A stretch of DNA of 64,000 nucleotides. Source: Actinomycetota bacterium. Lineage in GTDB: Bacteria; Actinomycetota; Acidimicrobiia; Spongiisociales; UBA11373. A program made the translations under genes and the position numbers. Shown here one piece after another: positions 1 through 64,000 of the stretch. The notes under the pieces are model-generated. The model searched no databases, was not told the DNA's origin, and was given only the letters and a program-made list of their open reading frames with translations. Each line of letters begins with the position of its first letter. Positions within the stretch are counted from its first letter, which is position 1. The stretch is taken from positions 1,390 to 65,389 of the forward strand of contig JBDROA010000007.1 in NCBI GenBank assembly GCA_043810615.1. The letters are read 5' to 3'.

Positions 1-2140
1 AGCGGGCCCGGCGGTACTCCATGCCGTAGCGCTCCCGGAACCCCTCCACCTGGCCGTGGCCGAACATAGGGAGGCCGGGCAGGGTGCACATCAGGCTGCA
101 CACCCCGAAGTACTTGTCCCCGGTGCCGAACTGGGCGGCGGCGGTCTCCTCGTCGGGGTTGTTCATGAAGTTGACGAAGCGCTTCAGGATCTCCGGGTCG
201 AACTCGAGGACGTTGCGCATCAGTCGGCGGTAGTCGGCGTTGCTCTCCGTCGAGGTCATGTGCATGAAGGCGCTGTTGTAGACCCGGTGCATCCCCAGGG
301 TGCGCACGAAGTAGCCCTCCAGCATCCAGAAGGCCTCGGCCAGGAGCAGAGTGTCGGGGGCCTCGGCGGCCACCCGGTCCACCACTTCCCGCCAGAACTC
401 GTCGGGCATGTGGCGGGCGAATTCCTCGTCGGTCATGCCCTGCGCCGCCCGGGAGGGGATGGCCCCGCCGGTGCCGGGGGCGGGGAACCACAGCCGCTGC
501 ACGTGCCGGCGGGCCAGGGTCCTGGCGGCGTCGAAGCGGATGATGGGGAACTGCCGCGCCACGTGGAGGATGGTGCGGATCACCGCCTCCCGCACCTCGG
601 GGAGCAGGTAGTTCAGTTGGGCGGTGTCGTTCCACGGCATCGAGGTCCCGTCGTTGCCGTGGTAGATGAAGTGCTCCGTCCCGGTGTGGCGGTCGAGGCG
701 GCGGAAAACCACGGCGGCGTCGGTGCCGTCCCAGTAATGGTCCTCGATCTGGATGCCCACCCGGGGGTCGCTTGACAGGTCGGGGCCGGTGAAGGAGTAA
801 CCGGGGTACGGGGGCCGAGGCAGGGAGAGGAACCAATCGGGGTGCTCGACCACCCAGCGCCCGTCGATGCCGACGTGGTTGGGCACCATGTCGCTCGCCA
901 GGCGCAGACCCCGCGCCCAGGCGCGGCGGCGCAGGTCCTCCAGGGCCTCCGGGCCGCCCAGGTCGGCGGCCACCTGGTATTCGAAAAGGGCGTAAGCCGA
1001 GGCCACGGCGTCGGGGTTGCCCCGCAGGTGCTTGAGGCGTCGCGAGGCCTCGCTCCGCTCCCAAACGCCGATCAGCCACAGGCCCGTGAAACCGGCGGCG
1101 GCCAGTGCCTCCAGTTCCTCGTCGGGGATCTGGTCGAGGCGCTGCACCGGGCGGCCGTACCGGCGGGCCAACTGGTCGAGCCACACGTGGGTGCTCTTGG
1201 CGATCAGCACCAGGCGGGGCATCCAGGAGCGATCCTCGCTGAACCGCTCGTACTCCCCCGCCCCCCGCAGCGCGGCGGCGTCGAGCACCGGCGAGGGGCC
1301 GGGCGGCCCGACGGCCCGAAAGGCGCGTTCCTCGGCGAACAGGTCCAGGGTGCGCAGGATCCGCGTCAGCAGCCCGGCGAAGCCGTCCCCCAGCAGCCCG
1401 CCCCAATTCGCCCGGATGTACTCCAGTTGCCCGATCAGCGAAGTGGGGCTCGACCGCATGGGGGCGCGCAGGGTGTCGAACAGCGAAGCCCCTCCCGGGC
1501 CCAACGCCGGCAGCCCGGCGAAGAAGGTCTCCAGGGCGGCGATGGCTTCGGGATACGCGGTGGCCTGCTCCAGGGGAGCGTCGTCGTGCAGGTCGCGGAA
1601 ACGGGTGAAGGCCGGGTTCTCGTTGGCCAGGCGAAGCATGATCAGTTCTTCGAGGGCCAGCGCCGCGTTGGGCAGCCCGCCGGTCCTGCCCGCCAGGTGC
1701 TCGGCGGCGGTGCACTCGGCGCGGAAGACCGCGGTGGACGGAAAGCCGGCGGCGAAGGCGAGCAGCAGGCGCCCGGCCTCGCCGGCGAGGCGCTCCTCCA
1801 GGTGGGCCGCCGCCTCGGCCAGGCCCTTCCCGTCACCAGCGGCGGCCTGCCGGGCGATCAGGTAGCGCAGGACCTCCTGGATGAGAGCGGCGGCGGCCAG
1901 GTCCCCGGCCCACACCGCCTGCTCCGGGAAGCGGGCCGCCTCCCGCACCCGGTTCATGGCCGCCGCCACCTCCTGGGCGGCCTCACCCCCCACGGTGAGC
2001 GGCCCGGTGGCGGCGAAGTAGGCGTCTTCGATCTCGTAACCGGCCCGCGCCTCCGCCGCCACCTGAAAGGCGCGCGCCCCTTCGACGGCGGCGGGGCTCA
2101 GCGCGGCATCATCGGGCCGGGAGTCCTCGGCTCGGGCCAT
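1..2140 (-). CDS. glycoside hydrolase family 13 (alpha-amylase family) protein; the C-terminal part runs off the window start
   Basis: Reverse-strand ATG at 2140 (MARAEDSRPDD...) reads open to position 1. It is absent from the ORF track because there is no in-window stop. GH13 signatures are present: GFTGLWLIGVWE, LASDMVPNHVGIDG (region I), FPIIRFDAAM (region II Asp) and FVNFMNNPDEE (region IV-like). A roughly 300-aa helical N-terminal extension precedes them. Confidence 0.8.
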   Translation of the reverse strand, partial: MARAEDSRPDDAALSPAAVEGARAFQVAAEARAGYEIEDAYFAATGPLTVGGEAAQEVAAAMNRVREAARFPEQAVWAGDLAAAALIQEVLRYLIARQAAAGDGKGLAEAAAHLEERLAGEAGRLLLAFAAGFPSTAVFRAECTAAEHLAGRTGGLPNAALALEELIMLRLANENPAFTRFRDLHDDAPLEQATAYPEAIAALETFFAGLPALGPGGASLFDTLRAPMRSSPTSLIGQLEYIRANWGGLLGDGFAGLLTRILRTLDLFAEERAFRAVGPPGPSPVLDAAALRGAGEYERFSEDRSWMPRLVLIAKSTHVWLDQLARRYGRPVQRLDQIPDEELEALAAAGFTGLWLIGVWERSEASRRLKHLRGNPDAVASAYALFEYQVAADLGGPEALEDLRRRAWARGLRLASDMVPNHVGIDGRWVVEHPDWFLSLPRPPYPGYSFTGPDLSSDPRVGIQIEDHYWDGTDAAVVFRRLDRHTGTEHFIYHGNDGTSMPWNDTAQLNYLLPEVREAVIRTILHVARQFPIIRFDAARTLARRHVQRLWFPAPGTGGAIPSRAAQGMTDEEFARHMPDEFWREVVDRVAAEAPDTLLLAEAFWMLEGYFVRTLGMHRVYNSAFMHMTSTESNADYRRLMRNVLEFDPEILKRFVNFMNNPDEETAAAQFGTGDKYFGVCSLMCTLPGLPMFGHGQVEGFRERYGMEYRRAR

Positions 2141-2190
2141 GGTGGCGTCAGCCTAAACGGGCCGGGCCGGCGAGTCCCCGCAGGCGAACC

Positions 2191-3606
2191 TCAGCCGAGG
2201 CCCGTCCAGAGGCCCATCTGGTACACCAGCGTGGCCAGCACCCAGGCCACGGCCCCCTGCCCCACGGCACCGGCCAGCATCCAGCGGTTCCCTAGTTCGC
2301 TCCGGATGGTGGCCAGCGTGGCGGCACAAGGGGTGTAGAGGAGGACGAAGACCATGAAGGCCAGGGCGGCGAGGGCGCCGTGGCCCCCGCTGCTCGCCTC
2401 GAAGAGGTGGCGCACCGAGTCGAGCAGGGCGGTCCACCCGGCCCCCGTCTCCCCGTTCCCGATGGGGATGCCGACGATCCCGGGCACCGCCTCCAGGGAG
2501 TGCCGGCCGGCTGCCAGAAAGCCCCAGCCGATGTCGCCCAGGTCGGAGAGGAATCCGCCTCCGGCCGCATCATCCGCCGTTCCCTCGTCCACCCCGGTCA
2601 CCTGGGCCAGGGTGCTGACGATGACTTCTTTGGCCACCAGGCCGCCGGCCAGAGCCCCGGCCTGCTCCCAGGTGCCGGCGCCCAGAGGCTGCAGCAGGGG
2701 AGCCGCCAGCCGCCCCGCCCCGGCGAACGCCGAGTCCTCCACCTCGACGGACGCAAAACCCGCCCCGCCCCGCACCGGGATGGCGAGCAGCAGCCAGACG
2801 ACCATGCTGGCGAACAGGATCACCGTCCCGGCGGTCTTGACGAACGAGACGGTCCGGGCCGCCGCCAGCGTCCCCACCCGCCGCAGCCGGGGGCGGCGCA
2901 GGGGGGGCGGTTCCAGGGTGAAGCGGGGACGGGCCGGGGAGCGCAGCAGGGTGCGCGACAGCACCGCACCCACCACCACCGCCACCACGATGCCGCCCAG
3001 GTACAAGGCGAACACCACCGTCCCCTGGTGGCTGCCGAAGAACACCGCCGCCATCAGGACATACACCGGCAGCCGGGCGCCGCAGGACATGAAGGGCACC
3101 AGCAGGCCGGTCAGGATGCGGTCGCGCCGCGACTCCAGCGAGCGGGTGGCCAGCACTGCCGGCACCGTGCAGCCGAACCCCATCACCATGGGGAGGAAGG
3201 CCGCCCCGGGGAGACCCACCACACGCATGACCCCGGTGGTGAACATCCCGGAGCGCATCATGTAGCCCGAGTCCTCCAGCAAGGCGAGAGCCGAGTACAA
3301 GACGAGCAGCACGGGCACGAACGCCAGGACCCCCCCCACCCCGGCCAGGATGCCGTCCACCACCAGGCTCTCCACCCACCCGCCGCCGACGCCCACCAGG
3401 CCCAGGAGGGAAACGCACCACCGCGCCACCGGGCCGCTCACCACCTCGCTCACCCACCCCACGTAGGGGGTGGCCACATCGGTGACCAGGCGGAACATGA
3501 CCCACACCACCGCCAGGAACAGCGGCAGGCCGAGGATGCGGTGGGTGAGCAGGCGCCCCAGACGGCCCGTCCTCTCGCTGTGAGTCCGCGCCCCGATGAC
3601 CTTCAT
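2191..3606 (-). CDS. FeoB-like integral membrane protein (Gate/nucleoside-recognition type C-terminal domain), without the N-terminal GTPase domain
   Basis: Translation from internal ATG 3606 (MKVIGARTHSERTGRLGRLLTHRILGLPLFLAVVWVMF...) gives a polytopic membrane protein with FeoB C-terminal-like repeats. The ATG overlaps the TGA of the upstream regulator (ATGA). The ORF-track N-terminal extension to 3831 is Gly/Arg/Pro-rich junk and overlaps the regulator gene. Confidence 0.7.
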   Translation of the reverse strand: MKVIGARTHSERTGRLGRLLTHRILGLPLFLAVVWVMFRLVTDVATPYVGWVSEVVSGPVARWCVSLLGLVGVGGGWVESLVVDGILAGVGGVLAFVPVLLVLYSALALLEDSGYMMRSGMFTTGVMRVVGLPGAAFLPMVMGFGCTVPAVLATRSLESRRDRILTGLLVPFMSCGARLPVYVLMAAVFFGSHQGTVVFALYLGGIVVAVVVGAVLSRTLLRSPARPRFTLEPPPLRRPRLRRVGTLAAARTVSFVKTAGTVILFASMVVWLLLAIPVRGGAGFASVEVEDSAFAGAGRLAAPLLQPLGAGTWEQAGALAGGLVAKEVIVSTLAQVTGVDEGTADDAAGGGFLSDLGDIGWGFLAAGRHSLEAVPGIVGIPIGNGETGAGWTALLDSVRHLFEASSGGHGALAALAFMVFVLLYTPCAATLATIRSELGNRWMLAGAVGQGAVAWVLATLVYQMGLWTGLG

Positions 3607-4088
3607 GGACGCGCCCGGCCCCGGGAGGCCGCGGCGTGCGACGAGGGCGGGATGGACTGCCCCAGCGGACCCACCGCCGGGTCGCCCAGGAATTGCCCGA
3701 GGCGGTCGGCGGCCTCGGGCGGGGTGACGTGCTCCAATCCGCAGGCGAGGGCGTCCGCTTCCTCCGGGGCGAAGCCCAGGTGCCGCACCAAGAAGGCGGC
3801 CCACAGGCGACGGCCCCGCAGCACCCGCCACGCCGCCTGCCGCCCGGCCGCCGTCAGGGAGACACCGTGGTAGGGGTGGTACTCCACCAGACCCCGCTCC
3901 CCCAGGCGGCGCACCATCTGGTTGGCCGACACCGGCGAGATCGCCAGCGCCTGGGCCAGGTCGGCCAGGGGCAGAGGCGAGGGACGGCCCTCCTCCTCGG
4001 CCACCGCCACGGTCATGAGGTACATCTCCTCGCTGGGGGTGGTGCTCGCCTCGGCGCTCGCGCTCCCCGACCCGGAATCTTTAGGCAT
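3603..4088 (-). CDS. DtxR/MntR-family metal-dependent transcriptional repressor
   Basis: 161 aa. The DtxR-type winged-HTH region reads ...LADLAQALAISPVSANQMVRRLGERGLVEYHPYHGVSLTAAGRQAAWRVLRGRRLWAAFLVRHLGF... It sits 5' of, and is translationally coupled to, the FeoB-like gene. Confidence 0.85.
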   Translation of the reverse strand: MPKDSGSGSASAEASTTPSEEMYLMTVAVAEEEGRPSPLPLADLAQALAISPVSANQMVRRLGERGLVEYHPYHGVSLTAAGRQAAWRVLRGRRLWAAFLVRHLGFAPEEADALACGLEHVTPPEAADRLGQFLGDPAVGPLGQSIPPSSHAAASRGRARP

Positions 4089-4097
4089 CCCTAAAGA
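4078..4097. promoter_or_regulatory. 20-bp palindrome TCTTTAGG-CATC-CCTAAAGA overlapping the DtxR-family start codon; putative iron/manganese box operator
   Basis: Perfect 8-bp inverted arms read directly at 4078-4085 and 4090-4097. The spacer contains the CAT (ATG on the minus strand) of the regulator. TTAGG/CCTAA half-sites resemble DtxR/IdeR boxes. A second cctttaggg copy lies about 25 bp downstream (around 4118-4126). Confidence 0.5.
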
Positions 4098-4309
4098 TTA
4101 TCGGGGCGCCGCGCCTGCCTTTAGGGCCGAACGTCCCGGGTTGGGCGGTCGGCGCCCGGGCGACCCTCATGTGGCGCCCATGGGCGAGCCACCGGAGGCA
4201 GGATGGTCGACCTCAGCGGCGTCGGCATCACCAACGTCGCCAACGTGTACCGCAACGGTGACCGCGGCCGGGCCGCGCCCCGACTGAGAGGGCGCAACCG
4301 GGATCCGGT

Positions 4310-5485
4310 TCAGTGGGTGAGCACCCGGCGCAGCCGCCAGGTGGCCACCACCAGGAAGCAGGCGGCAAAGGCGGCCAGCACCCCCAGCTGCGGGAGGATG
4401 TCGAGCAGGCTGCCGTCCCGGCGTACGAGCTCGGCGAAGGCATCGATGGCCCAGGCGTGCGGGGTGAAGCGGGCGATGGCCTGCATAGTGTCGGGGAAGA
4501 GCTCGATGGGAACCATGGCCCCCCCTACCGCTGCCAGCCCCAGCCCCAGCAACACGCCCAGGCCTCCGGCCTGCTGCTCGTTGCGGAAGAGGGCCCCGGA
4601 GAGCATCGCCGCCCCGGACCCCACCAGGGCGAACATCACCACCACCGCAATCGCCCCCAGCGGATCGCCCCAGTTGACCCCGAAGACGAGCAGGGTCCCC
4701 ACCATGATGTAGACGCCCTGCACCATGGCCACCCCGAACCGGCCGGCCACCTCCCCGCCCAGGATGACCCCGGAGGAGGTGGGGGTGGAGAGCATGCGCC
4801 GCGCCACCCCCAGGCGGCGGGTGAGGATCAGGTCGGCGGCCCCGGCCAGCGAGGTGAGGAACATGAATAGCGCCAACTGGGAGCCGGCCCCCAGGTCGAA
4901 AGCGCCCAGGTTCTCGAAGTCTTCGAATACCGAGTCCCCGGCCTGGCGGTAAGTCACGGTGATGCTCGGCTCCCGAGCCGCCAGCGCCTGGGCCACCGCC
5001 AGGGCGTCGGCGAAGGAGGCCACCCCCTTTCCCGCCGCGAAGCGGGCCGCCCGGATCGGCCGGGCCTGTGCCCCCACGACGTCGGCCACCGTCTCGCGGG
5101 CGAGCATCCCGTTTTCGTCGTCGCGGCAGGCCACGAAACCCACCTCCACCGACCCGCCACCCGTGAGGGCGGCGTCGTAGCCCTCCGGGACCAGCACCCC
5201 GGCGTTCACCTGGCCCCGTTGGACTGCCTCGGTGAGCGCCTCCGGCGAGTCGTAGCGGACCACGCTGATGTCGTCGAGGCCGTCGAGGCCGCTCACCAGG
5301 GCCGAAGCCAGCGGGCCCTCGTCACCGGCGACGTGCACTCCCACCCGGGCGTCGAAGCCGCCGCCGAACATCATCCCCAGGAGCAGGATGATGAACAACG
5401 GGAAGACGAAGACGAAGAAGATGTTGGTCCGCTGGCGCAGCATCCGCACCGTGTTCACCCACCCGATGGCGAGCACCTTCTTCAC
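4310..5485 (-). CDS. ABC-2 type transporter permease
   Basis: GTG start at 5485 (VKKVLAIGWVNTVRMLRQRTNIFFVFVFPLFIILL...) overlapping the stop of the upstream permease (GTGA). About 390 aa with six TM-rich C-terminal half, typical of ABC-2 exporter permeases. The upstream part of the ORF-track ORF (to 6598) is RG-rich junk. Confidence 0.8.
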   Translation of the reverse strand: MKKVLAIGWVNTVRMLRQRTNIFFVFVFPLFIILLLGMMFGGGFDARVGVHVAGDEGPLASALVSGLDGLDDISVVRYDSPEALTEAVQRGQVNAGVLVPEGYDAALTGGGSVEVGFVACRDDENGMLARETVADVVGAQARPIRAARFAAGKGVASFADALAVAQALAAREPSITVTYRQAGDSVFEDFENLGAFDLGAGSQLALFMFLTSLAGAADLILTRRLGVARRMLSTPTSSGVILGGEVAGRFGVAMVQGVYIMVGTLLVFGVNWGDPLGAIAVVVMFALVGSGAAMLSGALFRNEQQAGGLGVLLGLGLAAVGGAMVPIELFPDTMQAIARFTPHAWAIDAFAELVRRDGSLLDILPQLGVLAAFAACFLVVATWRLRRVLTH

Positions 5486-6663
5486 GGCGCCAGCACCTTC
5501 GCCATGCGGAGCTGGGCCAGGCCCCCGGTGACCAGACCGAAAAGCGCCACGTAGAGGGCGGCGGGGAACACCGCGCTCACGCCGCCTCCGGCGGCGAGAT
5601 CCCCCAGGCCCCGCAGGAACCAGGCGTGCGGGGTGATCAGGCTGAGCTTCCCGATGAAGCCCCCCATCTGCGAGACGGGGAAGAACGACCCGCCGAGCAT
5701 GGCGAGCACGAAGCCGATGACCACCTGAAGGTTGCCCGCCTGCTCGGCGGTGCGGGCGAAGGCGGCCACCACGAACATCACCCCCATGGCGGCGATCACC
5801 CCGGCCAGGACCATGACCGCCACCCCGAGGGAGTTGCCCCACGAGGCGCCCAGCAGCACCGTCGTGCCCACGGCGAGCACCGCCATGCTCACGACCCCCA
5901 GGACGAAGGAAGTGAGGGCCTTGCCGGCCACGATGGAGCGGCGCGAGATGGGGGCGGCGAGCAGGCGGCCCAGGGTCCCGTTCTCCCGCTCCTCGAGGAG
6001 GCCGAGGACGCCGAACTGCACGGTGAGAAAGAGGAAGAGGATGCCCATGGCCGCCGAGTAGTAGGTGCCCGAGGACAGCTCCTTCGAGTTCTTCGTGTCC
6101 TCCACCAGGCCGAGGGGGTCGGGCACCGCCCTGGCGTCGGCCACGAGAGCCTCGGCCTCGCCCGCCTCGGGCGAGCGCCCGAGCGCGGTGAAGTAGGTCC
6201 CCAGCGACACCCCCACACCGTTGATCTCGCCCACGAACTTCCCGGCCACCGACCGGGCCACCTGGCCGGCGATGGGGCTGTTCACGTTGGCCACCACCTC
6301 GATGGCCGTGGTGCCGCCTCCCTCGGCGGCGGCGCTGAAACCCGCCGGGATGACGAAGGCGGCGTCGACCTTGCCGTCGGCGGCCATCTGCCGGACGAGC
6401 TCGGCCGAGGCCACTTCCTCGACGGCGAACACCCCCCTCTCGCCGAGCGGGGCCAGCACCTGGTCGACGAAGAGGCGCGCCGTCGGCCCGCCATCGTCGT
6501 CGGCCACGCCGAAGCTCACGTTCAGGGCGTTGTCGGCGATACCGGAGAAGAGCAGGCTGAAGATGGCCGCCAGCCCCAGGGGGGCCACGATCCCCCACAG
6601 GTAGGCGCTGCGGTCGCGCAACCGCTGACGCAGATCCTTGAGGGCGATCCGCAGCGCAGCCAT
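5482..6663 (-). CDS. ABC-2 type transporter permease
   Basis: 393 aa, MAALRIALKDLRQRLRDRSAYLWGIVAPLGLAAIFSLLF...; paralog of the downstream permease. Its start overlaps the ATPase stop. Confidence 0.85.
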   Translation of the reverse strand: MAALRIALKDLRQRLRDRSAYLWGIVAPLGLAAIFSLLFSGIADNALNVSFGVADDDGGPTARLFVDQVLAPLGERGVFAVEEVASAELVRQMAADGKVDAAFVIPAGFSAAAEGGGTTAIEVVANVNSPIAGQVARSVAGKFVGEINGVGVSLGTYFTALGRSPEAGEAEALVADARAVPDPLGLVEDTKNSKELSSGTYYSAAMGILFLFLTVQFGVLGLLEERENGTLGRLLAAPISRRSIVAGKALTSFVLGVVSMAVLAVGTTVLLGASWGNSLGVAVMVLAGVIAAMGVMFVVAAFARTAEQAGNLQVVIGFVLAMLGGSFFPVSQMGGFIGKLSLITPHAWFLRGLGDLAAGGGVSAVFPAALYVALFGLVTGGLAQLRMAKVLAP

Positions 6664-6665
6664 GG

Positions 6666-7655
6666 CTACTCGCGCAGCGCCTTGCCGGTCAGGTGGAGGA
6701 ACACCGCCTCGAGATTGGGCTCGTCCACCTCGACGGAGTGGATCGACACCCCGGCCCCAGTGGCGGCGCCCAGGATGGCGGTCAGGGCCCGGTCGGCGCC
6801 GTCGACGATGAGGTCGATGCGCTCCTCGCCGGCGGTGACCCCTTCGACGCCGGGCACCGCCCGCAGTGCCTCCAGCGCGCCCAAGAGGTGCCCGGAGGCG
6901 GTGAGCCGCACCTTGTCCCGCTCCCCCACCAGGCGGACCAGTTCCGCCCGGGTGCCCTCGGCCTTGATCTCGCCCTCGTCGATGATGCCCACCCGGTCGC
7001 AGAGACGCTCCGCCTCCTCCATGTAGTGAGTGGTGTACAGCACCGCCATCCCCTCGGCACTCAACTGCTCCACACTCTCCAGAATGGCATTGCGGCTCTG
7101 CGGGTCCACCCCCACGGTGGGTTCGTCGAGCATGAGCAGGCGGGGCTTGTGGAGCAGGCCGATTCCGATGTTCAGGCGGCGCTTCATGCCCCCGGAGAAC
7201 TCACCGGAGCGGTCCTTGGCCCGCTCCTTGAGGCCGATGGTCTCGAGGACCTCATCGACCCGGGCGGAAAGCTCCCGGCCCGCCAGGCCGTACAGGTGCC
7301 CGAAGAACACCAGGTTCTCCCGGGCGCTGAGGTCGGGGTAGATGGCGATGTCCTGGGGGACGTAGCCGATGGCCGCCTTGGCGTCGGTGGAGGTGATGCG
7401 GATCTCCCGCCCGTCCACCAGCACCTCCCCGGCGTCGCTCTCCAGCAGGCCGATGGCCATGGAGATGGTGGTCGTCTTGCCGGCGCCGTTGGGGCCGAGC
7501 AGGCCGTAGGTCTCTCCTTCGGCGATGTGGAAGGAGACGTCCTTGACGGCGACCAGATCCTTGAAGGCTTTGCGCAAGCCCCGCGCCTCGAGCACCAGGC
7601 GGCGTTCCAAAGGCGGTCCTCCTGTGGTCGGGGCGAAACATAGCGGTTGGAGCAC
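6666..7655 (-). CDS. ABC transporter ATP-binding protein
   Basis: Walker A GLLGPNGAGKTT, signature FSGGMKRRL, Walker B LLMLDEPT. The C-terminal extension is typical of ABC-2 exporter ATPases. The start may lie a little downstream of 7655. Confidence 0.9.
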   Translation of the reverse strand: MLQPLCFAPTTGGPPLERRLVLEARGLRKAFKDLVAVKDVSFHIAEGETYGLLGPNGAGKTTTISMAIGLLESDAGEVLVDGREIRITSTDAKAAIGYVPQDIAIYPDLSARENLVFFGHLYGLAGRELSARVDEVLETIGLKERAKDRSGEFSGGMKRRLNIGIGLLHKPRLLMLDEPTVGVDPQSRNAILESVEQLSAEGMAVLYTTHYMEEAERLCDRVGIIDEGEIKAEGTRAELVRLVGERDKVRLTASGHLLGALEALRAVPGVEGVTAGEERIDLIVDGADRALTAILGAATGAGVSIHSVEVDEPNLEAVFLHLTGKALRE

Positions 7656-7735
7656 CGCCGGGCGGCGGTATCCGGCCGCAAGGTTCCCGACCCGCCTCTA
7701 TGCTGCCCGGGCCGATCGGGCAGGAGGCAGTCAGG

Positions 7736-8694
<959 letters not shown>

Positions 8695-8698
<4 letters not shown>

Positions 8699-9480
8699 CG
8701 GTCCTCGCCGCCCCACCGGGCACGACGCTGCGCTCCGGGCCGAGGTACTGGTGGGACTCCTACCGGATGATGCTCCGCTGGGAGATGACCTCCCTGCGAA
8801 TGGTCCTCGTGATCGCGGTCATCGTGCAGATCCTCACCGGCGCCGGCTTCGTCTTGGCCCTGGGCCTGTTCTTCGGACAGGTGCCGCCCCGGGCCGCCCT
8901 GTTCGTCTCCACCGGGGTGCTGGTGGTCACCCTGGTCACCATCGGCCTGGTGCTGGGGCCGCAACTGGTCGCCATGCAGAAGGCGGAGAAGACCTACGAC
9001 TTCCTATGGTCGCTGCCCGTGCCCCGCACCACTGCCGCCCTGGCCTGGGTCACCACCAACCTCGTCCTGGGCCTCCCCGGCATGGCCGTCGCCCTGGGAG
9101 TGGCCCTGCTCCGCTACGACCTCGACCTGCACGTCTCCTGGGCGATAGTGCCGGCGGTGCTCCTCACTCTGTTCACCGGGACCATGGTCGGCTACGCCCT
9201 GGCCCACGCCCTGGGCAACCCGATGCTGATCGCCGCCATCACCCAGATGCTGATCTTCGTGATCATCGGCTTCTCCCCCATCAACTTCCCCGCCGACCAG
9301 TTGCCCGGGTGGCTCGCCGCCGCGCACCGCTGGCTCCCCCTGGCCCCCATGGCCGACACGGTGCGGGCCGGGCTCACCCGGGGGGTAGTGGAAGACGTGG
9401 CCCGCTCCTACCTGGTGCTGGGCGCCTGGGCCGCCGCCTCGATCGGTATCAGCGCCGCCGTTCTGGGAAGAAGGGGCTGA
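8695..9480 (+). CDS. ABC-2 type transporter permease
   Basis: GTG start overlapping the ATPase stop (GTGA). 261-aa polytopic membrane protein. Confidence 0.85.
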
Positions 9481-9481
9481 G

Positions 9482-10258
9482 GTGACTGCCCATTCCCCCC
9501 CGGCCCTGCGCCACGGCGCCGTCTACTGGCTGGCGGGGTATCGAGGCATGCTCCGCTTCGACCTCGCCTCGGCGCGCGAGTGGCTCGCCCCCTTCATCCT
9601 GGTCCAGGTCCTCATGGGCGCCGGCATGGCCATCATCTACGGCTTCTATCTGGGCGACATGCCCGTCCCGGTGGCCACCTTCGTGGCCACCGGGGCCCCC
9701 ACCCTGGCGGTGATCCCCCTCGGCATGGCCCTGGCCCCCAGCCTGATCGCCGGGCGCAGGATCGAAGGGACCTACGACTTCATGTGGTCGCTGCCGGTGC
9801 CCCGCCTGACCGCCGCCCTCTCCTCGTACACCCTGTTCACCGTGCTGGCCGCCCCCGGCTTCGCCGCCGCCCTGGGCATCGCCGCCTGGCGCTACCACCT
9901 CGACCTGCACCTCACCGCCTGGGTGGTGCCGGCGGTGGTGCTGTCGTCGCTCATGGCGGCCTCGGTGGGCTTCGCCGTGGGTCACGCGGTGGCGAACCCG
10001 GCCCTCATCAACGTGGTCACCAACCTGGTCATCTTCGTGGTGCTGATGTTCTCCCCCATCGCCTTCCCCATAGAGAACTTCCCGGGGTGGCTGGCGGCGG
10101 CGCACCGGGTGCTCCCCTTCTGGCACATGGCCAACGTGATTCGGGCCTCGCTGACCCAGGGCCTGGTCACCACAGTGGGAGTCTCCTACCTGGTCCTGGG
10201 GGCGTGGACGGCCGGCGCCTGGCTGCTGGCCGCCTGGGCGGTGGGGCGGAGACGTTGA
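9482..10258 (+). CDS. ABC-2 type transporter permease (paralog of 8695..9480)
   Basis: GTG at 9482 directly after the previous stop. 258 aa and clearly homologous to the preceding permease (shared ...EGTYDFMWSLPVPR... and ...FPGWLAAAHR.LP... blocks). Confidence 0.85.
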   Translation: MTAHSPPALRHGAVYWLAGYRGMLRFDLASAREWLAPFILVQVLMGAGMAIIYGFYLGDMPVPVATFVATGAPTLAVIPLGMALAPSLIAGRRIEGTYDFMWSLPVPRLTAALSSYTLFTVLAAPGFAAALGIAAWRYHLDLHLTAWVVPAVVLSSLMAASVGFAVGHAVANPALINVVTNLVIFVVLMFSPIAFPIENFPGWLAAAHRVLPFWHMANVIRASLTQGLVTTVGVSYLVLGAWTAGAWLLAAWAVGRRR

Positions 10259-10480
10259 GGGCCCCCTCTCCCGCGGCGGCGGGCGAGGGCGTGGGGTGAG
10301 GGCTTGCGCAGTCCCCCACGGCAGCGGCAGAGTCGGCGGGAAAACACCAGAAGGGCGGTGGAGACAGGTCGCGTTTGCCCTCATCACTCGGCAGCCGCAT
10401 CCCGAGCTCGATTCCGACCGGATCACGGTTGCCGTCTCGCGTCTCTCTCCCATTCGCGGGAGAGGCAGGAAGTGGCTCCC

Positions 10481-10696
10481 CTACCCCCCACCCTCGGCCT
10501 CGCCGGCAGCCACGATGCTCAGACGCACCACAGCTCCCAACTCGGGGCCGTGCGGGGTGCCGCCGCCGTAGTCGATCTCCACGGCGAAGCCGCCGAGGGC
10601 GGCGGGGATGCCGGCGGCGCGCAAGACCGCCACCCCGCCGGTGGCCCCCTCCGCCGCCGCCCGAATCAGCTCACGGATCTCGCTGGTATCGCTCAC
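10481..10696 (-). CDS. hypothetical small Gly/Ala-rich protein
   Basis: GTG at 10696 with an AGGAAGGGAG RBS-like run 5 nt upstream. The 71-aa product is VSDTSEIRELIRAAAEGATGGVAVLRAAGIPAALGGFAVEIDYGGG... No family recognised. Confidence 0.3.
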   Translation of the reverse strand: MSDTSEIRELIRAAAEGATGGVAVLRAAGIPAALGGFAVEIDYGGGTPHGPELGAVVRLSIVAAGEAEGGG

Positions 10697-10818
10697 GGTG
10701 ACTCCCTTCCTCCTGGTCGCGGGGCGGAGCCTGGCTCGGGCCTGTCTCAGGAGTGTGCCAATCCCCCGCCCCGGCACACCCGGCCTTGCGCTCACCGGCA
10801 GGCTGCCGGGTAGCGTCC

Positions 10819-11391
10819 TCAGGCGTAGCCGGGTTCGTTGCCCGGGCGCCACTTGATCGAGCACCCCAGGCTGGGGTGCTGCTCCGAGGGCACCGCGGCC
10901 CCGGCGAGGAGGGCGTCGATGGCCTCGCGGAGATCCTCACCGGTGACCGGCACCTCGCTGCCCGGGCGGCTGGCGTCGAAGCGCCCCCGGTACACCAGGC
11001 GCCGGTCGGCGCCGAACAGGAAGAAGTCGGGAGTGCAGGCGGCGGAGTAGGCCTTGGCCGTCTCTTGGGACTCGTCGAAGAGGTAGGGGAAGCGGTAGCC
11101 CCGGAGGCGGGCTTCTTCGGCCAGGAGTTCGGGAGCGTCGCCGGGATGGCTGCCGGGGTCGTTAGCGCTGATGGCGACCATCCCCAGGTCGGCCGGCGCA
11201 TAGTCGGCCCGCAATTGCACCAGGCCGCCGCGGACGTGCTGCACGTAGGGGCAGTGGTTGCAGATGAACATCACCAGCAAGGCAGGCTGGACGAAGTCCG
11301 TCAGGGAGACCGGCCGGCCGGTGAGAGGTTCGGGCAGGGTGAAGCCGGGCGCCGGGGTGCCCAGGGTGAGCCTCGTGGAGTTGACCGCCAT
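10819..11391 (-). CDS. thioredoxin-fold redoxin (AhpC/TSA-type thiol-disulfide oxidoreductase)
   Basis: From internal ATG 11391: MAVNSTRLTLGTPAPGFTLPEPLTGRPVSLTDF...FICNHCPYVQHVRGGLVQL (CxxC) ...ISANDPGSHP... This is a classic redoxin layout. Confidence 0.85.
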   Translation of the reverse strand: MAVNSTRLTLGTPAPGFTLPEPLTGRPVSLTDFVQPALLVMFICNHCPYVQHVRGGLVQLRADYAPADLGMVAISANDPGSHPGDAPELLAEEARLRGYRFPYLFDESQETAKAYSAACTPDFFLFGADRRLVYRGRFDASRPGSEVPVTGEDLREAIDALLAGAAVPSEQHPSLGCSIKWRPGNEPGYA

Positions 11392-11477
11392 ATCGCTCCT
11401 CGGTCGAATTGATGGCGGCATCGTATGGGGATATCGACCCCTACCGCACCCGGCGACGCGCCGGGTAGTGTCCCCTC

Positions 11478-12281
11478 GTGCTCGCGCGCCGCACCGCCCT
11501 TCTCGCCGCCGCCGGCCTCGCCGTCGGCGCGGTGGCTGCCTTCCTCCTCATGCCCCGCGGCGAAGGGGCTGCCAGCACCACCTCGACGACGGTCGGCGCC
11601 GCCACCACCACGACCACCGCCCCCCCGTGGGTAAACCGGCGGGAAACCCGCCTCGGGCCCGGCGTGATCCTCGCCACCGGCCTGCAGATGGAGGGCGGCC
11701 GGGTGCTCTTCACGTACGAGGTCGAACCCATCACCCCCCTCGCCGCCGCCGGCTCCCCCGACCGGCCGATAGAGGAAGTATCACCGGCGGCACCGGCCTC
11801 GTTCACCCTCACCTACCCCGGCGGCGCAGTCGCCGCACGGATCCTGGGCCCGGGACAACGGGCGGGGCGCTTCGACGTGCCCTCCGGGATCACCCTCGAC
11901 CAGGTCCAGGCAATCAGCGTCGACTCCTACTGGGTGGCGGTCCCCGCCGGCTTCACCATCGACCTCTCCCCCTCGAGCGGCGCCTGGGTGCCCACCGCCC
12001 CCGGACTGCGGGCCCGCATCCTGAAAGTGGTGGAGCAGACGGAGAACCGCCTGGTCGTCGTAGAGATGGAAGGGGAGGCCGCCCTGGCCGGCGATCTTGC
12101 CATCGCCGGGGAAGGAAGGGAGTGGCAGTGCTCTTCCTACTCCCAGTTGGGAGGCCTGCGCTGGACCCTCGACTTCCGCGGTGAGACCCTGCCCGACCCG
12201 GTGCGCCTGGTGGTGCGCGGCGTGGCCTGGATCGAGGTCGCCGGAGGCGGACCGGTGAGCCTGGAGGGGATACCGCGATGA
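11478..12281 (+). CDS. membrane-anchored hypothetical protein with a Thr-rich linker
   Basis: GTG start. N-terminal TM helix (LLAAAGLAVGAVAAFLLM), then TTSTTVGAATTTTTAPP, then a roughly 200-aa domain. Its stop overlaps the start of the next gene (ATGA at 12278). Confidence 0.6.
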   Translation: MLARRTALLAAAGLAVGAVAAFLLMPRGEGAASTTSTTVGAATTTTTAPPWVNRRETRLGPGVILATGLQMEGGRVLFTYEVEPITPLAAAGSPDRPIEEVSPAAPASFTLTYPGGAVAARILGPGQRAGRFDVPSGITLDQVQAISVDSYWVAVPAGFTIDLSPSSGAWVPTAPGLRARILKVVEQTENRLVVVEMEGEAALAGDLAIAGEGREWQCSSYSQLGGLRWTLDFRGETLPDPVRLVVRGVAWIEVAGGGPVSLEGIPR

Positions 12282-13254
12282 CCGACAACGCCCTGCGCGA
12301 GGTGCTGTGCTCCCCCCTCGACGACCTGCGCCCTCCCGGGCGTGGGCGCTGGACCGGGGTCATCACCCTGCTGATCGCAGCGGCCTGCGGGTTCGGGGCG
12401 ATCGCCGCGATTCGTTCCCTCGGCAGCGGCGAGACCGCCCCTACCACGGCGACGACAACCCCGGTGGTCTCATCCTCCACTGCCGCCAACCCCACCCCGC
12501 TGGACGAGGTGGGATTGGAGGCGGTGGCTGCCTGGCGCCAGGGCGGCAAGCTCTACCTGGTGGTGGCCACCACGATCCTGCCGGGAACCGAGCGGGGCGA
12601 GGTCGCCGGAATGCCCGGTGCCCACTGGGTGCTCCGCGTCGGGAAGGCGACCTGCGCCCCGCGACCGCCGAGCTGTTCACTGCGCTGGCCCCCGGCCTGT
12701 TCGCCCTGGAGTTCCCCGACATCGACATCACCGGGGGCGTCGAGCTGCTCGCCTACCCGGCCTCCGAGCTGGTCGAGGGGGTGTTCCCCACCGGGCTCGC
12801 CTCGGCCCAGCTCCCCTGGGAGGGGCCCCTCGCTGCCACCCCCTACCTCCTCGGCGGGGAAGAGGTCGTCATCGACCGGCTCCGGCTGGACGACGGCGGC
12901 GGGGAGATCGTCTGGCACCTGGCCGGGGACTCGGAGGCCCGGGCGGTGGTGAGCGCCGGCGCCACCTACTCCGAGGTGGGAGGCGCGCCGCAGGCCATCG
13001 TCGCCGAGCCCGACCTGCCCCTCGCCTCGCTGGTGGCCTCCCCCACCGCCACCCCGGTCACCCGCTTCGGCGTCGTGCACCTGTTCCACCTCGACGACCC
13101 GGATCAGCCCACCTACCGCAGCCGGTTCTGGGGCGATCCGGAGCGCGTCGTGGCCGTAGAGGCGCTGGACCTGGAACTACTGGTGCGCCTGTACCGGTAC
13201 GCCGCCGAGCCAGTCGTCATCCCGGTGAGCCTCACCGTCACCCCAGAGGACTGA
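12278..13254 (+). pseudogene. frameshifted tandem paralog of 11478..12281 (or an assembly indel)
   Basis: ATG 12278 opens a frame with a TM helix plus Thr-rich linker that reads sensibly to about 12645 (...EVAGMPGAHWVLRVG) and then becomes junk. The -1 frame reads sensibly from about 12650 to the stop at 13254 (...DLRPATAELFTALAPGLFALEFPDIDITGG...TVTPED) and parallels the upstream paralog (EEVSPAAPASFTLTYPGG). Confidence 0.5.
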
Positions 13255-13332
13255 ACCCCCGGCCCGCCTCGTGAGCGGCGTCGTCGCGTAGGGGGGGCCG
13301 GGAGCCACAAGCCGAGCCCCACGTGTGGGCGA

Positions 13333-13350
13333 CCGCAGCCTGGGGTGGGG
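13333..13350 (-). repeat. copy (inverted orientation) of the short dispersed repeat CCCCACCC(T/C)GGGCTGCGG
   Basis: ccgcagcctggggtgggg read directly. About 200 bp from a direct-orientation copy at 13548-13565, so the two form an inverted pair. Confidence 0.55.
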
Positions 13351-13547
13351 TCTACAAGTGTCACCCTTGCTCGGATCGACTTCTCCCCCGCCCCAGCGGG
13401 GGAGATGCCCGAAGGGCAGAGGGGGCAGCCTCCCACCAAGGCCTCGCCACATGCTGCCCCCACCCTTGCCCTCCCCCACCGCCGTGGGGGAGGGAGCAAC
13501 ACCCTGGGGCGCTGCTCACGAAGAACACCATTCAGGGCGTGTTCTCG

Positions 13548-13565
13548 CCCCACCCTGGGGTGCGG
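13548..13565 (+). repeat. copy of the short dispersed repeat
   Basis: ccccaccctggggtgcgg followed by tgtgacattgttatc. Confidence 0.55.
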
Positions 13566-13682
13566 TGTGACATTGTTATCAGAAGACAACCGGCACAAAG
13601 GCGGCCAACCCCCAACCGCAGCCCAAGCAGGAAAAGGTCACCGGTGCCCCGGCTGAGACAGCAGCGACCCGGCACAAGGCCC

Positions 13683-14723
13683 CTACTCGTTGACCAGCAC
13701 CACCCGGTAGCGCGCCTGGTTCCGGCGCACCCGGAGCATCGCCTCGTTCACCTGCGCCATCGGCATCAGTTCGATACGGGGGCTTATGCCATGCCGCTGG
13801 GCAAAGGCCAGCATCTCGCGCATGTCGGCCCGGCTCCCCAGGAACGAGCCGGTGATCGACACCTGGTGCGCCACGAAGTTCACCATGGGGCCGACACCGG
13901 AGCCCCCGACGAGAGGCAGATCGATCGGGGCGAAGGCCGGCAGCACCAGCCGCCCGTTCTTGGTGAGGACCATCACCAGGTTCCCCCAGTCGTTCCCCGA
14001 CTGGGCGGTGCAGAGCAGCAAGTCGAAGCCGAACTCCTTCTCCTCCATGGCCCCCTGATCGGTCGTGAGGAGGAAATGGTCGGCACCTAAAGCCCGCGCT
14101 TCCTCCTCCTTCCCGGGAGAGGAAGACAGCGCCGTCACTTCGCAGCCGAAGGCCTTGGCGAACTGGAGCGCCAGATGGCCCAGGCCGCCGATCCCGACGA
14201 TGCCCACCCGGGTGGAGGCCCCCGCCGTGTACTTGCGCAGCGGCGGATACACGGCGATGCCGGCGCACATGAGCACCGCGGCCGCCTCGGGAGCCATGTC
14301 GGCCGGGAGCGGGTAGGCAAACCGGCCCTCCGCCACCACCGAAGAGGCAAAGCCCCCGTAGGGCGTCCAGGTGCCGCAGTCGGCTATCTGGAGGCAAAGG
14401 TGCTCGTCGCCCGCCCGGCACCACTCGCACTTGCCGCAGCAGCGTCCCTGCCAGCCGACGCCCACCAGGTCTCCCACCTTCAGCCCTGAGACCGCCGGCC
14501 CCAGTTCGGTCACCTGCCCCACGATCTCGTGGCCCGGCATCATGGGGAAGTCGAAGACGCCGAAGTCGCCGTCCACGGCGTGGATATCCGTATGGCAGAC
14601 CCCGCAGTGGGTGATCGCGACCCGGACCTCATCGTCCTTCAGTTCGGGTGCCTCGTAGGACGCCGGCTTCAGACCTTCTCCGGGCCCTTGCGCCGAGTAG
14701 CCCACAAAGGTCGAACGCGACAT
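13683..14723 (-). CDS. zinc-type NADP-dependent alcohol dehydrogenase (cinnamyl-alcohol-DH-like subfamily)
   Basis: ATG 14723 with AGGAGGAGG immediately upstream. MSRSTFVGYSAQ...CGVCHTDIH...GHEIVGQVTELG...GIGGLGHLALQFAKAFG. 346 aa. The ORF-track upstream extension is junk. Confidence 0.9.
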   Translation of the reverse strand: MSRSTFVGYSAQGPGEGLKPASYEAPELKDDEVRVAITHCGVCHTDIHAVDGDFGVFDFPMMPGHEIVGQVTELGPAVSGLKVGDLVGVGWQGRCCGKCEWCRAGDEHLCLQIADCGTWTPYGGFASSVVAEGRFAYPLPADMAPEAAAVLMCAGIAVYPPLRKYTAGASTRVGIVGIGGLGHLALQFAKAFGCEVTALSSSPGKEEEARALGADHFLLTTDQGAMEEKEFGFDLLLCTAQSGNDWGNLVMVLTKNGRLVLPAFAPIDLPLVGGSGVGPMVNFVAHQVSITGSFLGSRADMREMLAFAQRHGISPRIELMPMAQVNEAMLRVRRNQARYRVVLVNE

Positions 14724-14820
14724 GACAACCCCTCCTCCTGCCACGGCTGCCGAAGCCAGCATATGAACCAGATGCGCCGCCCGCCATGAGCGGGACGGAC
14801 CACCGGCCAGGTGGCACGGC

Positions 14821-14838
14821 CCCCACCCTGGGCTGCGG
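14821..14838 (+). repeat. copy of the short dispersed repeat
   Basis: ccccaccctgggctgcgg, lying between the ADH start and the next gene. Confidence 0.55.
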
Positions 14839-14876
14839 CGCGAATCTGTTACCTGAGATCGGCTCGAGCGGACTCG

Positions 14877-14911
14877 GGTAACCCCCGGCCACACCCTGGG
14901 CTGCGGTGTGG
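14877..14911 (+). repeat. extended repeat copy GGTAACCCCCGGCC-ACACCCTGGGCTGCGGTGTGG with an internal 7-bp stem (CCACACC/GGTGTGG)
   Basis: Read directly. The ccacacc...ggtgtgg arms are exact reverse complements flanking a ctgggctgc loop. Confidence 0.55.
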
Positions 14912-15037
14912 AGATGTTAGATACTGGCAGCTTGAGACCACTGCGACCGGACTTCTTCGCAGATGTGGGAGTCGATGCTCGGGCCGCCGGCCTCTAGGCT
15001 TTCGCGGGCCGGCTCATTCGACACGGAGGCATCCGGA

Positions 15038-15838
15038 ATGGAATCTGGTTCCCGAGTGCCTTTGATGGACGCGAATCGTGCGGCGCTCGCCACGGTGGGG
15101 TCACGTTTCGCTCACATGCTCAGGATGGTCCCCGACCCCACCAGGCCTTCGGTCGGGTTCTGGAGTGTCGGGGAGACTGCGGCGCATGTGGCCTCGAGTG
15201 CGTCGTTCTTCCTGGCTGTGGCACGGGGAGAGAAGGAGCCGGAGCGCCTCGATGAAGTCGCAGCCGACAACGCGGCGTTCCTGGCGTCGGACCCGGAGCG
15301 GGATCTTCGCACCCTCGCCGAACGCTTTGAGGCCGGTGAGCGGGCGCTACTGGCCCACGTCGATCGCATCGACGGTGATCCGCCTCTGGAGCTATTCGAG
15401 GGTGTAGAAGTACCCCTGTCCACGCTTCTGGCGGTCGAACTCGCCGAGGTGATCGTCCACGGTTTCGACATCGCCCGGGCGTCGGGTCTCACTTGGCGGA
15501 TCACCCGCGCCGAGGCCGCTCCCGCGGCGAGTGGCATGCTCCCCTTGCTCCCCCATGCCGTAGACCGGGAGGCGGCAGCCGGGCGACGGGCCCGGTTCGA
15601 GCTGCGGATCCGAGGCGGATCCTCCGCCACCCTGGAGTTCGCAGGCGGGACGCTGCGCCTCTCCCCGCCAATCCCACAGGCAGTCGACTGTCGTATCTCG
15701 GCCGACCCGATGGTCTATCTGCTGCTCAGCTTCGGCCGGATCGGGCCGCTGCGACCCATGGTGCAAGGCAAGCTCACCGCCTGGGGGCGCCGCCCCTGGC
15801 TGGCGGCATCCTTCCCCTCGCTGTTCCAAAGCGTCTGA
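15038..15838 (+). CDS. mycothiol-type maleylpyruvate-isomerase N-terminal (DinB-like) domain protein with an SCP2-like C-terminus
   Basis: ATG 15038 with GGAGG 8 nt upstream. ...WSVGETAAHVAS... is typical of the MDMPI_N/TIGR03083 family. The C-terminal ...KLTAWGRRPWLAASFPSLF resembles SCP2-type ends. The ORF-track start at 14963 is probably too early. Confidence 0.65.
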   Translation: MESGSRVPLMDANRAALATVGSRFAHMLRMVPDPTRPSVGFWSVGETAAHVASSASFFLAVARGEKEPERLDEVAADNAAFLASDPERDLRTLAERFEAGERALLAHVDRIDGDPPLELFEGVEVPLSTLLAVELAEVIVHGFDIARASGLTWRITRAEAAPAASGMLPLLPHAVDREAAAGRRARFELRIRGGSSATLEFAGGTLRLSPPIPQAVDCRISADPMVYLLLSFGRIGPLRPMVQGKLTAWGRRPWLAASFPSLFQSV

Positions 15839-15904
15839 GCTGCTGAGCAGGCCGCCCAACGACGCCCGTTCCCAGGCGCGCTCACGAACCGCAGGTTGGC
15901 TAGG

Positions 15905-15986
15905 CGCCGAGATTCGAACCGCGCCTGGTACGGCCAGGGACGCTCGCCCGAGGCCAGGTAACCCCCGACCCCACCCTGGGCTGCGG
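15905..15986 (-). other. tRNA 3'-half-like remnant (GGTTCGAATC T-loop-like) fused to an extended copy of the dispersed repeat
   Basis: The minus-sense reads ...caggcgcGGTTCGAATCtcggcgcc..., but the flanking T-stem pairs only 3 of 5 and no acceptor stem is found. 15958-15986 (ggtaacccccgaccccaccctgggctgcgg) matches the 14877-14906 unit. Confidence 0.3.
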
Positions 15987-15991
15987 CTACC

Positions 15992-16252
15992 TCACCCGAT
16001 CAGGGCTTCCACTCCGGCCGGCCAGGGCTCCCGCGAGCCGAGGCGCTCTCCACAGGGCACGTCGAGCGCACCGGCGAGCAGGCGTCCCACCAGGACCGAG
16101 AGGGCCAACCCCTCGGAGCGGGCCCGCCGGCGCAGGGCCTCGGCCACCTCGGCCGGAACCAGCGCCACCAGGCGCTCCCGGGGCTCGCACCAGCCGACGG
16201 GCCGGGGGGCACCCCAGTCGAGAATCGCTGCGGTGTTGTGGGCGGCTGCCAT
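15992..16252 (-). CDS. small ribbon-helix-helix (CopG/Arc/MetJ-type) DNA-binding protein
   Basis: 86 aa. ...RLVALVPAEVAEALRRRARSEGLALSVLVGRLLAG... matches the RHH beta-strand plus two-helix pattern. Divergent from the small gene at 16394. Confidence 0.55.
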   Translation of the reverse strand: MAAAHNTAAILDWGAPRPVGWCEPRERLVALVPAEVAEALRRRARSEGLALSVLVGRLLAGALDVPCGERLGSREPWPAGVEALIG

Positions 16253-16273
16253 TGGGTACTAGCCAAGCAGATT

Positions 16274-16314
16274 GCGCGCGGATAGTGAAGGATTTCGCGC
16301 TCTCAGCGCGCGGA
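16274..16314. promoter_or_regulatory. two direct copies of the GC palindrome-containing GCGCGCGGA, 32 bp apart, in a divergent promoter region
   Basis: Read at 16274-16282 and 16306-16314, between the RHH gene (minus) and the 16394 gene (plus). Confidence 0.3.
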
Positions 16315-16393
16315 GCGTGACGAACCCCGCCCCCCTGGCACCGCCGGCGCCGAACCGGTACCCTCATACGAGAACGCTCTGTAGGAGGAGGAC

Positions 16394-16567
16394 ATGGAGC
16401 TCCGCAAAGGCATGCGGGTCAAGGAGCTCACCAAGAAGGTGGGCCAGGTGGCTCGCACCGGAACCATCCTCGCCGTCCGCGGCTCGACCGTGGATGTGCG
16501 GTGGGACGACGGCCACACCAGCTCGCTGAGTCACGGGTTCCTGTTCCCCATCGCCGGAGACGGGTAA
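16394..16567 (+). CDS. 57-aa conserved micro-protein (DUF1918-like, tentative)
   Basis: ATG 16394 preceded by GTAGGAGGAGGAC (strong RBS). MELRKGMRVKELTKKVGQVARTGTILAVRGSTVDVRWDDGHTSSLSHGFLFPIAGDG, stop TAA. It is below the ORF-track length cutoff. Confidence 0.6.
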   Translation: MELRKGMRVKELTKKVGQVARTGTILAVRGSTVDVRWDDGHTSSLSHGFLFPIAGDG

Positions 16568-16575
16568 CCGCAGGC

Positions 16576-16860
16576 TCACGGCGCGGAGGCTTCCGCCCCC
16601 GGGATCCCCGCCTCGTCGGAATGGGCGCGGCGGTGGCGGCGTACCAGCATCTCCCGCTGCTGGTCGACGTCTCCCTTGATCCGCTCCAGTCGGGCGGGGC
16701 CCTCGAGACGGAGGCGGAACCGGCCCTGCATGCGGAAGTGGCCCTCCGGGGGCACCGCGCCTCCGGGCTGGTAGTCGGGTTCCTCGCGCTTCACCGGGCA
16801 GTGGACCCGGTGACCTTGGCTTGGGGAAGGTAGGTCGGCGCGTCGGCGGAGTCTCGACAT
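16576..16860 (-). CDS. hypothetical protein
   Basis: 94-aa ORF with mixed, non-junk composition (...HCPVKREEPDYQPGGAVPPEGHFRMQGRFRLRLEGPARLERIKGDVDQQREMLVRR...). Convergent with the 16394 gene. No family recognised. Confidence 0.3.
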   Translation of the reverse strand: MSRLRRRADLPSPSQGHRVHCPVKREEPDYQPGGAVPPEGHFRMQGRFRLRLEGPARLERIKGDVDQQREMLVRRHRRAHSDEAGIPGAEASAP

Positions 16861-17237
16861 GAAGCCGGTGCCTCTGACCTGTTTGATGACCCGGTTGCGG
16901 CCCTCTCAGCCTGCTCCCCGGCTTGCGAACCGGCCGGGAGAGCGGTTCGGCAGTTCGGGTCACCACCTTGGAGGCACTTCTGGTCGGTGGTGTTGTTCTG
17001 GTGGGCCGATCCGAGCCTTCGGCCATCTGACGGCGTTCGGTGACGGCTCAATCGTCCCGCCGGCCGTCGGGACGGCTCCCACGGGATCGACGACACCCGC
17101 CACCGCCTGACGTCCCCCTCGGGTCGGGCGATCCTTGGCGTGGGTGACGCGTCTCCCTCGCCCGTCCGCCCCGTCCGACGATCCCACCATCAGATGGGTT
17201 CACCCCGCCGCCCTCTTGGGCTCCCCGCACCACAACA

Positions 17238-18668
17238 CTAGGGCGTCCGCTGCGCCGCAATCGCGTCGATCCCTCGCGCAAGGGCAGCCTCGTTCAGCGC
17301 GATCAGATCGCCCTTCGACCGCAGCGCTCCCCTGATAGCGGTCAGAAACGAAGCCGGAGGGAACAGGCTTGTGGCTGCTTGAAGAGCACCGAGGGCGACG
17401 ATGTTCTTGACCATCTTGCTGCCGATCTCTCCAGAGACCGCGGTCATAGGGACCCCGTAGGCGCGCACTCCCTCAGCGAGATCGGGAACCTCGCCGATGA
17501 CCGTGCTGTCGTACACGATCGTGCCGCCGGCCTGCACCGCGGGTCCGAATTTGCGGAGGCTCGGCCCGTTGAAGGCCACCAGTATGTGGGGTGCGGGAGC
17601 TGCAGGAGAGAGCACCTCGTGCTCGGCGATGTGGACGTCGGCGTACGAGGTTCCCCCACGCGATTCCGGCCCATAGCTGGGAATGTGGGTCGAGTCGAAC
17701 CCCTCGTTGATGGCGGCCCGGGCCAGGAGAAGGGCAGCGGTTTGGGCCCCATCGCCGCCAGCCCCGGCCAGTTTCAGGGCGATGTCATCATGGGCAATGT
17801 GGGCCGGGAACCCGCTTGCGAAGCGGGGCGGCGCCTCGGCATGGCTTTCGATCTGGTCGAGCAGTGCCGCCGCCTCGAAGTTGGGTGGATTCACATCGGG
17901 CCAGGGCTCCCTGTCGCCGAGGTCCTTCTTCACTCCGAGCGGGAAGACGGGCAGCATCCGCTCGCGGACCCAAGCCTCGGCCTCCGTCGGATCGACGTGC
18001 CACTGCACCGGACACTCCGAAAGCACTTCGACCAGTGCGAAGCCTCGCTTCTCCACCTGCATCTGAAGGGCCTTGCGGATGGCGTGCCTGGCGCGGTTGC
18101 GGCGTTGGTTGTCGAACAGCGCCACACGCTCCACGTACACCGGCCCATCCAGAGCGGCGAACAACTCGGCCACCTTCATCGGTTCCCCCATGAAGCGAGG
18201 GCGCCCCTCAGGGGTGGTGGACGTCTCCTGACCCAGCAGAGTCGTCGGTGCCAACTGGCCACCGGTCATGGCGTAGATGCCGTTGTTGACGAAGATCACC
18301 GAGATGGGGATGCCCATCTGCGCGGCATAGATGATCTCGGCCAGTCCGATCGACGCCAGATCGCCGTCTCCCTGATACGACACCACGACTGCATCGGGGT
18401 TGGCCACCTTGTGACCCAGCGCCACGGCGGGCGCCCTGCCGTGAGCCGCCTGGGTGTTCCCCACATCCAGGTAGTAGTAAAGGAACACACTGCACCCCAC
18501 CGGGGAAATGGCAACGGTGCGGTCCTGCACCCCCAGTTCCTCGATGGCCTCGGCCAGGTACTTGTGCACCAGGCCGTGGCCGCATCCGGGGCAGTAGTGA
18601 GTGCTGTGGGCCTTGAGGCCCTCGGCGTGGGCATGCCGCTCGAAGGTCTCGTAGAGGACGCCGCTCAC
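17238..18668 (-). CDS. 2-oxoacid:ferredoxin oxidoreductase, fused beta (TPP-binding) and gamma subunit
   Basis: 476 aa. The N-terminal half reads ...HYCPGCGHG...GDGDLASIG...NNGIYAMTGGQ (TPP/Fe-S beta subunit). The C-terminal half has the gamma-subunit fold (...LLARAAINEGFDSTHIPSYGPESRGG...). Confidence 0.9.
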   Translation of the reverse strand: MSGVLYETFERHAHAEGLKAHSTHYCPGCGHGLVHKYLAEAIEELGVQDRTVAISPVGCSVFLYYYLDVGNTQAAHGRAPAVALGHKVANPDAVVVSYQGDGDLASIGLAEIIYAAQMGIPISVIFVNNGIYAMTGGQLAPTTLLGQETSTTPEGRPRFMGEPMKVAELFAALDGPVYVERVALFDNQRRNRARHAIRKALQMQVEKRGFALVEVLSECPVQWHVDPTEAEAWVRERMLPVFPLGVKKDLGDREPWPDVNPPNFEAAALLDQIESHAEAPPRFASGFPAHIAHDDIALKLAGAGGDGAQTAALLLARAAINEGFDSTHIPSYGPESRGGTSYADVHIAEHEVLSPAAPAPHILVAFNGPSLRKFGPAVQAGGTIVYDSTVIGEVPDLAEGVRAYGVPMTAVSGEIGSKMVKNIVALGALQAATSLFPPASFLTAIRGALRSKGDLIALNEAALARGIDAIAAQRTP

Positions 18669-20074
18669 ACCACCACCTCCCCTCGAGCGTCTGCCGCCTG
18701 GATGATCTCGGCGGTCTCCGGCAGATTGCCCCCGTAGCGGCGCACGTTGCCGATCGGCGGATGGTCATCGATCCCGGCGTAGCTGAGAGCCAACCGAAGC
18801 TCGTCCTCCAATTGCCCGTCGCTGGCTTCCACGACCACGAGGCGTTGGACGCCTGGCAGGATTCCCCGCAGAGCTTCGATCGGGAACGGCCACAGCGTGA
18901 TTGGGCGGAAGAGCCCGGCCCGAACCCCCCGCTCCCGCAGGACCTGAACGACCCCCTTCACCGTCCGAGAGGGGGTATTCGAGGCGACGTACACCACCTC
19001 GGCGTCGCTGCAGCGAAAGAGGTCCGCCCGCTGCTCGTTTGCGGTCATCCGCCGGTACTTCTCGATCAGCCTCACGTTGAAGGCCTCCTGATCGTCCTCT
19101 TCCAGGCGGATCGAGCTATGCAGGTTCCGTCGATGCATGGCGTCCCCGTACACCGCCCAGGCCGGCAAACCGGGCCTCACCATGTACTCCGGCAGTCGCA
19201 CCTTTCCGCTCACCTGGCCCAGGTAGCCGTCGCCCAGGATGACCACAGGATTCCGGTAGGTGAAGCTCAACTCGAATGCCAGCATCGTCAAGTCCAGCAT
19301 CTCCTGGGGATCTGCCGGCGCCAGCACGATCGCATGCGTATTCCCATGGCCCAGGCCCCGGCACGCCAGCTTGATGTCGTCTTGTGACGGCGCGATGTTC
19401 CCCAATCCCGGACCGGCCCGCATGATGTCGACGAACACCCCCGGCAGCTCGGAGCCGATCATGTACGAGATCCCCTCCACCATCAGGCTGAAGCCGGGTG
19501 ACGAGGTGAACGTCATGCACGCCAAACCCGCACCACCGCATCCATACATGTGGTTGACCGCCGCCACCTCGCTCACCGCCTGCACGAACACCCCATCGAG
19601 GTGCGGCAGGATCTTCGCCATCAACTCGGCGCCCTCGGTCGACGGTGTGATCGGATACCCGAAGAAGTGCCGGCACCCCGCCAACAAGGCCCCGACCGCC
19701 GCCCCGTAAGCCCCCTTGAGCAGCAGCGGTTCCCGTGGGGGCAGTTGGATGCGCTCTCCTGGAATGTCCTTCGGGACCGGGGCCGGAAGTGGCTGCTCGC
19801 CGGGCTCGACTGCGTCTGCGGTCTCCCACCAGAAGTGACGATCGTCACCGTGGAGGGCATAGGGCTCCGGACAGGCCGAAAAACACAATCCGCAGGCGTT
19901 GCAGTCCTGCAGGTCGATGACCACGGGAAGCAATCCGCTCTCGGCGTTCACCGCCGGCGCGAGTGTGATGCAGCCACGGGCGCAGGCCGGCATGCAGCGG
20001 CCGCAGCCCTTGCAGTACTCCGCCGTGAGATGCGGCATCGGCCGCTGCCGGCGGCTCCTACCCTCGCCGCTCAT
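18665..20074 (-). CDS. 2-oxoacid:ferredoxin oxidoreductase, fused delta (2x[4Fe-4S] ferredoxin) and alpha subunit
   Basis: The N-terminus has two Cys clusters (CKGCGRCMPACARGC; CNACGLCFSACPEP). It is followed by an alpha-subunit domain (...AYGAAVGALLAGCRHFFGYPITPSTE...). The stop overlaps the start of the beta-gamma gene. An alternative start lies at ATG 20038. Confidence 0.9.
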   Translation of the reverse strand: MSGEGRSRRQRPMPHLTAEYCKGCGRCMPACARGCITLAPAVNAESGLLPVVIDLQDCNACGLCFSACPEPYALHGDDRHFWWETADAVEPGEQPLPAPVPKDIPGERIQLPPREPLLLKGAYGAAVGALLAGCRHFFGYPITPSTEGAELMAKILPHLDGVFVQAVSEVAAVNHMYGCGGAGLACMTFTSSPGFSLMVEGISYMIGSELPGVFVDIMRAGPGLGNIAPSQDDIKLACRGLGHGNTHAIVLAPADPQEMLDLTMLAFELSFTYRNPVVILGDGYLGQVSGKVRLPEYMVRPGLPAWAVYGDAMHRRNLHSSIRLEEDDQEAFNVRLIEKYRRMTANEQRADLFRCSDAEVVYVASNTPSRTVKGVVQVLRERGVRAGLFRPITLWPFPIEALRGILPGVQRLVVVEASDGQLEDELRLALSYAGIDDHPPIGNVRRYGGNLPETAEIIQAADARGEVVV

Positions 20075-20345
20075 GTCGTGTACCCGAACCCGGGCCCTGG
20101 TCCCCGCACCATGCCAACCCGCCTCCTAGACCGGACTCCCCCATGGGGCCCATGTCCGCCACCAGTCTGCTTGAACCGAGCCAAGCCCCCGGGAAGGATA
20201 GCCCCCGGCCTCCTCGAACTGCCCCTGATGGATCCGGGTTGGGCCACCACGGCGCCCTCGCCGCCCGCCCGCGGATACGGAGTTCGATCATCTGGTCCGA
20301 AACCATGGAAGCCGAGGGGCCGCTCCCGGGCAGGGCCGAAGGTCC

Positions 20346-21188
20346 TCAGCCCAGGTCGGCGGCATCCCGCCAGGCCTCCCGCCAGCGCACCTTGCCGCCT
20401 CGCATAAGCGCTCCGGCGTAGAGGCGGCCGGCGAGGCGGATCACGGCGTAGGCTGCGGTCAGCAGCAGTGCCGCCGACAGGCACACCTCCCACGCCGCAG
20501 CCCGCCCGAACACGATGCGCAGCGGCATCGTGAGTGGGGCGGTGGGCGGCAGCAACGAGAGCACCTGGAGGAACCGACCGCCTCCGCCTCTCGCGGTGAG
20601 GCCACCGATATAGCCCACCATCAGGAGCAGGTTGATCGGGATGGCGCCGTTGGCGGCGTTCTCGTGGGGTGCCACCATGGCGCCGGCCGCCCCGTACAAG
20701 GTGGCATAGAAGGCGAAGCCGAGCAAGAACCAGCCCAGGACCGCCAGGAGCGCCCCCGGCGTGGCCCGGGGCAGCACGAATGCGTCCAGGGCTACGCCGG
20801 AAGCCGCCACCGCCCCACACACCAGCATCACTTCGACCAAGCCGACGAGGCCGATCGCCGCCGCCTTGCCCACGAGCAGATGGCGGGGCGCCACCGTGCC
20901 CAACACCACCTCGACCACCCGGCTGCGCTTCTCCTCGGCCGCCCCCTCGGTGATCACCTGCCCGGTGAAGACCAGTGCCATGAAGAGAACCATCACTCCC
21001 AGGCCGGCCAGCAACCTATCGGCCTCGTCGCCGCGCAACCCGGCGGGCCTTCCTTCCGTCACCAGGGCGGCGACGGCGATTCCTCCGACGGCCAGCGCGA
21101 CGGTGATGCCGGTGACGATCAGGGCGGCCTTGCGCCGCGCCGCCAGGTCGCGGCCCATAACCAGGGCGATGGTGCGCCACCGGCTCAT
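20346..21188 (-). CDS. ABC-2 type transporter permease
   Basis: Internal ATG 21188 overlaps the ATPase TGA (ATGA). MSRWRTIALVMGRDLAARRKAALIVTGITVALAV...; 280-aa six-TM protein. The ORF-track extension to 22019 is junk overlapping the ATPase gene. Confidence 0.8.
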   Translation of the reverse strand: MSRWRTIALVMGRDLAARRKAALIVTGITVALAVGGIAVAALVTEGRPAGLRGDEADRLLAGLGVMVLFMALVFTGQVITEGAAEEKRSRVVEVVLGTVAPRHLLVGKAAAIGLVGLVEVMLVCGAVAASGVALDAFVLPRATPGALLAVLGWFLLGFAFYATLYGAAGAMVAPHENAANGAIPINLLLMVGYIGGLTARGGGGRFLQVLSLLPPTAPLTMPLRIVFGRAAAWEVCLSAALLLTAAYAVIRLAGRLYAGALMRGGKVRWREAWRDAADLG

Positions 21189-22123
21189 CTCGCCACCGCC
21201 TCCATGAAGACCTCCGAGAGGTCGGGAGGAGTCAGCGAGAACTCCTGCACCTCTCCCGCCACCCGGGCCCGGGCCACCAGTTCGCCCAGGTCGTAGGGGC
21301 CGTCGAGACGCAGCCGGACCCGATCCCCTTTGCGGCTCACCACCGCGGCCCCGGGCACGCCATCGGCCCAGACGGTGCCGGCCCCCCGCACCACCGCCTC
21401 CAGGTACCGACGCGGCGACGCGTTGCGCAGCTCCTCGACGCGCCCGGAGAGCACCACCCGGCCCCGGTCGACGATGACCACGTCCTCGCAGAGGTGCTCG
21501 ACCACGTCCAGCTGATGGCTGGAGAACAGCACCGCCGCCCCGGCTCGGGCTCGCTCGGCGAGTACCCCGGCCAGCCGCGCCGCGGCCACCGGGTCGAGCC
21601 CGGAGAAGGGCTCGTCGAGAACCAGCAGCTCGGGGTCGTGCACCAGCGCCACCGCCAGCTGCACTCGCTGCTGGTTGCCGTGCGACAGGTCCTGAACCCG
21701 GTCCAGGAGCCGGTCGCCGAGGTCGAGAGAGGTCAACAGGTGCCGGGAAGCGGCCAGGGCGGGGTCCCGGGCCAGGCCGTGGAGCCGCCCGAAGTAGGCC
21801 ACCTGGTCGATCACCCGCATGCGCGGGTACAGCCCCCGCTCCTCGGGCATGTAGCCGAACCTGAGGCGCGCCGCCCGGTCGATGGACGCCCCGCCCCAGG
21901 TGACCGCTCCCCGGTCCAAGCCCACCAACCCGAAGACGGCGCGCATTGCGGTGGTCTTCCCCGCCCCGTTGGGGCCGAGGAAGCCCAGCACCCGTCCCGG
22001 GGCTACCTCGAAGGAGCAACCGTCGAGGGCCACGACGTTCCCGAAGCGCTTGGCCAGGCCATCGAGGCGCAGCATGCCGCTATGAAACCCCGGGCCGGCG
22101 CACCGCGGCAGGGCCAAAGGCAC
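21185..22123 (-). CDS. ABC transporter ATP-binding protein
   Basis: GFLGPNGAGKTT, LSHGNQQRV, LLVLDEPFSGLDP. GTG 22123 has an AGGTGG RBS; an alternative ATG lies at 22075. Confidence 0.9.
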   Translation of the reverse strand: MPLALPRCAGPGFHSGMLRLDGLAKRFGNVVALDGCSFEVAPGRVLGFLGPNGAGKTTAMRAVFGLVGLDRGAVTWGGASIDRAARLRFGYMPEERGLYPRMRVIDQVAYFGRLHGLARDPALAASRHLLTSLDLGDRLLDRVQDLSHGNQQRVQLAVALVHDPELLVLDEPFSGLDPVAAARLAGVLAERARAGAAVLFSSHQLDVVEHLCEDVVIVDRGRVVLSGRVEELRNASPRRYLEAVVRGAGTVWADGVPGAAVVSRKGDRVRLRLDGPYDLGELVARARVAGEVQEFSLTPPDLSEVFMEAVAR

Positions 22124-22144
22124 CTAACGGCCACCTGACGCCGT

Positions 22145-23419
22145 TCATCCCTCCACGGAGGCCAGGAAGCCGGACAGGACCGCCTCGTACCGCTCCGGAT
22201 CCACGTTCCAGGCCCGTACGTGCCCGGCACCGTCGAAGCGCACCAGGGTGACCAGGCCGGGCGCCGCCGCCGCGGCGAACTCCTCCGATACTGCGAAAGG
22301 CACGGTGTCATCCTCGGTGCCGTGGATGACGAGCAGCGGAGTGGCGAGCTCCCCGGCCCGCGCCACGTAGTCCACCTCTCCCCAGTCCACCCCGAAGCGC
22401 CACGAGGCGATCTGCTTGGCCGCGGCCGTCAGCACGATGGGCACCTTGGCCGGGACCAGAGGCAGGCTGGTGTCCCCAGCCCGGGCATCGACCATATCCC
22501 CCAACTCCAGGGCCGGAGCCTCGAGCACCGTCGCCTCGACCTCGGCGGCCAGGTCGGAGCGCAGCAGGAAGGAGACCACGATGGCGCCGCCCATGCTGTA
22601 GCCGACCAGGACGACGTCCTCGGCCCCGTGGTCGAGGGCGTAGCGCACCGCCCCCTGGAGGTCTTCCCATTCCGTGGCCCCGAACCGGGCCAGCCTCCCT
22701 TCCACTTCCGGGGCGCCCGCGTCGTTGCGGTAGGTGATGAGCAACGAGGGAAAGCCGGCGGCAGCGAACGTAGGAAGGGCCCGCAGCGCCTCGCCGGGGT
22801 TGGCCCCCCGCCCGTGGACGAACACCGCCCACGTGGAGCGCTCCCCCGGCACGAACCAGGCTTCGGCCGCTCCGAGCCCCGAGGCGTAGGTGACCACTTC
22901 CCAGTCGATACCCACCACCCCCGGGTCGTTGGGGAAGGCGAACGAGTCGAGCGCCACCAGATCGCCCACCTCGGGCGTCCCGGTCAGAGCGGTGAACTCG
23001 CGGGTGATCGATCCCTCGGCGCGGGACAGCACGGCGTGCACCTGTCCGTAGCCGTCATCCCACACCACGCCGAGCAGCTCGCCGTCGGTCAGCTCCTCCG
23101 GCTCGTCCTCGGGAAGCGCCAGGGTGAGCCTCCCGGCTCCGGCCCCCAGCACCTCGTAGCGGTAGTCGGGAGCCGAAGGCCGGTCCACGAGCAGGGCATC
23201 GCTGCGGATCTGCGAGGCGAAGTACCAGCCGCCGCCGGCGAAGAACACCAGAACCAGCAGGAGCACTGCCCCCATCGTCCAGTAGGGCCACCGCCGGCGG
23301 CGCCGACCGACCGCCCGCACCCCGTCGGCCGCCTTCCGGGCGAGCGCCCGCTCTGCCGCCCTGCGGGCCAACGACATCGCCGCCCTCCTCCCCTGGCCTA
23401 CTCCATCCAGCGTACCCAT
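22145..23419 (-). CDS. membrane-anchored alpha/beta-fold hydrolase
   Basis: N-terminal TM (WPYWTMGAVLLLVLVFFAGGGWYF). GYSMGG nucleophile elbow. C-terminal ...HGTEDDTVPF... Confidence 0.8.
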   Translation of the reverse strand: MGTLDGVGQGRRAAMSLARRAAERALARKAADGVRAVGRRRRRWPYWTMGAVLLLVLVFFAGGGWYFASQIRSDALLVDRPSAPDYRYEVLGAGAGRLTLALPEDEPEELTDGELLGVVWDDGYGQVHAVLSRAEGSITREFTALTGTPEVGDLVALDSFAFPNDPGVVGIDWEVVTYASGLGAAEAWFVPGERSTWAVFVHGRGANPGEALRALPTFAAAGFPSLLITYRNDAGAPEVEGRLARFGATEWEDLQGAVRYALDHGAEDVVLVGYSMGGAIVVSFLLRSDLAAEVEATVLEAPALELGDMVDARAGDTSLPLVPAKVPIVLTAAAKQIASWRFGVDWGEVDYVARAGELATPLLVIHGTEDDTVPFAVSEEFAAAAAPGLVTLVRFDGAGHVRAWNVDPERYEAVLSGFLASVEG

Positions 23420-23476
23420 CCGGGGCCGGGCGTGGGCCGTCCGGGACCGGCGCGGCGCAGTGGCCGCCGGCGTCGC

Positions 23477-25102
23477 TCAGCCCGACCCGGGACAGTCGGG
23501 CTCCCCCCCGGCGAGGCGGCCGAGACCCGGCACCTGCCAGGCCGAGGCAGTCCCGGTGATGATCCGCCCCACCGTCAGCCACACCCCGGAGCCCTCGAGG
23601 TCTTCGCCGCGCACCCACCGCCGGATCATCTCTTGCACGTCCGGCCGGCCACGCAAGCCCCCGTGGAAGCCGGGCACCACGATTGCCTCGATGCCGTACT
23701 CCCCGCCGGCAGGAGCGGTGACCGCGTCGGCGAGGGGCACCACGGCCACCTCCTCGATGGCCGGGTGGTCGCACGCCGCCTCGCCCCGCAACTCGGGTGC
23801 TTCGCGGCGCACCGAATCGGCCAGAGGGCCGTCGGCGGATATCACGAAGGGTGCCATGGCGTCGATGACGGCGGTGAAGGCGCGCAGTTCGTACCCGGCC
23901 ACCACCCCCAGGCCCTCGTCGCCGGGGTCGGGGTAGGTGGCCCGCCCCGGGTCGACGATGGGACTGAGCAGCATGAGCCGGTCCACCGACACGGCAGCGT
24001 GCCCCCCCAGGTAGGCGGCGACCACCAGGGTGCCCTCGCTCTCGGCCACAACGGCCACCGGCCCTCCACTGCGGCGCGCCAGGCCTTCTACTTGAACCGC
24101 CATGAGCCGGGCCATCCGGGAAAGGTCGGCGTCGGTGGCGCTGCCCGGGTGCGGCAGCGGGTCGCCCTCCGCGGTGAGCCCCCAGTAGGAGAACTGCTCC
24201 ACGAACAGCCCCGCTTCCTCCCCCTGGAGGAGAGGGCCCTCGTCGCAGCAGCCGCTGGCGAACCCCCCCACCAGGAGGACGGCCCGGTCCCCCGGCTCCG
24301 GGTCACCGGCCGCCCAGACCCCGGGGTCCTGGAAACTGCGCGCCGCAAACCCGATCTGCGACCCGATCATCACCCCGGCGAAGATGAGAGCGGCCGTGAC
24401 CAGCGTCACCGGGGCCAGGCGGCGCGGCCGCGAGGGCAGTCCGGTCACGATGACCCGGACGCAATGGTCCCATGCCCAGGCATTGAAGAGACCGGTGGCC
24501 GCGAGCACCACAACCATCACCGGGGCCGGCTGCCCGGCCACCCCCAGGGCGCTCAGGCTCAGCACCAGGAAGGACAGGGCGATCCAGGCGGCAGAACGGG
24601 CCGGGGGCAGGCGGCGCCACCATCCACCGTCCACCCCGCCGTGATGGAGCACAAGGATCGTGGCCAGGGCCGGCGGCACAGCGGCGAAGTACAGCCAGGA
24701 GAGCGGGATCACCGCCGCCCCGAACAGGAGGGTCACCCAAGGGGAGAGGAACACCGCGGCCACAACGGTGATCACCGCGGCATGACGCAGGAGGACGCCG
24801 AAGGGCGGGGGGCGCCCCGGCCAGGCGCTGCGCACCAGCAGGGCCCCGAGCAGCGAGCGCAGCGCCACCAGCGCCGCCGCGCCCAGCCCGAACGCCAGGA
24901 CGGAGTCGTGGAACACGAAGAGCCAGCGCAGGTCGTGGAAGACGCCAAAGGGCCCGGGGGCGGTCACCTGACCGGCCAGACCCATACCCGAGGTGATACC
25001 GCACGCGGTGAGCACCGCCATCTCCGCTAGAGGCAGGCCGACGGCCAGCGCCGTCAGGAGCCGCCGCTCCCGGAACCAGGCGAACGCGCCGTTTGGCGGC
25101 AT
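23477..25102 (-). CDS. polytopic membrane protein with a C-terminal alpha/beta-hydrolase-like domain
   Basis: About 280 aa of TM helices, then a soluble domain containing ...VLLVGGFASGCCDEGP... and an AESEG (GxSxG-like) elbow. Confidence 0.6.
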   Translation of the reverse strand: MPPNGAFAWFRERRLLTALAVGLPLAEMAVLTACGITSGMGLAGQVTAPGPFGVFHDLRWLFVFHDSVLAFGLGAAALVALRSLLGALLVRSAWPGRPPPFGVLLRHAAVITVVAAVFLSPWVTLLFGAAVIPLSWLYFAAVPPALATILVLHHGGVDGGWWRRLPPARSAAWIALSFLVLSLSALGVAGQPAPVMVVVLAATGLFNAWAWDHCVRVIVTGLPSRPRRLAPVTLVTAALIFAGVMIGSQIGFAARSFQDPGVWAAGDPEPGDRAVLLVGGFASGCCDEGPLLQGEEAGLFVEQFSYWGLTAEGDPLPHPGSATDADLSRMARLMAVQVEGLARRSGGPVAVVAESEGTLVVAAYLGGHAAVSVDRLMLLSPIVDPGRATYPDPGDEGLGVVAGYELRAFTAVIDAMAPFVISADGPLADSVRREAPELRGEAACDHPAIEEVAVVPLADAVTAPAGGEYGIEAIVVPGFHGGLRGRPDVQEMIRRWVRGEDLEGSGVWLTVGRIITGTASAWQVPGLGRLAGGEPDCPGSG

Positions 25103-25232
25103 TGGGTTCGTCCTTCAGCCGGGCCCGGACAAGGCGACGCCGGGCCGCCTTCACCTCAATTGTGGCAGAGACCTGCCGGGGAGGGGACGGTTTCTCCCTG
25201 GCCCTCCCGGTAGGCTCGCCGGGGAGGTGCCC

Positions 25233-25856
25233 GTGCCCCGCTTCCCCGCCCTCGTCGCCGCCGTCACCGAGCGTTACCGCCGTCTGGCCACTCTGTGGGT
25301 GCTGGTGCCCGCCCTCATGGCGATGGTCGCCTTCCTGGTGCTCTTCCAGGTGGCCGGCCGCATGGTCGCCGCAGGGGGCGCCACCGGCCTTGAACTGCAG
25401 AGGGCCTTCACCCCGGAGCGCTTCGGCGCGGTGGTCGGCGCTTGGGGGGACGGCGTCGAGGCCTTCAAGACCAGTCTGATCCTGCTCGACTTCGCCTTCC
25501 CCTTGATCTACGCCGCCGGCCTGGGCAGCCTGGTCGCCCTGGTCGGGGGGCCCGGGCCGGGCCGGGCGGCCCGGTGGCTCTTCGTCCTCCCCTGGGTGGC
25601 GGCCGGCCTCGACTGGATCGAGAATCTGCTTCACCTGTGGCTGCTCACCGACGTCCATACCGCCGCCGACGCCCTCTCAGCCGCCTTCCCGGCGCCGGTA
25701 GTACTGGCGGCTTCCCTGGCGGCGATGCTGAAGTTCGCTCTCCTCCTGGCGGCGGCGGCCGGAGCGGTGGTCCTCGCGCTCCGGCGCCGTTACTGGTGGG
25801 GGGCGGCGGCGGGAGCGGCGCTCTTCGCCTCTTTCACTTCGGTGCTGTGGGCCTGA
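25233..25856 (+). CDS. hypothetical integral membrane protein
   Basis: GTG 25233 with GGGGAGG upstream. ...LATLWVLVPALMAMVAFLVLFQVAG... with four or five TM segments. The ORF-track 5' extension from 24993 is Arg-rich junk. Confidence 0.5.
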   Translation: MPRFPALVAAVTERYRRLATLWVLVPALMAMVAFLVLFQVAGRMVAAGGATGLELQRAFTPERFGAVVGAWGDGVEAFKTSLILLDFAFPLIYAAGLGSLVALVGGPGPGRAARWLFVLPWVAAGLDWIENLLHLWLLTDVHTAADALSAAFPAPVVLAASLAAMLKFALLLAAAAGAVVLALRRRYWWGAAAGAALFASFTSVLWA

Positions 25857-25860
25857 TCAT

Positions 25861-25880
25861 CACGGTTCGGCTCGACCGTG
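25861..25880. terminator. hairpin between convergent genes (CACGGT-tcggctcg-ACCGTG)
   Basis: 6-bp stem read directly. No U-tract, as is usual in high-GC genomes. Confidence 0.3.
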
Positions 25881-25920
25881 AGCCGTAACGCGGTTCCGAG
25901 TCGGACTTCCCGGGCCCCGG

Positions 25921-27156
25921 CTACTCGTAGCCTTCGCAGCCGTCGTCGCCCGCCCCGATGAGCGACACCAGGTCGTCCTCGCCCTCGGTGGTGATGCCGA
26001 AGAGCATCCCGCCGCCGAGTGTCAGGCCGGAGTTGCCGTCGGTGAAGTTGGGCTGGCCGTAAGCCTCGGCATACTCGGCCACGGTGCGACCGATGCTGAT
26101 GCCGGCCGCCGTCGACAGGTCCATCGCCCCGGCATCGACCGCCTGCGGGTCGAGGGAGACGTAGGCGAACTCGACGAAGGCCTGCGACCCGGTATCCACA
26201 TCGCTGAAGTGCGCGTACAGCACCGCCGGGTGCTCCGTCCCGCTCTCCGCCTGCTGGATGATCCAGGTGAGGTGCCGGTTGCTCCCGGTGCAGGTACGCT
26301 CGCCGACGTCTCCCGTGGCCCAGCCGCTATCCGCCGACGGTTCGCCGAGGATGCCCTGCAGGCGGCCGATCACCCGCTCGGCGTCGTCGCCGAAGGTGAG
26401 GATGCCGAACCCGTCCCCGGCCAGGCGCATCCGCCCGAAGTCGATGTTGAGGTAGCGCGGCCGGGCCACGCCCAAGTCGAGGGCGAACGACACCGCCTCG
26501 GCGGCCGTCACCCGGAGCCGGTACTCGGACCCGGTGGGCAGCTTCCCCGACCACCCGCCGCCCAGGGAGATCTGCTCCACCCGGGTTCCGTCGGCGCGCT
26601 CCAGGCCTACCTGCACCGCACCCTCGTCCACCACGATGGTGAGCACCCGCCCCTCGACGCCCTCCAACTCGAAGATGTCGTCGTCCCCGGGAGCGGCATT
26701 ACCCGCCACCCGGGCAGTCCCCTGCCTGTCCAAGAAGGCCACCACACGCGGCTCGGCGCAGTCCCGAGCCAGCTCGGCAAAGGTGGCCTCGTCGGGATCC
26801 CCGCTGGGCATGCGGCGCAACTCGGCCTGGTACCAGGCCACCGCGTCGGCCGTCATCGGCCCGAACTGGCCGTCCACGATGATCGTGGGACCGTCGGCGA
26901 CCATCTGGCCGTGGCCGGTGCACACCAGGTAGAACTGGAGAGCCTCGACGTAGGAGCCGGTAGCCCCCTGGCGCAAGAAGGGCTCCTCGTTGGGCTCGAG
27001 TTCGATCCGGGCCGAGGTGGTGGTCGTGGTGAGGGGGATCGTCGTGGCCGGGACGGTCGTGGTGGCCTCGCCGCTCCCGTTGCAGGCGGCAGCCACCAGC
27101 GACACGGCCGCCAGCAGGGCGGCGGCCGGGACAATCCTCTTCCGCCCGGCACTCAT
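25921..27156 (-). CDS. lipoprotein with a peptidoglycan-binding (PGBD-like) domain
   Basis: Signal peptide plus lipobox (LVAAAC), Thr-rich linker, then ...SYVEALQFYLVCTGHGQMVADGPTIIVDGQFGPMTADAVAWYQ... (PG_binding_1-like). Confidence 0.75.
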   Translation of the reverse strand: MSAGRKRIVPAAALLAAVSLVAAACNGSGEATTTVPATTIPLTTTTTSARIELEPNEEPFLRQGATGSYVEALQFYLVCTGHGQMVADGPTIIVDGQFGPMTADAVAWYQAELRRMPSGDPDEATFAELARDCAEPRVVAFLDRQGTARVAGNAAPGDDDIFELEGVEGRVLTIVVDEGAVQVGLERADGTRVEQISLGGGWSGKLPTGSEYRLRVTAAEAVSFALDLGVARPRYLNIDFGRMRLAGDGFGILTFGDDAERVIGRLQGILGEPSADSGWATGDVGERTCTGSNRHLTWIIQQAESGTEHPAVLYAHFSDVDTGSQAFVEFAYVSLDPQAVDAGAMDLSTAAGISIGRTVAEYAEAYGQPNFTDGNSGLTLGGGMLFGITTEGEDDLVSLIGAGDDGCEGYE

Positions 27157-27331
27157 GTCTCCAGGCTATCCGATCGGAAGCGGCCTTGCCGACCCGGCGA
27201 TCCGTCACCGCCGGCGCGCCACCTTTGGATGGGGCCCGAACGAGTCGCGCGTCCGCTCGCCCTGCCGCGGACCGCCGGCCCCAGCGTGATCCCGGAGCGC
27301 GCCGGGTCACCCCCTCTTACACTCCCCCGCG

Positions 27332-28087
27332 GTGAGCAGTTGGGCGCGGCGCTTCATCTACTACCCGGACGACCGGGTGCCTCCCTTCGATCCTCCCGGG
27401 GGTCTGGGGAAAGGCGTCACGGTGCACCCCGCCGACGGTCCCGGCCTGGCGGCCTGGCACCTGCCGGGGGGCGGAGACACCGCCGCCGTGCTGTGCAACG
27501 GCAACGCCGGCAACAGGGCCGACCGCCTCCCGCTGTCGGCCGGCCTGCAGCGCCGCGGCCTCGGGGTGCTCTCCCTGGATTACCGCGGCTACGGCGGCAA
27601 CCCGGGCGAACCGCAGGAGGCGGGCCTGATCGCCGACGCCGACGCCGCCGCCTCCTACCTGGCCGAATCCCCGGGGGTGGCCCACCTGGTCTACTTCGGG
27701 GAGTCGCTGGGGGCGGCGGTGCTCGTCGGCCTGGCCGAGCACCGCCCTCCTGCCGCCCTGGTGTTGCGCTCCCCCTTCACCTCGCTGCTCGACGTCGCCC
27801 GGGCGCACCTGCCCCTGGTCCCCTCGGGGATCATCGACGACCGCTGGGCCTCCCTGGAGCGCATCCGGGGCATCGAGGTTCCCCTCCTCGTCTTGGCCGG
27901 CACCGCCGATCGGGTGGTCCCCTACTCCCACAGCGTCCGACTGTTCGAGGCCGCACCTGGGCCCAAGCGTCTGGTGACCTTCGAGGGCGCCGACCACAAC
28001 GACCCGGCCCTCACCTTCGGGGCCCGACTCCTCGACGAGACCGTGCGCTTCCTCGCCGATGTGATCGGCTTCGCGGGAGTGGCCTGA
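27332..28087 (+). CDS. alpha/beta-fold hydrolase
   Basis: GTG start. ...AAVLCNGNAGN...YFGESLGAAV (GxSxG)...LAGTADRVVPYSH... Confidence 0.85.
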   Translation: MSSWARRFIYYPDDRVPPFDPPGGLGKGVTVHPADGPGLAAWHLPGGGDTAAVLCNGNAGNRADRLPLSAGLQRRGLGVLSLDYRGYGGNPGEPQEAGLIADADAAASYLAESPGVAHLVYFGESLGAAVLVGLAEHRPPAALVLRSPFTSLLDVARAHLPLVPSGIIDDRWASLERIRGIEVPLLVLAGTADRVVPYSHSVRLFEAAPGPKRLVTFEGADHNDPALTFGARLLDETVRFLADVIGFAGVA

Positions 28088-28094
28088 TCCCCTC

Positions 28095-30284
28095 TCAGCG
28101 GCCGAGGCGGTGTGCCGCGTAGGTTCCCAGGGCGCGCATCGCCCGATCGGCGGTGCGGAACACGGGCACCCCTTCGGCCTCCAGCAGCGAAGCCAGGGGG
28201 TCGTAGAGGCATCCGCCGTCCACCACCACCACCCAGGCTTTGGCGGTGGCGCCGAAGAGTCGGGCGAGGCGAGGGCCCACCGACCCGGGGGCGGCGGCAT
28301 CCTCGGGGTGGGCCGGCCCGGCGGCCAGGGTCGCCAGCGCGGGGGTGAGGGGCACGGCGCCCACCAGGCCCAGGTCCACCGCGGGATCAGCCAGAACGGC
28401 CTCCACAGCCGCAGCGAACCCGGTGTCGTCGGTGATCGGGGTCAGGTCGAGGGGGTTGCGCACCCCGACCACCCCCTCCAGGCGGCGCGCCGCCAGCATC
28501 GCGGCCACCGCCCCCTCCGCCACCGGGCCCAGGGTGGGAAAGGCGAAGGTGCCCTGGTGGTCGGCGGCGGCCACGCACTCGAAGCCGGCATTTGACACCG
28601 CACCGAGGCGCAGGCCGGCGATCTCCTTCCCCCGCAGCGTCACGGCGAGGCGCACCAGGTCCTCGAACTCCTCGAACGTGCCGGCCATCAGCACGCCGGC
28701 CTCCCGGGCGAGCGCCCCGGCCAGAGCGTGGTCGGGGGCCAGCGCCGCGGTGTGCGAGGCAGCGGCGGCGGCACCGTCGGAGGTGCGGCCCCCCAGGTAG
28801 AGGATCACCACCCCGCCCCGCTGCCGGATGCGAGCGGCGGCGTCGAGGCAGCGGGCCCCGTCGCCGGGGCGGAACCCCTCGAGGTAGCAGGCGAACACCT
28901 CCACTGCGGGGTCGTCCTGCAGGCAGGAGAGGTAGTCGCCGGCCGTCAGGTCGGCCTGGTTGCCCAGGGTCACCAAGTAGCGCGGCCGCAGGTGGGCAAG
29001 CCGATCGAGGCGGGCAATGGCGAAAGCCCCGCTCTGGGAGAGCACCGCCAGGGGCGCGGTCGGAGCCCCGGGCCGGGGGCTGGACTTGAAGCCGGGGATG
29101 AAAGTGGCGTCGTAGCCGCCGGGCACGGAGCGCACCCCCATGGAGTTGCCCCCGTTCACCACCGGCCCGTCGCCGCGGCGGCGCCCGGCGGCCACCGCGG
29201 CCGCCAGGCGCCCGGCCAGCGCCTCGCTCCCCTCCCGCTCGCCGAGGCCACCGGGGATCAGGATCACCGCCCCCGCCGCCCCCCTAGCCACCACCTCCTC
29301 CAGCGCCTGGGGTGCAGCTTCGGCGGCGAGGCTCAGCACGAGCAGGTCCACCCGCTCCGCCAGGGCCGCCACATCGGGCACGGCCCGGCAGCCCTCGACC
29401 TCCGCCACCCCCGGCTTCACCACGGTCACCGCCGCCGCCGGGAAACCCTCGCTCAGGATGTTGTGCAGGATGATCCGCCCCGGGTTCATCCGCTCCGACA
29501 CCCCGGCGACCGCTATGGAGCGCGGGTGCAACAGACGGTCCAACTGCGCCGGCGGGCGCGGCGAGGCCGCTTCCGGAAGAGCGCCCCGGCGAGCCAGGGC
29601 GTCGAGCGCCACGGGGCCTCGAGCGGTGAAGACCATCGGGTTGACCTCGACGTCTATCACGTCGGGGGGCAGTCCGGGAAGGGCCTCCGCCACCCGCTCC
29701 AGGACGGCCTCGAGCGCCGCGATTTCCACGGCAGGAGCACCGCCTCGCAACCCTCCGGTGAGGGCCGCCACGGCCGGCGAGCCCGCCGGAAGGCCGGCCG
29801 CCCCGGGCCCGATCCGGAGCACGACGGGAGGGAACCCCCGGGCCAGCCACTCGGCGTGGAGTCCGCCGAGGCCGAGGACCAGCACGGGCCCGAACTCGGC
29901 GGTGCGGCGCACCCCGAGCAGCAACTCCCCGCCGGGCCGGGCATCGTGCGGGACAAACTCCGCCACCAGCCAGCCCCGCACCTCCTCCCCGGTGAACCCC
30001 GGGGCCATCCCTGCGATGGCCGCCGCCACCGCCCCTGCCTTCCGGGGGACCACCCGAACCCCGCCGCGATCGGTCTTGTGGGCCACTGCCGGGGCCAGCA
30101 CCTTGACCACCACCCGCTCGCCGGGGAGGCCGTCGAGGGGGGGCACCGCTCCGCCGGGCGCCACCACCAGGTGAGCGGGGAGGCCGATCCCCAGCGCCGC
30201 CGCCAGGGCGTAGGCCTCGGTCTCCAGCAGTGCCTCCCGGCCCTCGGTCCGGGCCGGGGCAAGCAGGTCCTCCAGGCGGCTCAT
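28095..30284 (-). CDS. NDP-forming acyl-CoA synthetase (acetyl-CoA synthetase [ADP-forming]-type, fused subunits)
   Basis: ATG 30284 overlaps the IorB stop (ATGA). N-terminal ATP-grasp-like segment, then CoA-binding (...IAVAGVSERMNPGRI...) and succinyl-CoA-synthetase-like ligase-CoA regions. 729 aa. Confidence 0.85.
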   Translation of the reverse strand: MSRLEDLLAPARTEGREALLETEAYALAAALGIGLPAHLVVAPGGAVPPLDGLPGERVVVKVLAPAVAHKTDRGGVRVVPRKAGAVAAAIAGMAPGFTGEEVRGWLVAEFVPHDARPGGELLLGVRRTAEFGPVLVLGLGGLHAEWLARGFPPVVLRIGPGAAGLPAGSPAVAALTGGLRGGAPAVEIAALEAVLERVAEALPGLPPDVIDVEVNPMVFTARGPVALDALARRGALPEAASPRPPAQLDRLLHPRSIAVAGVSERMNPGRIILHNILSEGFPAAAVTVVKPGVAEVEGCRAVPDVAALAERVDLLVLSLAAEAAPQALEEVVARGAAGAVILIPGGLGEREGSEALAGRLAAAVAAGRRRGDGPVVNGGNSMGVRSVPGGYDATFIPGFKSSPRPGAPTAPLAVLSQSGAFAIARLDRLAHLRPRYLVTLGNQADLTAGDYLSCLQDDPAVEVFACYLEGFRPGDGARCLDAAARIRQRGGVVILYLGGRTSDGAAAAASHTAALAPDHALAGALAREAGVLMAGTFEEFEDLVRLAVTLRGKEIAGLRLGAVSNAGFECVAAADHQGTFAFPTLGPVAEGAVAAMLAARRLEGVVGVRNPLDLTPITDDTGFAAAVEAVLADPAVDLGLVGAVPLTPALATLAAGPAHPEDAAAPGSVGPRLARLFGATAKAWVVVVDGGCLYDPLASLLEAEGVPVFRTADRAMRALGTYAAHRLGR

Positions 30285-30859
30285 GGCCGGGTCACCGCCT
30301 CCCGGCCCAGGGCGAAGGCGCGCCGGTTCGCCTCGACCACCCGCCTCCCCTTGGCAGCGAAGCCCTCCACGATGCAACTCTCGATGACCTCACCCGGGAC
30401 GGGGAGGAACGCCGAGGCCGCCCCCACCATCACAACGTTGGCGGTGCGTCGGGAGCCGGCGCGCCGTGCCAGCTCCCCCGCTTCCACCAGCACCGCCCCC
30501 GGCACGGCGCGCACCGCCGCCAGCACCGCCTCCACCGCCGGGTAGTCGGGCACGTTCTCGTAGGGATCGGCGGCGGTGACCAGGCGGCCACCAGGAGCGA
30601 GATAGTCGAGGTAGCGCAGCGCCTCCACGGGCTCCACTCCCAGCACCATGTCTGCACCGCCCCGCGGCACCAGGTCGCCCTCGATGGGGACGTCGGCGAG
30701 GCGCAGGGAGGCCTGCACCGCCCCGCCGCGCTGCGACATGCCGTGCACCTCTCCCTGACGCACCACCAGGCCGTGGCGCCGGGCCGCCTCGGCGAGGATG
30801 GCCGCCACCGACAGCACCCCCTGCCCGCCCACCCCGGCGAGGATCAGGTCGTGCTTCAC
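30281..30859 (-). CDS. iorB: indolepyruvate:ferredoxin oxidoreductase beta subunit
   Basis: GTG 30859 overlaps the IorA stop (GTGA). VKHDLILAGVGGQGVLSVAAILAEAARRHGL...; 192 aa. The ORF-track extension to 32626 is junk overlapping iorA. Confidence 0.85.
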   Translation of the reverse strand: MKHDLILAGVGGQGVLSVAAILAEAARRHGLVVRQGEVHGMSQRGGAVQASLRLADVPIEGDLVPRGGADMVLGVEPVEALRYLDYLAPGGRLVTAADPYENVPDYPAVEAVLAAVRAVPGAVLVEAGELARRAGSRRTANVVMVGAASAFLPVPGEVIESCIVEGFAAKGRRVVEANRRAFALGREAVTRP

Positions 30860-32469
30860 GTCTTCTCCGCTTCGCGCCGCTCCACCTTGGCCAACTCCAC
30901 GCACGGCCGCACCGCCACGATCACCGACAGCCCCGGGTGCACCAGTTCGGCCCGCAGCAGCGCCGCCAGCGCTGCGGGGCGGCGCGCCGCCACCTCCACC
31001 ACATGAAGGTGCCCGGGGTCCACGCCGAGGCCCCGGAGCAGCGGCTCCAGTCGGGAGCCGGGGAGCACGGTGGGCTGGAGGCCGGTCATGGCCACCGTTC
31101 CGTTGTCCAGGATCAGCAGGGTCATCGGGGTGCCGGCGGCGACCGCGTCCATGAGCGGGGTGACCCCGGAGTGGAGGAAAGTGCTGTCGCCGATGACGGC
31201 CAGCACGGGGCGCAGCCCGGCGTCGGCCGCCCCCTTGGCCATGCCCACCGAGGCGCCCATGCACACACAGGAATCGATGGCCGAGTACGGGGGCAGCGCC
31301 CCCAGGGTGTAGCAGCCGATGTCGGAGGTGACCACCGACTCGGGGAAAGCGGTGAGGGCTTCCCGCACCGCTTCGTACGAATCGGCGTGGGGGCAGCCCT
31401 TGCAAAGCTGCGGGGGCCGCCCGGGCAGAGGCAGGGCCGAGGGAGCCAGATGGGGCCGGGCCGGCAGGCCCAGGGCGGCCCGCACCAGATCGGGGGTGAG
31501 CTCGCCGTCGAGAGGAAGCGCCCCCGACTCCTTGCCCAGCACCTCCCAGCCGTGGGGCAGCACGCCCCGCACCTGCCGCTCCAGGAAGGGGTAGCCCTCC
31601 TCGATTACCAGGAGGCGAGGGACGCCCTCGGCGAGCCGGCGGATGGCCTCCAGCGGGGCCGGGTACATGCCCACGTGGAGCGTGGGCGGCCGCAAACCCG
31701 CTTCTCCGGCCTCGGCGGCGAAGTAGTGGCGGGCGATGCCGGAGGTGAGCACGGCGAAGGGGGCGCCGGCCTCTCCGGGGGCGAAAGCGTTGTGTCCTGA
31801 GGCCGCCGCCGCCGCCCGGATGGCCGGCAGCCGGTCGAGGAGGTGCCGCCAGAGGCGCCGGGCGTTGTGCGGCAGCAAGGTCCAATCCTGGGGGGCCGCC
31901 GCCCTGGCCATGGGGCTCTGGCCCCGCGGCGGCCGGGGGGCCACCACCGCCCGGCTGTGGCAGAGGCGAGTGACAAGGCGCACCACCACCGGCACCCCGA
32001 AGCGCTCCGAGAGGTCGAAGGCCTCCCGCGTCATGTCGTAGGCCTCCTGCTGGTCGGCGGGCTCCAGGCAGGGGACCCGGGCGAAGTCGGCCAGGACCCG
32101 GGTGTCCTGCTCGTTCTGCGACGAGTGCATGCCGGGGTCGTCGGCCACCGCCACCACCAGGCCGCCGCCCAGGGCCACCAGCGCCGAGTTCACAAAGGGG
32201 TCCATGGCCACGTTGAGCCCGACGTGCTTCATGGCCACCAGGGCCCGGCGACCCAGCATCGACACGCCAAGCGCCTGCTCGTAGGCGGTCTTCTCGTTGG
32301 CGCACCAGTGGGCGGTGAAGCCCCCGGGGCCGGCCCTCGGTACGAGGTACTCGAGGATCTCGGTGGAGGGCGTGCCCGGATAGGCGTAGGCGCCGCTCAC
32401 CCCGGCGTGCAGCGCGCCGAGGGCCACCGCCTCGTCCCCGAGCAGCATCAGAGCGCCGGCTTGGTCCAT
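30856..32469 (-). CDS. iorA: indolepyruvate:ferredoxin oxidoreductase alpha subunit
   Basis: MDQAGALMLLGDEAVALGALHAGVSGAYAYPGTPSTEILEY...; TPP-binding ...GDSTFLHSG...; Cys motif CKGCPH. 537 aa. Confidence 0.9.
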   Translation of the reverse strand: MDQAGALMLLGDEAVALGALHAGVSGAYAYPGTPSTEILEYLVPRAGPGGFTAHWCANEKTAYEQALGVSMLGRRALVAMKHVGLNVAMDPFVNSALVALGGGLVVAVADDPGMHSSQNEQDTRVLADFARVPCLEPADQQEAYDMTREAFDLSERFGVPVVVRLVTRLCHSRAVVAPRPPRGQSPMARAAAPQDWTLLPHNARRLWRHLLDRLPAIRAAAAASGHNAFAPGEAGAPFAVLTSGIARHYFAAEAGEAGLRPPTLHVGMYPAPLEAIRRLAEGVPRLLVIEEGYPFLERQVRGVLPHGWEVLGKESGALPLDGELTPDLVRAALGLPARPHLAPSALPLPGRPPQLCKGCPHADSYEAVREALTAFPESVVTSDIGCYTLGALPPYSAIDSCVCMGASVGMAKGAADAGLRPVLAVIGDSTFLHSGVTPLMDAVAAGTPMTLLILDNGTVAMTGLQPTVLPGSRLEPLLRGLGVDPGHLHVVEVAARRPAALAALLRAELVHPGLSVIVAVRPCVELAKVERREAEKT

Positions 32470-32610
32470 GCCGGCCCCACCGTACTGCGCCGCCGCGCCG
32501 GGGCGCAGCGGCCGGATGGCCCGGCCCCGTCCCGGGACCGGGGACGGAGTGCCCTACCCCCTCCGGCGAATCCCGGCCATCATGGGGTCCAAGAAGGCGC
32601 AGGAGGCTCA

Positions 32611-34290
32611 GTGGCGGACCGGACATTCCTATTGCTTGGCGGAGCCGGCATGGTCGGCTTCGAGGTGGCCCATCAGGTGGCCAACTCGCTCTGCCCGGAG
32701 CGAGTGGTGATCACCTCGCTGCCCGAGGACGGCATGGTTCGGGCCGTGGAGCGCCTCCGCGGGCTCGTCCCCCCAGATGTGGAGATCGTCGGCGAGTGGG
32801 GCGACCTGTTCGTGCGCGAGGAGTTCACCCGGCGCGACCGGCGGTTGCTCCTCGACGACCCGGCCTGCCGGGAGGCCATCTTCGCCGACCTGCTCGGCCC
32901 CCTCGACGCCGCCTACGAGCGCTCGCGACTCGCCCACCTCATCGCCACCCATCGCCCCGACGTGGTGATCGACGCCATCAACACCGCCACCGCCATCTCC
33001 TACCAGGACGTCTACACCACCGCCATCCTGGCCCAACGCGATCTCGAGAACCTGGTGGCCGGCCACGAGGTGGCGCCGGAGCAGCTGGCCCGCAACGCGG
33101 AGACTCTCATCCTGTCCCAGTCGATGTCGCAACTGGTGCGCCACGTGATGATCCTCGACCGCGCCCTCGCCGAAGCGGGCACCCGCCTCTACCTCAAGAT
33201 CGGCACCACCGGCACCGGGGGCATGGGCCTGAACATCCCCTACACCCACAGTGAGGATCGCCCTTCGGCCAAGCTGCTGACCAAGACCGCCGTGGCCTTC
33301 GCCCACACCGGGCTGCTCTTCCTGATGGCGCGCTCGCCCGGCCGGCCGGTGGTGAAGGAGATCAAACCCGGCGCACTCGTCGGCTACTCAGACATCGCAC
33401 ATCGCACCATCCAGGAGATGGGCCACCCGGTGTCGCTCTACGCCGCCCGGGCCGAGGCCCTCGGGGAGCGCCTGCACCTCCGCCTCGACCCCGCGGGGTT
33501 CGCCCGGCAAGCCGAGCTACGCCTCCCCGTGGTGGATACCGGGGAGAACGGGGTCTTCACCAAAGGGGAGTTCGAGGCCATCACCGCCATGGGACAAATG
33601 GAGTTCGTCACCCCCGAGGAGATCGCCGGCCTCTGCGTGCAAGAGATCGTCGGGCGCAACACCGGGCGCGACGTCATATCCGCCCTCGATGCCGCCGTGC
33701 TGGGCCCCTCGTACCGGGCCGGGGTGCTGCGCTCCCGGGTCCTCGAAGGACTGCGCTCCCTCGAAGACCGCACGGGCACCCACAGCGTCGCCCTCGGCCA
33801 GCTCGGCCCCCCCGAGCTCTCCAAGCTGCTCTGGGAGGCGGAGCTCCTCGCCCTCGCCGGCGGCACCCTCACCGCCGTATTGGCAACCACCCCGGAGGCT
33901 TTGAGCGCCGCGGCGGCGGACGTGCTCGAGGAGCGGCCCGGGCTGCGCGACACGATCACCTCCCTGGGCCTGCCCATCCTCGATCCCGACGGGGGAGGCC
34001 TGTGGCGCGGTCCCTTCCTCCGCATCCCCGAGGTGGCCGGGGAAGTCGAGGTGGCGGTGGGCCCCGAAGACCGCGACCGCTGGGCCTCCAAGGGGTGGGT
34101 GGACCTGCGCCCGGCCAACTTCGCCCGCTGGCAGGAGAGGCTGGCGGCCATGGCGGCGGCGCACCCCGGCTCCGCCATGCCCGGGTCGGCCGGGGCCGCT
34201 CCCGAGACCTCCCTCTCGAACCACATCGAGATCGGGACCGTGGTGGCCTGGGTGCTTTCCGGCGAGTTGGGCGGGTACCGGATCAAGTAG
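32611..34290 (+). CDS. NAD(P)-binding Rossmann-fold protein of unknown function (saccharopine-dehydrogenase-like N-terminus)
   Basis: GTG 32611 with AGGAGG 4 nt upstream. VADRTFLLLGGAGMVGFEVAHQVAN... 559 aa. The ORF-track start at 31843 is junk antisense to iorA. Confidence 0.6.
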   Translation: MADRTFLLLGGAGMVGFEVAHQVANSLCPERVVITSLPEDGMVRAVERLRGLVPPDVEIVGEWGDLFVREEFTRRDRRLLLDDPACREAIFADLLGPLDAAYERSRLAHLIATHRPDVVIDAINTATAISYQDVYTTAILAQRDLENLVAGHEVAPEQLARNAETLILSQSMSQLVRHVMILDRALAEAGTRLYLKIGTTGTGGMGLNIPYTHSEDRPSAKLLTKTAVAFAHTGLLFLMARSPGRPVVKEIKPGALVGYSDIAHRTIQEMGHPVSLYAARAEALGERLHLRLDPAGFARQAELRLPVVDTGENGVFTKGEFEAITAMGQMEFVTPEEIAGLCVQEIVGRNTGRDVISALDAAVLGPSYRAGVLRSRVLEGLRSLEDRTGTHSVALGQLGPPELSKLLWEAELLALAGGTLTAVLATTPEALSAAAADVLEERPGLRDTITSLGLPILDPDGGGLWRGPFLRIPEVAGEVEVAVGPEDRDRWASKGWVDLRPANFARWQERLAAMAAAHPGSAMPGSAGAAPETSLSNHIEIGTVVAWVLSGELGGYRIK

Positions 34291-35149
34291 GCAGGGCGGG
34301 CCCGCCCCGGCCCCACCCGGCGGCGTGGCACAGGTGCTTGGCGGCGTCGAACTCCGCATGCGCCAGGAGGGCATCCAGATCCTCGACGGCGAGGAAAGGA
34401 CCGTAGCTGCGGAATGAGGTGCCGACGGGGATGGTGAGCGTGCCGTCGGGGAACACCATCACGTAGAGACGATCCAGGGTCTCGTGGCTCAGCCAGTTGA
34501 TGTGGACGGCGTGGGGCCCGGCCTCAACGGTGAGGCGCAGGGCGGCGAACTCCGCCGCCGAGACGACGAGGTCGTCCCAGTGGACCCCGGGGTCCATGGA
34601 GCGCGGGAAAGCCTGGAAGACGTTGTAGAAGAGCCGATTCGGCTGGACTGCGGCCCGCCCGTCGAGCAGGCCGACGATGCCCGGGACGTCGGCCAGGTTG
34701 TGCCGGGTCACCGGAGTGGCCACCTTGATGTCGATGCCCGGATACGCTGCGAGCAGATCGAGTGCGGCCAGCACCGCAGCGAAGTGACCCTCCTTCTTGG
34801 TGCGGGCCGACACCTCCTCCGAGGCTCCGTCGAGGGGCAGGGAGATCAAGTCGATCTCCGCGCCGTGCTCGGCGAGGAAGGCAGCGGTGAGCCGGTCCCC
34901 GGTGGTGGAGACCGCCACCTCGAGCCCGAAGTCCCGGGCGTGACGGATCAGCTCGCCAAGATCCTCGCGCTGCAGCGGGTCGCCGCCGGTGAACACGATG
35001 CGGCGGGCGCCGGCGGCGGTGATGTGCTCGACGATGGCCCGGGCGGTGGCGGTGTCAACCCCGGCCACCTCCTGAGGCCCCCAGCAGTAGGGGCACTCCT
35101 GGCTGCACTCCGAAGTGACGTGGAAGTCGATGGTGGCGACCCGAGGCAC
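34283..35149 (-). CDS. radical SAM protein
   Basis: CxxxCxxC cluster (CSQECPYC) near the N-terminus and a GGDPL (GGE-type) SAM motif. 288 aa. No obvious SPASM Cys cluster. Confidence 0.85.
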   Translation of the reverse strand: MPRVATIDFHVTSECSQECPYCWGPQEVAGVDTATARAIVEHITAAGARRIVFTGGDPLQREDLGELIRHARDFGLEVAVSTTGDRLTAAFLAEHGAEIDLISLPLDGASEEVSARTKKEGHFAAVLAALDLLAAYPGIDIKVATPVTRHNLADVPGIVGLLDGRAAVQPNRLFYNVFQAFPRSMDPGVHWDDLVVSAAEFAALRLTVEAGPHAVHINWLSHETLDRLYVMVFPDGTLTIPVGTSFRSYGPFLAVEDLDALLAHAEFDAAKHLCHAAGWGRGGPALPT

Positions 35150-35221
35150 GCCTCCCCTCCGCTGGCTCGACCGGATTGTACGGCGCGTCTCCCTCCGGCC
35201 CCGGCCCGGTACCGGCCGCCG

Positions 35222-36361
35222 CTACAGGGGCAAGCCCAGGCCGCGGCCGATCACCAGGCGCTGGATCTCACTGGTTCCCTCCCCGATCTCCAGCACCTTG
35301 GCGTCCCGGTAGAACCGCGACACGGGGGTCTCGTCCACGTAGCCGTAGCCCCCGAAGATCTGGGTGGCATGGCGAGTGGCGTCGACGGCGATCTCGGAGG
35401 CGTAGAGCTTGGCCATAGCCGCTTCCTGGCGGAAGGGACGGCCCTGGTCCCGCAGCCAGGCGGCCCGGTAGGTAAGGAGGCGGGCGGCCTCCACCGCCAC
35501 CGCCATGTCGGCGCAGCGGAAAGCCACCCCCTGGTTGGCCCCGATGGGCCGGCCGAACGCCTGCCTCTCCTTGGCATAGCCGACGCTCTGTTCCAGGCAG
35601 CCCTGGGCCAGGCCCACCGCCATGGCGGCAATGGCCACCCGACCGTCGTCGAGGATCGCCAGGAACTGGCGAAAGCCGCGCCCCCGCTCGCCCAGCAGGT
35701 TCCCCGCCGGCACCCGGCACTCCTCGAAGCGCAGGCCGTGGGTGTCCGAGGCGTGCCAGCCCATCTTGCGATAGGCCGGTTCCACCACGAAGCCGGGCGT
35801 CCCCGCCGGGACGATGATGGCCGAGATCTCGGCCGGCCCGGTGCGGGCGGTGACCGTCACCAGCGAGGTGATGGAGGTGCCGGAGTTGGTGATGAACACC
35901 TTCTCCCCGTTGATCACCCACTCGTCCCCGTCCAGCTCCGCCCGGGTGCGGGTGGCCCCGGCGTCGGAGCCGGCCTCCGGTTCGGTGAGCCCAAAGGCAC
36001 CCAGGGCCCGGCCCGCCACCAGGTCGGGGAGCCACTGCGCCCTCTGCTCCTCGCTCCCGAAACGGCAGATGGGGCTGGCCCCCAGCGACACCCCGGCCTC
36101 CAGAGTGATCGCCAGCGAGGCGTCCACCCGGGCCACCTCCTCGATGGCGAGGCACAGGGTCAGCAGGCCGGCGTCGGACCCCCCATACTCCTCCGGGAAG
36201 GGCAGCCCGAAGAGGCCCAGGTCGCCCATCTTCCGCACCACATCGAGGGGGAAGTGATGGTCCCGGTCCCACTCGGCGGCGTGGGGGGCGATCTCGGCTT
36301 CGGCGAACTCCCGTACCACCTTGCGGAAAGCCACGAGCTCCGGGGACGGGTCGAAGTCCAC
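35222..36361 (-). CDS. acyl-CoA dehydrogenase
   Basis: 379 aa. ...GAFGLTEPEAGSDAGATRT...FITNSG...QIFGGYGY... are classic ACAD blocks. Confidence 0.9.
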   Translation of the reverse strand: MDFDPSPELVAFRKVVREFAEAEIAPHAAEWDRDHHFPLDVVRKMGDLGLFGLPFPEEYGGSDAGLLTLCLAIEEVARVDASLAITLEAGVSLGASPICRFGSEEQRAQWLPDLVAGRALGAFGLTEPEAGSDAGATRTRAELDGDEWVINGEKVFITNSGTSITSLVTVTARTGPAEISAIIVPAGTPGFVVEPAYRKMGWHASDTHGLRFEECRVPAGNLLGERGRGFRQFLAILDDGRVAIAAMAVGLAQGCLEQSVGYAKERQAFGRPIGANQGVAFRCADMAVAVEAARLLTYRAAWLRDQGRPFRQEAAMAKLYASEIAVDATRHATQIFGGYGYVDETPVSRFYRDAKVLEIGEGTSEIQRLVIGRGLGLPL

Positions 36362-36392
36362 TGCTACCTCCCGTGTGAAGACGACGGCGAAC

Positions 36393-37205
36393 TCAACGCA
36401 GCAGGCGCTCCCCCATGGCCCGGAAGTAGGCGGCGCCGAGGAGCTGGGCGATGCCGACGAGTGCCACGGCGGAGGCCATCACCACCAGGCCGTTGCGGTA
36501 CAGCGTCCCGTCGGTGATGGTGGTCACCATGTCCCTTCCCTCGCCGCTCACCAGGGTCGCGGCCCCGATGACGGCGGCGCCGGCGACGCCGGTCACCGCG
36601 GCGGCGAGGCTCAGCACCCACCAGGCCACGCCGGTGCCGATGAGAGGCTGCCTCCGCCAGCGATCGGCCACGGGCGCTGGCCCGTTGTCGGGATGGGCGA
36701 TGCGCTCGATCTCGGAGAACACCAGCCGGGGGATCAGCACGTTGCCCAGCGGGATGAACCAGCCTCCCACCGCCCAACCCGACGACCAGGAGCGGCCTTC
36801 GGCCCCGGTGCGACCCAGGCTGCGGTAGGCCTGGCTGCCCCATACGAGGAGGAGGATGAAGAGCACGAGGCCGGCCAGACCCAGGATCCCGGCGGCCCCG
36901 GCCCACAGGTCCGAGGCGTCCTCCCAGGCCGAAAACTCATCGGCGTCGAAACCGAGCGGGGCGGTCCACCAGGCGTGCATCCTCGGGATGGCGTTGGCCA
37001 GGGCCACCACCGCCAGGCCGGCGACGCCGGCGGTGAGGTAGAGGAACACCCGCACCGCCGTATGCAAGCCGGGGCTGAGGCGGGTCTGCGGCACAGCCTC
37101 CCAGGGCGGTGCCGGCGGCGCCGGTGGCGCCGGGCGCGACTCGGGCGGGTACCACTTGCCGTCGGACGCCAGCCACCATCCTTCGCCTTGCGGCCGGTCG
37201 CTCAT
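36393..37205 (-). CDS. DUF2510/DUF4328-type membrane protein
   Basis: N-terminus GWWLASDGKWYPP (DUF2510-like), Pro-rich linker, then a four-TM domain. Confidence 0.7.
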   Translation of the reverse strand: MSDRPQGEGWWLASDGKWYPPESRPAPPAPPAPPWEAVPQTRLSPGLHTAVRVFLYLTAGVAGLAVVALANAIPRMHAWWTAPLGFDADEFSAWEDASDLWAGAAGILGLAGLVLFILLLVWGSQAYRSLGRTGAEGRSWSSGWAVGGWFIPLGNVLIPRLVFSEIERIAHPDNGPAPVADRWRRQPLIGTGVAWWVLSLAAAVTGVAGAAVIGAATLVSGEGRDMVTTITDGTLYRNGLVVMASAVALVGIAQLLGAAYFRAMGERLLR

Positions 37206-37232
37206 CTGTGTCCCTCCCTGGTCGGGCCCAGC

Positions 37233-37856
37233 CTACGCCACCGCTCCGGCCCGCCCCAGCCGCAGCACCTCGAGAGACCCGCCGGCGGCGGCGAGGCGGG
37301 CCTCCACCTCCAATCCGGCGCCGGCGGCCAGAGCAGCCATCCCTCCGGCGGCCAGCAGCGAGCGCACCCCGTCGCCGTGACCGGCAGCGCCCTCGATGGC
37401 CCGCGCCACGCTGCGCACGGCCCGGGGCATGAGGCCGACGGCCCGCCCCGGCCGGTGGTCGGCCACCAGCACCCGGCCCGACTCCCCGGCAACACGTGCC
37501 ATCTCCATCAAAGCGAGACGGCCTTCCTCTGCCGACAGCGAGTGGAACAGCATCATCGCCGCGACCACGCCGGCGGCTCCGGCGGAGAAGGGCAAGGAAG
37601 CGGCGTCCCCCTGGACCAGCAGGGCGCCGGGGCCCAGGTGGCGGCGGGCCTCGCCGAGCATCTCGGCGGAGGCCTCCACCCCGGCCACCCGGCACCCGGC
37701 GGCGGCGTAGGAGGCCAGGAAGGCCCCGGTGCCGCAGCCCACGTCGAGCACCAACATCCCCGGCCGGGGCGGGCACAACGCCAGGCCGGAGCTTCGCACC
37801 CCGCCCAGGAGGCGGCCGAGCACCGGTTCGTAGAGGCGAGCGCCGAGGCGTCCCAT
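37233..37856 (-). CDS. class I SAM-dependent methyltransferase
   Basis: Motif I VLDVGCGTG. 207 aa. Confidence 0.8.
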   Translation of the reverse strand: MGRLGARLYEPVLGRLLGGVRSSGLALCPPRPGMLVLDVGCGTGAFLASYAAAGCRVAGVEASAEMLGEARRHLGPGALLVQGDAASLPFSAGAAGVVAAMMLFHSLSAEEGRLALMEMARVAGESGRVLVADHRPGRAVGLMPRAVRSVARAIEGAAGHGDGVRSLLAAGGMAALAAGAGLEVEARLAAAGGSLEVLRLGRAGAVA

Positions 37857-37863
37857 GGTTCGC

Positions 37864-39171
37864 CTACCCCGCCAGACGCCCGGCGGCCGCCCGCAGCGCG
37901 ACCCGGGCGCGGTCGGTGTCCACCGTCCGGCAGGTCCCCGCCTCCACCACTCTCCGGCCGGCCACCCACACGTCGGTGACGTCGCGGCGCGATCCGGCCC
38001 ACACCACGTGACCGAGCAGATCCCGTGGCACGAGCACCGGGTCGTACACCACGTCGTCCGGCGAAACCCGCACCATGTCGGCCCACCGACCGGGGAGGAG
38101 CGCCCCGATGTCGTCGCGACCCAGTGCCGCCGCCGCCTCGGAAGTCATCAGGCGGAAGGCGTCCTCCACCCCCAGGATGCCGGCGTCGCCTTCCCGGAGG
38201 CGGGCGTAGAGCAGCGCCAGGCGGGCCTCCTCCCACAGGTCGAGGTTGTCGTTCGAGGCGGGCCCGTCGGTACCCACCCCCACCGCCACCCCGGCCCGGC
38301 GCAGCGCAGCCACCGGAGCCAGCCCCGAGGCCAGCTTGCCGTTCGACCCCGGGCAGTGCGCGACCCCCACCCCGTGGGCGGCGAACCGGGTGATGTCCTC
38401 GGCGGTGAGCCAGACACAGTGGGCCGCCAGGGTGCGGGGCACGTAGCAACCCAGGTCCTCCAGGTGGGCGGGGACCGTGTTGCCCGTACGCGCCGTCACG
38501 GCGTCGCCCTCGCTCCGGGTCTCGGCGACATGGAGGTGCACCGGCATGGCAAGGGCGGAGGCGGTCTCCGCCACCTCCCGCAGGGCGGCATCGCCCAGCG
38601 TGTAGGCGGAGTGAGGGCCGAGGCCCACCTCGACCAGGTCCTCCCCGGCCAGGGACTCGCGGAGGGTCACGGCGGCACGGATCATGTCGGCGGCCGTCCC
38701 GAAGCGCTCCCAGCCGGGGGCCTCCGCCACCACGGGGAACACCAGCGTGCGCAGGCCGGCCGTTACCGCCGCCTCGGCCACCGCCGCGGCGTGGAAGTAC
38801 ATCTCGACGCTGGTGGTGATGCCCCCCTGGAGCATCTCCGCCGCCCCCACCAGCATCCCGAGCCGGGTGCCGCCGGGGGTGAGTCGGGCTTCCCGGGGCC
38901 AGATCACCTCCTGGAGCCAGCGGTTGAGAGGCAGGCCTTCCCCCGCTCCCCGCAACACGGTCATGGCCGAGTGGGCATGGCAGTTCACCAGGCCGGGCAG
39001 CAGCAGGCCGCCGACGCTATGGACGGCGTCTCCCGGGCCCAGTGGCGGGGCTTGCGACCGGGGCCCCGACGCGGCCACCCGCCCGTCGGACACGTCCACG
39101 AACCCGGGGCTGTGCAAGGAGAAAGCGGGGTCCATGGGCAGGACGTGGTCGGCGAGGTAGCGGTCGATCAC
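37864..39171 (-). CDS. amidohydrolase (MTA/SAH-deaminase / cytosine-deaminase-like)
   Basis: GTG 39171 overlaps the EamA stop (GTGA). (M)[14 protein letters not shown]...GLVNCHAHSAMT...HLHVAET...GTDGPASNDNLDLWEE are metal-ligand blocks of the MtaD-type subfamily. The ORF-track extension to 40242 is junk. Confidence 0.85.
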   Translation of the reverse strand: MIDRYLADHVLPMDPAFSLHSPGFVDVSDGRVAASGPRSQAPPLGPGDAVHSVGGLLLPGLVNCHAHSAMTVLRGAGEGLPLNRWLQEVIWPREARLTPGGTRLGMLVGAAEMLQGGITTSVEMYFHAAAVAEAAVTAGLRTLVFPVVAEAPGWERFGTAADMIRAAVTLRESLAGEDLVEVGLGPHSAYTLGDAALREVAETASALAMPVHLHVAETRSEGDAVTARTGNTVPAHLEDLGCYVPRTLAAHCVWLTAEDITRFAAHGVGVAHCPGSNGKLASGLAPVAALRRAGVAVGVGTDGPASNDNLDLWEEARLALLYARLREGDAGILGVEDAFRLMTSEAAAALGRDDIGALLPGRWADMVRVSPDDVVYDPVLVPRDLLGHVVWAGSRRDVTDVWVAGRRVVEAGTCRTVDTDRARVALRAAAGRLAG

Positions 39172-40085
39172 GGCGCCACCGCCATGCCGCTCGCCGTGGA
39201 CCGCGGGCCCGAGAGGGTCAGGATCAGCGCGGCGAGGACCACGGCACAGCCCACCAGGACCGCCGCCGGAGCGGCCTCCCCCAGCCAGGCCCAGGCAAGC
39301 AGGGTCGACCCGACCGGCTCGCCCAGGGTGGCGAGGGCCACCACCGTGGGCGTGGTGTGCCGCAGCGACCAGGTCATGAGCCCGTGGCCCACCAACTGGG
39401 GGATGAGAGCGCTGAGGAAGATGTACAAGAGAGCCTCCCCGTTTGCCGGGCTCAGAGCCACTCCGGACGCGGCCGCCACCGCCATCACCGTACCGCCGCC
39501 CACGGCGCAGGCCACTCCCATGAAGGACCACACCTCCAGATCCGGGCCGAGGTGGCGGGCCAGAAGCAGGTATGCGGCCATGGCGGCGGTGCCGAGCAGG
39601 GCCAGGCCGTCGCCGGCCAGGGCGCGCCCGGAGAACGACAGGTCGGCGCCTCCGACGATGACCACCCCCGCCGCCCCCAGGGCGAGCGCGGCCCACAGGC
39701 GCCCCTCGGGCCGATCCCGGCCGGTGACCACCCCGACGACCGCCAGCAGAAGAGGAGTGGCCGTCACCAGGGTCACCGAGGCGGCCACGCTGGTGAGGTC
39801 GAGCGACCAGATCCAAGCGCTGAAGTGCACGGCGTACAGCAGGCCGGCAACGACCGCCCATCCCAGGACCGGCTGCAGCCGTTTGCGATGCCAGCCGCGG
39901 ACCACGGCCGGGAGGAGCAGGGCCGCCGCCATCAGCAGCCGCAGGCCGGAACGGGTCAGGGCGTGGGTGGGCTCCGCCAGCTTCAAGAAGATGGCGGCGA
40001 AGGAGATCGCCACCACGGCCGCCACCAGCGCCGGGGCCACGAGGCCGCTGCGCTCTCGCCGGGCTGCGGGGGGAAAGTGGGGCAT
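39168..40085 (-). CDS. EamA/DMT-family transporter
   Basis: From ATG 40085: [37 protein letters not shown]...; ten TM segments across two EamA repeats. Confidence 0.8.
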
Positions 40086-40240
40086 GGTCGGACGGCGGCC
40101 GTCCCCGGCAAGGGCACGGACCCGCCCGGATGCTAACGAGGAGGCCCTGCCCGGCGCGGCCTGCCGCCCCGGCACCGGAGAGACCCCGGGAGGCCACCGT
40201 AGAATCGGCTTCGAGCCACTCCGTCGACCGAGAGGTGCCC

Positions 40241-41851
<1,611 letters not shown>

Positions 41852-41936
41852 CCCGGCCGATCGGCCGAGCCGACGGCCGGCAAGGCCGGGGCCCCGCCGC
41901 TATCTTGGCCGGCAAGTGACGCCTCGAGGAGTCCTC

Positions 41937-42779
41937 GTGAAACACCCCAGCCGCGCCCTCATCGCCGGGCTCATGGCCAGTGTCTTGCTGGCCGCCGCCT
42001 GCGGTGACGACGGCGGCACCGGCACCACGGGGCCGGAGACGACCGCCACCGCTGCGACCACACCTTCGCCCACCACCACCAGCCAGGCCACCACCACCAC
42101 CACCCAGGCCACCACCACGACCCAGGCCACCACCACCACCGACCTGCACCCGGTCTGGGGGATCAGCTGGGCATCGGTCTGGCCGGCGGAGGGCTCTACC
42201 GCCACCTACCGCCTCGACCTGTGGAACGAGGAACCGGTCGATCTCCCCACCATCATCGAGTACGGCGTGGAGTGGGACGGGGGCACCTGGGATCGGATCC
42301 TCTTCGGCAGCACCGAGCCCGGCGAGTACGGGCTGGCCTTCTACTTCGACCGCTCCGATCCCTGGGTGATCCGGGTGTGGGGCCTTCGGGCCACCGGGCC
42401 GGGCATGGGCCCGCAGGGGGCTCTCGACGAGTACCTGGGGGGGTTCCCGGCCGTGGACCTGGCCGGGTTGCCCGACGTCGCTCCGACGCTCGACGTCGAC
42501 GCCTTCGTCGACAGCGGGGAGGGGAACCTGTACGGGCCGAGCCCGGCGGTGTACGCCCTTGAGGTGGTGGGCCTCGAGGAGGTCGCGGTGCCCGCCGGCA
42601 CCTTCGAGGTCAGCCTGCACATCCGCTTCGGCCTCGGCGGCGAGTTCTTCGGGGTCCAGGAGGGGCAGGAGATCGCCTCCTTCTCCGATCTCTGGGTCGA
42701 TCCCACCCAACTGATCCTGCGCTGGGACCCGGCCCCCGGCTTCGGGACGGCACTGGAGCTCGTGACCCCCTGGGAGTAA
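41937..42779 (+). CDS. Thr-rich lipoprotein, hypothetical
   Basis: GTG 41937 with GAGGAG upstream. Lipobox LLAAAC, TTTT linker, then a roughly 180-aa domain (...LHPVWGISWASVWPAEGSTATYRLD...). Confidence 0.7.
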   Translation: MKHPSRALIAGLMASVLLAAACGDDGGTGTTGPETTATAATTPSPTTTSQATTTTTQATTTTQATTTTDLHPVWGISWASVWPAEGSTATYRLDLWNEEPVDLPTIIEYGVEWDGGTWDRILFGSTEPGEYGLAFYFDRSDPWVIRVWGLRATGPGMGPQGALDEYLGGFPAVDLAGLPDVAPTLDVDAFVDSGEGNLYGPSPAVYALEVVGLEEVAVPAGTFEVSLHIRFGLGGEFFGVQEGQEIASFSDLWVDPTQLILRWDPAPGFGTALELVTPWE

Positions 42780-42799
42780 CCGGACGAGGGAGGCACACG

Positions 42800-43712
42800 A
42801 TGCGGCGGCGGCCGTCCCTGGCCATGGTCCTGGGTCTCCCCGCGGTCGGCTGCGGCGTTGCGGCTTCCCCACCTCCACCACTACGGCGCCCACCACCACG
42901 ACGGTCCCGACGACGACCGCTCCGCCCGAACCTCGACCACCCTCCCGGCCGACCTCCATCCCCCCTGGGGCGTCGGGTGGGCGGCCATCTGGCCGGCGGA
43001 GGGAACCACCGCCACCTCTGAGGTCGGGGCCACCGACGACGACACCACCGAGGTCACGGCCCGCTTCGAGCCCGGCGTGGACCAGGAGGGGACGGGCCGG
43101 GATCGCATCGCGGTGGGCGTCGTCGAGGATGGGAAGCACGGGGCCGCCCTCTGCCTCCAGCGGACCGAGGCCCGGGTCCCGCGGCTCTGGGGCATGAAGG
43201 CCACCTCCGTCCAGGACACGTCCTGGACTACTTCGGGGAGCCCCCCGTCCTCGACCTGAGGGATCTGCCCGAAGAGCCCCCCACTATCGCTGGTGGCCTT
43301 CTGGTCCACGTGCCCGGGTCGTGCCTGGGCGATCCTCTCCCCGTCACCTACCGGCTCGAGTGGGTCGGCATCGAGACGGTGGAAGTGGCGGCGGGGACAT
43401 CCACCGACGCCCTCCACATGCAGATCGTGATGACCGGGGAGTCCTTCGAGTGGATGCGGGAAGGGGACGAGCCCGTCGTCTCGGACATGCGGCTCCAAGG
43501 CCGTCTTCCGGATCGAGTGGGTCGGGGTCGAAGACATCGAGGTCGCCCCGGGTGAGACGGAGCGGCTGGAGGTGTGCCACCTCCGCATTGGCCTCGGCGG
43601 GGACTTCTGCCCCCTGGGGCCGGGGGGCGAGATCACCTTCTTCTCCGACCTCTGGCTGCACCCCGGGCAACTGATGGTCGGTGGGAGCCCGGTCCGGCGG
43701 GAGGGCCATTAA
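42800..43712 (+). pseudogene. multiply frameshifted paralog of the 41937..42779 lipoprotein
   Basis: The signal plus lipobox (MRRRPSLAMVLGLPAVGCG) is in one frame. The Thr-rich linker (TSTTTAPTTTTVPTTT) is in a second. ADLHPPWGVGWAAIWPAEGTTATSEV... is in a third. ...LDYFGEPPVLDLRDLPEE...VTYRLEWVGIETVEV... is back in the first. VFRIEWVGVEDIEVAPGETERLEVCHLRIGLGGDF...DLWLHPGQL-stop (43712) is in another. Each piece aligns to the intact upstream paralog. Confidence 0.55.
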
Positions 43713-43907
43713 ACTGCCGATGCCCCGGGGCATGTACGACCGGCGAAGCAGGTGCCGGCGGGCGCTCCGTCCGCCGGCACCCTCAGCCACGGCCCGGGCC
43801 CTAGCGCCGCACCGGCTCCGACTCCCGCGTGGGCACCGGGACCGGCACGGCGCCGGGAGTCGTCGGCTCCTCGACGGGCGCCTGAATGGGCTCCGGTTCG
43901 ACGATGA

Positions 43908-44708
43908 TCACCCGCTTCTGCTCTCCGATGTCCATACTTCCCCAAACCTCCTCGCCTCATCCGTAAGGTACTCCACTGCGCACACCGGCAGGCCGGGACG
44001 GCCGGCGCGCACCCCGCCGGCCCTCTGGGCTTCCTCCCACCCGAGCCCCGGAGCGAACAGCCGGGCAATCCATTTCGGGTCGGATCGGCACACCAAGGCA
44101 CCGTCCCGCATCAGGGCCACCGCCGGCACCTCGGCCCGCTGCGCCCGGTAGCCGTGCTCGTGCTCGATCACCTTGCCGCTGAGGGCTACCAGGCCGTAGA
44201 TGATGCCGGGCCACGCTCCCGGCCGGGCCCCCCAGAGCGCCCCGGCGTCCTTGAAGGCATAGATGCCGCAGCGACAACACGGGGCGTCGTGCGGCGCCCC
44301 CGGCCCGCGGGGGCAGCGGGCCTCCAGTCGCGGCTCTTCCCAGACCTGCACCACGCCGCGCACGCCCAGCGAGGTGAGCCGCCACATGCGGAACCCCAGA
44401 ATGGGCGCCGGCGACCAGAACGCCCCCGCCGACCGCCCCCCGGCGGAGCGCGCCGGGTCCGGGGCCGGCGGCTCCACCGTCGTCTGCGCCCGCACCTGCT
44501 CCAGTTCCAGGATCTGCCGGCGAAGCGCCTCGGCCCCCTTCTGGCTCAGCACACGCGAGAGGGCCCTCCACCCCCGCTCGACCGCCGACGGCAGGGGCTC
44601 GCCCCATGTCACGCCGGGCAACGGCCCCTCGAGCCCGGAGGGCTCACCCCCTCCCGGGCCACTGTGGAACCACCCACCCGGAGGCCGCGGACCAGCCCCC
44701 GGCATCAT
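43908..44708 (-). CDS. uncharacterised protein with a coiled-coil N-terminus and a conserved Cys/His-rich C-terminal domain (gene C of the operon)
   Basis: ATG-ATG at 44708/44705 with GGGGAGG 4 nt upstream. It overlaps the TGA of the upstream gene (ATGA). The C-terminal domain reads FWSPAPILGFRMW...EARC...HDAPCCRCGIYAFK...LSGKVIEHEHGYRAQRA. A clear paralog lies at 51847..52905. Confidence 0.65.
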   Translation of the reverse strand: MMPGAGPRPPGGWFHSGPGGGEPSGLEGPLPGVTWGEPLPSAVERGWRALSRVLSQKGAEALRRQILELEQVRAQTTVEPPAPDPARSAGGRSAGAFWSPAPILGFRMWRLTSLGVRGVVQVWEEPRLEARCPRGPGAPHDAPCCRCGIYAFKDAGALWGARPGAWPGIIYGLVALSGKVIEHEHGYRAQRAEVPAVALMRDGALVCRSDPKWIARLFAPGLGWEEAQRAGGVRAGRPGLPVCAVEYLTDEARRFGEVWTSESRSG

Positions 44709-45700
44709 CGGGCCTCCCCGAACCACGACCGCCGCCCGCCCGCCTGCTGCCCTTCTGAGGGCATCCCTGCCCCGGCCGCCTCGGGGGCCCACAGCGCCGC
44801 CAGGTGCACCAGGGAGGAACCGACGACCAGGGCCGACACCACAGCGCCGGGGGCGGTGAGGAACACCACCTCGCCCAGGCCAACGGCGGCATGGGTGCTG
44901 GCCACCCCTCCCGATAGCGCCGCCACCCGGGCCACCCCCTCAGCGGCGAGGCCACCGCCCGGCCCGCCGAGCCCCACCCGGGCGTCGGCGGCATAGGAAC
45001 CCACCAGGCCCCGCCATAGGAACGCCAGCGTGTCGGGGCGGTCGAACACGTCGAGCGCCAGCGGCCGCGCCCCCACCAGGGCAAGCACGCCGCGTTGGCC
45101 GGCGGCCGGCCGCAGCGGCACGGTGATCTCGTCGATGGCCCCGGCCCGCCGGCGGTGCACCTCGGAGTACAAAGCCGTCGAGGAGTCCACCTCGTGCAGG
45201 CTGAGGTGGCGATCGACCGCGCCCCAGACCTCCCCCTGGTGGGAGCGGTACCCGACACCCCGGCGGGCCTCGTGCTGCACCCCGATGTTCTTGGCTGCCC
45301 TGACCCGGGGGGAGGCGTGGAGGTCCTCGCGCGCCATGGGCCGGGCAGCCCCCCAGCGGCCGGCCTCGACGCACGAGACCGGGATGGTCAGCGTGGCCTG
45401 GGCCGGCACCAGGACCGTGGTGTTCAGCGTGCGGGTCTGCCTGAGCCCGCCTAGCACCTCCCCTTCCAGGAGCAGCACCGGTCGGCCGGCGTGGTTGACG
45501 ACCTGCAGTTCGGGCACCGAGCCACCCCCCACTTCCTCGACCAGCACGACGCCTTCCGCCACCGCCCCGGCAAACAGCCGGTACGGAACGGCCTCACCGT
45601 CGTGGAAGACCGGCACCATGGTGAGCGGGCCCGACTGCTGCGGCTCGCCGAAGCGCAGGCCGCTCCCGAGCATCGTGGTTACGGTGTCGCCTGCCGTCAT
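44705..45700 (-). CDS. conserved hypothetical protein (gene B; resembles the database family ARPP-1/DUF6569, tentative)
   Basis: 331 aa. ...MVPVFHDGEAVPYRLFAGAVAEGVVLVEEVGGGSVPELQVVNHAGRPVLLLEGEVLGGLRQTRTLNTTVLVPAQATLTIPVSCVEAGRW... Its start overlaps the stop of gene A (ATGA at 45697-45700). Confidence 0.7.
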   Translation of the reverse strand: MTAGDTVTTMLGSGLRFGEPQQSGPLTMVPVFHDGEAVPYRLFAGAVAEGVVLVEEVGGGSVPELQVVNHAGRPVLLLEGEVLGGLRQTRTLNTTVLVPAQATLTIPVSCVEAGRWGAARPMAREDLHASPRVRAAKNIGVQHEARRGVGYRSHQGEVWGAVDRHLSLHEVDSSTALYSEVHRRRAGAIDEITVPLRPAAGQRGVLALVGARPLALDVFDRPDTLAFLWRGLVGSYAADARVGLGGPGGGLAAEGVARVAALSGGVASTHAAVGLGEVVFLTAPGAVVSALVVGSSLVHLAALWAPEAAGAGMPSEGQQAGGRRSWFGEAR

Positions 45701-46659
45701 TGGCCCTCCTTGGCACCACTGTCGCGCTCGCCTGTGACAGATCCGGCCGGCGCCGGCGGCGTACCGGTTGCCTGCCGCTCACGCCTCCGCCGTTCCGACT
45801 CCTCCACCGCCCGGCGCTTCTTCTCGCTCACCACGTTGGCGAACAGGCGGGCCGATGAAGACGCCGCCTCCACCTCCCCCAGGGTGAGATCGGCGGCCTG
45901 GGCAGAGGTCACCCGGTCCCAGGCGACACCCTTCTCGGCGGCATAGGCAGCGGCCGGCTGGCGGTGGCGGCGGGTACGGGTCTCGGCCCTCTGCAGGTAG
46001 TAGTGGGAGATCATGTGGAAGACCTCGCCGTTGCCGGCACGGAAGGTGAGGGCTACCGGCGCCTCACCCCAGCGCTCCTGCAGTTCCCGGCTCGAGATGA
46101 GCACCTTCACCCGGCCGGAGTCGAGCACCGTGATGGGGTACGAAGAGCCCTCGAGCCACCAGATCGGGTCGTCCGCCCCCTCCATGACGCCCCTGAGGAA
46201 CGGGTTGTCGTGTGCGGCCGCTTCGATTCGCACCACGGCGTCGCCAGTGGGCCGCTGGTTGAAGGCCACCACGCCGGGGAAGGCCGGTTCGACCACGTGG
46301 CGCAGCGCCCAGTCGGTGGTGAACAGGCTGCCGCCGGCCTCCACGAAGCGTCGCACCGCGTCCACGGCGGCGGCACCCACCTGCCCCGGGCAGTTGACCA
46401 CCAGCAGTTGCTCGGGCCGCAGTTCGAGGCCGGCCAGGTGATAGGGGTCCACCGCCAGGTGGGGCAGGTCCAGGGCCTCAAGGACCCACTCGACGTGGTC
46501 GTACTGCCCGCGCACCACCACGATATCCGACCCCTTCACCTGCTCGAGGATCTCGTGGATCCCCGGCGCTTCGCGAGCGATGGCATCGCGCGTGTGACGG
46601 CCTCCCACCTGGTAGGCCCTGCGGCGGCGATCCTCACGGCTGCTGTCGGTTCCGGTCAA
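45697..46659 (-). CDS. conserved hypothetical protein (gene A; possible class-I-amidotransferase/ThuA-like fold, tentative)
   Basis: TTG 46659 with GAGGAG 8 nt upstream. (M)TGTDSSREDRRRRAYQVGG...GSDIVVVRGQYDHVEWV...LLVVNCPGQVGAAAVDAVRRFVEAGGSLFTTDWALRH... The ORF-track start at 46812 falls in an AT-rich non-coding region. Confidence 0.6.
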   Translation of the reverse strand: MTGTDSSREDRRRRAYQVGGRHTRDAIAREAPGIHEILEQVKGSDIVVVRGQYDHVEWVLEALDLPHLAVDPYHLAGLELRPEQLLVVNCPGQVGAAAVDAVRRFVEAGGSLFTTDWALRHVVEPAFPGVVAFNQRPTGDAVVRIEAAAHDNPFLRGVMEGADDPIWWLEGSSYPITVLDSGRVKVLISSRELQERWGEAPVALTFRAGNGEVFHMISHYYLQRAETRTRRHRQPAAAYAAEKGVAWDRVTSAQAADLTLGEVEAASSSARLFANVVSEKKRRAVEESERRRRERQATGTPPAPAGSVTGERDSGAKEGQ

Positions 46660-46679
46660 GGCGGTTTCTCCTCGGCTCG

Positions 46680-46804
46680 ATAACACCACTGATGGTGCTA
46701 GAATAACACTGTTAGTGTAATCCGTCAACAATAGGCCTCCGATCCTTGGTGTCCTATGCCCTGAGTAGTAGGTTGGCTCCGAGAGGCGAAGAAAGGGCCC
46801 CGCC
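46680..46804. promoter_or_regulatory. AT-rich divergent promoter region between gene A (minus) and the XRE regulator (plus)
   Basis: ...ataacaccactgatggtgctagaataacactgttagtgtaatccgtcaacaataggcctcc... The region is locally far below the roughly 70% GC of its surroundings. Confidence 0.5.
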
Positions 46805-47350
46805 ATGGACATCTCTCACGAGCGCCCCGAGTTCTACGAGGCCCTGGGGCGCACCATCCAGGTGCTGCGGACCGACCAGAGCCTCGATCGCAAGGACCTC
46901 GCCGACCGTTGCGGTATCTCCTACTCGTACCTGGCAGCCATCGAGAACGGGAAGAAGCCCCCCTCTTCCAAGGTGCTGTTCGCCATCGCCGGCGCCCTGG
47001 GGCTGCTCAGCCACGAACTGCTCGCCTCGGTCGAAACCCGTTTCCGGCGGCAGCACCATCCTGCGGCAGCCGCCGCGCCCCGCTTCGCCGCCCCCTCGGC
47101 GCGCCAGGCCTGGTTCCACGCTGCCCCGGCGCCCACGGCCCGCGGGGCTGCGGCTCGGCCCGCCTCTCCCAACCGCGGCCGGCCCGAGGACTTCGCCCCG
47201 GGCCCTCGTGCCACCGGGCAGGCCTCCTCCCCGGTCCCCCACTCTGCCGCCGGGTTCCTCATGGAGCTCGAGCGCCTCGACCTCCAGCTCAGCGACGAGG
47301 ACCGGGACCTGGTGCTCGGCCTGGCCCGCCGCCTGGCGGGGGGCGAGTAG
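46805..47350 (+). CDS. XRE-family helix-turn-helix transcriptional regulator
   Basis: HTH_XRE region: ...LRTDQSLDRKDLADRCGISYSYLAAIENGKKPPSSKVLFAIAGALGL... The C-terminal half is low-complexity Ala/Pro-rich. Confidence 0.8.
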   Translation: MDISHERPEFYEALGRTIQVLRTDQSLDRKDLADRCGISYSYLAAIENGKKPPSSKVLFAIAGALGLLSHELLASVETRFRRQHHPAAAAAPRFAAPSARQAWFHAAPAPTARGAAARPASPNRGRPEDFAPGPRATGQASSPVPHSAAGFLMELERLDLQLSDEDRDLVLGLARRLAGGE

Positions 47351-47667
47351 CCTTCCCCCTGCCCCGGCGAGCCCGGCGGCCGCGCCTCGTGACGGTCTGT
47401 CGGTGCCGGCTTCATCGTCATGGGCGACTGCGATGCCTGAAGACTCGCGGCGCAATACGGGCGTCTGTCCACGACCACCGGACGGCCAGAGAGGCCTGAT
47501 CGCTGATAGGAGAGGTGCACCGGGAGAATCGCGACGCTTTCGTCGAATCGGCATCGAGCAGGCCTTCAGAAGCCCGCTGAACCCTATTGGGCCGCAGATC
47601 TTGAGGCCCAGGGCGCTCTCGGCGACTTCGAGCCCCGAGCCCCAGAGGAGGACGAGGAGGAGGATCC

Positions 47668-47967
47668 ATGCTCATCGTGGCCGGCCCGCTGTTCGTAGAC
47701 CCGGAGGCCCATGCCGGCTTCCTCGACGCCGCAGCCGCGGTGGTACCGCCGACCCTTGCCGAGGACGGATGCCTGGAGTACGCCTTCTGGACCGACCCGG
47801 ACCGGCCCGGGCACTTCCTGGTCTTCGAGGAGTGGGAGTCGGAGGCCCACCTCGACGCCCACCTCCAAGCGCCTCACCTGAGGGCATTCCAGGCCGCCCT
47901 GGCCAAGCTCGGCCTGCGGGAGGCGGCGGTGCGCCGCTATCTGGTCGAGGCGGTGCACCCGCTCTGA
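47668..47967 (+). CDS. antibiotic-biosynthesis-monooxygenase (ABM) domain protein
   Basis: ATG 47668 after GAGGAGGAGGA. 99 aa. ...HFLVFEEWESEAHLDAHLQAPHLRAF... has the YgiN-like ferredoxin fold. Confidence 0.8.
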   Translation: MLIVAGPLFVDPEAHAGFLDAAAAVVPPTLAEDGCLEYAFWTDPDRPGHFLVFEEWESEAHLDAHLQAPHLRAFQAALAKLGLREAAVRRYLVEAVHPL

Positions 47968-48139
47968 AGCGCCGCCTCCCCGCAGGTGTGCCCAGAGCCG
48001 GGAGCACCGCCGGAGCGGCGTGCTCCCCACGCCGTCGTGCGCCGAGGCGGCAGACCCCGGCCGAGCGCCGGCTCCAGCCCGGCCCGGACGCCCGGGAGCC
48101 CCCGGGAGCCCCCGGAGGCTCCTCCCATTCGGCCGCTCG

Positions 48140-49183
48140 CTAGGCCGCCGCTGCGGGCTTGCGCTTGCGAGCCAGCATGAAGCCACCGCCGAGGGCGATC
48201 AGGGCTCCCAGGCCGATGGCGGCGTAGGGGATGATCGTCCCGAAGAGTGACACCATCATCTTGCCGTCCTCGGCGTCCTTCTTGGCATCGGCGATCGCCT
48301 GGTCGGAGGCCTGGTAGGAGAGGCGGAAGACCTCGACCTCCGTGGTGGCCAGAGCCAGCAGGCGCGCTTCGTCCTTGACGTAGTCGATTATCACCCCGGT
48401 GGTTGGCTCCACCCAGTACTCGGTGGCGTACTGGTACACGTAGCTGAGGGGCACCGGGTCCGGCAGCAGGGGCAGCAGCGCCGCCAGTCCCTGAAGCGTC
48501 TCCGGCGGCAGGCCCAGTTGCGGCGCCAGGCCCTCGATCGTGGTCTTGGGCAACGAGGGCGGGAACATGGCCAGCACGGCCGGGTCGCGCAGGGGTTGCG
48601 AGTCGGACTCCGAGCTGAAGTGGTAGGTGGTGATCCCCTCATGCTCCTCGACACCTAGGTACTCCACCGGCACCAGCGCCTGGTAGTCATCGCTCCAGCC
48701 CTGGTAGTCACGCTTCTCCGTGCCGATGGGGAAGCCGATCACCAGGCCCCGGCGCGTGTCCAGGACGCCGGTTTCGGAGGTGAAGTTGGGGATCTCCTCC
48801 GTGGTCTTGCGGTCGATGGCGTACCAGTAGGTCGTGTGCTGGCCGTCGGCATCGGTGTTCAGGCCCGGCAGGGGTTGGCCGTCGGGACCCTTCACCTGGA
48901 CCTGCTCGCGGACCAGAGCCTTGTTCCCCTCCACTTGCTCGGTGGTCACGTGGCGGTCGACCGCCACCGGCACATCGGAGAAGAAGAGGTTCGCCAGGTC
49001 CATGGTGGCCAGGGCCCCCGGATTGAGCATGGTCACCAGGGTGCCCTCATAGGTCCGGGTGCTGTCGACGTCGTCGGGCCATACCGCCATCATCGGCAGG
49101 ACGGCCAACTTGAGTACCAGGCCGGCGGCAACGAGCAGCAGGCCGAGGAACACGACCAGCAGGCCGCCGATCTTTCCCTTCAT
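48140..49183 (-). CDS. DUF3068-family actinobacterial membrane protein (PorA-like)
   Basis: ATG 49183 with GGAGGAAG upstream. N-terminal TM (LLVVFLGLLLVAAGLVL), about 290-aa extracytoplasmic domain, C-terminal TM (IPYAAIGLGALIALGGGFML) plus a basic tail. Confidence 0.7.
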   Translation of the reverse strand: MKGKIGGLLVVFLGLLLVAAGLVLKLAVLPMMAVWPDDVDSTRTYEGTLVTMLNPGALATMDLANLFFSDVPVAVDRHVTTEQVEGNKALVREQVQVKGPDGQPLPGLNTDADGQHTTYWYAIDRKTTEEIPNFTSETGVLDTRRGLVIGFPIGTEKRDYQGWSDDYQALVPVEYLGVEEHEGITTYHFSSESDSQPLRDPAVLAMFPPSLPKTTIEGLAPQLGLPPETLQGLAALLPLLPDPVPLSYVYQYATEYWVEPTTGVIIDYVKDEARLLALATTEVEVFRLSYQASDQAIADAKKDAEDGKMMVSLFGTIIPYAAIGLGALIALGGGFMLARKRKPAAAA

Positions 49184-49291
49184 CGCTTCCTCCAGTCCAC
49201 GCAGTGCCGCGCCACGCTAGGCGGTAGCCGCGCCGCCTGCCACGGCCTGGGGGGGTATTCCTGCTGGGGACCGGAGTGAGCCGGCCGCCCT

Positions 49292-50176
49292 TCACCCGGT
49301 GAACTCGACAGTTACGGTCCGCTCCTCGGCGCCCCGCAGCACGCGGACCTCCAGGGCTTCCCCTTCGGCTCGCTCGAGCGCGGTGTGGAGATCCTCCACC
49401 ACCACGAGGGGCCGACCGGCCGCGGCCACCAGCAGGTCCCCCACTCCGAGGCCGGCCGCCTCGGCCGGACTGCCCTCCTCGACCAGGCGGACGAGCAGGC
49501 CCTCGGCGTCGGGCAGGCCCACCGCCCGGCGCAGGCGGCGGGCCACCGGCACCGGAGCGAGGCCCACTCCCAGCCGGCGGCCCCGGGGGGACTCCCCGGC
49601 CATCAGGGCCCGCACCCGGGCCTGGAGCGCCGCAGTGGCCGGCAGGGCCAGGTAGAAGCCGTCGCCGAGTCGGTGAGTGTTCAGGCCCACGACCCGACCC
49701 GCGAGGTCGAGCAGCGGACCTCCTGAGGACCCGGAGGGCAGAGGGGCGGTGTGCTCCACCGACCCTTCGATGCGCCCTCCCCGGGGCCCGCGGAAAGGCC
49801 TCCCCGTGGCCGACACGAAACCCAGAGTGGCCCGCAACCCTCGGCCGCCCGGGTTGGACATCGCCACCACCGGGGTGCCCAGGTCCAGCGCCGCGCCCTC
49901 CCCCAATTCGGCCACGGGAGCGTCCCGGGTGGGCGTGGCGAGCACGATGAGGTCGCCGTCCACGTCGACCCCCATCACCTCACTCTCCTCGACCCGCCCA
50001 TCGCCGAACATCACCCGTACCCCCTCGGGCCCGGCGTTGTGGGCGTTGGTCAGCACGAGGCCGGGCCCTACCACCACTCCCGATCCCCCTGCCCGATGCC
50101 GGGCCACCCCCACCACCGCCGGCCCCACCGCGGCGGCCACACGCCGGATGGCGCTTCCCCAATCCTCCGCCGACAC
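49292..50176 (-). CDS. HtrA/DegP-family trypsin-like serine protease with a PDZ domain
   Basis: ...LTNAHNAG..., ...GSSGGPLLD... (catalytic Ser). The C-terminal PDZ reads ...GVGDLLVAAAGRPL... Confidence 0.85.
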   Translation of the reverse strand: MSAEDWGSAIRRVAAAVGPAVVGVARHRAGGSGVVVGPGLVLTNAHNAGPEGVRVMFGDGRVEESEVMGVDVDGDLIVLATPTRDAPVAELGEGAALDLGTPVVAMSNPGGRGLRATLGFVSATGRPFRGPRGGRIEGSVEHTAPLPSGSSGGPLLDLAGRVVGLNTHRLGDGFYLALPATAALQARVRALMAGESPRGRRLGVGLAPVPVARRLRRAVGLPDAEGLLVRLVEEGSPAEAAGLGVGDLLVAAAGRPLVVVEDLHTALERAEGEALEVRVLRGAEERTVTVEFTG

Positions 50177-50191
50177 CGCAGCCTCCTATAG

Positions 50192-50208
50192 ACTTGCTAC
50201 TTGCAAGT
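50192..50208. promoter_or_regulatory. ACTTGC-TA-CTTGCAAGT (contains the 10-bp perfect palindrome ACTTGCAAGT), a candidate HxlR operator
   Basis: Read directly in the 70-bp divergent region between htrA-like (minus) and hxlR-like (plus). Confidence 0.4.
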
Positions 50209-50245
50209 GAGTGTAGTGGCGACCCCCGCCGCGATCAGGAGAACC

Positions 50246-50671
50246 ATGGCCGAGCCCACCGCCCTGGCCGGCGCCCTCGCCCGGGTCGGGGAACGTTGGA
50301 CACTCCTGATCGTCGATGCCCTGCTCGGTGGCCCGGCGCGCTTCGGGGACCTGGCCACGGCGGTCGCGGGCATCGCTCCCAACATCCTCGCCGGGCGTCT
50401 GCGCCGTCTGGAAGCCGATGGGCTCCTGGTCTCCCTCCCCTACTCGGAGCGGCCACCGCGCCGCGAGTACCGCCTTACCGGCCCCGGGGCCGAGCTCGCC
50501 GGGGCCCTCCGCCTGCTCACCGCCTGGGGGGCGCGCCGCGCCGGAGGCGGCGGCGGTACCGGGGCCCTGGAGCACCGCACCTGCGGCACCCCTATGGAGG
50601 CCCGCTGGTTCTGCCCTACGTGCGACCGCCCGGTCGCCGACGACGAAGGCCCCGAACTGGCCTTCGCCTGA
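50246..50671 (+). CDS. HxlR-family winged-helix transcriptional regulator
   Basis: ATG 50246 with AGGAGA upstream. ...RVGERWTLLIVDALLGGPARFGDLATAVAGIAPNILAGRLRRLEADGLLVS... A C-terminal CxxC (CPTCDR) is present. Confidence 0.8.
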   Translation: MAEPTALAGALARVGERWTLLIVDALLGGPARFGDLATAVAGIAPNILAGRLRRLEADGLLVSLPYSERPPRREYRLTGPGAELAGALRLLTAWGARRAGGGGGTGALEHRTCGTPMEARWFCPTCDRPVADDEGPELAFA

Positions 50672-50749
50672 GGGGTGGGTCGCCGGGAACCCCTGCGGGT
50701 AGGCGGCGGGACCGGCGTACCGTGCCATCCCCCGCAAGACTGAGAGACC

Positions 50750-51121
50750 ATGCGGCGCCCGACACCGATCCTCGCTGCGGCCCTGGCTGCCGCTGTGCTG
50801 CTCGCCGCCTGCTCGGGAGGCGAGACCGCCACAGCCCCGGCGGCCGCCACCCCGACCATCCCCGGCGGGGCCGATTTCGATGTGGTGATGGAGTCCTTCG
50901 CCTTCACCCCCGCCGAGTCGACCGTGCCCGCAGGAACCACCGTCACCTGGATCAACCGCCACGGCGCCAGGCACGATGTGGTCGCCGACGACGGCACCTT
51001 CGCCTCCCCCCTCTTCGGGCCAGGCGAGACCTTCTCGTTCACCTTCACCGCTGCCGGCGAGTACCACTACGTCTGCTCCATCCACCCGAGGATGGCGGGG
51101 ACGATCACCGTCACCCCGTAG
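50750..51121 (+). CDS. cupredoxin (type-1 blue copper) domain lipoprotein, amicyanin/pseudoazurin-like
   Basis: Lipobox LLAAC. Cu ligands in the usual order: H (...NRHGARHDV...), then C-x2-H-x2-M (YVCSIHPRM). Confidence 0.85.
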   Translation: MRRPTPILAAALAAAVLLAACSGGETATAPAAATPTIPGGADFDVVMESFAFTPAESTVPAGTTVTWINRHGARHDVVADDGTFASPLFGPGETFSFTFTAAGEYHYVCSIHPRMAGTITVTP

Positions 51122-51160
51122 CAGCCTCGCCGGCCGCGGGCGCCCCGCCCCCGGCTCCCC

Positions 51161-51763
51161 TCAGACGCCGCCGAGGCCCTTGCCCACAGTGAAGGCCGGA
51201 GCCAGGTACGGGCCGACCTCGTAGTAGGCCCCCTGCCCGGGGGCGTAGAGCAGGGGGCGCAGCAGGGCGATGTCGGGCAGGCCCCCGGGACCGAGAACGG
51301 CCTCGTCGGCCTTGACGTCGAGCACCTCGCCGACGAACTGGGTGTGCACCCCCAGGTCCGTGGCGTGGAGCAGCCGGCACTCGAACACGACGGGGAACTC
51401 CCCGACGTACGGAGCGTCAACGGTGGCGGCCCGCACCGGGGTGAGACCTGCGGCGGCGAACTTGTCCTCGTCGGCGCCGGAGGCGAGGCCGAGGTAGTCC
51501 ACCAGGCGCACCTGGTCTTGCGAGGCCAGGTTCACGGTGAACGCTCGCCGCTCCAGGATGCTGCGGTGGGAGTGGCGCGCCCGGCGGATCGACACCGCCA
51601 GGCAGGGCGGCTGCGAGCAGGCGATGCCCGCCCAGGCGGCCGTCATCGCGTTCGGCTTCCCGGCGGGGTCGTAGCTGCCGACCACCACCACCGGCGTGGG
51701 GTACAGAAGGGCCCGCGGGCCCAGGGATCGCTTCACTCCGTCTCCCTCAGGTGCTGCCGCCAC
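51161..51763 (-). CDS. flavin reductase-like (FMN-binding split-barrel) protein
   Basis: ...LLYPTPVVVVGSYDPAGKPNAMTAAWAGIACSQPPCLAVSIRR... matches the flavin reductase-like domain pattern. Confidence 0.75.
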   Translation of the reverse strand: MAAAPEGDGVKRSLGPRALLYPTPVVVVGSYDPAGKPNAMTAAWAGIACSQPPCLAVSIRRARHSHRSILERRAFTVNLASQDQVRLVDYLGLASGADEDKFAAAGLTPVRAATVDAPYVGEFPVVFECRLLHATDLGVHTQFVGEVLDVKADEAVLGPGGLPDIALLRPLLYAPGQGAYYEVGPYLAPAFTVGKGLGGV

Positions 51764-51846
51764 GGTAACCCGGCAGAAGGGGCACTAGGTCGGCCGCCCC
51801 CCCGTCGTCGATCCCCGGAGACCTCGGGGCCCGCCGGCCGGCCGCT

Positions 51847-52905
51847 CTAGCCGGCCGGGATGTGGAAGTCGCGCGCCAGCGTCAAGTAGGCGATGACCGC
51901 CTCGGCCATCTGCAGCGGATCGCCCACCTCCTCAACAACTGCCGGGTCGGTGGAGAGCAAGCCGTCGATGGTCGCCTCGGGAGCGACGAAGAGGCTCCGC
52001 AGGCGGGCGCTTCCCTCGATGCGGACAATCTGGCCGCGCCCGACCACCGCCGCGGCCAGCACTCGGGCCTTCTGGGATCGGTAGCCGCGCTCGTGCTCCA
52101 CCACCTTGCCCGACAGGGACGCCAGGCCCAGCACGCACCGGTTCGATCCTGCGGGCAGGCCGAAGGCGGCCAGCAGCTGCTCCGGTTCCTTGAAGCAGTA
52201 GAGGCCGCACGGCGGGGGGCCGCAGCGTCCGTCGGTATGAGGCACCTCGGTGGCGCCGCTCCCGGTGCGCGCCGACAGGCAGCGGGCCTCGTACTCGGGG
52301 CGGTCCCACGGCTTCCAGGCGCCGAAAAGGCGCCCCCGCAGTTCCCACGCGCGGAAGCCCAGCACCACCCCGGGCGACCAGAACTCCTGGAGCGGCGCCG
52401 GCTTGGACTTCGGCCGCCGGGCTCGCTTCGGCTTGGTCGCCGGCGCGGCCGGGCGCGGAGAAGGCGCCGCGGCCGGAACGGGCATCGCCCGAAGTTGCAT
52501 GGGCGTAGCAGGAGGAACGGCGGTGGCGGCCGCCTTCTTCTGCACCGGGGCCCGCGTGGCCGGGGCGGCGGCAGCGGCTCCGACCCGCTTGCGGGACGGC
52601 GCCGGGACCGGCATGGCGGGGATGGCCGGGGCCGGGGGCACCGGCGGAGCAGACTGGGCCCGGAGTGCCACCCGCTCCACGATGCCGGTGAGGGCCTGCT
52701 CGAACTCCCGGCGGCCGCGCCGGGCCTTCTCCGCGTTGTCGGTCCGGATGGCGTCTTCCAACGCCAGGCGCGCCAGACGCCGGCGGACCCCGCGCCCGGC
52801 CGACTCCGCGGCGCCCGGGTGATCACCCCCGCCGTCCATGGAGCGCAGAGACCGCTGCAGCCGGGCCAGGCGGTCCCACTCGGGCTGGGCGACGGCTCCA
52901 TCCAC
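51847..52905 (-). CDS. paralog of gene C (43908..44708): coiled-coil, Lys/Pro/Ala-rich linker, Cys/His-rich C-terminal domain
   Basis: Proposed GTG 52905. The ORF-track start at 53127 reads through an AT-richer probable leader. The C-terminal FWSPGVVLGFRAWEL...EARC...HTDGRCGPPPCGLYCFK...LSGKVVEHERGYRSQKA aligns block for block with 43908..44708. Confidence 0.6.
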   Translation of the reverse strand: MDGAVAQPEWDRLARLQRSLRSMDGGGDHPGAAESAGRGVRRRLARLALEDAIRTDNAEKARRGRREFEQALTGIVERVALRAQSAPPVPPAPAIPAMPVPAPSRKRVGAAAAAPATRAPVQKKAAATAVPPATPMQLRAMPVPAAAPSPRPAAPATKPKRARRPKSKPAPLQEFWSPGVVLGFRAWELRGRLFGAWKPWDRPEYEARCLSARTGSGATEVPHTDGRCGPPPCGLYCFKEPEQLLAAFGLPAGSNRCVLGLASLSGKVVEHERGYRSQKARVLAAAVVGRGQIVRIEGSARLRSLFVAPEATIDGLLSTDPAVVEEVGDPLQMAEAVIAYLTLARDFHIPAG

Positions 52906-53401
52906 TTCGCTACCCCTGAGAAGAACAGCAGTGTAGGTAGTCGAACAGGTGTTTGGCTCCTGGAGGACGCCGGGTTTTCGCGAGGTGCTGCTCGGTCGGG
53001 ACTCCCGAGCCGGGTACGCACCGCTGTCGGCACCGACCGCGACCATGCCACCTTCGCCGACCGGGCCGCGGGGGACGGGCCCCGTTTCGTCCTGCGCCGG
53101 AGCAACGGGGAGGAGACGCCCCGGCAAGCCCTGCGCCCCACGACCTGAAGGGAGTGCCGAGCCGGACCGATCCCGGCCGCCACAGCGGCCATCCGGAAGT
53201 GCCGGCCGGTCCGGGCGGCCGTCTGGCGGTCGTCGCTGCCGGGCCGGAGAGCCTGCCGGCCGAGATCACGGTGGTCTTCGTGGTGAGCCCGGTGAGGACA
53301 TGTGGCCCTCTGCCGGCGAAGGCCGGCCCCGGTTCTGCCTGGTCGGCGCAGCCCCCTGCCCCCAGAGGACGCAGGCCCGTGCCGCCCTCGCCGGCCCCGG
53401 G

Positions 53402-53989
53402 CTACCCGTCCGCGCAAGGCGCGACCGCCTCCTCCTCCTGGAGACGGATCGCGCTCGCCTTCTCCGGGTGGATGCCTCGCGTGCCGGCGTAGAAGGCGCG
53501 GATCGCCTTCATGTCGCCGGCGGCGTCGCCGCTCGGCGTCATCGCGGGCCCGAGGGTGATGCACCGGGTGGGCCGGTCGAGAGAGGCCGGGACAATCGGA
53601 ACCCCGGCGGCGAGGGCCATGTGGTAGAAGCCCGATCTCCAGTACGGGGTCGGGGTGCGCGTGCCCTCGGGGGCTATACCGACGACCAGGGAATCGGCGG
53701 CGGCGTAGCCGGCGGCGATCTGTTCGACGATGCCCTCGTGCCGTTCGCGATGTACCGGGATCCCGCCCATGCGGCGCAGGAACCCGGCCACCGGCCACCG
53801 GAAGATGCTGTGCTTGCCCAGCCAGCGGAGCCGGATGCCGAACCCCGCGGCCGCCAGCATTGCCAGGGGGAAGTCCCAGTTGCAGGTGTGCGGCCCGAAG
53901 ACCACGAGGTACTTGGGCAGGCGGGGAGTCTCTCCTGCCAGCCGCCACCCACGCCGCCGCAGCGCCCAGGTGGCGAGGCGTCGTCTCAC
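53402..53989 (-). CDS. lysophospholipid (1-acylglycerol-3-phosphate-type) acyltransferase
   Basis: HxxxxD motif HTCNWD and PEGTR block. 195 aa. Confidence 0.8.
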   Translation of the reverse strand: MRRRLATWALRRRGWRLAGETPRLPKYLVVFGPHTCNWDFPLAMLAAAGFGIRLRWLGKHSIFRWPVAGFLRRMGGIPVHRERHEGIVEQIAAGYAAADSLVVGIAPEGTRTPTPYWRSGFYHMALAAGVPIVPASLDRPTRCITLGPAMTPSGDAAGDMKAIRAFYAGTRGIHPEKASAIRLQEEEAVAPCADG

Positions 53990-54741
53990 AGATGTCCCTT
54001 CTGGCGTTGCCGGGCCCGCCGGTCCGGGCCCATTCTGCCAGGCGGTGGGCGGCCGCGCCGGTCGGACCCGCCCGCGCCCCGCGACGCAGTCGAAGAACGC
54101 GGCCGCCGCTCGGACGGCTTCCCCGGGAACCAGGTTCTCGAGACGATCGGTCTGAGCGCGCCGCTCGACGATGCCGATCCCGGCCGGGAGCCGGCCTCAT
54201 CGACCCGCGGCCCGACGTCGAGCGGTGGTACCTCGTCGGCTGCGCCGAGACCGACCCTGCCTTCCGGGGCCGCTGGCTCGTGCGGCGCACCGGCGTGGGC
54301 TTCGGCCTGGTGGCCGTGGCCCCCTACACCTGCACCGGCTTGGGGGCCGGGGTGTGGGAGACCTGCCCGGACGGTTGCCGGGTTGGGCGCACCCTCACCG
54401 GTGAGTGGTGCGACGCGCCTTGCGTCGAGGACTTCCATCGGCGGCCCTGCCTGGGCATCGCCCCCGGCACCTGGGTCCCCGGCGAGTGCACCGGCCCGCC
54501 TCCAGAGGTGCTGGCTCGCTTCGGGTGAGCCCGGAGGGCCTCCCGCCCGACTGGTTCGAGGCAGTCGTCGCCGGGGAGCCGACCGCCTGCCGTCGGAAGG
54601 CCGAAGTGTCGGGGTGGGTGCGCACGGTATTCCTCCACGCAATCGGCCACGCCCCGGGACGAGGGGAACGGCAACTGTGCGACCTGGGGTGGGCTGGGCT
54701 CGAGGCCTGCCGCCGGCCAGAAACTCAGCGCCCGGCGGCAC

Positions 54742-55641
54742 CTACCGGTTCTCGCAGGCCTTCGGCCGGGTCCCACCGGGGCTCCCAACCCAGCACCCGG
54801 CGGGCCCGCCGATGTCGAGGCCGAAGTCGGGGGCCGGCAGGCCAAGCTCCTCGGCAGCGCGGCGGGACGACTCGGCCACCCGGCGAGTCGTCACCGGCTC
54901 CCCCCCACATTCAGCACCCTCCGGCGAAGCCCCGGCTTCCCGACGGCGCGGCGCACCGCCTCGGCCACGTCGAACACGTGCACCAGGTCGAGGCGCTGCT
55001 CCCCGGTGCCGAACGCCGGGATGGTCTCCCCCCGGGCGGGCAGCAGGGCAGAGCGATGCGGCATCCGGGTCCATACCAGGCGGTGTCCCACCCCCAAGGC
55101 CGTACACCATGGCGAGGCGCAGCGCCGCCACCCCGATTTCCGCCTCCAGGCTGCGACACATGCACTCCCCTACCCACTTGCTCAGCCCGTACGCCGTCTG
55201 CGGGCGCACCGCCATAGCCTCGCCCCACTGCGGAGGCCGCCGCCAGCCGTGCACCGACTGCGCCGAGACGAACACCACCCGTTGCACCGGCCGGCCCGCG
55301 ATCCTCTCCAACAGCCGCCAGGTCCCCTCCTGGTTCACCAGGAGAATCCGGGTCTCGTCGACGCCGATCCCGGGGCGCACCCCGGCGATGTGCACCACGC
55401 TGTCGACGCCGTCGAGGGACCAGGGGGCCTCGGGGAGTCGGCCGCTGACCAAGCTCAGCCGGGCCGGGGTGCCCGGCGCGCCAACCAGGGCCTCCCCGGC
55501 CTGCGGGCCGCGCCCTCCGGCCTCCACCTCCGCCACGCCGGGGTCGGCGAGCAAGGCGGCGACGTTGGCCCCCAGGTAGCCCGTGGCCCCGGTGACCAGC
55601 ACTCGCCGGCCGCCGCTCCCGGGCGTGCCGGCTTCCTGCAC
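54742..55641 (-). CDS. NAD-dependent epimerase/dehydratase with an internal out-of-frame segment (possible compensated frameshifts)
   Basis: VLVTGATGYLG...YGLSK... are in the long frame. Between about 55100 and 54895 the long frame is junk (TPPGMDPDAASLCPAARPGG...). The alternate frame (ORF 54891..55097) gives the epimerase-like ...GETIPAFGTGEQRLDLVHVFDVAEAVRRAV...RVLNVGG. The long frame then resumes with ...EPVTTRRVAESSRRAAEELGLPAP... Confidence 0.65.
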   Translation of the reverse strand: MQEAGTPGSGGRRVLVTGATGYLGANVAALLADPGVAEVEAGGRGPQAGEALVGAPGTPARLSLVSGRLPEAPWSLDGVDSVVHIAGVRPGIGVDETRILLVNQEGTWRLLERIAGRPVQRVVFVSAQSVHGWRRPPQWGEAMAVRPQTAYGLSKWVGECMCRSLEAEIGVAALRLAMVYGLGGGTPPGMDPDAASLCPAARPGGDHPGVRHRGAAPRPGARVRRGRGGAPRRREAGASPEGAECGGEPVTTRRVAESSRRAAEELGLPAPDFGLDIGGPAGCWVGSPGGTRPKACENR

Positions 55642-55828
55642 GGCGGATGCTTGCTGCGGGTCCGTGCCCGATCACAGTATCGGAGCGGGCGGACCCCCTC
55701 GGCCGATGCCCCGGAGCACGAGTGGGGCAGGCCTGAGAGCTTCGGTCAATGGGCCCGCCCTGGGGTCACGCTCCGGCTCAAGGCCCAACCGCATCGCGGC
55801 AGTCCCCGCGGCCGAGCGGCACACGCTC

Positions 55829-56284
55829 TCACCCCGCCATGTCCCGGGTGATGGGCCGATCGGCGACGGCGGTGGACATCACCACCCCGGTGACGGTGTC
55901 CCCGAACCTCCACAGGGGCCGCAGGATCCGCTCCAGATCCTGCACCGAGGGCACCATCACCCGCAGCAGGTAGGTCTCGGCGCCGGTGACGCGATGCGCC
56001 TCGCGGATCTCGGGAAGGCGGCGCACCTCCTCCACGAACTCCTCGTCGGCCGCAACGCCGCCGGCGCTGCTGACTCGAACGAATGCCAGCACGGGCAAGC
56101 CCAGGGGCAGTGGGTCGAGCACCGCCCGATAGCCGGTGATGATCCCCGCCGCCTCCAGGCGGTGCACCCGGGCGGTCACCGCCGGGGCGCTCAGCCCTAC
56201 GCGGCGCCCCAGTTCCCGCAAGCCCACCCGTCCCTCGCGCTGCAGGTGGTCGAGGACGGCCCAGTCGATGTCGTCGAGGCGCAT
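55829..56284 (-). CDS. Lrp/AsnC-family transcriptional regulator
   Basis: ...LDHLQREGRVGLRELGRRVGLSAPAVTARVHRLEAAGIITGY... plus a C-terminal RAM domain. Confidence 0.9.
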   Translation of the reverse strand: MRLDDIDWAVLDHLQREGRVGLRELGRRVGLSAPAVTARVHRLEAAGIITGYRAVLDPLPLGLPVLAFVRVSSAGGVAADEEFVEEVRRLPEIREAHRVTGAETYLLRVMVPSVQDLERILRPLWRFGDTVTGVVMSTAVADRPITRDMAG

Positions 56285-56493
56285 GCCGGTCTCCTTGTCT
56301 CAGAAAGCGCGGTCTGTCAGGTGCCGCTCCATTGTGAAGGGCTTCACAAACGGAGTTCGCCAGGCATCTATCACTTAACTCTTTACGAAGCATATCGAAA
56401 GACCGCCAACAGCATCACGATACTGGGTCCAAACCGCTTCGCTACCACGCTTGGGTGTGGTTGAATGTGCCCCAGGCAGACAGGCAGAAGCAG

Positions 56494-56718
56494 ATGACGC
56501 TCACCGCACAACGCCCCACGCTGGACACCCGGCCCCTTCCCGGAGATGGCGCCCGCGACGCATTCAACGAGGCCCTCAAGGCCTTGCTCCGCGCCTGGCA
56601 CGACTACGAAGTGCTCAAAGCGCTCGGCGCCCCACTCGGCACCGTCTCCGCGGCCCACGGTGCCCTGCAAAGGGCCCGCGGCGAGGTCGACCGCTGCCGC
56701 CTGGTGCCCACGAGCTGA
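56494..56718 (+). CDS. hypothetical small helical protein
   Basis: Follows a relatively AT-rich promoter-like stretch (56330-56450). MTLTAQRPTLDTRPLPGDGARDAFNEALKALLRAWHDYEVLKALGAPLG... The track start (GTG 56455) is also possible. Confidence 0.35.
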   Translation: MTLTAQRPTLDTRPLPGDGARDAFNEALKALLRAWHDYEVLKALGAPLGTVSAAHGALQRARGEVDRCRLVPTS

Positions 56719-56854
56719 CCCCTCCCTCCCGTCAGCCCACGCCGGTTCGGAGCCCCGCAAGGGGCTCCGAACCGTTGGGGAGCCTTCACCGCTGCGGCGG
56801 GGGATGCCGGGCCGCCCCCCTTAGACTCCGGACGACGACTCCGGGGGAGGGACT

Positions 56855-57568
56855 GTGGAGTTGCGAGGCCTCGAGCTGACCTGGCTGGGGCACGCCGCCG
56901 TGCGACTGCGCACCGGCGACGGCACCACCATCTACCTGGACCCCTGGCTGGAGGGGAATCCTGCCTGCCCCGAGGCCGAGTCGAACCCGGCCCGGGCCGA
57001 CGCCGTGTTCCTCACCCACGGCCACGGCGACCACTTCGGGGACACGCTCCACCTGGCCTGCCACCTCGGCGCCGAGGTCTTCTGCATCCACGAGATAGCG
57101 GTGTACCTGAAGGGGCAGGGAGCCACGCGGGTCACCGGCCTGAACAAGGGGGGCACCGTGGCCGGGCCGGCCGGGGTGTGGGCCACCATGGTCGACGCCC
57201 GCCACTCCGGCGGCCTCGACACCGACGCCGGCGTGCTTCCCGGAGGCGAACCGGCGGGGTGGGTGCTCGCCTTCCCCGACGGCCCCACGCTGTACCACGC
57301 CGGCGACACCATGCTCTTCGGCGACATGGCGCTCGTCCGGGAGCTGTGGGCGCCGGACATAGCCTTCCTGCCCATCGGCGGGCACTTCACCATGGATCCG
57401 ACCCAGGCCGCCCGCGCCGCCCGCCTGTTGGGGGCGAAGACCGTGGTGCCCGTCCACTTCGGCACCTTCCCCATCCTCGCCGGCACGCCGGACGAACTGG
57501 CCGCCGCCCTCGAAGGCAGCGGCATCGAGGTGGCCGCCCTGAAGCCCGGGGTGCCGGTGGCGGGCTGA
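56855..57568 (+). CDS. metallo-beta-lactamase-fold metal-dependent hydrolase (UPF0173-like)
   Basis: GTG 56855 after GGGGGAGGG. ...VFLTHGHGDHFGD... (HxHxDH), ...LYHAGDT..., ...VPVHFGTF... Confidence 0.85.
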   Translation: MELRGLELTWLGHAAVRLRTGDGTTIYLDPWLEGNPACPEAESNPARADAVFLTHGHGDHFGDTLHLACHLGAEVFCIHEIAVYLKGQGATRVTGLNKGGTVAGPAGVWATMVDARHSGGLDTDAGVLPGGEPAGWVLAFPDGPTLYHAGDTMLFGDMALVRELWAPDIAFLPIGGHFTMDPTQAARAARLLGAKTVVPVHFGTFPILAGTPDELAAALEGSGIEVAALKPGVPVAG

Positions 57569-57601
57569 AGCGTCGAGGGCTGAAGCATCGAGGACCGACG
57601 C

Positions 57602-58123
57602 TCAGAGCGACCCGTCGAGGGCGTCGGCGACCGGGGCTTTGCAGGCCCGGCAACGCTGCGCCCCCCGGAAGAGCGGCTCCCCGCAATCAGGGCAGTGGTA
57701 GCGCTCCCACTCGGCCCGGGCCCAGGCGGAGTCGCCGGCGCCCACCCCGTGGCAGGCGACCTGGTCCCGCCAGAGCGGGATGGTGCGCTGCATCACCCGG
57801 CGGCCGGTGGCCAGGGGGAAGCCGGTAACCAGGGCGCAGGGCCAGTCGACGCACTGGTGGCAGGAGTACAGGCCCCTCCCCCGCACGCAGTCCCGGATGG
57901 GACACACCCGGCAGTAGCCGTACAGGTTCTGGGGCGGGTCGGGCTGCATGCAGCCCAGGCACTCGGTCTCCTCCGGGGCCGACCCGTAGAGGCCGCCCAG
58001 CAGCGCTTTGAACTTGGCGTCGCGGTTCCGCGTGGCCAGGTACACCCCGCAGACCCCGCAGTACAGGCCGCAGGGAGCCATGAGGCTGCGCTCGGCGAAC
58101 TCGGTCTCGGTCCAGCCCTTCAT
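57602..58123 (-). CDS. DUF3795-type Cys-rich protein
   Basis: ATG 58123 with GGGAGA upstream. MKGWTETEFAERSLMAPCGLYCGVCGVY...CLGC...YGYCRVCPIRDC...YSCHQCVDWPC... 173 aa. The ORF-track 5' extension to 59164 is junk. Confidence 0.75.
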   Translation of the reverse strand: MKGWTETEFAERSLMAPCGLYCGVCGVYLATRNRDAKFKALLGGLYGSAPEETECLGCMQPDPPQNLYGYCRVCPIRDCVRGRGLYSCHQCVDWPCALVTGFPLATGRRVMQRTIPLWRDQVACHGVGAGDSAWARAEWERYHCPDCGEPLFRGAQRCRACKAPVADALDGSL

Positions 58124-58206
58124 GATGTCTCCCGGCCCGCAGCGCCGATCCCTGTCTACCACAGGATCGGCCCCGTCGCTCTCCGCGGCGCGGGATGGGG
58201 AGGATC

Positions 58207-58959
58207 TCAGGCGACCGACTGCGCCTGCCAGTCGGCGACCGTCCCCTGGATCCATTCCTGGGCCCGGCCGAGGACCGCAGCGGCGTCGTCGCCGAAGCGA
58301 GGAATGGGATCGCCGAAGCGGATGCGGATCCTGGTGCCGAAGGGTATGGGAAACAGGCGGTCGCGGAGCAACTTCCAAGAACCGTCGATGGCGGTGGGCA
58401 CCACCGCCAGGCGGTGGGCGGCCGACAGCAACGCCTCGCTCCCCGCCTGCTTGAACTGCCTCAGCCGTCCGTCGCGGCTGCGGCTGCCCTCCGGGAAGAT
58501 GACCACGCTGACGCCGCGATCCTGGGCGGTGCACGCCATCGTCGTGATCGCCTCCACCGCCTGGGCGCGGTCGCGGCGGTTGATGACGGCGTTGCCGCCC
58601 CAGCGCAGGTTGAGCGAGATGCTGGGAATCCAGCGCCGCAGTTCCCGCTTGGCCACATACTTGGGGTAGTTGGTGAACAGCAACCCGCCGATGAAGACCG
58701 GGTCGAACATGCTCTGGTGGTTGGAGATGATGGCGTAGCCGCGGCCCGACTCGATGGCCGCCGACCGTTCCACTTCCACCCTGGTGCCGCAGATGCGGAG
58801 CAGGGCCATCAGGGTCCGCTGCAGCGCCGCCATCACCGCCTCGAAGGCCCGCATGCTGAACGGCCGGACGACCCGGCCGGCGATGTCGAACAGCAGGAGG
58901 CACAGGCCGAAGGCGATCAGGAACGGGACGGTGAAGAGCCAATCGCGGACGCGGCGCAC
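58207..58959 (-). CDS. 1-acyl-sn-glycerol-3-phosphate acyltransferase (PlsC-type)
   Basis: N-terminal TM. NHQSMFD (HxxxxD) and FPEGSRS blocks. Confidence 0.85.
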   Translation of the reverse strand: MRRVRDWLFTVPFLIAFGLCLLLFDIAGRVVRPFSMRAFEAVMAALQRTLMALLRICGTRVEVERSAAIESGRGYAIISNHQSMFDPVFIGGLLFTNYPKYVAKRELRRWIPSISLNLRWGGNAVINRRDRAQAVEAITTMACTAQDRGVSVVIFPEGSRSRDGRLRQFKQAGSEALLSAAHRLAVVPTAIDGSWKLLRDRLFPIPFGTRIRIRFGDPIPRFGDDAAAVLGRAQEWIQGTVADWQAQSVA

Positions 58960-59066
58960 GCCGGCAGGTTAGGGCGCCGCCGGAGGCTACGCCGGCCCCC
59001 GGCCGAGGTTTCCGCACCCGTTCGTTCCCGACGGCGCCGCCCGGCCGTTCAATGCCCCGGCCGGCA

Positions 59067-59381
59067 TCAGCATCCCGCGGCCACCCGCAGAGCGCGGCAC
59101 ACCTCGGCCATGCGGGCCGGGGACAGCCGGGCCTGAAGGCCGGCGAAGTAGGCCTTGTCGGCAAGGGTGACGTTGTCGAGGGTGACGGCGCACTCCGTCG
59201 GCATGCCGTCGTCGTGGTCCAAGAGCACCTCGGTCGGGAGGCCCCGGATACGCCGGGTAACGGGGGCTACCAGCAGGGTTCGCAGCACCGGCACGGCGGC
59301 CTCACGGGTCAGCACCAGCACCGGGCGCCGTTTGCCGGGCATCTCCACCCACCAGACCTCCCCGCGGTGGGGATGGCTCAC
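59067..59381 (-). CDS. type II toxin, MazF/PemK (CcdB-fold) endoribonuclease family
   Basis: MSHPHRGEVWWVEMPGKRRPVLVLTRE...; 104 aa. Its start overlaps the antitoxin stop (ATGA). Confidence 0.85.
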   Translation of the reverse strand: MSHPHRGEVWWVEMPGKRRPVLVLTREAAVPVLRTLLVAPVTRRIRGLPTEVLLDHDDGMPTECAVTLDNVTLADKAYFAGLQARLSPARMAEVCRALRVAAGC

Positions 59382-59626
59382 CAGGGCTCCTCCTCGATGA
59401 GGGCCCGGGTGGCCGCTGCGGCCAGCGCTACCTCGTCGTCAGTCTGCGGCCTCCGGGTGTAGCCCTCCACCATGCGCCGGTCGAGATCCTCCTGCTTGTG
59501 GGCAGTGAGCAGGGCCTCGAGGGCAGCACGCACGACCTCGGTACGGGAGGCGTACCGGCCCTGCGCCACGAGGACATCCACCGCGGCAACCACCCGATCT
59601 GCCAAGCGGAAGGCCACCGTCGTCAT
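59378..59626 (-). CDS. ribbon-helix-helix antitoxin (MazE/CopG-like)
   Basis: From ATG 59626: MTTVAFRLADRVVAAVDVLVAQGRYASRTEVVRAALEALL... A TATACT-like -10 element lies just upstream. Confidence 0.75.
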   Translation of the reverse strand: MTTVAFRLADRVVAAVDVLVAQGRYASRTEVVRAALEALLTAHKQEDLDRRMVEGYTRRPQTDDEVALAAAATRALIEEEPW

Positions 59627-59672
59627 ACGCCAAGTATAACGCTGCGTATGGCGGCCGGGAAGAGCCCCCGCT

Positions 59673-60806
59673 TCAGCGCGGGACGGCACTTCCCCCCAGC
59701 TTGGCCGCCACCGAGGCTGCCCCGCGCAAAGCGGTGCCGTCGGCCCCCACGGCGCTGAAGACCCGCCGGCCGGCCCGCGCCTCGGCGATCATCCCGGTCA
59801 GCAGGCCGTCCCAGCCGAGGGGCGGGTCGACCCACAGGTAGACGCTCAGGCTGCCGGGGATCGTGTTGATCTCGTTGACCCACACCTCGCCCCCTTGCTC
59901 GAGGAAGTCGATGCGGGCCACCGAGCGCACGGCGCATAGGCCGGCCACAGCGCGAGCCATCTCCCGAATGCGCTCCGCCAGGGCGTCGGGGATCTGGGCC
60001 GGCAGTTCCCGCGGCGAGGAGACGAGGCCGCCGCCCCCCGGGGAGAGGTACTTCTGAGCGTAGGTGTAGATGCCCCCTCTCGACCCTGCCCCCTTCCGCT
60101 CGGGGCGTTCGATGGTCGACAGATCCAGGGAGGGGTAGGTGCGCACCGCCACATTCAGGTCGCGGCCCTCCGCCAGGAACGGTTCGGCCACCGCCCCATC
60201 GCGCAACAGCGGGCTGGAAGCGGCCAGCGCCCGGGCGGTGGCGGCGTCCTCCACCACCTCGATGCCCAGCGAGGAGCCGCCGAAGCGGGGCTTCACTACA
60301 TACGGCGGGGCGAAGGGCAGGGGCTCCGGTTCCCGGGTCACCGCCACCCGGGGCAGGGTGGGCAGCCCCGCCCGGGCGGCCAGCGCGGTGAAGGCCAGCT
60401 TGTCCATCCCCAGGTAGGCCCCCACCAGGCTGGGGCCGGTATAGGCCAGGCCGGCCAGGTCGAAAGCGGCCTGGATGGTGCCGTCCTCACCGGGGCCGCC
60501 GTGGCAGCAGTTGACCACCACATCGAGAGGCAGCGGCTTGTGCTTGCGGAGGAAGCCGCCATCGGGCCCGGCTACCAGTTCCAGAGGAGTGGCCCCGCGC
60601 GGCACCCCCTCGGCAAAGGCCAGCGCCTCGAGACGGGGGTCGACGGCGTAGAACTCGCCGACCTTCGACCAGTAGAGGGCGGTCACTACCTTGGCGGCCC
60701 GGGTGAGCGACCGGGTCGCCTGGAGCCCGGTGAGGATGCTGATGTCGTGCTCCGGGGAGGGCCCCCCGAAGAGCACCGCCGGTCGGAGGTCGCTGGGGAT
60801 GGTCAT
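59673..60806 (-). CDS. ddl: D-alanine--D-alanine ligase (ATP-grasp)
   Basis: MTIPSDLRPAVLFGGPSPEHDISILTG...; ATP-grasp C-terminal ...ARIDFLEQGGEVWVNEINTIPG... 377 aa. Confidence 0.9.
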   Translation of the reverse strand: MTIPSDLRPAVLFGGPSPEHDISILTGLQATRSLTRAAKVVTALYWSKVGEFYAVDPRLEALAFAEGVPRGATPLELVAGPDGGFLRKHKPLPLDVVVNCCHGGPGEDGTIQAAFDLAGLAYTGPSLVGAYLGMDKLAFTALAARAGLPTLPRVAVTREPEPLPFAPPYVVKPRFGGSSLGIEVVEDAATARALAASSPLLRDGAVAEPFLAEGRDLNVAVRTYPSLDLSTIERPERKGAGSRGGIYTYAQKYLSPGGGGLVSSPRELPAQIPDALAERIREMARAVAGLCAVRSVARIDFLEQGGEVWVNEINTIPGSLSVYLWVDPPLGWDGLLTGMIAEARAGRRVFSAVGADGTALRGAASVAAKLGGSAVPR

Positions 60807-60848
60807 GGCCGGGGATGTTACGGCAGGCCGGGGCGATCCTCCGGCCGC

Positions 60849-62357
60849 CTACGGGTAGTGGTCGGGGAGGTCGTTCTCGTACAGGACGCCGTCGCCCTCT
60901 CCCAGGGAAGCGCTCACCCAGGCCACCGCCTCGGGGCGGTGGGCCACAGCGCGCACCCGGGCGTTCCCCTGCCGCCCCCCGGCCAGCAGGGCCCGGCGGT
61001 TGGTGCGGCCCACCACGACGAGGTCCGACACCCGGGTCGCGGCGAAGGCGGCCAGCGCCCCGTTCTCCGCCGCCTGGATGCGGCCCAACTCCACCATCCC
61101 GGGGGTCACCACCACGGTGCGCCCCGGCGCCGCGGCGATCAGGCGCTCCACCGCCGCCCGGGCCCCGGAGGGGTTGGAGTTGTAGGTATCGTCGATGATG
61201 AGCACACCGGCCTCGCTGCGCCCCTCGACCCCGCGGTGCTGCGGTCGGGGAAGGCTCCCCAGGCGCTCCCCGATGCGGGCCACCGGCACCCCCAGGGCGT
61301 GGGCTATCCCCGCGGCGCAGGCCACGTTCATGGGGAACACGCCCCCGGCGGGCAGGCGCCCTGCCTCCTCGCCCGCTACCCGCACCACCAGGGCATCTCC
61401 CTCCGCCAGCACGCTCACCTCGGCGTCGGTCGAGGCAGTCGAGCACCGCAGCACCCGCACCCCGGGCCGCCCCTCCACCGCCCGGCGCACCAGGGGATCG
61501 TCCCAGTTGGCCACGGCCGCCCGCGCTCCCTCGAGGATCTCGGCCTTCGCCCGGGCGATAGCCTCGAGCGAGCCGAAGCGCTCCAGGTGCACCGGGCCAA
61601 CCGCCGTCATCACCGCCACGTCGGGAGGGATCCAGCGGCAGAGGCCGGCAATCTCGCCAGGGCCGTAGGTGCCCATCTCGGCGATAAGCACCTCCACCCC
61701 GGGATCGAGGCCGTCGTTGATGGCCCGCGCCAGACCGAGGCGGTTATTGAACGAGGCCGGGGACGCCACTACGTGGAGGGTGCCGGCCACCAGGTGCCGG
61801 GCGTACTCCTTGGTGCTGGTCTTGCCGAACGAGCCGGTGATCGCCACCACCGTAGGGGCGGCGGCGCGCAGGCGGCGGGCGGCCCCCTCGACGAAGGCCC
61901 GGCTGAGCCGCCGCTCCAGCGGGGCGGTGGCCGCCAGGCCCAGGTCCACCGCCTGGGGCACGCCAAGGGCCGCCGCCACCGCCCCGGCGGCAAAAGAGCC
62001 GAAGGCAAACCCCGCCGCCGCCGCCCCGGCGAAGGCCACAGCCGCCACCCCCACCAGGCGCCGCAGCCGCGCCGTCCAGGCCAGTTCGGCGGTCCGTCCC
62101 CGCAGGCCCAGGCCGATCGGCCAGGCGAGCAGGCCTGCCGCCGCCGGCAGGGCCGCGTACGGCCACCAGAGAGTGGCTGCCGCTGCTCCGGCGGTAACCG
62201 CACCCAGCGCCAGGTTGAGGAGGGAGGAACGGAGCCAGCGCCCCTGGAAGCGGGTCACCGACCAGGGTATGTAGTGCTCACGCTGGCCCACCCGCAGCCA
62301 GCGGAGGGCGGCCCCCAAGCCCGCAGCCAGCAGCACCCAGGGAGCGGCCGCGGTCAC
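60849..62357 (-). CDS. Mur-ligase-family protein (MurF-like) with a roughly 150-aa N-terminal transmembrane region replacing the canonical N-domain
   Basis: P-loop ITGSFGKTSTKE. The central and C-terminal Mur ligase domains follow. The N-terminus has several TM helices (WVLLAAGLGAALRWL..., LLNLALGAVTAGAAAATLWW..., VGVAAVAFAGAAAAGFAFGSFAAGAVAAAL). Confidence 0.85.
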   Translation of the reverse strand: MTAAAPWVLLAAGLGAALRWLRVGQREHYIPWSVTRFQGRWLRSSLLNLALGAVTAGAAAATLWWPYAALPAAAGLLAWPIGLGLRGRTAELAWTARLRRLVGVAAVAFAGAAAAGFAFGSFAAGAVAAALGVPQAVDLGLAATAPLERRLSRAFVEGAARRLRAAAPTVVAITGSFGKTSTKEYARHLVAGTLHVVASPASFNNRLGLARAINDGLDPGVEVLIAEMGTYGPGEIAGLCRWIPPDVAVMTAVGPVHLERFGSLEAIARAKAEILEGARAAVANWDDPLVRRAVEGRPGVRVLRCSTASTDAEVSVLAEGDALVVRVAGEEAGRLPAGGVFPMNVACAAGIAHALGVPVARIGERLGSLPRPQHRGVEGRSEAGVLIIDDTYNSNPSGARAAVERLIAAAPGRTVVVTPGMVELGRIQAAENGALAAFAATRVSDLVVVGRTNRRALLAGGRQGNARVRAVAHRPEAVAWVSASLGEGDGVLYENDLPDHYP

Positions 62358-63100
62358 TCCAACCCCCCCGCCGGGCCGGGGAGATGCTCACCGATGGCCG
62401 CGGCCAGCGCCTCGGGGGCCTGGGCCGGGACGTCGTGGCCCACCCCGGCGAGCAGAGTGAGCCTCCCAGCGCCGATCAGGGTCAGGGCCCGGGTGGCCAC
62501 CGCCGGCGGCACCACCCGGTCCTCCTCCCCCCACACCAGGTGCACCGGGCAGGCGAGGGCGCACAGTTGCTCCTCGTAGGACTCCTCCACCACCCGCACC
62601 AGCACCTGCCGCATCACCCCCGAGGCGGCCCGGTAGTCGCCCGACCCGAAGCGGCGGCGGGCCTGCTCCAGGGTGTGCTCCGGCACCAGGCGCAGGCGCC
62701 GGGCGAGGCGCAGGGAGCGGTACCGGGGCGACACCCGGGGCCGGGCCCCGGGGAGGCGCACCAGGGGCACGCCGGCGAGCACCAGGGCGGCGACGGCTTC
62801 GGGCCGTCGCAGCGCCAGGTGCACCGCCACCCGCCCACCGAAGGAATGCCCCACGACCACCACGGGACCGCCGAAAACCTGCAGCGCCGGTTCCACCAGA
62901 GCGGCGTAGCCAGCAGCCCCCACGGCCTCGGCAGGCGCCGGAGTCGCCCCGAAGCCGGGCAGGTCCGGGGCCAGGCCCCCGGCGGCGGCGAGCACCCCGG
63001 CCCAATCGCGCCGGTCCCGCCCCCAGCCGTGCAGGGCGAGCACCGGAGCGGCGCCGCCGAAGCGCTCGGCGAAGAGGCCACCGATCAGCTCGAGGGGCAT
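62354..63100 (-). CDS. alpha/beta-fold hydrolase
   Basis: ATG 63100 with GGAGGA 4 nt upstream. MPLELIGGLFAERFGGAAPVLALHGWG...VVVGHSFGGRVA... Its stop overlaps the MurF-like start (ATGA). The ORF-track 5' extension to 63475 is Val/Ala junk. Confidence 0.8.
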   Translation of the reverse strand: MPLELIGGLFAERFGGAAPVLALHGWGRDRRDWAGVLAAAGGLAPDLPGFGATPAPAEAVGAAGYAALVEPALQVFGGPVVVVGHSFGGRVAVHLALRRPEAVAALVLAGVPLVRLPGARPRVSPRYRSLRLARRLRLVPEHTLEQARRRFGSGDYRAASGVMRQVLVRVVEESYEEQLCALACPVHLVWGEEDRVVPPAVATRALTLIGAGRLTLLAGVGHDVPAQAPEALAAAIGEHLPGPAGGLE

Positions 63101-63257
63101 GGATCCTCCAGGTCGCGGGGGTGGCGCCCCTCCGTCGCGGCGACGGCCGGGCCCATCCGCAGAGCCAATGGTACGCCCCCCGGAGGAGACTCCCCGGCCG
63201 GCAGGTTCCCTCCCGGCTGCTCCCCGGCGGTGTTGAATGGCACCCGGAGGTCCACTC

Positions 63258-64000
63258 ATGCGCCGCATCGTCCTCGTCCTGATCGTCCTCGCCGGGCTCA
63301 CCGCCGCCTGCGGCGACGACGACACCCTCAGCTCCACTACCACTGCCGCCACCAGCACCTCCGGAGGTGAGACGAGCACCACCACCGCCGCCGGGAGCAC
63401 TACCTCGTCGGTTTCCACGACCGAGGCCACGACCACCACGGCGGCAGTGACGACGACCACGGTGCCTGGGGCCACTCCCGTGGACTACTCCGGCTATTGC
63501 GTGCGCGGCACCGCCTCCAACGATGCCCTGAACGTGCGCTCCGGGCCGGGGACCGGCTTCGACGTGGTCGGAGAGCTCGCCTGGAACGCCGCCGACATTC
63601 CCGCCGGCGGTTTCGCCGCCCCCGACCCCCGCGGCCGCCTTTGGTTCCTGGTGGGCCACGAGGGCGGCATGGGCTGGGCAGCGAGCTGGTACCTGGAGCC
63701 GGCCCCGTGCGGAGCCGCCGTCATCACAGTGGCCCCGCTCGCCGGGCCCGACCTGCCCGATGCGCTGGCCGGCAGCCTGGTTCCCTGGACCGGGGTGAAC
63801 GAGACCTGGGCTCTGGCTCTGTACGCCCCCGACTGGGATGGCCCGCGTGCCCTCTACCTGCTCAGCCCCTTCGGCGACATCTTCGAGGTGTTCGCCTGGA
63901 CCGCAGGAACCGTCCGTCCCTACGCCCTCTACGACTGGCGCCCCGACGGCAAGGCGGTGCTCTCCCTCGTCGGCGTCGGGGACGGCGATAGGGAGATCCG
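63258..64000 (+). CDS. Thr-rich lipoprotein with an SH3b-like domain; 3' end beyond the window
   Basis: ATG 63258 with GGAGG 7 nt upstream. MRRIVLVLIVLAGLTAACGDD (lipobox), TTT linker, ...YCVRGTASNDALNVRSGPGTGFDVVGELAWN... (SH3_3-like). It is open to the window end and absent from the ORF track. Confidence 0.6.
   Translation, partial: MRRIVLVLIVLAGLTAACGDDDTLSSTTTAATSTSGGETSTTTAAGSTTSSVSTTEATTTTAAVTTTTVPGATPVDYSGYCVRGTASNDALNVRSGPGTGFDVVGELAWNAADIPAGGFAAPDPRGRLWFLVGHEGGMGWAASWYLEPAPCGAAVITVAPLAGPDLPDALAGSLVPWTGVNETWALALYAPDWDGPRALYLLSPFGDIFEVFAWTAGTVRPYALYDWRPDGKAVLSLVGVGDGDREI

Follow-up and report, generated by a model that had tools for sequence, protein, structure and literature searches.

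In the window analysed here (the whole 64-kb stretch of DNA, from an uncultured Actinomycetota lineage), short repeats with an 18-bp core surround a gene for an alcohol dehydrogenase (ADH) and a gene for an MDMPI-type protein, and the question raised by the locus is what these repeats are and how the two genes came to lie between them. The collection and shuffling of small accessory genes at actinobacterial chromosomal hot spots is mostly ascribed to homologous recombination within the genes on either side. On balance, we favour the reading in which the repeats serve as junctions within a mobile array of gene cassettes, which would recombine at a double-stranded dyad core, and it seems somewhat probable that this array fills a hypervariable slot between the conserved gene up2 and a small ribbon-helix-helix (RHH) gene.

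Copies of the core and anatomy of the element

The five core copies reported in an earlier note on this DNA were all recovered at the positions given in Table 1, with 0–2 mismatches; such a count was reached in 0 of 100 shuffles, the chance expectation being about one match. The dyad consensus CCNCANCC-TG-GGNTGNGG (18 bp) is matched by 5/5 cores with zero mismatch, variation among them is confined to positions 3, 6, 13 and 16, and no further site within one mismatch of the consensus occurs in the rest of the 64 kb. The 30-nt unit described as shared by two copies is real (GGTAACCCCC, at 14877 and 15957) and extends to 45 nt at 80% identity. The core copies are all intergenic, as had been claimed, the exception being the decayed right flank of copy E, which lies over the last codons of the RHH-like ORF. 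Since the core is itself an imperfect palindrome, it leaves the label 'inverted' given to the copy at 13333 ambiguous when taken by itself; a profile spanning the 55-nt element contradicts this label, placing this copy (A) on the plus strand with 31.4 bits vs 6.9 bits on the minus strand. This profile yielded five matches in the window, all on the plus strand; a sixth, half-decayed copy (F) has its core position exactly 68 nt past that of copy B.

A complete element is about 53 bp long and asymmetric, consisting of a left arm CYCRGGTAAC, 5–6 nt, the core, 9 nt and a right arm GTYACCTGAG; the conserved TGTTA located 8 nt past the core is part of the right arm. A module runs from a core through 9 nt and the right arm into the payload, and from there through the left arm and 5–6 nt to the next core. 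The outermost sites are half elements joined to the backbone: A comprises backbone, core and right arm, its left flank having no recognisable left arm, and E comprises left arm, core and backbone, lacking a right arm and being flanked on the right by the 3′ end of the RHH gene. The 'empty' units of 49–50 nt have inverted arms, direct 18-bp cores on either side and unrelated centres, and these units are not dispersed; the doublet equivalent to C–D in the metagenome contig L091 has 49 nt between the cores and an unrelated linker. The cassette model does not account for the five 'empty' modules, whose linkers are all exactly 15 nt long and unrelated in sequence, and a 68-bp unit could not circularise by itself.

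Table 1. Elements, linkers and genes of the variable slot and its borders (positions in the window)
Feature	Position	Strand	Description
up2, left backbone gene	12278..13254	+	Conserved hypothetical; homologs found; adjoins the slot in L115, L117, L118
Element A, left boundary	13315..13370	+	Core 13333-13350, 9-nt spacer, right arm GTCACCCTTG 13360-13369; 31.4 bits
p215, non-coding payload between A and B	13371..13530	.	Hairpin-rich; decayed core-like site 13497-13514
Element B	13531..13586	+	Core 13548-13565, 9-nt spacer, right arm GTTATCAGAA 13575-13584; 38.5 bits
B–F linker, 15 nt, 'empty module'	13585..13599	.	Equal length, unrelated sequence in four other doublets
Element F, decayed	13600..13646	+	Left arm GGCGGCCAAC 13600-13609, spacer CCCCAA, half core CCGCAGCC 13616-13623, right-arm-like sequence GTCACCGGTG 13637-13646
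ADH payload gene, zinc-dependent alcohol dehydrogenase / aldehyde reductase (Ahr/YahK-like)	13683..14723	-	Pfam ADH_N + ADH_zinc_N
Element C	14805..14859	+	Left arm CCAGGTGGC 14807-14815, core 14821-14838, spacer CGCGAATCT, right arm GTTACCTGAG 14848-14857; 46.6 bits
C–D linker, 15 nt, 'empty module'	14858..14872	.	Equivalent doublet in L091 has an unrelated linker
Element D	14873..14925	+	Left arm CTCGGGTAAC 14873-14882, spacer CCCCGG, core 14889-14906, spacer TGTGGAGAT, right arm GTTAGATACT 14916-14925; 40.8 bits
MDMPI payload gene, MDMPI/DinB-type protein, TIGR03083 family	15038..15838	+	Pfam MDMPI_N, TIGR03083
Stretch read as tRNA T-arm	15903..15955	.	Stem AGGCGC/GCGCCT, downstream of the MDMPI gene
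Element E, right boundary	15953..15986	+	Left arm CCAGGTAAC 15954-15962, spacer CCCCGA, core 15969-15986
RHH-like gene, right backbone, 86 aa	15992..16252	-	Weak Pfam RHH_5 match, E = 0.0033

The variable slot starts downstream of the up2 stop codon and is flanked by the convergent up2 and RHH genes, the stop codon of the latter lying 5 nt from core E; this 86-aa ORF is conserved at the DNA level and also borders the slot in the contigs L117 and L118. GC3 frame analysis suggests a frame switch in up2 near 12550–12650. The leftmost payload, p215, lies in a 428-nt spacer (fold z = −2.7), is missing from L115 and has no homolog in any relative locus compared. The ADH protein scores 343 bits against the NCBIfam family Ahr, which is under the family cutoff, and the ADH module includes its own conserved upstream region (14724–14805). 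The second payload protein belongs to the mycothiol-dependent maleylpyruvate isomerase (MDMPI) family; its gene has a GC3 of 0.77 vs 0.83–0.89 in the neighbouring genes computed, with 0.81–0.84 in the oxidoreductase genes at 17238–20074, and its homologs (64–77% identity) were found in unrelated contexts with no elements.

The slot in related contigs

The metagenome contigs L115, L117 and L118 share the flanking genes of the window and carry wholly different genes between them. The earlier note had proposed comparing relatives for the presence or absence of an ADH/MDMPI cassette; of this, the occupation of the slot by other genes was observed in all three contigs, with breakpoints in or beside the cores. 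The window matches L117 at 86–88% identity over 4257–13347 and 15963–16756, and where the window has 2.6 kb with ADH and MDMPI, L117 has 5.2 kb occupied by other genes; the backbone homology ends at 13347, inside core A, and returns at 15963, 6 nt before core E. In L118 the slot holds a third gene set, and the match between this contig and the window begins again at 15974, inside core E. Together with the half elements at the boundaries, the different genes in syntenic slots and the position of the breakpoints lend support to the suggestion that the repeats are att-like scars of small-cassette insertion.

The elements of the relatives are organised in the same way. The profile detected five of them in L117, all on the plus strand and all in the up2–RHH interval, and three each in L115 and L091 (in L091, two complete and one cut by the contig end), co-oriented within each contig. 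Element A and its counterparts in L117 and L115 have a common backbone left flank and differing right spacers and arms; element E and its L117 counterpart have a common right flank, formed by the RHH 3′ end, and differing left sides. A single element in L115 takes the place of A, 215 nt and B of the window. Past the right arm of C, the window contains D and MDMPI, and L115 has in their place a 91-aa ORF, a gene for a GNAT acetyltransferase and a further complete element. In L091, a different gene is bracketed by these elements, including a doublet of the same spacing. The relatives differ from one another by entire modules that are joined at the elements. Payloads are single genes or gene pairs, here ADH and MDMPI and in the relatives toxin–antitoxin pairs, a glycosyltransferase and others; some consist of no more than a 15-nt linker.

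The window and L115 share the ADH module at 94.9% identity, against only 80% in the adjoining up2 segment; L117 has no ADH module, though its backbone is nearer to that of L115 (87%). The module is also found, at about 91% identity, in L113 and L114, with other backbones and decayed elements, and in both L115 and L114 the conserved TTGGGCTGCG(G) of element F lies downstream of the ADH gene. Divergence between orthologous elements is about as fast as that of the adjoining sequence, and the elements of L113, L114 and L118 are decayed, so any activity would be lineage-restricted or past. Neither an excised circle nor an empty site was seen. The window and L115 are still identical over the right spacer and the right arm of C, and their homology stops exactly at 14857. 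This break lies at the outer arm edge of C and not in the core, unlike the prediction of a simple mid-core crossover.

Distribution of the repeats and alternative explanations

A dispersed REP/MITE family, which had been considered from the sequence of the locus, is not supported. Neither the 55-nt profile nor the core scan revealed an element outside one 2.7-kb slot of the 64 kb, and the profile revealed none beyond the up2–RHH slot of the 21-kb syntenic locus L117. The search of 185,579 representative genomes for the exact 18-mer gave 47 loci in unrelated taxa, with one match each, none with arms and none multi-copy, which look like chance matches. The JGI metagenomes contained 54 matches of the exact 18-mer, the only true relative being L091, and this contig alone has at least two exact 18-mers among the representative genomes and metagenome contigs scanned. 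Scans of viral contigs for the left arm with core and for the core with right arm gave 0 matches each. The element family is known from about five independent contigs only.

The most serious rival, which we consider unlikely and yet well worth weighing, is that the repeats are selfish or structural palindromes of the REP/REPIN or BIME type, perhaps mobilised by a RAYT-type enzyme encoded elsewhere, that piled up in a recombination hot spot, with the module differences arising via ordinary homologous recombination, either from repeat to repeat or in the core genes alongside. REP families comprise tens to hundreds of dispersed copies and depend on a stem-loop, and REP/BIME clusters typically alternate in orientation; for a MITE, an 18-bp target duplication would be unusual. 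The elements resemble REP sequences in being extragenic imperfect palindromes, often between convergent genes and sometimes in doublets with a fixed distance (49–50 nt between cores), but they differ from them in being limited to one slot, here and in L117, and in being all co-oriented, with no multi-copy exact core in any representative genome. The arms of the doublets are able to pair into a long hairpin, and the C–D region folds at −70 kcal/mol (z = −1.9); the conserved hairpin for which a folding test of the units had been proposed was nevertheless not supported, since pairing was found in 67% of cells, below the shuffled mean of 71%. Core positions 3/16 are unpaired in 8/9 copies and positions 6/13 in 6/9, the DNA fold z-scores of the copies range from −3.4 to +1.0, most being near 0, and that of the core alone is −0.08; the 7-bp stem CCACACC/GGTGTGG described earlier does exist, but in copy D only. 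From this, we infer that the core is probably recognised as double-stranded DNA and not as a hairpin. The near-neutral divergence of orthologous copies, their decay in some lineages and the lack of an adjacent recombinase gene fit the REP-like explanation; the half elements at the boundaries are not predicted by passive accumulation, and Pfam scans of window ORFs detected neither a Y1 (HUH) transposase domain nor RAYT.

It is improbable that the cores are operators of a dimeric transcription factor (e.g., the neighbouring RHH protein or a stress regulator) co-regulating ADH, MDMPI and other detoxification-type genes. The perfect dyad symmetry, with variation limited to four non-contact-like positions, would suit an operator, as would the location of C 98 nt upstream of the ADH start codon and of D 132 nt upstream of that of the divergent MDMPI gene (the L115 ortholog of C is likewise 98 nt upstream of the ADH start) and the conserved RHH gene abutting the array in three genomes; however, 3/5 copies lie between convergent gene ends, the elements of L091, L115 and L117 occupy module boundaries whatever the gene starts, L113 and L114 retain the ADH promoter region while the element decays, the RHH–DUF1918 intergenic region, where an autoregulator site is expected, contains no copy, and the arms, fixed spacers and homology breakpoints are left unexplained. 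Very improbable, and largely refuted, is the origin of the repeats as scars of a tRNA-targeting integrative element, with partial-tRNA att repeats as in tycheposon-type islands. The locus does behave in an island-like manner, and GATTCGAACC at 15911–15920 corresponds to the T-loop consensus on the minus strand. But the tRNA T-arm remnant reported earlier is not supported by the searches: ARAGORN found 0 tRNA in the 64 kb, no Rfam tRNA model matched even at E ≤ 10, and the slot has no tRNA gene beside it in the window. The T-loop-like 10-mer (GGTTCGAATC) occurs once, within the MDMPI module and outside the repeat, whose core has no tRNA similarity, and it is not kept in L112, a relative with an 85% identical MDMPI protein. 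The stretch containing it is more probably a stem-loop located 3′ of the MDMPI gene; in its L112 counterpart, the loop is changed and the stem is kept via G–U-compatible changes. Its sole Rfam match is a very weak one to the tRNA-like mascRNA (16.2 bits, E = 9.8), and Rfam at the gathering score gave 0 matches across the 64 kb.

Several other identities were examined and rejected. Promoter readings (TGTTA as a −10 element, ECF-type, sigma-54) were dismissed by inspection because the spacing and hexamers differ between copies; the CRP/Rex-like TGTGA-N6-TCACA beside copy B is present in one copy only, the arms are not palindromic as required for a dif/Xer-like site, and the spacing is irregular for CRISPR. 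No resemblance to parS or DnaA boxes was seen, and a comparison with the att sites of phage large serine integrases gave no real match.

Relationship to integrons and pdif modules

The array resembles integrons and pdif modules and has the defining features of neither. As in integrons and CALINs, short co-oriented repeats part single-gene accessory modules, toxin–antitoxin pairs included, and co-oriented sites separate cassettes in the window, L117, L115 and L091; the content of the array is wholly different in close relatives at one fixed chromosomal site, and the repeats are near-identical within the lineage. The arms contain inverted repeats with AAC...GTT (GGTAAC...GTTACC) in several copies, differing from the attC motifs RYYYAAC/GTTRRRY at two positions, with GTC or AAG instead in some copies. 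Like a CALIN, the array has no adjacent integrase, and IntI and attI, which stand beside the array in a complete integron, were not found: no tyrosine recombinase turned up in the scanned window ORFs or in the genes called in L117 and L118. Pfam searches also revealed no recombinase, integrase or transposase in about 38 window ORFs, and the gene calls of L117 and L118 contain none either. A genome survey found no complete integrons in Actinobacteria genomes (PMC4889954), and a search of the literature on integron-like repeat systems in Actinobacteria found nothing relevant. An attC site functions as a folded single strand that has R and L boxes, extrahelical bases and a variable loop of 20–100 nt (PMC4889954); the element considered here, of about 53 bp, has no variable loop region and no pairing or covariation support, its conserved part is an 18-bp double-stranded dyad, and its payload genes lie in both orientations, the ADH module at least retaining its own conserved upstream region.

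In Acinetobacter, pdif modules are accessory modules, often with toxin–antitoxin or resistance genes, bounded by short dyad sites, with XerC/XerD encoded elsewhere, and related replicons differ by one-for-one replacement of these modules (PMC13141974). Discrete accessory modules bounded by short dyad sites are also the rule in the array described here. The pdif site, however, consists of 11 + 6 + 11 bp with distinct XerC and XerD arms (TTATGTTAA-like), and alternating orientation is obligatory, giving C and D modules (PMC13141974), whereas the present sites have a core of 8 + 2 + 8 bp and extra arms, are all co-oriented and chromosomal, and show no sequence resemblance to dif. Tycheposon-type islands arise by successive integrations at one site, with cargo modules parted by att repeats; these repeats are partial tRNAs, and the elements encode their own tyrosine recombinase (bioRxiv 10.1101/2020.12.28.424599). 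In contrast, no tRNA and no recombinase were found here, and the modules are of 0.07–1.3 kb.

In the cassette-array reading, a dimeric protein would bind the 18-bp dyad core on double-stranded DNA, and a recombinase encoded elsewhere in the genome would exchange strands at or next to the central TG, which is not palindromic; modules would exit as circles with one complete element (left arm, core and right arm) and could re-enter at any core. Alternatively, a target-specific insertion duplicating the core would yield identical anatomy. A more specific version of the cassette-array reading, which we offer tentatively as possible, is an undescribed integron-like cassette system in Actinomycetota, in which single-gene modules would be inserted, excised and passed between lineages at a co-oriented 18-bp double-stranded dyad site with asymmetric arms by a putative recombinase encoded off the array, the 68-bp 'empty modules' being a regular by-product. 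The locus has an integron-like grammar with a different kind of site and, if confirmed, would show that cassette capture has been solved a second time, independently. Its defined site sequence could then guide the hunt for the matching recombinase, an enzyme that might serve as a genome-engineering tool for high-GC Gram-positive bacteria. The elements offer a concrete marker for flexible loci in metagenome-assembled genomes. A short TATGTTA in the right spacer and arm is the sole resemblance to the Xer sites compared (PMC13141974).

Anatomy and distribution of the repeat element

The 18-mer CCCCACCCTGGGCTGCGG matches the window at five places (copies A to E, listed in the table) with 0–2 mismatches each; chance alone would give about one, and five were never reached in 100 shuffles, which confirms the repeat family described in an earlier note made from the sequence alone. 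The longer unit seen there in two copies is also real, and comprises 45 nt (14862–14906 and 15942–15986, 80% identity). The core is imperfectly palindromic, and the pattern CCNCANCC-TG-GGNTGNGG accommodates all five copies with zero mismatches; the differences among them are confined to positions 3, 6, 13 and 16, and no further site within one mismatch of this pattern was found in the 64-kb window. Alignment of the window copies and their flanks with copies from relatives defined an asymmetric element of about 53 bp, consisting of a left arm (CYCRGGTAAC), 5–6 nt, the core, 9 nt and a right arm (GTYACCTGAG), which is the inverse of the left arm; the motifs TGTTA (three copies) and GGTAACCCCC (two copies) belong to these arms. 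With a profile HMM built on the element, exactly five matches were obtained in the window, all on the forward strand and near full model length; copy A, previously taken to be inverted, scored 31.4 bits on the forward strand versus 6.9 on the reverse, which places it in the same orientation as the others. A sixth, half-decayed copy, F, has its core position exactly 68 nt past core B, mirroring the 68-nt spacing of C and D.

Single-stranded DNA folding places most copies no better than shuffled sequence (z = −0.08 for the core alone), and the 7-bp stem noticed earlier exists in copy D only. Across nine copies, 67% of the cells of the full palindrome are paired, less than the shuffled mean (71%), and two variable position pairs are unpaired in eight and six of the nine copies, respectively. 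This arrangement, in which conserved symmetric positions are broken up by freely varying non-complementary ones, is consistent with a dimeric protein recognising duplex DNA.

Among 185,579 representative genomes, the exact core was found at 47 loci, as single matches without arms in unrelated taxa; 54 metagenomic matches included one true relative, contig L091 (1082 bp), where three co-oriented copies surround one 244-aa gene; two of them form a doublet whose cores lie 49 nt apart, with an identical left arm (CTCGGGTAACCCC) and a linker of unrelated sequence. Apart from L091, the exact core is multi-copy nowhere else in these two collections, and the element family is known from about five independent contigs.

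Array structure and differences in slot content between relatives

The slot is the variable interval between the genes up2 and RHH. From left to right, it reads: backbone, core A, right arm, a 160-nt non-coding payload, core B, right arm, 15 nt, left arm, core F, right arm, ADH, left arm, core C, right arm, 15 nt, left arm, core D, right arm, MDMPI, left arm, core E, backbone. In the window and in the syntenic contig L117, the left boundary element has no left arm and the right one no right arm; the left boundary element of L115 also lacks its left arm, and that contig stops short of the right boundary. Complete elements occur between payloads only. Five doublets (window B–F and C–D, L091 copies 1–2, elements 1–2 of L117, and the L115 copies that correspond to A and F) have 49–50 nt between cores, with 15-nt centres unrelated in sequence.

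Close ADH homologs sit in differing contexts. Those of L115 and L116 share 94% amino-acid identity with the window ADH, and the nucleotide match (window 13602–14857, 94.9%) ends exactly at the outer end of the right arm of C; in L115, a further match (13060–13342, ~80%) covers the 3′ end of up2, and one element takes the place of A, 215 nt and B of the window. Past C, where the window continues with D and MDMPI, L115 instead shows a 91-aa ORF, a GNAT acetyltransferase and one more complete element. The ADH module of L113 and L114 lies in two other backbones, with decayed element copies.

Two long syntenic contigs, L117 and L118, were reached through up2 homologs. L117 is 86–88% identical to window 4257–13347 and 15963–16756; the homology stops inside core A and restarts 6 nt before core E. 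Its slot holds 5.2 kb encoding two small membrane proteins, a glycosyltransferase, a Phd-RelE-type toxin–antitoxin pair, a SnoaL-like gene and a GntR-type regulator, punctuated by five co-oriented elements, all within the interval. The gene set of the more distant L118 is a third one (DUF2079, an unknown gene and Fic); homology of L118 to the window restarts inside core E, and a single arm-less core-like site is left. The ADH module does not follow the backbone, since L115 shares it with the window at 95% identity and L117 lacks it, whereas identities of the same up2 segment are 80% (window–L115), 81–83% (window–L117) and 87% (L115–L117).

Possible origin of the array

The most likely mechanism, favoured somewhat above even, is repeated insertion of modules at cores; circular modules with one complete element each, inserted repeatedly and conservatively into a chromosomal core, would yield the pattern seen, and an insertion duplicating the core would produce the same pattern. 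Past the anatomy and the comparative breakpoints, we infer every mechanistic step. Module insertion is weakened because no recombinase was found near the array (scanned window ORFs, called genes of L117 and L118), because next to C the homology between the window and L115 breaks off at the edge of the arm and not in the core, because the fixed 15-nt "empty modules" are not accounted for, and because some lineages have decayed orthologous copies. The contig L113 (398 kb), in which decayed elements flank ADH, encodes a large serine recombinase (Resolvase, Recombinase and Zn_ribbon_recom domains) 4 kb away from the ADH module, a proximity that by itself does not tie it to the elements.

REP/REPIN-like repeats, a kind suggested in the earlier note, are a rather unlikely explanation, as the elements are co-oriented and, across the 64-kb window and L117, confined to one slot, and the hairpin signal is absent. 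Operator sites of a regulator seem improbable: the elements track module boundaries and not gene starts, and in L113 and L114 the ADH promoter region persists although the element is lost. Least credible is a scar of a tRNA-targeting insertion, which fails every test. The supposed tRNA T-arm remnant, the T-loop-like GATTCGAACC, lies inside the MDMPI module and outside the repeat; ARAGORN found no tRNA and Rfam no family in the 64-kb window. For the T-loop-like stretch, the sole Rfam match at E ≤ 10 is one of 16 bits to a tRNA-like family, far under its threshold. In a relative with an 85%-identical MDMPI protein, the 10-mer is not conserved and the surrounding stem is kept.

Among known systems, integron cassette arrays and CALINs come nearest to the array. 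In attC sites, however, the DNA is a folded single strand with a 20–100-nt variable loop, and Actinobacteria genomes yielded no integrons (PMC4889954); pdif modules of Acinetobacter have 11-6-11 Xer sites whose orientation must alternate (PMC13141974), and tycheposon islands have a recombinase of their own and leave partial tRNAs behind (bioRxiv 10.1101/2020.12.28.424599). The window elements have the defining features of none of these systems and are therefore set apart within the cassette-array kind. A text search of open-access papers revealed no description of such a repeat system.

Genes in and beside the slot

Coordinates of cores, genes and segments (window positions unless a contig is named)
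Feature	Position	Strand	Remark
Core A	13333–13350	−	strand of 18-mer match
Core B	13548–13565		
Copy F	13600–13646		half-decayed
Core C	14821–14838		
Core D	14889–14906		
Core E	15969–15986		
FeoB	2–3831		
DtxR/IdeR-type iron-dependent repressor	3603–4088		
up2, conserved hypothetical gene	12278–13254		left flank
A–B non-coding payload	13371–13530		
ADH, zinc-dependent alcohol dehydrogenase	13683–14723	−	
MDMPI/TIGR03083 protein (mycothiol-dependent maleylpyruvate isomerase family)	15038–15838	+	
T-loop-like 10-mer	15911–15920		
RHH-like ORF (ribbon-helix-helix), 86 aa	15992–16252	−	right flank, then 57-aa ORF
Divergent pair region	16253–16567; L117 16313–16888; L118 14893–15466		
Apparent 3′ gene fragment	16576–16860	−	
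Second replaced segment	16757–20241		cf. L117 17087 onward; L118 15662–19809
Two 2-oxoacid:ferredoxin oxidoreductase genes	17238–20074		
"PhdYeFM" gene call	L117 13287–14033		
Complete repeat element	L117 13855–13908		
Serine recombinase	L113 15026–16429		

The gene identities ADH and MDMPI stand as originally assigned. Third-position GC of the MDMPI gene (0.77) is below that of other genes near the slot (0.83–0.89), a composition that fits a more recent or foreign origin. In up2, the third-position GC pattern changes reading frame near 12550–12650, and the gene seemingly begins in one frame and terminates in another, which could reflect a frameshift, a sequencing error or a pseudogene; the NCBI annotation gives a 315-aa ORF from 12307, and homologs have ~326 aa. 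The A–B payload contains dense strong GC hairpins, e.g., CTCCCCCGC/GCGGGGGAG and CCCTCCCCCAC/GTGGGGGAGGG; the 428-nt spacer containing it has a fold z of −2.7. The payload, for which neither a homolog in any fetched locus nor an Rfam match was found, may represent a small RNA or decayed elements.

The 248-aa product called "PhdYeFM" in L117 comprises a Phd-type antitoxin (to ~13555) and a RelE/ParE-like toxin (to 13833), and the gene call runs through a complete repeat element. The divergent pair of 86-aa RHH-like and 57-aa genes is kept in all three syntenic genomes, at the right-hand border of the slot; the 57-aa gene has no database match and is DUF1918-like by our own reading. The DtxR/IdeR and FeoB genes, which adjoin each other, are ordinary chromosomal context, conserved in L118. 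Right of the slot, a second segment is replaced: homology to both syntenic contigs ends at 16756–16761 and restarts with L118 at 20242, the window having two 2-oxoacid:ferredoxin oxidoreductase genes instead of the differently organised cluster of the relatives, and the stretch at 16576–16860 appears to be a leftover 3′ fragment of their TPP-binding subunit gene.

Follow-up and report, generated by a model that had tools for sequence, protein, structure and literature searches.

Organization of the locus

The window, a 64,000-nucleotide stretch of contig JBDROA010000007.1, derives from an uncultured Actinomycetota MAG that is most closely related to MAGs of Acidimicrobiia, including one with a sediment label. 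Inspection of its open reading frames places a minus-strand operon of three tightly packed genes at 32469..30856 (iorA), 30859..30281 (iorB) and 30284..28095 (acd). The first starts with ATG and encodes the 537-residue alpha subunit of an IOR-family 2-oxoacid:ferredoxin oxidoreductase; the second starts with GTG, and its product of 192 residues is the beta subunit, which corresponds to OFOR domain III; the third starts with ATG and encodes a fused NDP-forming acyl-CoA synthetase of 729 residues. The GTG of iorB overlaps the TGA of iorA as GTGA and the ATG of acd overlaps the TGA of iorB as ATGA, which leaves no space for internal signals and suggests that the three genes are co-transcribed as one unit. 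Both the overlaps and the identities of the three genes had been read correctly in an earlier note on this DNA, the former borne out by the minus-strand coordinates and the latter by HMM and Pfam matches.

The third-position GC of the three genes (0.90-0.92, typical of genes in the window) and the E-values of the profile matches indicate that they are genuine rather than chance reading frames. The translations of iorB and acd are identical to the NCBI proteins MFH1329148.1 (named 'indolepyruvate oxidoreductase subunit beta') and MFH1329147.1 (whose product NCBI had likewise already named), so both starts match PGAP. The start of iorA is slightly uncertain, lying at either the ATG at 32469 (537 aa) or that at 32448 (530 aa): homologues exist at both lengths, a search for an exact database match to the 537-residue form found none, and alignment shows that the ATG at 32469, together with the GGTGGGG upstream of it, is conserved across related loci.

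IorA belongs to a clade of short alpha subunits

The two oxidoreductase subunits were compared with the IorAB family models TIGR03336, TIGR03334 and NF005324. In a search of the NCBIfam profiles, IorA matched IOR_alpha (TIGR03336) best by more than 360 bits (E 2.8e-140, 468.5 bits, model positions 4-539 of 595), with every other family at 103 bits or less; the score lies below the model cut-off of 650.9 bits, at least partly because ~56 C-terminal model positions are missing from the protein. IorB matches Pfam POR (E 2e-34) and exceeds the 222-bit cut-off of the NF005324 equivalog (E 1.5e-75, 253.4 bits). The Pfam architecture is that of a two-subunit IorAB, with POR_N and TPP-binding parts in the alpha subunit and a POR/gamma-type domain in the beta subunit.

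POR_N and TPP_enzyme_C are the only Pfam domains in IorA, which has no Pfam match to Fer4. The CxxCxxCxxxC motif is absent from the protein, which contains nine cysteines, and CxxCxxCxxxCP occurs in none of 120 homologues. By these features, IorA has no C-terminal ferredoxin domain with two clusters (2x[4Fe-4S]), a point that the earlier note had overlooked. Four of its cysteines (Cys356, Cys359, Cys386 and Cys523) are invariant in the 120 homologues, as is the TPP/Mg motif (GD...N, G427-D428...N456), and the cysteines are predicted to serve one proximal [4Fe-4S] cluster. Of 73 related representatives with 566-700 residues, 67 carry the two-cluster motif, vs 1 of 21 representatives with 500-565 residues. 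In a rough NJ tree, IorA clusters with 14 representatives in a 15-tip clade, none of whose members has the motif, and thus appears as a member of a group of short (~520-550 aa) single-cluster IorAs, with only ~38-48% identity to the longer proteins of 566-700 residues.

A fused synthetase of beta-alpha order

The acd product contains ATP-grasp_5 (residues 11-229), CoA_binding_2 (255-358) and Succ_CoA_lig (411-546) domains, all above the Pfam cut-offs, and matches TIGR02717 over residues 248-722 (E 4.4e-54). The order is therefore beta-alpha, with the ATP-grasp domain at the N-terminus followed by the CoA-binding and flavodoxin-like ligase domains; this order had also escaped the earlier note. 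The best PDB match is 9y43, a 3-hydroxypropionate-CoA ligase [ADP-forming], to which residues 21-576 align collinearly (21-566 of the ligase); the other PDB matches are ACD1 alpha and beta and ADP-forming ligases. Two catalytic histidines, His69 (HKTD, beta part) and His511 (SHTA, the alpha phosphohistidine), are invariant in 117 sequences, and their motifs align with HKTD and SHTG of 9y43. ADP-forming synthetases are reversible, and the nearest solved relatives, the Nitrosopumilus 3-hydroxypropionate- and 4-hydroxybutyrate-CoA ligases, form CoA esters, a counterpoint to the ATP-forming direction proposed below.

Compared with the acetate-, 3-hydroxypropionate- and 4-hydroxybutyrate-CoA ligase equivalogs, the protein falls far short of every cut-off (184, 158, 157 and 140 bits vs cut-offs of 567 to 1300), and it is best described as a member of the NDP-forming (ACD/ACS) superfamily that is placed in no equivalog. 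With both IorA and the synthetase below their cut-offs, the HMM scores do not reveal the substrate. Two groupings that would have spoken against the initial assignment had been named in advance, and neither was found. IorA does not group with pyruvate-specific PFORs: PorA_Arch reaches 17 bits vs 468 for IOR_alpha, the PFOR model TIGR02176 is not among the profile matches, and archaeal OFOR models give weak scores or none. The synthetase does not group with succinyl-CoA synthetases, since only NDP-forming acyl-CoA synthetase models match; SCS models are absent from the NCBIfam matches (E<=0.01), as are SCS chains from the PDB matches.

A conserved divergent neighbor

Upstream of iorA, a 141-bp divergent intergenic region (32470..32610) presumably carries the promoter and operator. 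An alignment of seven related loci reveals within it an invariant block, the minus-strand motif TAGGGCACTCnGTCCC at 32556..32540. The region gave no sign of RNA structure (covariation term +1.51, fold z-score -1.2, no Rfam match) and no sigma-70 consensus, the latter search being uninformative at 75% GC.

The gene on the other side (32611..34290, plus strand) encodes a 559-residue NAD(P)-binding-type protein with an N-terminal GGAGMVG. This protein (P0395; NCBI hypothetical protein ABIJ48_00610) has no match in the local Pfam copy, NCBIfam or PDB sequences; a precomputed match to PF27054 (Beta_methylindole_red_C) is recorded for it and for all 120 of its best homologues, and the N-terminal half of its AF2 model (pLDDT 78) is SDR-like. 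The gene lies divergently beside iorA in the window and in six related loci (L001-L003, L013, L017 and L018) and stands without the module in two others (L019 and L020), and the linkage is confined to Actinomycetota-like loci. It is possibly an accessory gene of the module, and the PF27054 family name, which presumably refers to the indolmycin-pathway reductase Ind2, hints at the arylpyruvate node and aromatic substrates. The earlier note had passed over this conserved neighbor.

Proposed function of the module

We propose, with a probability of roughly 0.6, that the three genes form a self-contained catabolic operon in which IorAB oxidizes arylpyruvates and the synthetase yields the free acids and ATP. 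The two-subunit, TPP-dependent IorAB would convert a 2-oxoacid and CoA to an acyl-CoA by oxidative decarboxylation, its likeliest substrates being the arylpyruvates that Trp, Phe and Tyr yield on transamination. Electrons would pass from the single proximal [4Fe-4S] cluster straight to a separately encoded ferredoxin, a direct transfer suggested by the lack of a built-in ferredoxin domain; no ferredoxin gene was found in the operon, nearby or elsewhere in the window. The synthetase would then cleave the acyl-CoA to the free acid and CoA, using phosphate and ADP (or GDP) to form ATP by way of its two conserved phosphohistidines, that is, by substrate-level phosphorylation. An aryl-CoA (ACS II-like) specificity is suggested for it by a single argument, the linkage of its gene to iorAB. 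The route from 2-oxoacid through acyl-CoA to acid and ATP, already put forward in the earlier note, is consistent with the enzyme families, and the precedent claimed for it in hyperthermophilic archaea is real: in Pyrococcus furiosus the ACS2 alpha gene, PF0532, lies in one operon with the IOR genes and is induced on peptides, and ACS2 accepts phenylacetyl-CoA and indoleacetyl-CoA (PMC3942289).

The same enzymes could instead work in the same oxidative, ATP-yielding direction on non-aromatic substrates (branched-chain 2-oxoacids, 2-oxobutyrate or 4-methylthio-2-oxobutyrate), with 'IOR' serving as a family label, an alternative that we regard as unlikely. The scores leave room for it, with IorA at 468 bits against a cut-off of 651 for IOR_alpha and the synthetase outside all equivalogs, as does the absence of a characterized member from the clade: a search for biochemically characterized members of the short-IorA clade or of this synthetase clade found none, the named relatives all being MAG proteins. 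Nor is an aromatic aminotransferase adjacent, as no aminotransferase gene was found in the operon or nearby. However, IorB passes the IorB equivalog model, the shortfall of IorA stems at least in part from its missing C-terminal positions, and the PF27054 neighbor points, by name only, to indolepyruvate-like substrates. Aliphatic 2-oxoacids could, moreover, be handled by a separate enzyme in the window, a second oxoacid:ferredoxin oxidoreductase at 17238-20125. The earlier note had recorded this second oxidoreductase (at 17238-20074) as KOR-type; its presence stands and its type does not, since a VorB-like subfamily profile scores best (388 bits, whereas the alpha model of 2-oxoglutarate synthase reaches 178 bits).

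Quite improbable, in our estimation, is a reverse, assimilatory role, in which the synthetase would activate scavenged arylacetates with ATP and IorAB would reductively carboxylate the aryl-CoA to arylpyruvate for aromatic amino acids. Methanogens and rumen bacteria are known to use IOR, paired with AMP-forming ligases, in an assimilatory role; in principle both reactions can run backwards, and the solved structures nearest to the synthetase are of enzymes acting as ligases. Against this, the thermodynamic pull of an ADP-forming ligase is small next to that of the AMP-forming ligases in the known anabolic cases, and no partner that generates reduced ferredoxin is linked to the module. The induction of the P. 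furiosus IOR-ACS2 operon on peptides was likewise interpreted by its authors as catabolic (PMC3942289).

Distribution and origin

The order iorA-iorB-acd recurs in 15 further loci from Acidimicrobiia, Eisenbacteria, Planctomycetota and unclassified contigs. It was found in 9 of the 11 loci retrieved with the synthetase as query and in all five long contigs retrieved with IorA, which removes the seeding bias of the synthetase query, as well as in L018; in a Gemmatimonadota locus (L008) the synthetase occurs without IorAB. The window and three other Acidimicrobiia MAGs have some 15 kb of flanking gene order in common, and the flanks differ outside this class, so the module itself is the conserved unit. 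It is common in uncultured bacteria and already auto-annotated in public databases.

The description of the module as an archaeal-style oddity, not routine in aerobic Actinobacteria, does not hold: it is widespread in bacterial metagenomes, and nothing shows the source to be aerobic, with no sign of aerobic respiration among the window genes. That description also implies that an aerobic actinobacterium recently gained the operon by horizontal transfer from (hyper)thermophilic archaea, which is very improbable: although the chemistry was first described in Thermococcales (PMC3942289) and one representative of the short clade (48% identity) is labelled an 'archaeon' MAG, none of the three genes departs in GC3 or codon usage from the spread of the rest of the genes in the window, the flanks are syntenic within Acidimicrobiia, and the closest homologues with an organism name are all bacterial MAGs (Actinobacteria/Acidimicrobiia, Acidobacteria, Vicinamibacterales and Planctomycetota).

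Relation to known systems

The locus resembles the IOR and ACS II of Pyrococcus furiosus and Thermococcus in that a two-subunit IOR-family enzyme is encoded beside an NDP-forming acyl-CoA synthetase, and in the proposed path from arylpyruvate through aryl-CoA to aryl acid and ATP (PMC3942289). It differs in that its synthetase is a single fused beta-alpha chain, whereas the alpha and beta subunits of Pyrococcus are separate, with beta encoded elsewhere. The fused order is shared with the Nitrosopumilus maritimus ligase (9y43), with ~555 collinear residues and both histidine motifs aligned; that enzyme is nevertheless distant (152 bits, far below the NF045492 cut-off of 1300), lies in another genomic context and acts in the ligase direction in CO2 fixation.

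Unlike its relatives of 566-700 residues, the window IorA has no C-terminal ferredoxin domain, and in this respect it is like StOFOR1/2 of Sulfolobus tokodaii, (ab)2 enzymes with a single proximal [4Fe-4S] cluster and no domain V, on which external ferredoxin docks directly (PMC5020499). Domain-V-less OFORs are so far known only from aerobes and are relatively oxygen-tolerant (PMC5020499). The StOFORs are nonetheless a different family with different substrates, of which IorA is not a sequence-level member, and their layout (domains III-I-II in a, domain VI in b) differs from that of the window enzyme, with POR_N and TPP-binding parts in alpha and domain III in beta.

Among bacteria, the arylpyruvate routes of Clostridia also have IOR- and VOR-cluster oxidoreductases encoded beside enzymes that convert thioesters to ATP, an OFOR being paired with a phosphotransacylase and kinase or with an acyl-CoA ligase, and in Peptostreptococcales IOR-cluster enzymes lie beside PF13607 ADP-forming ligases (PMC13285125). 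The route characterized in these Firmicutes runs through HpdDEFG, a phosphate acyltransferase and a kinase, and the module assayed there was not one of short IorA and beta-alpha synthetase (PMC13285125). The window operon is an ordinary new example of a known pathway, modestly unusual in its architecture, and current knowledge is not overturned.

If the function proposed here is right, these uncultured Acidimicrobiia would gain ATP from aromatic amino acids by substrate-level phosphorylation and release arylacetates such as phenylacetate and indole-3-acetate, as would their relatives in Eisenbacteria, Planctomycetota and other phyla, which bears on peptide turnover and the production of auxin-like metabolites in sediments and soils. 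We also entertain a bolder, unlikely extension, in which the short clade would, by analogy with the domain-V-less OFORs, be a distinct, comparatively oxygen-tolerant single-cluster arylpyruvate oxidoreductase tied to the fused beta-alpha synthetase and, in Acidimicrobiia-like lineages, to a PF27054 NAD(P)H ketoreductase, so that part of the arylpyruvate would be oxidized with a gain of ATP and part reduced to aryl-lactate at the expense of NAD(P)H; if true, abundant uncultured bacteria of sediment and soil would have in this split a compact Stickland-like node for aromatic amino acids. More broadly, the locus draws attention to a large uncharacterized clade of IorAs without an internal ferredoxin domain, behind which one particular fused synthetase is nearly always encoded, and the short-IorA module offers a compact target for single-cluster electron hand-over to ferredoxin and for oxygen tolerance.

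The iorA, iorB and acd genes form a compact operon

Inspection of the window confirmed the three minus-strand open reading frames at the positions that the earlier note had assigned to them: iorA (32469..30856, ATG start, 537 aa), iorB (30859..30281, GTG start, 192 aa) and acd, the large gene for a fused NDP-forming acyl-CoA synthetase (30284..28095, ATG start, 729 aa). The GTGA and ATGA overlaps that it had described are real and can be read in the sequence as four-base start/stop overlaps, ...gacGTGAagc... at the iorA/iorB junction and ...ccATGAgcc... at the iorB/acd junction. All three are genuine genes and not chance ORFs. Their GC3 values (0.90-0.92) are typical of coding sequence in the window, which has a G+C content of 72%, and the translations of iorB and acd are identical to two NCBI proteins from a 69-kb contig of an Actinomycetota MAG (MFH1329148.1, named ‘indolepyruvate oxidoreductase subunit beta’, and MFH1329147.1, named ‘acetate--CoA ligase family protein’, respectively). 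There is slight uncertainty over the iorA start, which would give a protein of 537 or 530 aa; no database entry matches the 537-aa form exactly, and its ATG, together with an upstream GGTGGGG, is kept in related loci. The operon is delimited at both ends, downstream by a convergent alpha/beta-hydrolase gene (27290-28087, plus strand) whose stop codon lies 7 bp from that of acd, and upstream by a divergent gene that begins at 32611, beyond a 141-bp spacer.

IorA belongs to a short type with a predicted single cluster

IorA consists of POR_N and a TPP-binding domain (Pfam) and matches the TIGR03336 IOR_alpha model with 468.5 bits (E 3e-140), missing the curated cut-off of 650.9; the next-best family reached 103 bits and archaeal PorA 17 bits. 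The match covers the 595-position model only up to position 539, as the protein itself stops at that point, and the absent part is the intramolecular two-cluster ferredoxin domain. Pfam searches gave no Fer4 match in IorA, and the CxxCxxCxxxC motif is absent from the protein, which has nine cysteines in total. Among relatives in a 50%-identity library this motif was present at the C-terminus of 67 of the 73 proteins of 566-700 aa and in only 1 of the 21 proteins of 500-565 aa, while a rough neighbour-joining tree placed IorA in a clade of 15 tips (the window protein and 14 representatives), all of them without it. The catalytic core is kept: across 120 homologues there is no variation in the GD...N TPP/Mg motif or in Cys356, Cys359, Cys386 and Cys523, which are the ligands (C-x2-C...C...C) of the proximal [4Fe-4S] cluster.

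The short type is abundant, with at least 8000 proteins at E<=1e-10 in a word-index search, and the best 120 of these matches are all 522-578 aa long and contain only POR_N and TPP_enzyme_C, many of them being already named IorA by JGI or NCBI. The named short-clade representatives come from Planctomycetota, Deltaproteobacteria and Zixibacteria MAGs, plus one labelled ‘archaeon’, with no cultured organism among them. The closest IorA (95% identical) is found on contig Sed_Bac_MAG_29_c_Acidimicrobiia, the name of which suggests a sediment MAG. Other proteins, of ~1100-1150 aa (P0288, P0289, P0291, P0293 and others), have an IorA-like N-terminal ~540 residues and CxxCxxCxxxC at the extreme C-terminus, which sets their architecture apart from the short IorAs and from those of ~600 aa. 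The partner subunit, IorB, scores 253 bits against the NF005324 equivalog model, above its cut-off of 222.

The synthetase is a beta-alpha fusion

The domain order of the synthetase (ATP-grasp_5 at 11-229, CoA_binding_2 at 255-358 and Succ_CoA_lig at 411-546; Pfam) makes it a beta-alpha fusion. Of the solved structures, the one that it matches best is the ADP-forming 3-hydroxypropionate-CoA ligase 9y43, to which it aligns collinearly, followed by 4-hydroxybutyrate-CoA ligase and then by the ACD1 alpha and beta subunits. The catalytic histidines His69 (HKTD) and His511 (SHTA) are invariant across 117 sequences. Since the protein scores far under the cut-off for all equivalog models, its specificity cannot be assigned from them. 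The earlier note had named succinyl-CoA synthetases as the affiliation that would speak against its reading; none appeared among the NCBIfam or PDB matches.

The three-gene unit recurs across bacterial phyla

A search with the synthetase, covering one genome per species, returned 11 loci, the closest being three Acidimicrobiia MAGs (70-77% identity) and the remainder coming from Eisenbacteria, Planctomycetota, Gemmatimonadota and unclassified MAGs. In 9 of the 11 the synthetase gene is directly preceded by iorA and iorB, arranged as in the window. Of the two exceptions, one is truncated by a contig end; the other, the Gemmatimonadota MAG locus L008 (4436-8220), encodes a synthetase of the same beta-alpha type (45% identity) with other genes upstream in place of iorAB, so the linkage to IOR is not universal. 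The ORF directly before this synthetase encodes 521 aa of unknown family. IorA as query, which is free of the seeding bias of the synthetase search, gave iorA-iorB-acd with the same three-domain synthetase on all five of five long metagenomic contigs, and one more locus was reached via the neighbouring gene, making a sixteenth example when the window is counted. Gene spacing is always tight, from overlaps of 4-16 bases (as called) up to gaps of ~25 bases.

Within Acidimicrobiia the gene order around the module is common over ~15 kb; outside this group the flanks are unrelated, and the conserved unit is therefore the three genes. No flanking partner conserved across phyla (aminotransferase, ferredoxin or transporter) was found among the compared loci, and the only gene clusters common to more than four of them are those of the module's own genes or of the shadow ORFs within it. 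The three genes do not stand out in the window by their GC3 or codon usage, and we found no evidence of archaeal import. The view that such a module is not routine in these bacteria is contradicted by its distribution across bacterial MAGs and contigs.

A putative reductase gene adjoins the operon in Actinomycetota-like loci

The divergent gene (32611-34290, plus strand; NCBI hypothetical protein ABIJ48_00610) encodes a Rossmann-type protein of 559 aa with an N-terminal GGAGMVG motif. A precomputed match to PF27054, ‘Beta_methylindole_red_C’, is present in the window protein and in all of its 120 best homologues, and the family is large in metagenomes (6942 matches at E<=1e-5). NCBIfam and PDB sequence searches with this protein were empty. 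Its structure model (pLDDT 78) retrieved generic SDR Rossmann matches from the PDB with low TM-scores and over the N-terminal half only; no solved fold matched the C-terminal half. The family is presumably named after Ind2, the beta-methylindole-3-pyruvate reductase of indolmycin biosynthesis. This enzyme is a ketoreductase that depends on NADH and takes 3-methylindolepyruvate as its substrate (PMC8246080). The name offers a lead towards an arylpyruvate reductase function.

In the window, as in the related loci L001-L003, L013, L017 and L018, the PF27054 gene lies next to the module in divergent orientation; this adjacency is confined to Actinomycetota-like loci, and the module of other phyla lacks such a neighbour. 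Two more distant loci (L019 and L020) carry the gene alone, without the module. In L019 (2072-4392 and 11489-13689) the surroundings of the lone gene include an NfnAB-like pair (Fer4_20/Pyr_redox_2 and DHODB_Fe-S_bind) and another beta-gamma-fused oxidoreductase, like the second one of the window. On the far side of the window gene, and convergent on it, are an acyl-CoA dehydrogenase gene and, directly after it, a radical SAM gene (34283-36478, minus strand). The dehydrogenase best matches acryloyl-CoA reductase AcrC (407 bits, under cut-off); both genes accompany the module in L001 and L003, and in L002 the dehydrogenase gene alone does so.

The spacer between iorA and the PF27054 gene contains a conserved block, TAGGGCACTCnGTCCC (32540-32556, minus-strand reading), common to seven related loci, where it precedes the iorA ATG by ~85-130 nt. 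The idea of a structured leader RNA was rejected (positive covariation term, single-sequence fold z-score -1.2) and, given this lack of covariation or folding signal, a promoter or operator is a likelier reading of the block than an RNA element. A promoter/terminator consensus scan found nothing, and an Rfam scan of the whole window gave no match.

The second oxidoreductase and the genomic setting

The window does contain a second 2-oxoacid:ferredoxin oxidoreductase (17238-20125, minus strand), in an unusual two-gene layout: the alpha gene fuses an N-terminal dicluster ferredoxin domain to POR_N and PFOR_II, and the other gene is a beta-gamma fusion (TPP_enzyme_C, POR). Its presence stands, and its former ‘KOR-type’ label is not supported: the alpha subunit scores 388 bits against the VorB-like NF005507, the best NCBIfam match (just under the cut-off of 399), and 178 bits with the model for the alpha subunit of 2-oxoglutarate synthase. 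This part of the window has a lower local G+C (0.655 over 18-20 kb).

The description of the host as aerobic was an assumption: this is an uncultured MAG, and no terminal-oxidase or respiratory-chain domain was recognisable among the ~50 candidate window ORFs scanned. The same scan showed the second ferredoxin-dependent oxidoreductase, radical SAM, class I fumarase, FeoB and peroxiredoxin, which together are ambiguous as to an aerobic or anaerobic lifestyle. Apparently unrelated to the module are an ARPP-1 domain protein (44705-45778, minus strand; E 1.5e-67) and a match to Pfam ‘Porin PorA’ (48140-49216, minus strand; E 1.2e-46).

Proposed chemistry and significance

The best-supported reading retains the chemistry first proposed for the module, in which IorAB would oxidatively decarboxylate a 2-oxoacid to an acyl-CoA and the synthetase would convert the thioester into ATP. 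In terms of operon structure the precedent is exact: the ACS2 alpha gene of P. furiosus shares an operon with the IOR genes and is induced on peptides, and ACS2 substrates include phenylacetyl- and indoleacetyl-CoA (PMC3942289). In bacteria, Peptostreptococcales have been noted to encode IOR-cluster enzymes beside PF13607 ligases (PMC13285125), and IOR and ADP-forming synthetases feature in genome-based metabolic reconstructions, for example those of ‘Ca. Nitrosocaldus islandicus’ and the MBNT15 bacterium SHF-111 (PMC5817080, PMC9386147). For the module itself we infer aromatic specificity, direction and co-transcription. The module departs from these precedents in two respects. As IorA lacks domain V, electrons must exit its single cluster straight to an external ferredoxin, a route already modelled with the (ab)2 enzymes of Sulfolobus (PMC5020499). 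In addition, a six-frame scan of the 64-kb window for CxxCxxCxxxC found none outside the second oxidoreductase, and hence no stand-alone dicluster ferredoxin of that type in this stretch.

Overall, the operon is genuine, well conserved, of a known pathway type and already annotated. Its novelty is modest and lies in an IorA from an uncharacterised single-cluster clade, in the strict linkage (with the exception of L008) to a beta-alpha fused synthetase, and in a putative, lineage-specific reductase as neighbour. If this neighbour reduces arylpyruvates, an arylpyruvate would be the shared metabolite and the aromatic assignment of the module would be strengthened.

Follow-up and report, generated by a model that had tools for sequence, protein, structure and literature searches.

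Gene C, which lies in the 64 kb stretch of DNA analyzed here (the window), encodes a member of a large and so far uncatalogued protein family, as judged from sequence comparison. The conserved part of the protein is a domain of about 130 residues, which is predicted to be all-beta. In addition the 3′ end of gene C overlaps a very short second gene which has so far not been described and which, to judge by its coding-type pattern of conservation, is a real gene.

The conserved domain of gene C

The features of gene C and of its paralog are as follows.

43908..44708, minus strand: gene C coding sequence, 266 aa plus stop (from the list of open reading frames, the overlaps at start and stop, and the orthologs)
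44484..44579, minus strand: putative N-terminal helical, coiled-coil-like segment of gene C, ERGWRALSRVLSQKGAEALRRQILELEQVRAQ (from weak Pfam matches of family members)
44043..44432, minus strand: conserved all-beta domain of gene C, about 130 residues (HMM envelope, AlphaFold2 model)
44268..44315, minus strand: Cys3-His knuckle (conservation, all-or-none presence, confidently modelled loop)
44145..44165, minus strand: EHEHGYR motif, E182–R188 (secondary structure of the model, conservation across branches)
51847..52905, minus strand: gene C paralog, with the domain at about 51976..52389 (BLASTP, HMM)

The list of open reading frames has gene C where the initial annotation had placed it. There is good support for its start at 44708: the ATG (44708–44706) overlaps the TGA (44707–44705) of the upstream ARPP-1 gene, a Shine–Dalgarno-like run GGGGAGG is found ahead of it at 44719–44713, and the orthologs, which are 58–78% identical, start at the equivalent position. 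The NCBI gene call in the same metagenome-assembled genome (MAG) is shorter and comprises 214 aa (P0001). Gene C starts with a low-complexity, helical part, which is followed by the conserved beta domain and by a C-terminal helix; the tail behind this helix overlaps the small ORF. Family members typically have a coiled-coil-like helical N-terminus of about 80 residues, the domain of about 130 residues and a short C-terminal helix; in its minimal form the domain has about 100 residues and is almost all-beta. The N-terminal parts (median length 80 aa) have a high content of R, A, L and E, and when 150 family members were scanned against Pfam at E≤10 nothing emerged except weak coiled-coil matches in these parts (ATG16 in 12, ZapB in 8 and DUF7310 in 7 sequences).

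A second copy of the domain at 51847..52905, noted previously, was recovered by BLASTP (42% identity over 121 residues, E=1e-19), and a profile scan of all six frames found exactly two copies in the window. Both carry the four blocks by which the domain had been recognized, namely FWSP..LGFR.W, (L)EARC, PH...C.CG.Y.FK and LSGKV.EHE.GYR.Q.A. In the paralog the N-terminus is long and Ala/Pro-rich, and an overlapping small ORF is lacking; the GTG at 52905 that had been proposed as its start agrees with the start of the syntenic homolog in locus L001 (51% identity).

An exhaustive profile search yielded 9,066 related cluster representatives, the majority of which come from MAGs of Acidimicrobiia. 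Residue numbers below refer to the 132-residue domain construct, which starts at residue 92 of the 266-residue protein. In 257 aligned family domains the conserved positions are C41 (100%), H49 (91%), C54 (99%) and C56 (100%) in the Cys/His block; R16 (96%), W18 (98%), W32 (99%), G57 (100%) and Y59 (99%) around it; and E91 (99%), H92 (95%), Y96 (97%) and R97 (100%) further downstream. Judged from this alignment, the conservation of the blocks is far above chance. The universal core can be written as G[FWY]RxW ... W ... G[IV][YHW]AxK ... V[VI]EHExGYRA. Kept in every branch, the viral sequences devoid of cysteines included, are R16, W18, W32, an aromatic residue at 59, K62 and foremost E91-H92-x-x-G-Y96-R97. 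The corresponding EHEHGYR block is thus the most widely conserved one of the superfamily, being found in Acidimicrobiia, remote bacterial and viral members.

Neither gene C nor the paralog matched Pfam, NCBIfam, PHROGs or the PADLOC models, and the remote members gave no curated-library family match either. A sequence-profile search of the PDB sequences returned nothing at E≤10 and a Foldseek search of the PDB structures nothing at E≤0.001. Across the libraries queried there was no clear match to a named family with an assigned function, and the earlier description of the domain as unrecognized holds. The AlphaFold2 model of the domain is confident (pLDDT 90.1, pTM 0.84) and shows an all-beta structure with eight strands and two short helices, in which the EHEHGYR motif forms the end of strand 78–91 and the start of strand 95–110 of a long hairpin.

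Several known folds were considered and rejected. The top Foldseek matches in the PDB, Hcp tubes, were discarded for their TM scores of 0.14–0.18. An HNH or His-Me finger is not indicated by any Pfam or NCBIfam match, the EHE turn connects two long strands, no helix following it in minimal members, and there is no nuclease among the Foldseek PDB matches. A SWIM zinc finger has the ligand order C-x-C-x(n)-C-x-H, whereas the order here is C...H...C-x-C, and Pfam has no SWIM match. GIY-YIG, HUH, HIT, JAMM, zincin, cupin and deaminase-like motifs were dropped by reasoning from the sequence, as their spacing, order or secondary structure does not fit.

Judged from the model, the structural relatives of the domain would be confined to uncharacterized phage proteins, together with a weak resemblance at the fold level to DUF7666 (PF24703), an uncharacterized domain of phage and giant-virus proteins. 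DUF7666 proteins were retrieved by Foldseek among predicted viral structures (probability 0.99, TM about 0.46–0.47, rmsd 3.8 Å over about 95 columns). Their elements follow one another much as in gene C, beginning with a G-[YF]-[KR]-x-[FW] strand and continuing with a Cys-containing loop, a G-[FI]-[HY] strand, a short helix and a long hairpin; unlike gene C they have neither the EHExGYR motif nor the C-H-C-x-C pattern. At the sequence level no relationship to DUF7666 was detected: gene C and its paralog do not match the profile at E≤1 and none of the 150 family members does at E≤10 (gathering score 27 bits; as positive control a DUF7666 consensus scored 131 bits). In a profile–profile comparison using a DUF7666 alignment of only eight phage sequences, hhalign gave a probability of 0.44% (E=0.14) with 19 sequences and of 0.09% with the 257-sequence query profile. 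Literature searches for the motifs of the domain and for DUF7666 found nothing.

The Cys/His knuckle and the viral relatives

The knuckle C-x(7)-H-x(4)-C-x-C of gene C comprises C132, H140, C145 and C147 of the 266-residue protein, corresponding to C41, H49, C54 and C56 of the domain. Among bacterial members the spacing varies as C-x(4-8)-H-x(4-7)-C-x-C, with three near-invariant cysteines and a histidine kept in about 90% of the sequences. Mapping of these residues onto the AlphaFold model, a check suggested earlier, places all four in a single loop without regular secondary structure, and this loop is modelled with confidence (residues 39–57, pLDDT 91–92). The knuckle is kept or lost as a unit: 323 of 334 bacterial sequences have the three cysteines and five of seven full-length viral relatives have none. 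Conservation together and loss together of all four ligands is the behavior expected of a generic structural Cys3-His metal site.

The Streptomyces phage protein BRock gp216 (BFVD match with E=2.2e-6 and TM 0.58; tblastn 27% identity, E=5e-3) carries GFKHW, C-x6-H-x6-C-x-CGIYA and G.V...GKIV...GFRA, with MGS where EHE stands in the family. In addition, 15 viral contigs of IMG/VR encode proteins with an LWGxVVEHExGYRA core. BRock gp216 and these related proteins are true homologs of the gene C domain. The viral relatives are unannotated, match no PHROG or Pfam family and differ from gene C in their N-terminal parts (zinc ribbons, membrane segments); many have no knuckle. Among cultured phages only BRock, and besides it one unannotated uncultured phage record, were matched, and 72,556 plasmids gave no match to the family.

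The viral relatives devoid of cysteines retain WRxW and EHExGYRA. Since several viral relatives have no knuckle at all, the Cys/His block probably represents an insertion into a wider domain, in which it would serve as a structural metal knuckle. The term “Cys/His-rich domain” used by the initial annotation is misleading, as this block is an optional insert and the universally conserved residues lie elsewhere. Its further suggestion of a zinc site stands in part: a metal site is plausible in view of the near-invariant, co-lost ligands and the confident loop, and the sequence would suit zinc and an iron–sulfur cluster alike.

A small gene overlapping the end of gene C

Gene C and its neighbors form a four-gene overlapping operon downstream of a divergent regulator.

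43801..43935, minus strand: small overlapping ORF, 44 aa, MDIGEQKRVIIVEPEPIQAPVEEPTTPGAVPVPVPTRESEPVRR (translation, recurrence, codon-periodic conservation)
44705..45700, minus strand: ARPP-1 gene, 331 aa (PF20208, E=1.1e-67, 2–296 of 297 profile positions)
45697..46659, minus strand: gene A, about 320 aa, GATase1-like fold (AlphaFold2 model with pLDDT 89.7, Foldseek)
46677..46728, no strand: putative divergent promoter-like sites in the gap between gene A and the XRE gene (by consensus only; two matches against 0.0 expected)
46805..47350, plus strand: XRE-family helix-turn-helix regulator, divergently transcribed (PF01381, E=4e-12)

The ATG of the small ORF is located 25 nt before the end of the last sense codon of gene C, so that the ORF overlaps the gene C stop, and a purine-rich Shine–Dalgarno-like run is found upstream. 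Its product starts with MDIGxxxRVIxVEP followed by an acidic, Pro-rich tail; it has no Pfam match and within the gene C branch measures 26–92 residues. Of 89 family genes, 49 have such an ORF at their 3′ end, among them members of branches that are only about 40% identical. Across 59 loci the MDIG motif was found once in each, and the window contains no further copy of it. The codons for M-D-I-G, R-V-I and V-E vary at their third position only, the first two being invariant. Moreover, an ATA/ATC change that is synonymous in the small ORF toggles the stop of gene C, which ends either in WT* or in WTSESRSG*, showing that selection in the overlap follows the frame of the small ORF. The conserved C-terminal tail of gene C (WTSESRSG) is in fact the beginning of the small gene, a point which had been missed before; as this case shows, gene callers and alignments misread such a C-terminal “motif”. 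The small ORF is absent from the second paralog type and from the remote and viral relatives, and we therefore conclude that the domain is able to work without it.

The order of the operon is gene A, ARPP-1, gene C and the small ORF, the latter two forming its distal end. ARPP-1 has ATGA overlaps on both sides, with the stop of gene A and with the start of gene C. In the model of gene A the GATase1-like fold with an invariant cysteine in NCPG is flanked by long helices, and Foldseek matched PabA/TrpG-type amidotransferase domains (8hx8, E=2.6e-6), MetA (2vdj), STM3548 (2gk3) and the GATase1-like 3rht in the PDB. There are 1,237 homologs of gene A; the best 120 of these are 60–94% identical and all but two of them are without a Pfam match. 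Rfam and tRNA scans of the window revealed no RNA genes.

The gene C locus is stably syntenic in genomes with orthologs of 58–78% identity, being situated between fumarase and PorA/ABM/HTH genes, and hence looks vertically inherited. Gene A and ARPP-1 adjoin only the closest gene C orthologs, and ARPP-1 is found in only some of the orthologous loci (absent from L001, L007, L008 and L012); an XRE regulator is a neighbor also in L001 and L010. In an all-against-all clustering of ORFs around loci detected with the EHEHGYR motif pattern, none of the neighbors recurred in more than 13 of the 87 loci, and those that were shared belong to generic families (ABC ATPase, cyclase/TPR, oxidoreductases, histidine kinase).

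ARPP is reported to join variable partners in small neighborhoods and to be gained or lost between close genomes (Iyer et al. 2022, PMC9503650). The gene C operon resembles the ARPP-containing ADP-ribosylglycohydrolase (ARG) systems described there in having a bona fide ARPP-1 gene among its overlapping genes, and in the gain and loss of this gene between genomes. It differs in that genes for ARG, rhodanese-phosphatase, Macro, NADAR, HIRAN, WYL and deacetylase are missing; the ADP-ribosylglycohydrolase or phosphatase that characterizes ARG-centred ARPP systems gave no Pfam match among the genes scanned, the remaining genes of the operon being gene A, gene C and the small ORF. The link of ARPP-1 to the gene C family is confined to the closest orthologs and is not among the pairings reported in that study.

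Possible functions of the two proteins

As a tentative model, which we hold to be possible with slightly less than even confidence, the gene C family and the overlapping small protein would constitute a metal-knuckle beta domain working as a two-protein module. The knuckle, located in the loop before the GIYA strand, would most likely bind one structural metal ion, probably zinc, and thereby stiffen the loop. The cluster formed by Arg, Lys, Glu, His and Tyr and by three Trp/Tyr residues may be the working surface, either a ligand-binding or a catalytic pocket. In the gene C branch the protein would be made together with the small acidic, proline-rich protein, whose invariant N-terminal 14 residues could dock on the domain. 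The large protein is not basic, with a median pI of 6.4 for the last 220 residues versus 4.3 for the small protein, and there is no obvious charge complementarity between the two.

The arrangement of the genes also brings to mind a toxin–antitoxin-like or conflict module, which we consider unlikely. Gene C would then be an enzyme-type effector with R16, K62, E91, H92, Y96 and R97 as active site, the small acidic protein would neutralize it, and the Cys-less phage copies would be offensive or serve as decoys. Two overlapping genes of very unequal size would agree with this, as would several copies per genome (three loci in JAFGCH01 and two each in CAZJRF01, DASWKM01 and VGBK01), variable contexts (L002 and L006 lie beside PIN/MazE, ParE/Phd, PemK and integrase genes), the viral relatives on the 15 contigs and in BRock, the XRE regulator alongside and the insertion of ARPP-1, known from predicted anti-viral ADP-ribose systems, into the operon of some orthologs. 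The likeness to toxin-first type II pairs, i.e., overlapping translationally coupled genes, multiple copies at variable locations and a nearby XRE gene, concerns however the gene arrangement only. In the small partner a DNA-binding fold is not recognizable and no more than 14 residues are conserved; the large one has a long coiled coil, unusual for a toxin, and gene C matches no known toxin family or PADLOC model. Furthermore the family is absent from the plasmids searched, the locus is stably syntenic, and the paralog type lacking the small ORF would be an unguarded toxin.

It is rather improbable that the domain is a self-contained zinc finger acting through its metal site in nucleic-acid or protein recognition, comparable to HNH-associated or SWIM-type fingers. 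Four near-invariant ligands with the spacing given above for the bacterial members would fit, and the coiled coil would make the protein a dimeric binder. The viral relatives, however, keep the rest of the domain without Cys or His in the loop, from which it follows that the knuckle cannot be the conserved functional element; the knuckle accounts for only about 16 of 130 conserved residues, and no HNH, SWIM or zinc-ribbon Pfam match was obtained.

Still less probable appears a redox or iron–sulfur sensor, with the Cys3-His motif holding a cluster in paralogous small regulators that would resemble in lifestyle the WhiB-like proteins known from Actinobacteria and from their phages. Some [2Fe-2S] proteins do use Cys3-His ligation, and the family has multiple copies in an actinobacterial class as well as relatives encoded by phages; the spacing, however, is unlike that of CDGSH or WhiB, Pfam shows no match to an Fe-S family, members without cysteines exist and the neighborhoods do not point to a redox function.

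A divergent ADP-ribosyltransferase cooperating with ARPP-1, in which R16, the aromatic residue 59 and E91-x-E93 would mimic R / S-T-S / E-x-E, is very improbable and was rejected, for although the motif order R ... Y ... ExE, the directly upstream ARPP-1 (predicted to act on ADP-ribose-derived sugars) and cholera toxin A1 in the Foldseek PDB list (2a5g_B, TM 0.48, with PARP1 and Tne2 lower down) could suggest it, these matches are not significant (cholera toxin A1: E=1.7, probability 0.30, rmsd 9.9 Å), the almost all-beta minimal domain is too small for the fold and has no S-T-S equivalent, BRock gp216 lacks the EHE, ARPP-1 accompanies only the closest orthologs, and the operon comprises a GATase1-like gene A and neither an ADP-ribosylglycohydrolase nor a phosphatase gene.

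Returning to the two-protein module, it would be bold, and we regard it as unlikely, to extend it to a two-component system of Acidimicrobiia and uncultured lineages in which a metal-braced enzyme or sensor is controlled by a docking peptide with a disordered acidic tail and the knuckle-less phage versions interfere. If true, this would be a conflict or regulatory module of a new class, based on a new fold. Should the pair prove to be a conflict or regulatory module, the Cys-less phage relatives together with the cassette-like gain and loss of ARPP-1 between two coupled genes would inform how such systems assemble. The conserved micro-gene provides a concrete, testable handle and predicts a protein partner. 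By “new” we refer to an uncatalogued family, as opposed to demonstrated new biology. Although it counts over 9,000 distinct cluster representatives, the domain is missing from all curated libraries queried, and naming it would provide an annotation for thousands of “hypothetical proteins” of Acidimicrobiia and related uncultured groups.

Gene C and its operon

The window has ~72% G+C. The gene C product matches, with 100% identity, the entry "MAG: hypothetical protein ABIJ48_00675" from a metagenome-assembled Actinomycetota genome. The features of the locus are as follows:

43935..43801 (-), small ORF of 44 codons overlapping the gene C stop; translation MDIGEQKRVIIVEPEPIQAPVEEPTTPGAVPVPVPTRESEPVRR
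44792..43908 (-), gene C ORF, mechanical extent (ORF listing)
44705..45700 (-), ARPP-1 (PF20208, E=1.1e-67)
45697..46659 (-), gene A, no Pfam match, GATase1-like predicted fold
46805..47350, divergent XRE regulator upstream of gene A
Upstream of gene A, with the XRE regulator: two promoter-like sites

The TGA that ends the upstream gene (44707-44705) and the ATG of gene C (44708-44706) overlap, GGGGAGG stands 5-11 nt ahead of this ATG, and the orthologs have equivalent starts with a W-F-H motif in common. We therefore place the start at 44708, which the initial annotation had chosen correctly, giving a protein of 266 aa. The mechanical ORF start (44792) is 28 codons too early and the public MAG annotation (43908..44549, 214 aa) begins 52 codons late.

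Gene A and ARPP-1 lie upstream of gene C, and an ATGA overlap joins the three genes at either junction. Iyer et al. 2022 (PMC9503650) place ARPP, predicted to act on sugars or ADP-ribose, in systems centred on ADP-ribosylglycohydrolase, and also report its pairing with HIRAN, WYL or deacetylase genes. For gene A we found 1,237 homologs, the best 120 of which are 60-94% identical. Its model is confident (pLDDT 89.7) and resembles class I glutamine-amidotransferase-like domains, namely PabA/TrpG 8hx8 (E=2.6e-6), MetA 2vdj, STM3548 2gk3 and 3rht, and an invariant Cys is present within NCPG. The family is strongly conserved in Actinomycetota without having a Pfam model; long helices flank the predicted fold, and in two homologs a GGCT/AIG2-like domain (PF06094) is fused on. 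Because the homologs are 320-321 aa long and a promoter-like site is located at 46728-46700, the real start of gene A should be near 46659; the mechanical ORF start at 46812 would overlap the XRE gene (start 46805).

The layout varies among the orthologous loci:

gene A, gene C: L001, L007, L012
gene A, ARPP-1, gene C: the window, L010
ARPP-1, gene C: L013 (contig begins inside ARPP-1)
gene C alone: L008

ARPP-1 thus appears to be a cassette that is gained and lost between the two coupled genes. At the junctions that were read (window, L007) the ATGA overlaps persist with and without ARPP-1, likewise suggesting cassette-like gain or loss. Beyond the orthologs of gene C, no family member has gene A or ARPP-1 within 8 kb, and the linkage of gene C to the GATase1-like gene and ARPP-1 is lineage-specific. 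No other neighbour is common to more than 13 of 87 loci, and the shared ones belong to generic families.

In locus L010 (ENA ERZ25039461 contig_116390, 2140..4289) apparent frameshifts break the gene A/ARPP-1/gene C region, so that the called genes fuse parts of neighbours and gene C is reduced to 123 aa; this is probably an assembly error rather than biology. Convergent with the operon are two tandem genes, 41916..42779 (+), with a lipoprotein-type N-terminus and a Thr-rich linker, and ~42858..43640 (+). Their counterparts occupy the same position in L001, L007 and L008 and have no Pfam match.

A large uncatalogued domain family

The second copy of the gene C domain that had been noted in the window is indeed present in the ORF 51847..52905 (-): both proteins align over 121 residues with 42% identity (E=1e-19) and contain the four sequence blocks quoted in the initial annotation. 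Searching all six frames with the family profile gave exactly two copies in the window. Conservation of these blocks extends far past the two copies. A word-indexed search with gene C returned 24 relatives with identities falling from 78% to 38%, all labelled "hypothetical" and without Pfam domain; a profile search returned 569, and HMMER, run exhaustively over 1.84 billion cluster representatives, gave 9,066 at E<=1e-3, of which 1,262 reach E<=1e-10 and 141 reach E<=1e-30. Remote members, which come from Acidobacteriota, Bacillota, Gaiellales, other Actinomycetota and a single Patescibacteria genome, have the signature G[WY]RxW ... C-x(4-8)-H-x(4-7)-C-x-CG[ILV][YH]A ... LWGxV[VI]EHExGYRAxFAYP, soon after which the chains end. 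Several genomes have two or three copies each. Among the top 150 representatives only two have unusual architectures: P0117 (549 aa) with two domain copies and predicted membrane segments between them, and P0101 (539 aa) with an unmatched N-terminal region of 360 residues.

That the domain is unrecognised was borne out, as gene C and its paralog had no match in Pfam-A, NCBIfam, PHROGs or PADLOC and the family profile had none among PDB sequences at E<=10. The remote bacterial members, the viral members and the Streptomyces phage homolog BRock gp216 were likewise without family match. Comparing 150 members with Pfam at E<=10 gave only scattered weak coiled-coil matches (ATG16, ZapB, DUF7310 and others), all located in the N-terminal parts, and literature text searches for the domain motifs found no paper.

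The AlphaFold2 model of the domain (19-sequence alignment; mean pLDDT 90.1, pTM 0.84) has eight strands and two short helices and is a confident all-beta model. Foldseek found nothing in the PDB at E<=1e-3; the top entries were Hcp tube proteins with TM <0.2. The order of elements is common to DUF7666 and the gene C domain, and perhaps the fold as well. Membership in DUF7666 (PF24703) fails at the sequence level, with hhalign probabilities of 0.44% (19-sequence profile) and 0.09% (257 sequences) against a DUF7666 profile of eight phage examples; a DUF7666-like consensus is assigned to PF24703 by Pfam with 131 bits. One DUF7666 protein, Bacteroides phage BF1-TP2 gp83 (L093), is named "c-type lectin precursor" from automated structure alignment alone, and caution is advisable with names of this kind for the fold. 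Since no membership test placed it in a named family and the nearest relatives are uncharacterised, we rate the family as new in the sense of uncatalogued, and not as a variant of something known.

The Cys/His block and the universal core

In the 257 aligned domains (numbering of the 132-residue construct, residue 1 being residue 92 of the protein) C41, C54, C56, G57, G87 and R97 are 99-100% conserved, W18, W32, Y59, V89, E91, G95 and Y96 97-99%, H92 95% and H49 91%. In the model the knuckle residues C41, H49, C54 and C56 lie in the loop 39-57 (pLDDT 91-92, no regular secondary structure), and EHEHGYR is located at the turn of a long hairpin (strands 78-91 and 95-110). Fifteen IMG/VR viral contigs encode proteins of 170-470 aa with the core of the remote members at their C-terminus; in most of these proteins the loop lacks Cys and His, for example IIAWRGW...VWPPKEPVTGKVGSGEHDAGVYAFKD...LWGDVVEHELGYRAENA.

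For counting, only sequences spanning both domain ends were used (334 bacterial and 7 viral). All three Cys are present in 323 of the bacterial sequences and in two viral ones, the other five viral sequences having none, whereas R16, W18, E91, Y96 and R97 are kept in 332-341 of the 341. The Cys3-His block behaves as a unit, but appears to be an insert and not the domain core; the description as a Cys/His-rich domain is misleading. The universal core is WRxW/EHExGYR; EHE itself is not absolute in the family, because BRock gp216 keeps the knuckle and has MGS in its place.

Such an all-or-none pattern is what a structural metal site would show, with zinc as the likeliest metal of the putative site and Fe-S as a less likely alternative. 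It argues for a working surface that more likely consists of the Arg/Lys/Glu/His/Tyr/Trp cluster, a putative binding or catalytic pocket, than of the knuckle. A function centred on the metal finger is less likely, and so is an Fe-S sensor.

A small gene overlapping the end of gene C

In several contigs gene callers had annotated a 46-aa ORF that spans the stop of the gene C homolog. Its counterpart in the window, 43801..43935 (-), is absent from the initial annotation. In 49 of the 89 family genes in the fetched loci, including branches just ~40% identical to gene C, an ORF beginning M-[DE]-[ILM]-G starts only a few bases from the stop, at offsets of -28, -25, -19, -7, +2 and +10. The pattern [MV][DE][ILMV]G...R[VI]I.[VI][EDA] occurs exactly once per locus in 59 loci and once in the 64-kb window (43935), and in none of the viral loci scanned. 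For M1, D2, I3, G4, R8, V9, I10, V12 and E13 all variation falls on the third codon position, the first two being invariant, and in nearly all loci a purine-rich Shine–Dalgarno-like run lies ahead of the ATG; on these two grounds we consider the ORF translated. The products have 26-92 aa (median 43), a median pI of 4.3 and tails with 22% Pro, 15% Glu and 14% Ala without hydrophobic stretch; they have no match in Pfam.

The conserved C-terminal W-T of gene C is the ATG-GAC of the small ORF in another frame, and gene C ends in WT* or in WTSESRSG* depending on an ATA/ATC difference that is synonymous in the small ORF. The overlap thus gives rise to the gene C tail as a by-product. In a second paralog type (window 51847..52905; L001, L023, L044, L050, L054, L055) the C-terminus differs and the small ORF is missing. 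In the gene C branch the small gene is a conserved, translationally coupled micro-gene.

The invariant 14 residues of the small protein, MDIGxxxRVIxVEP, which are followed by the acidic Pro-rich tail, would dock on the gene C domain. We regard the anatomy as secure but not the mechanism, and the reading as a whole, a two-protein module, is put forward tentatively, at somewhat below even chances. The main rival, a toxin–antitoxin-like conflict module, is rather improbable. Some family copies adjoin toxin–antitoxin and integrase genes, the plasmid search gave no relative of the family, and among the cultured phages searched BRock alone carries one. Less likely is also an ADP-ribosyltransferase-like enzyme working with ARPP-1; cholera toxin A1 appears in the Foldseek PDB list with E=1.7, probability 0.30, TM 0.48 and an rmsd of 9.9 A. 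If gene C and the small ORF prove to form a conflict or regulatory module of a new kind, the interest of this pair would rise sharply.
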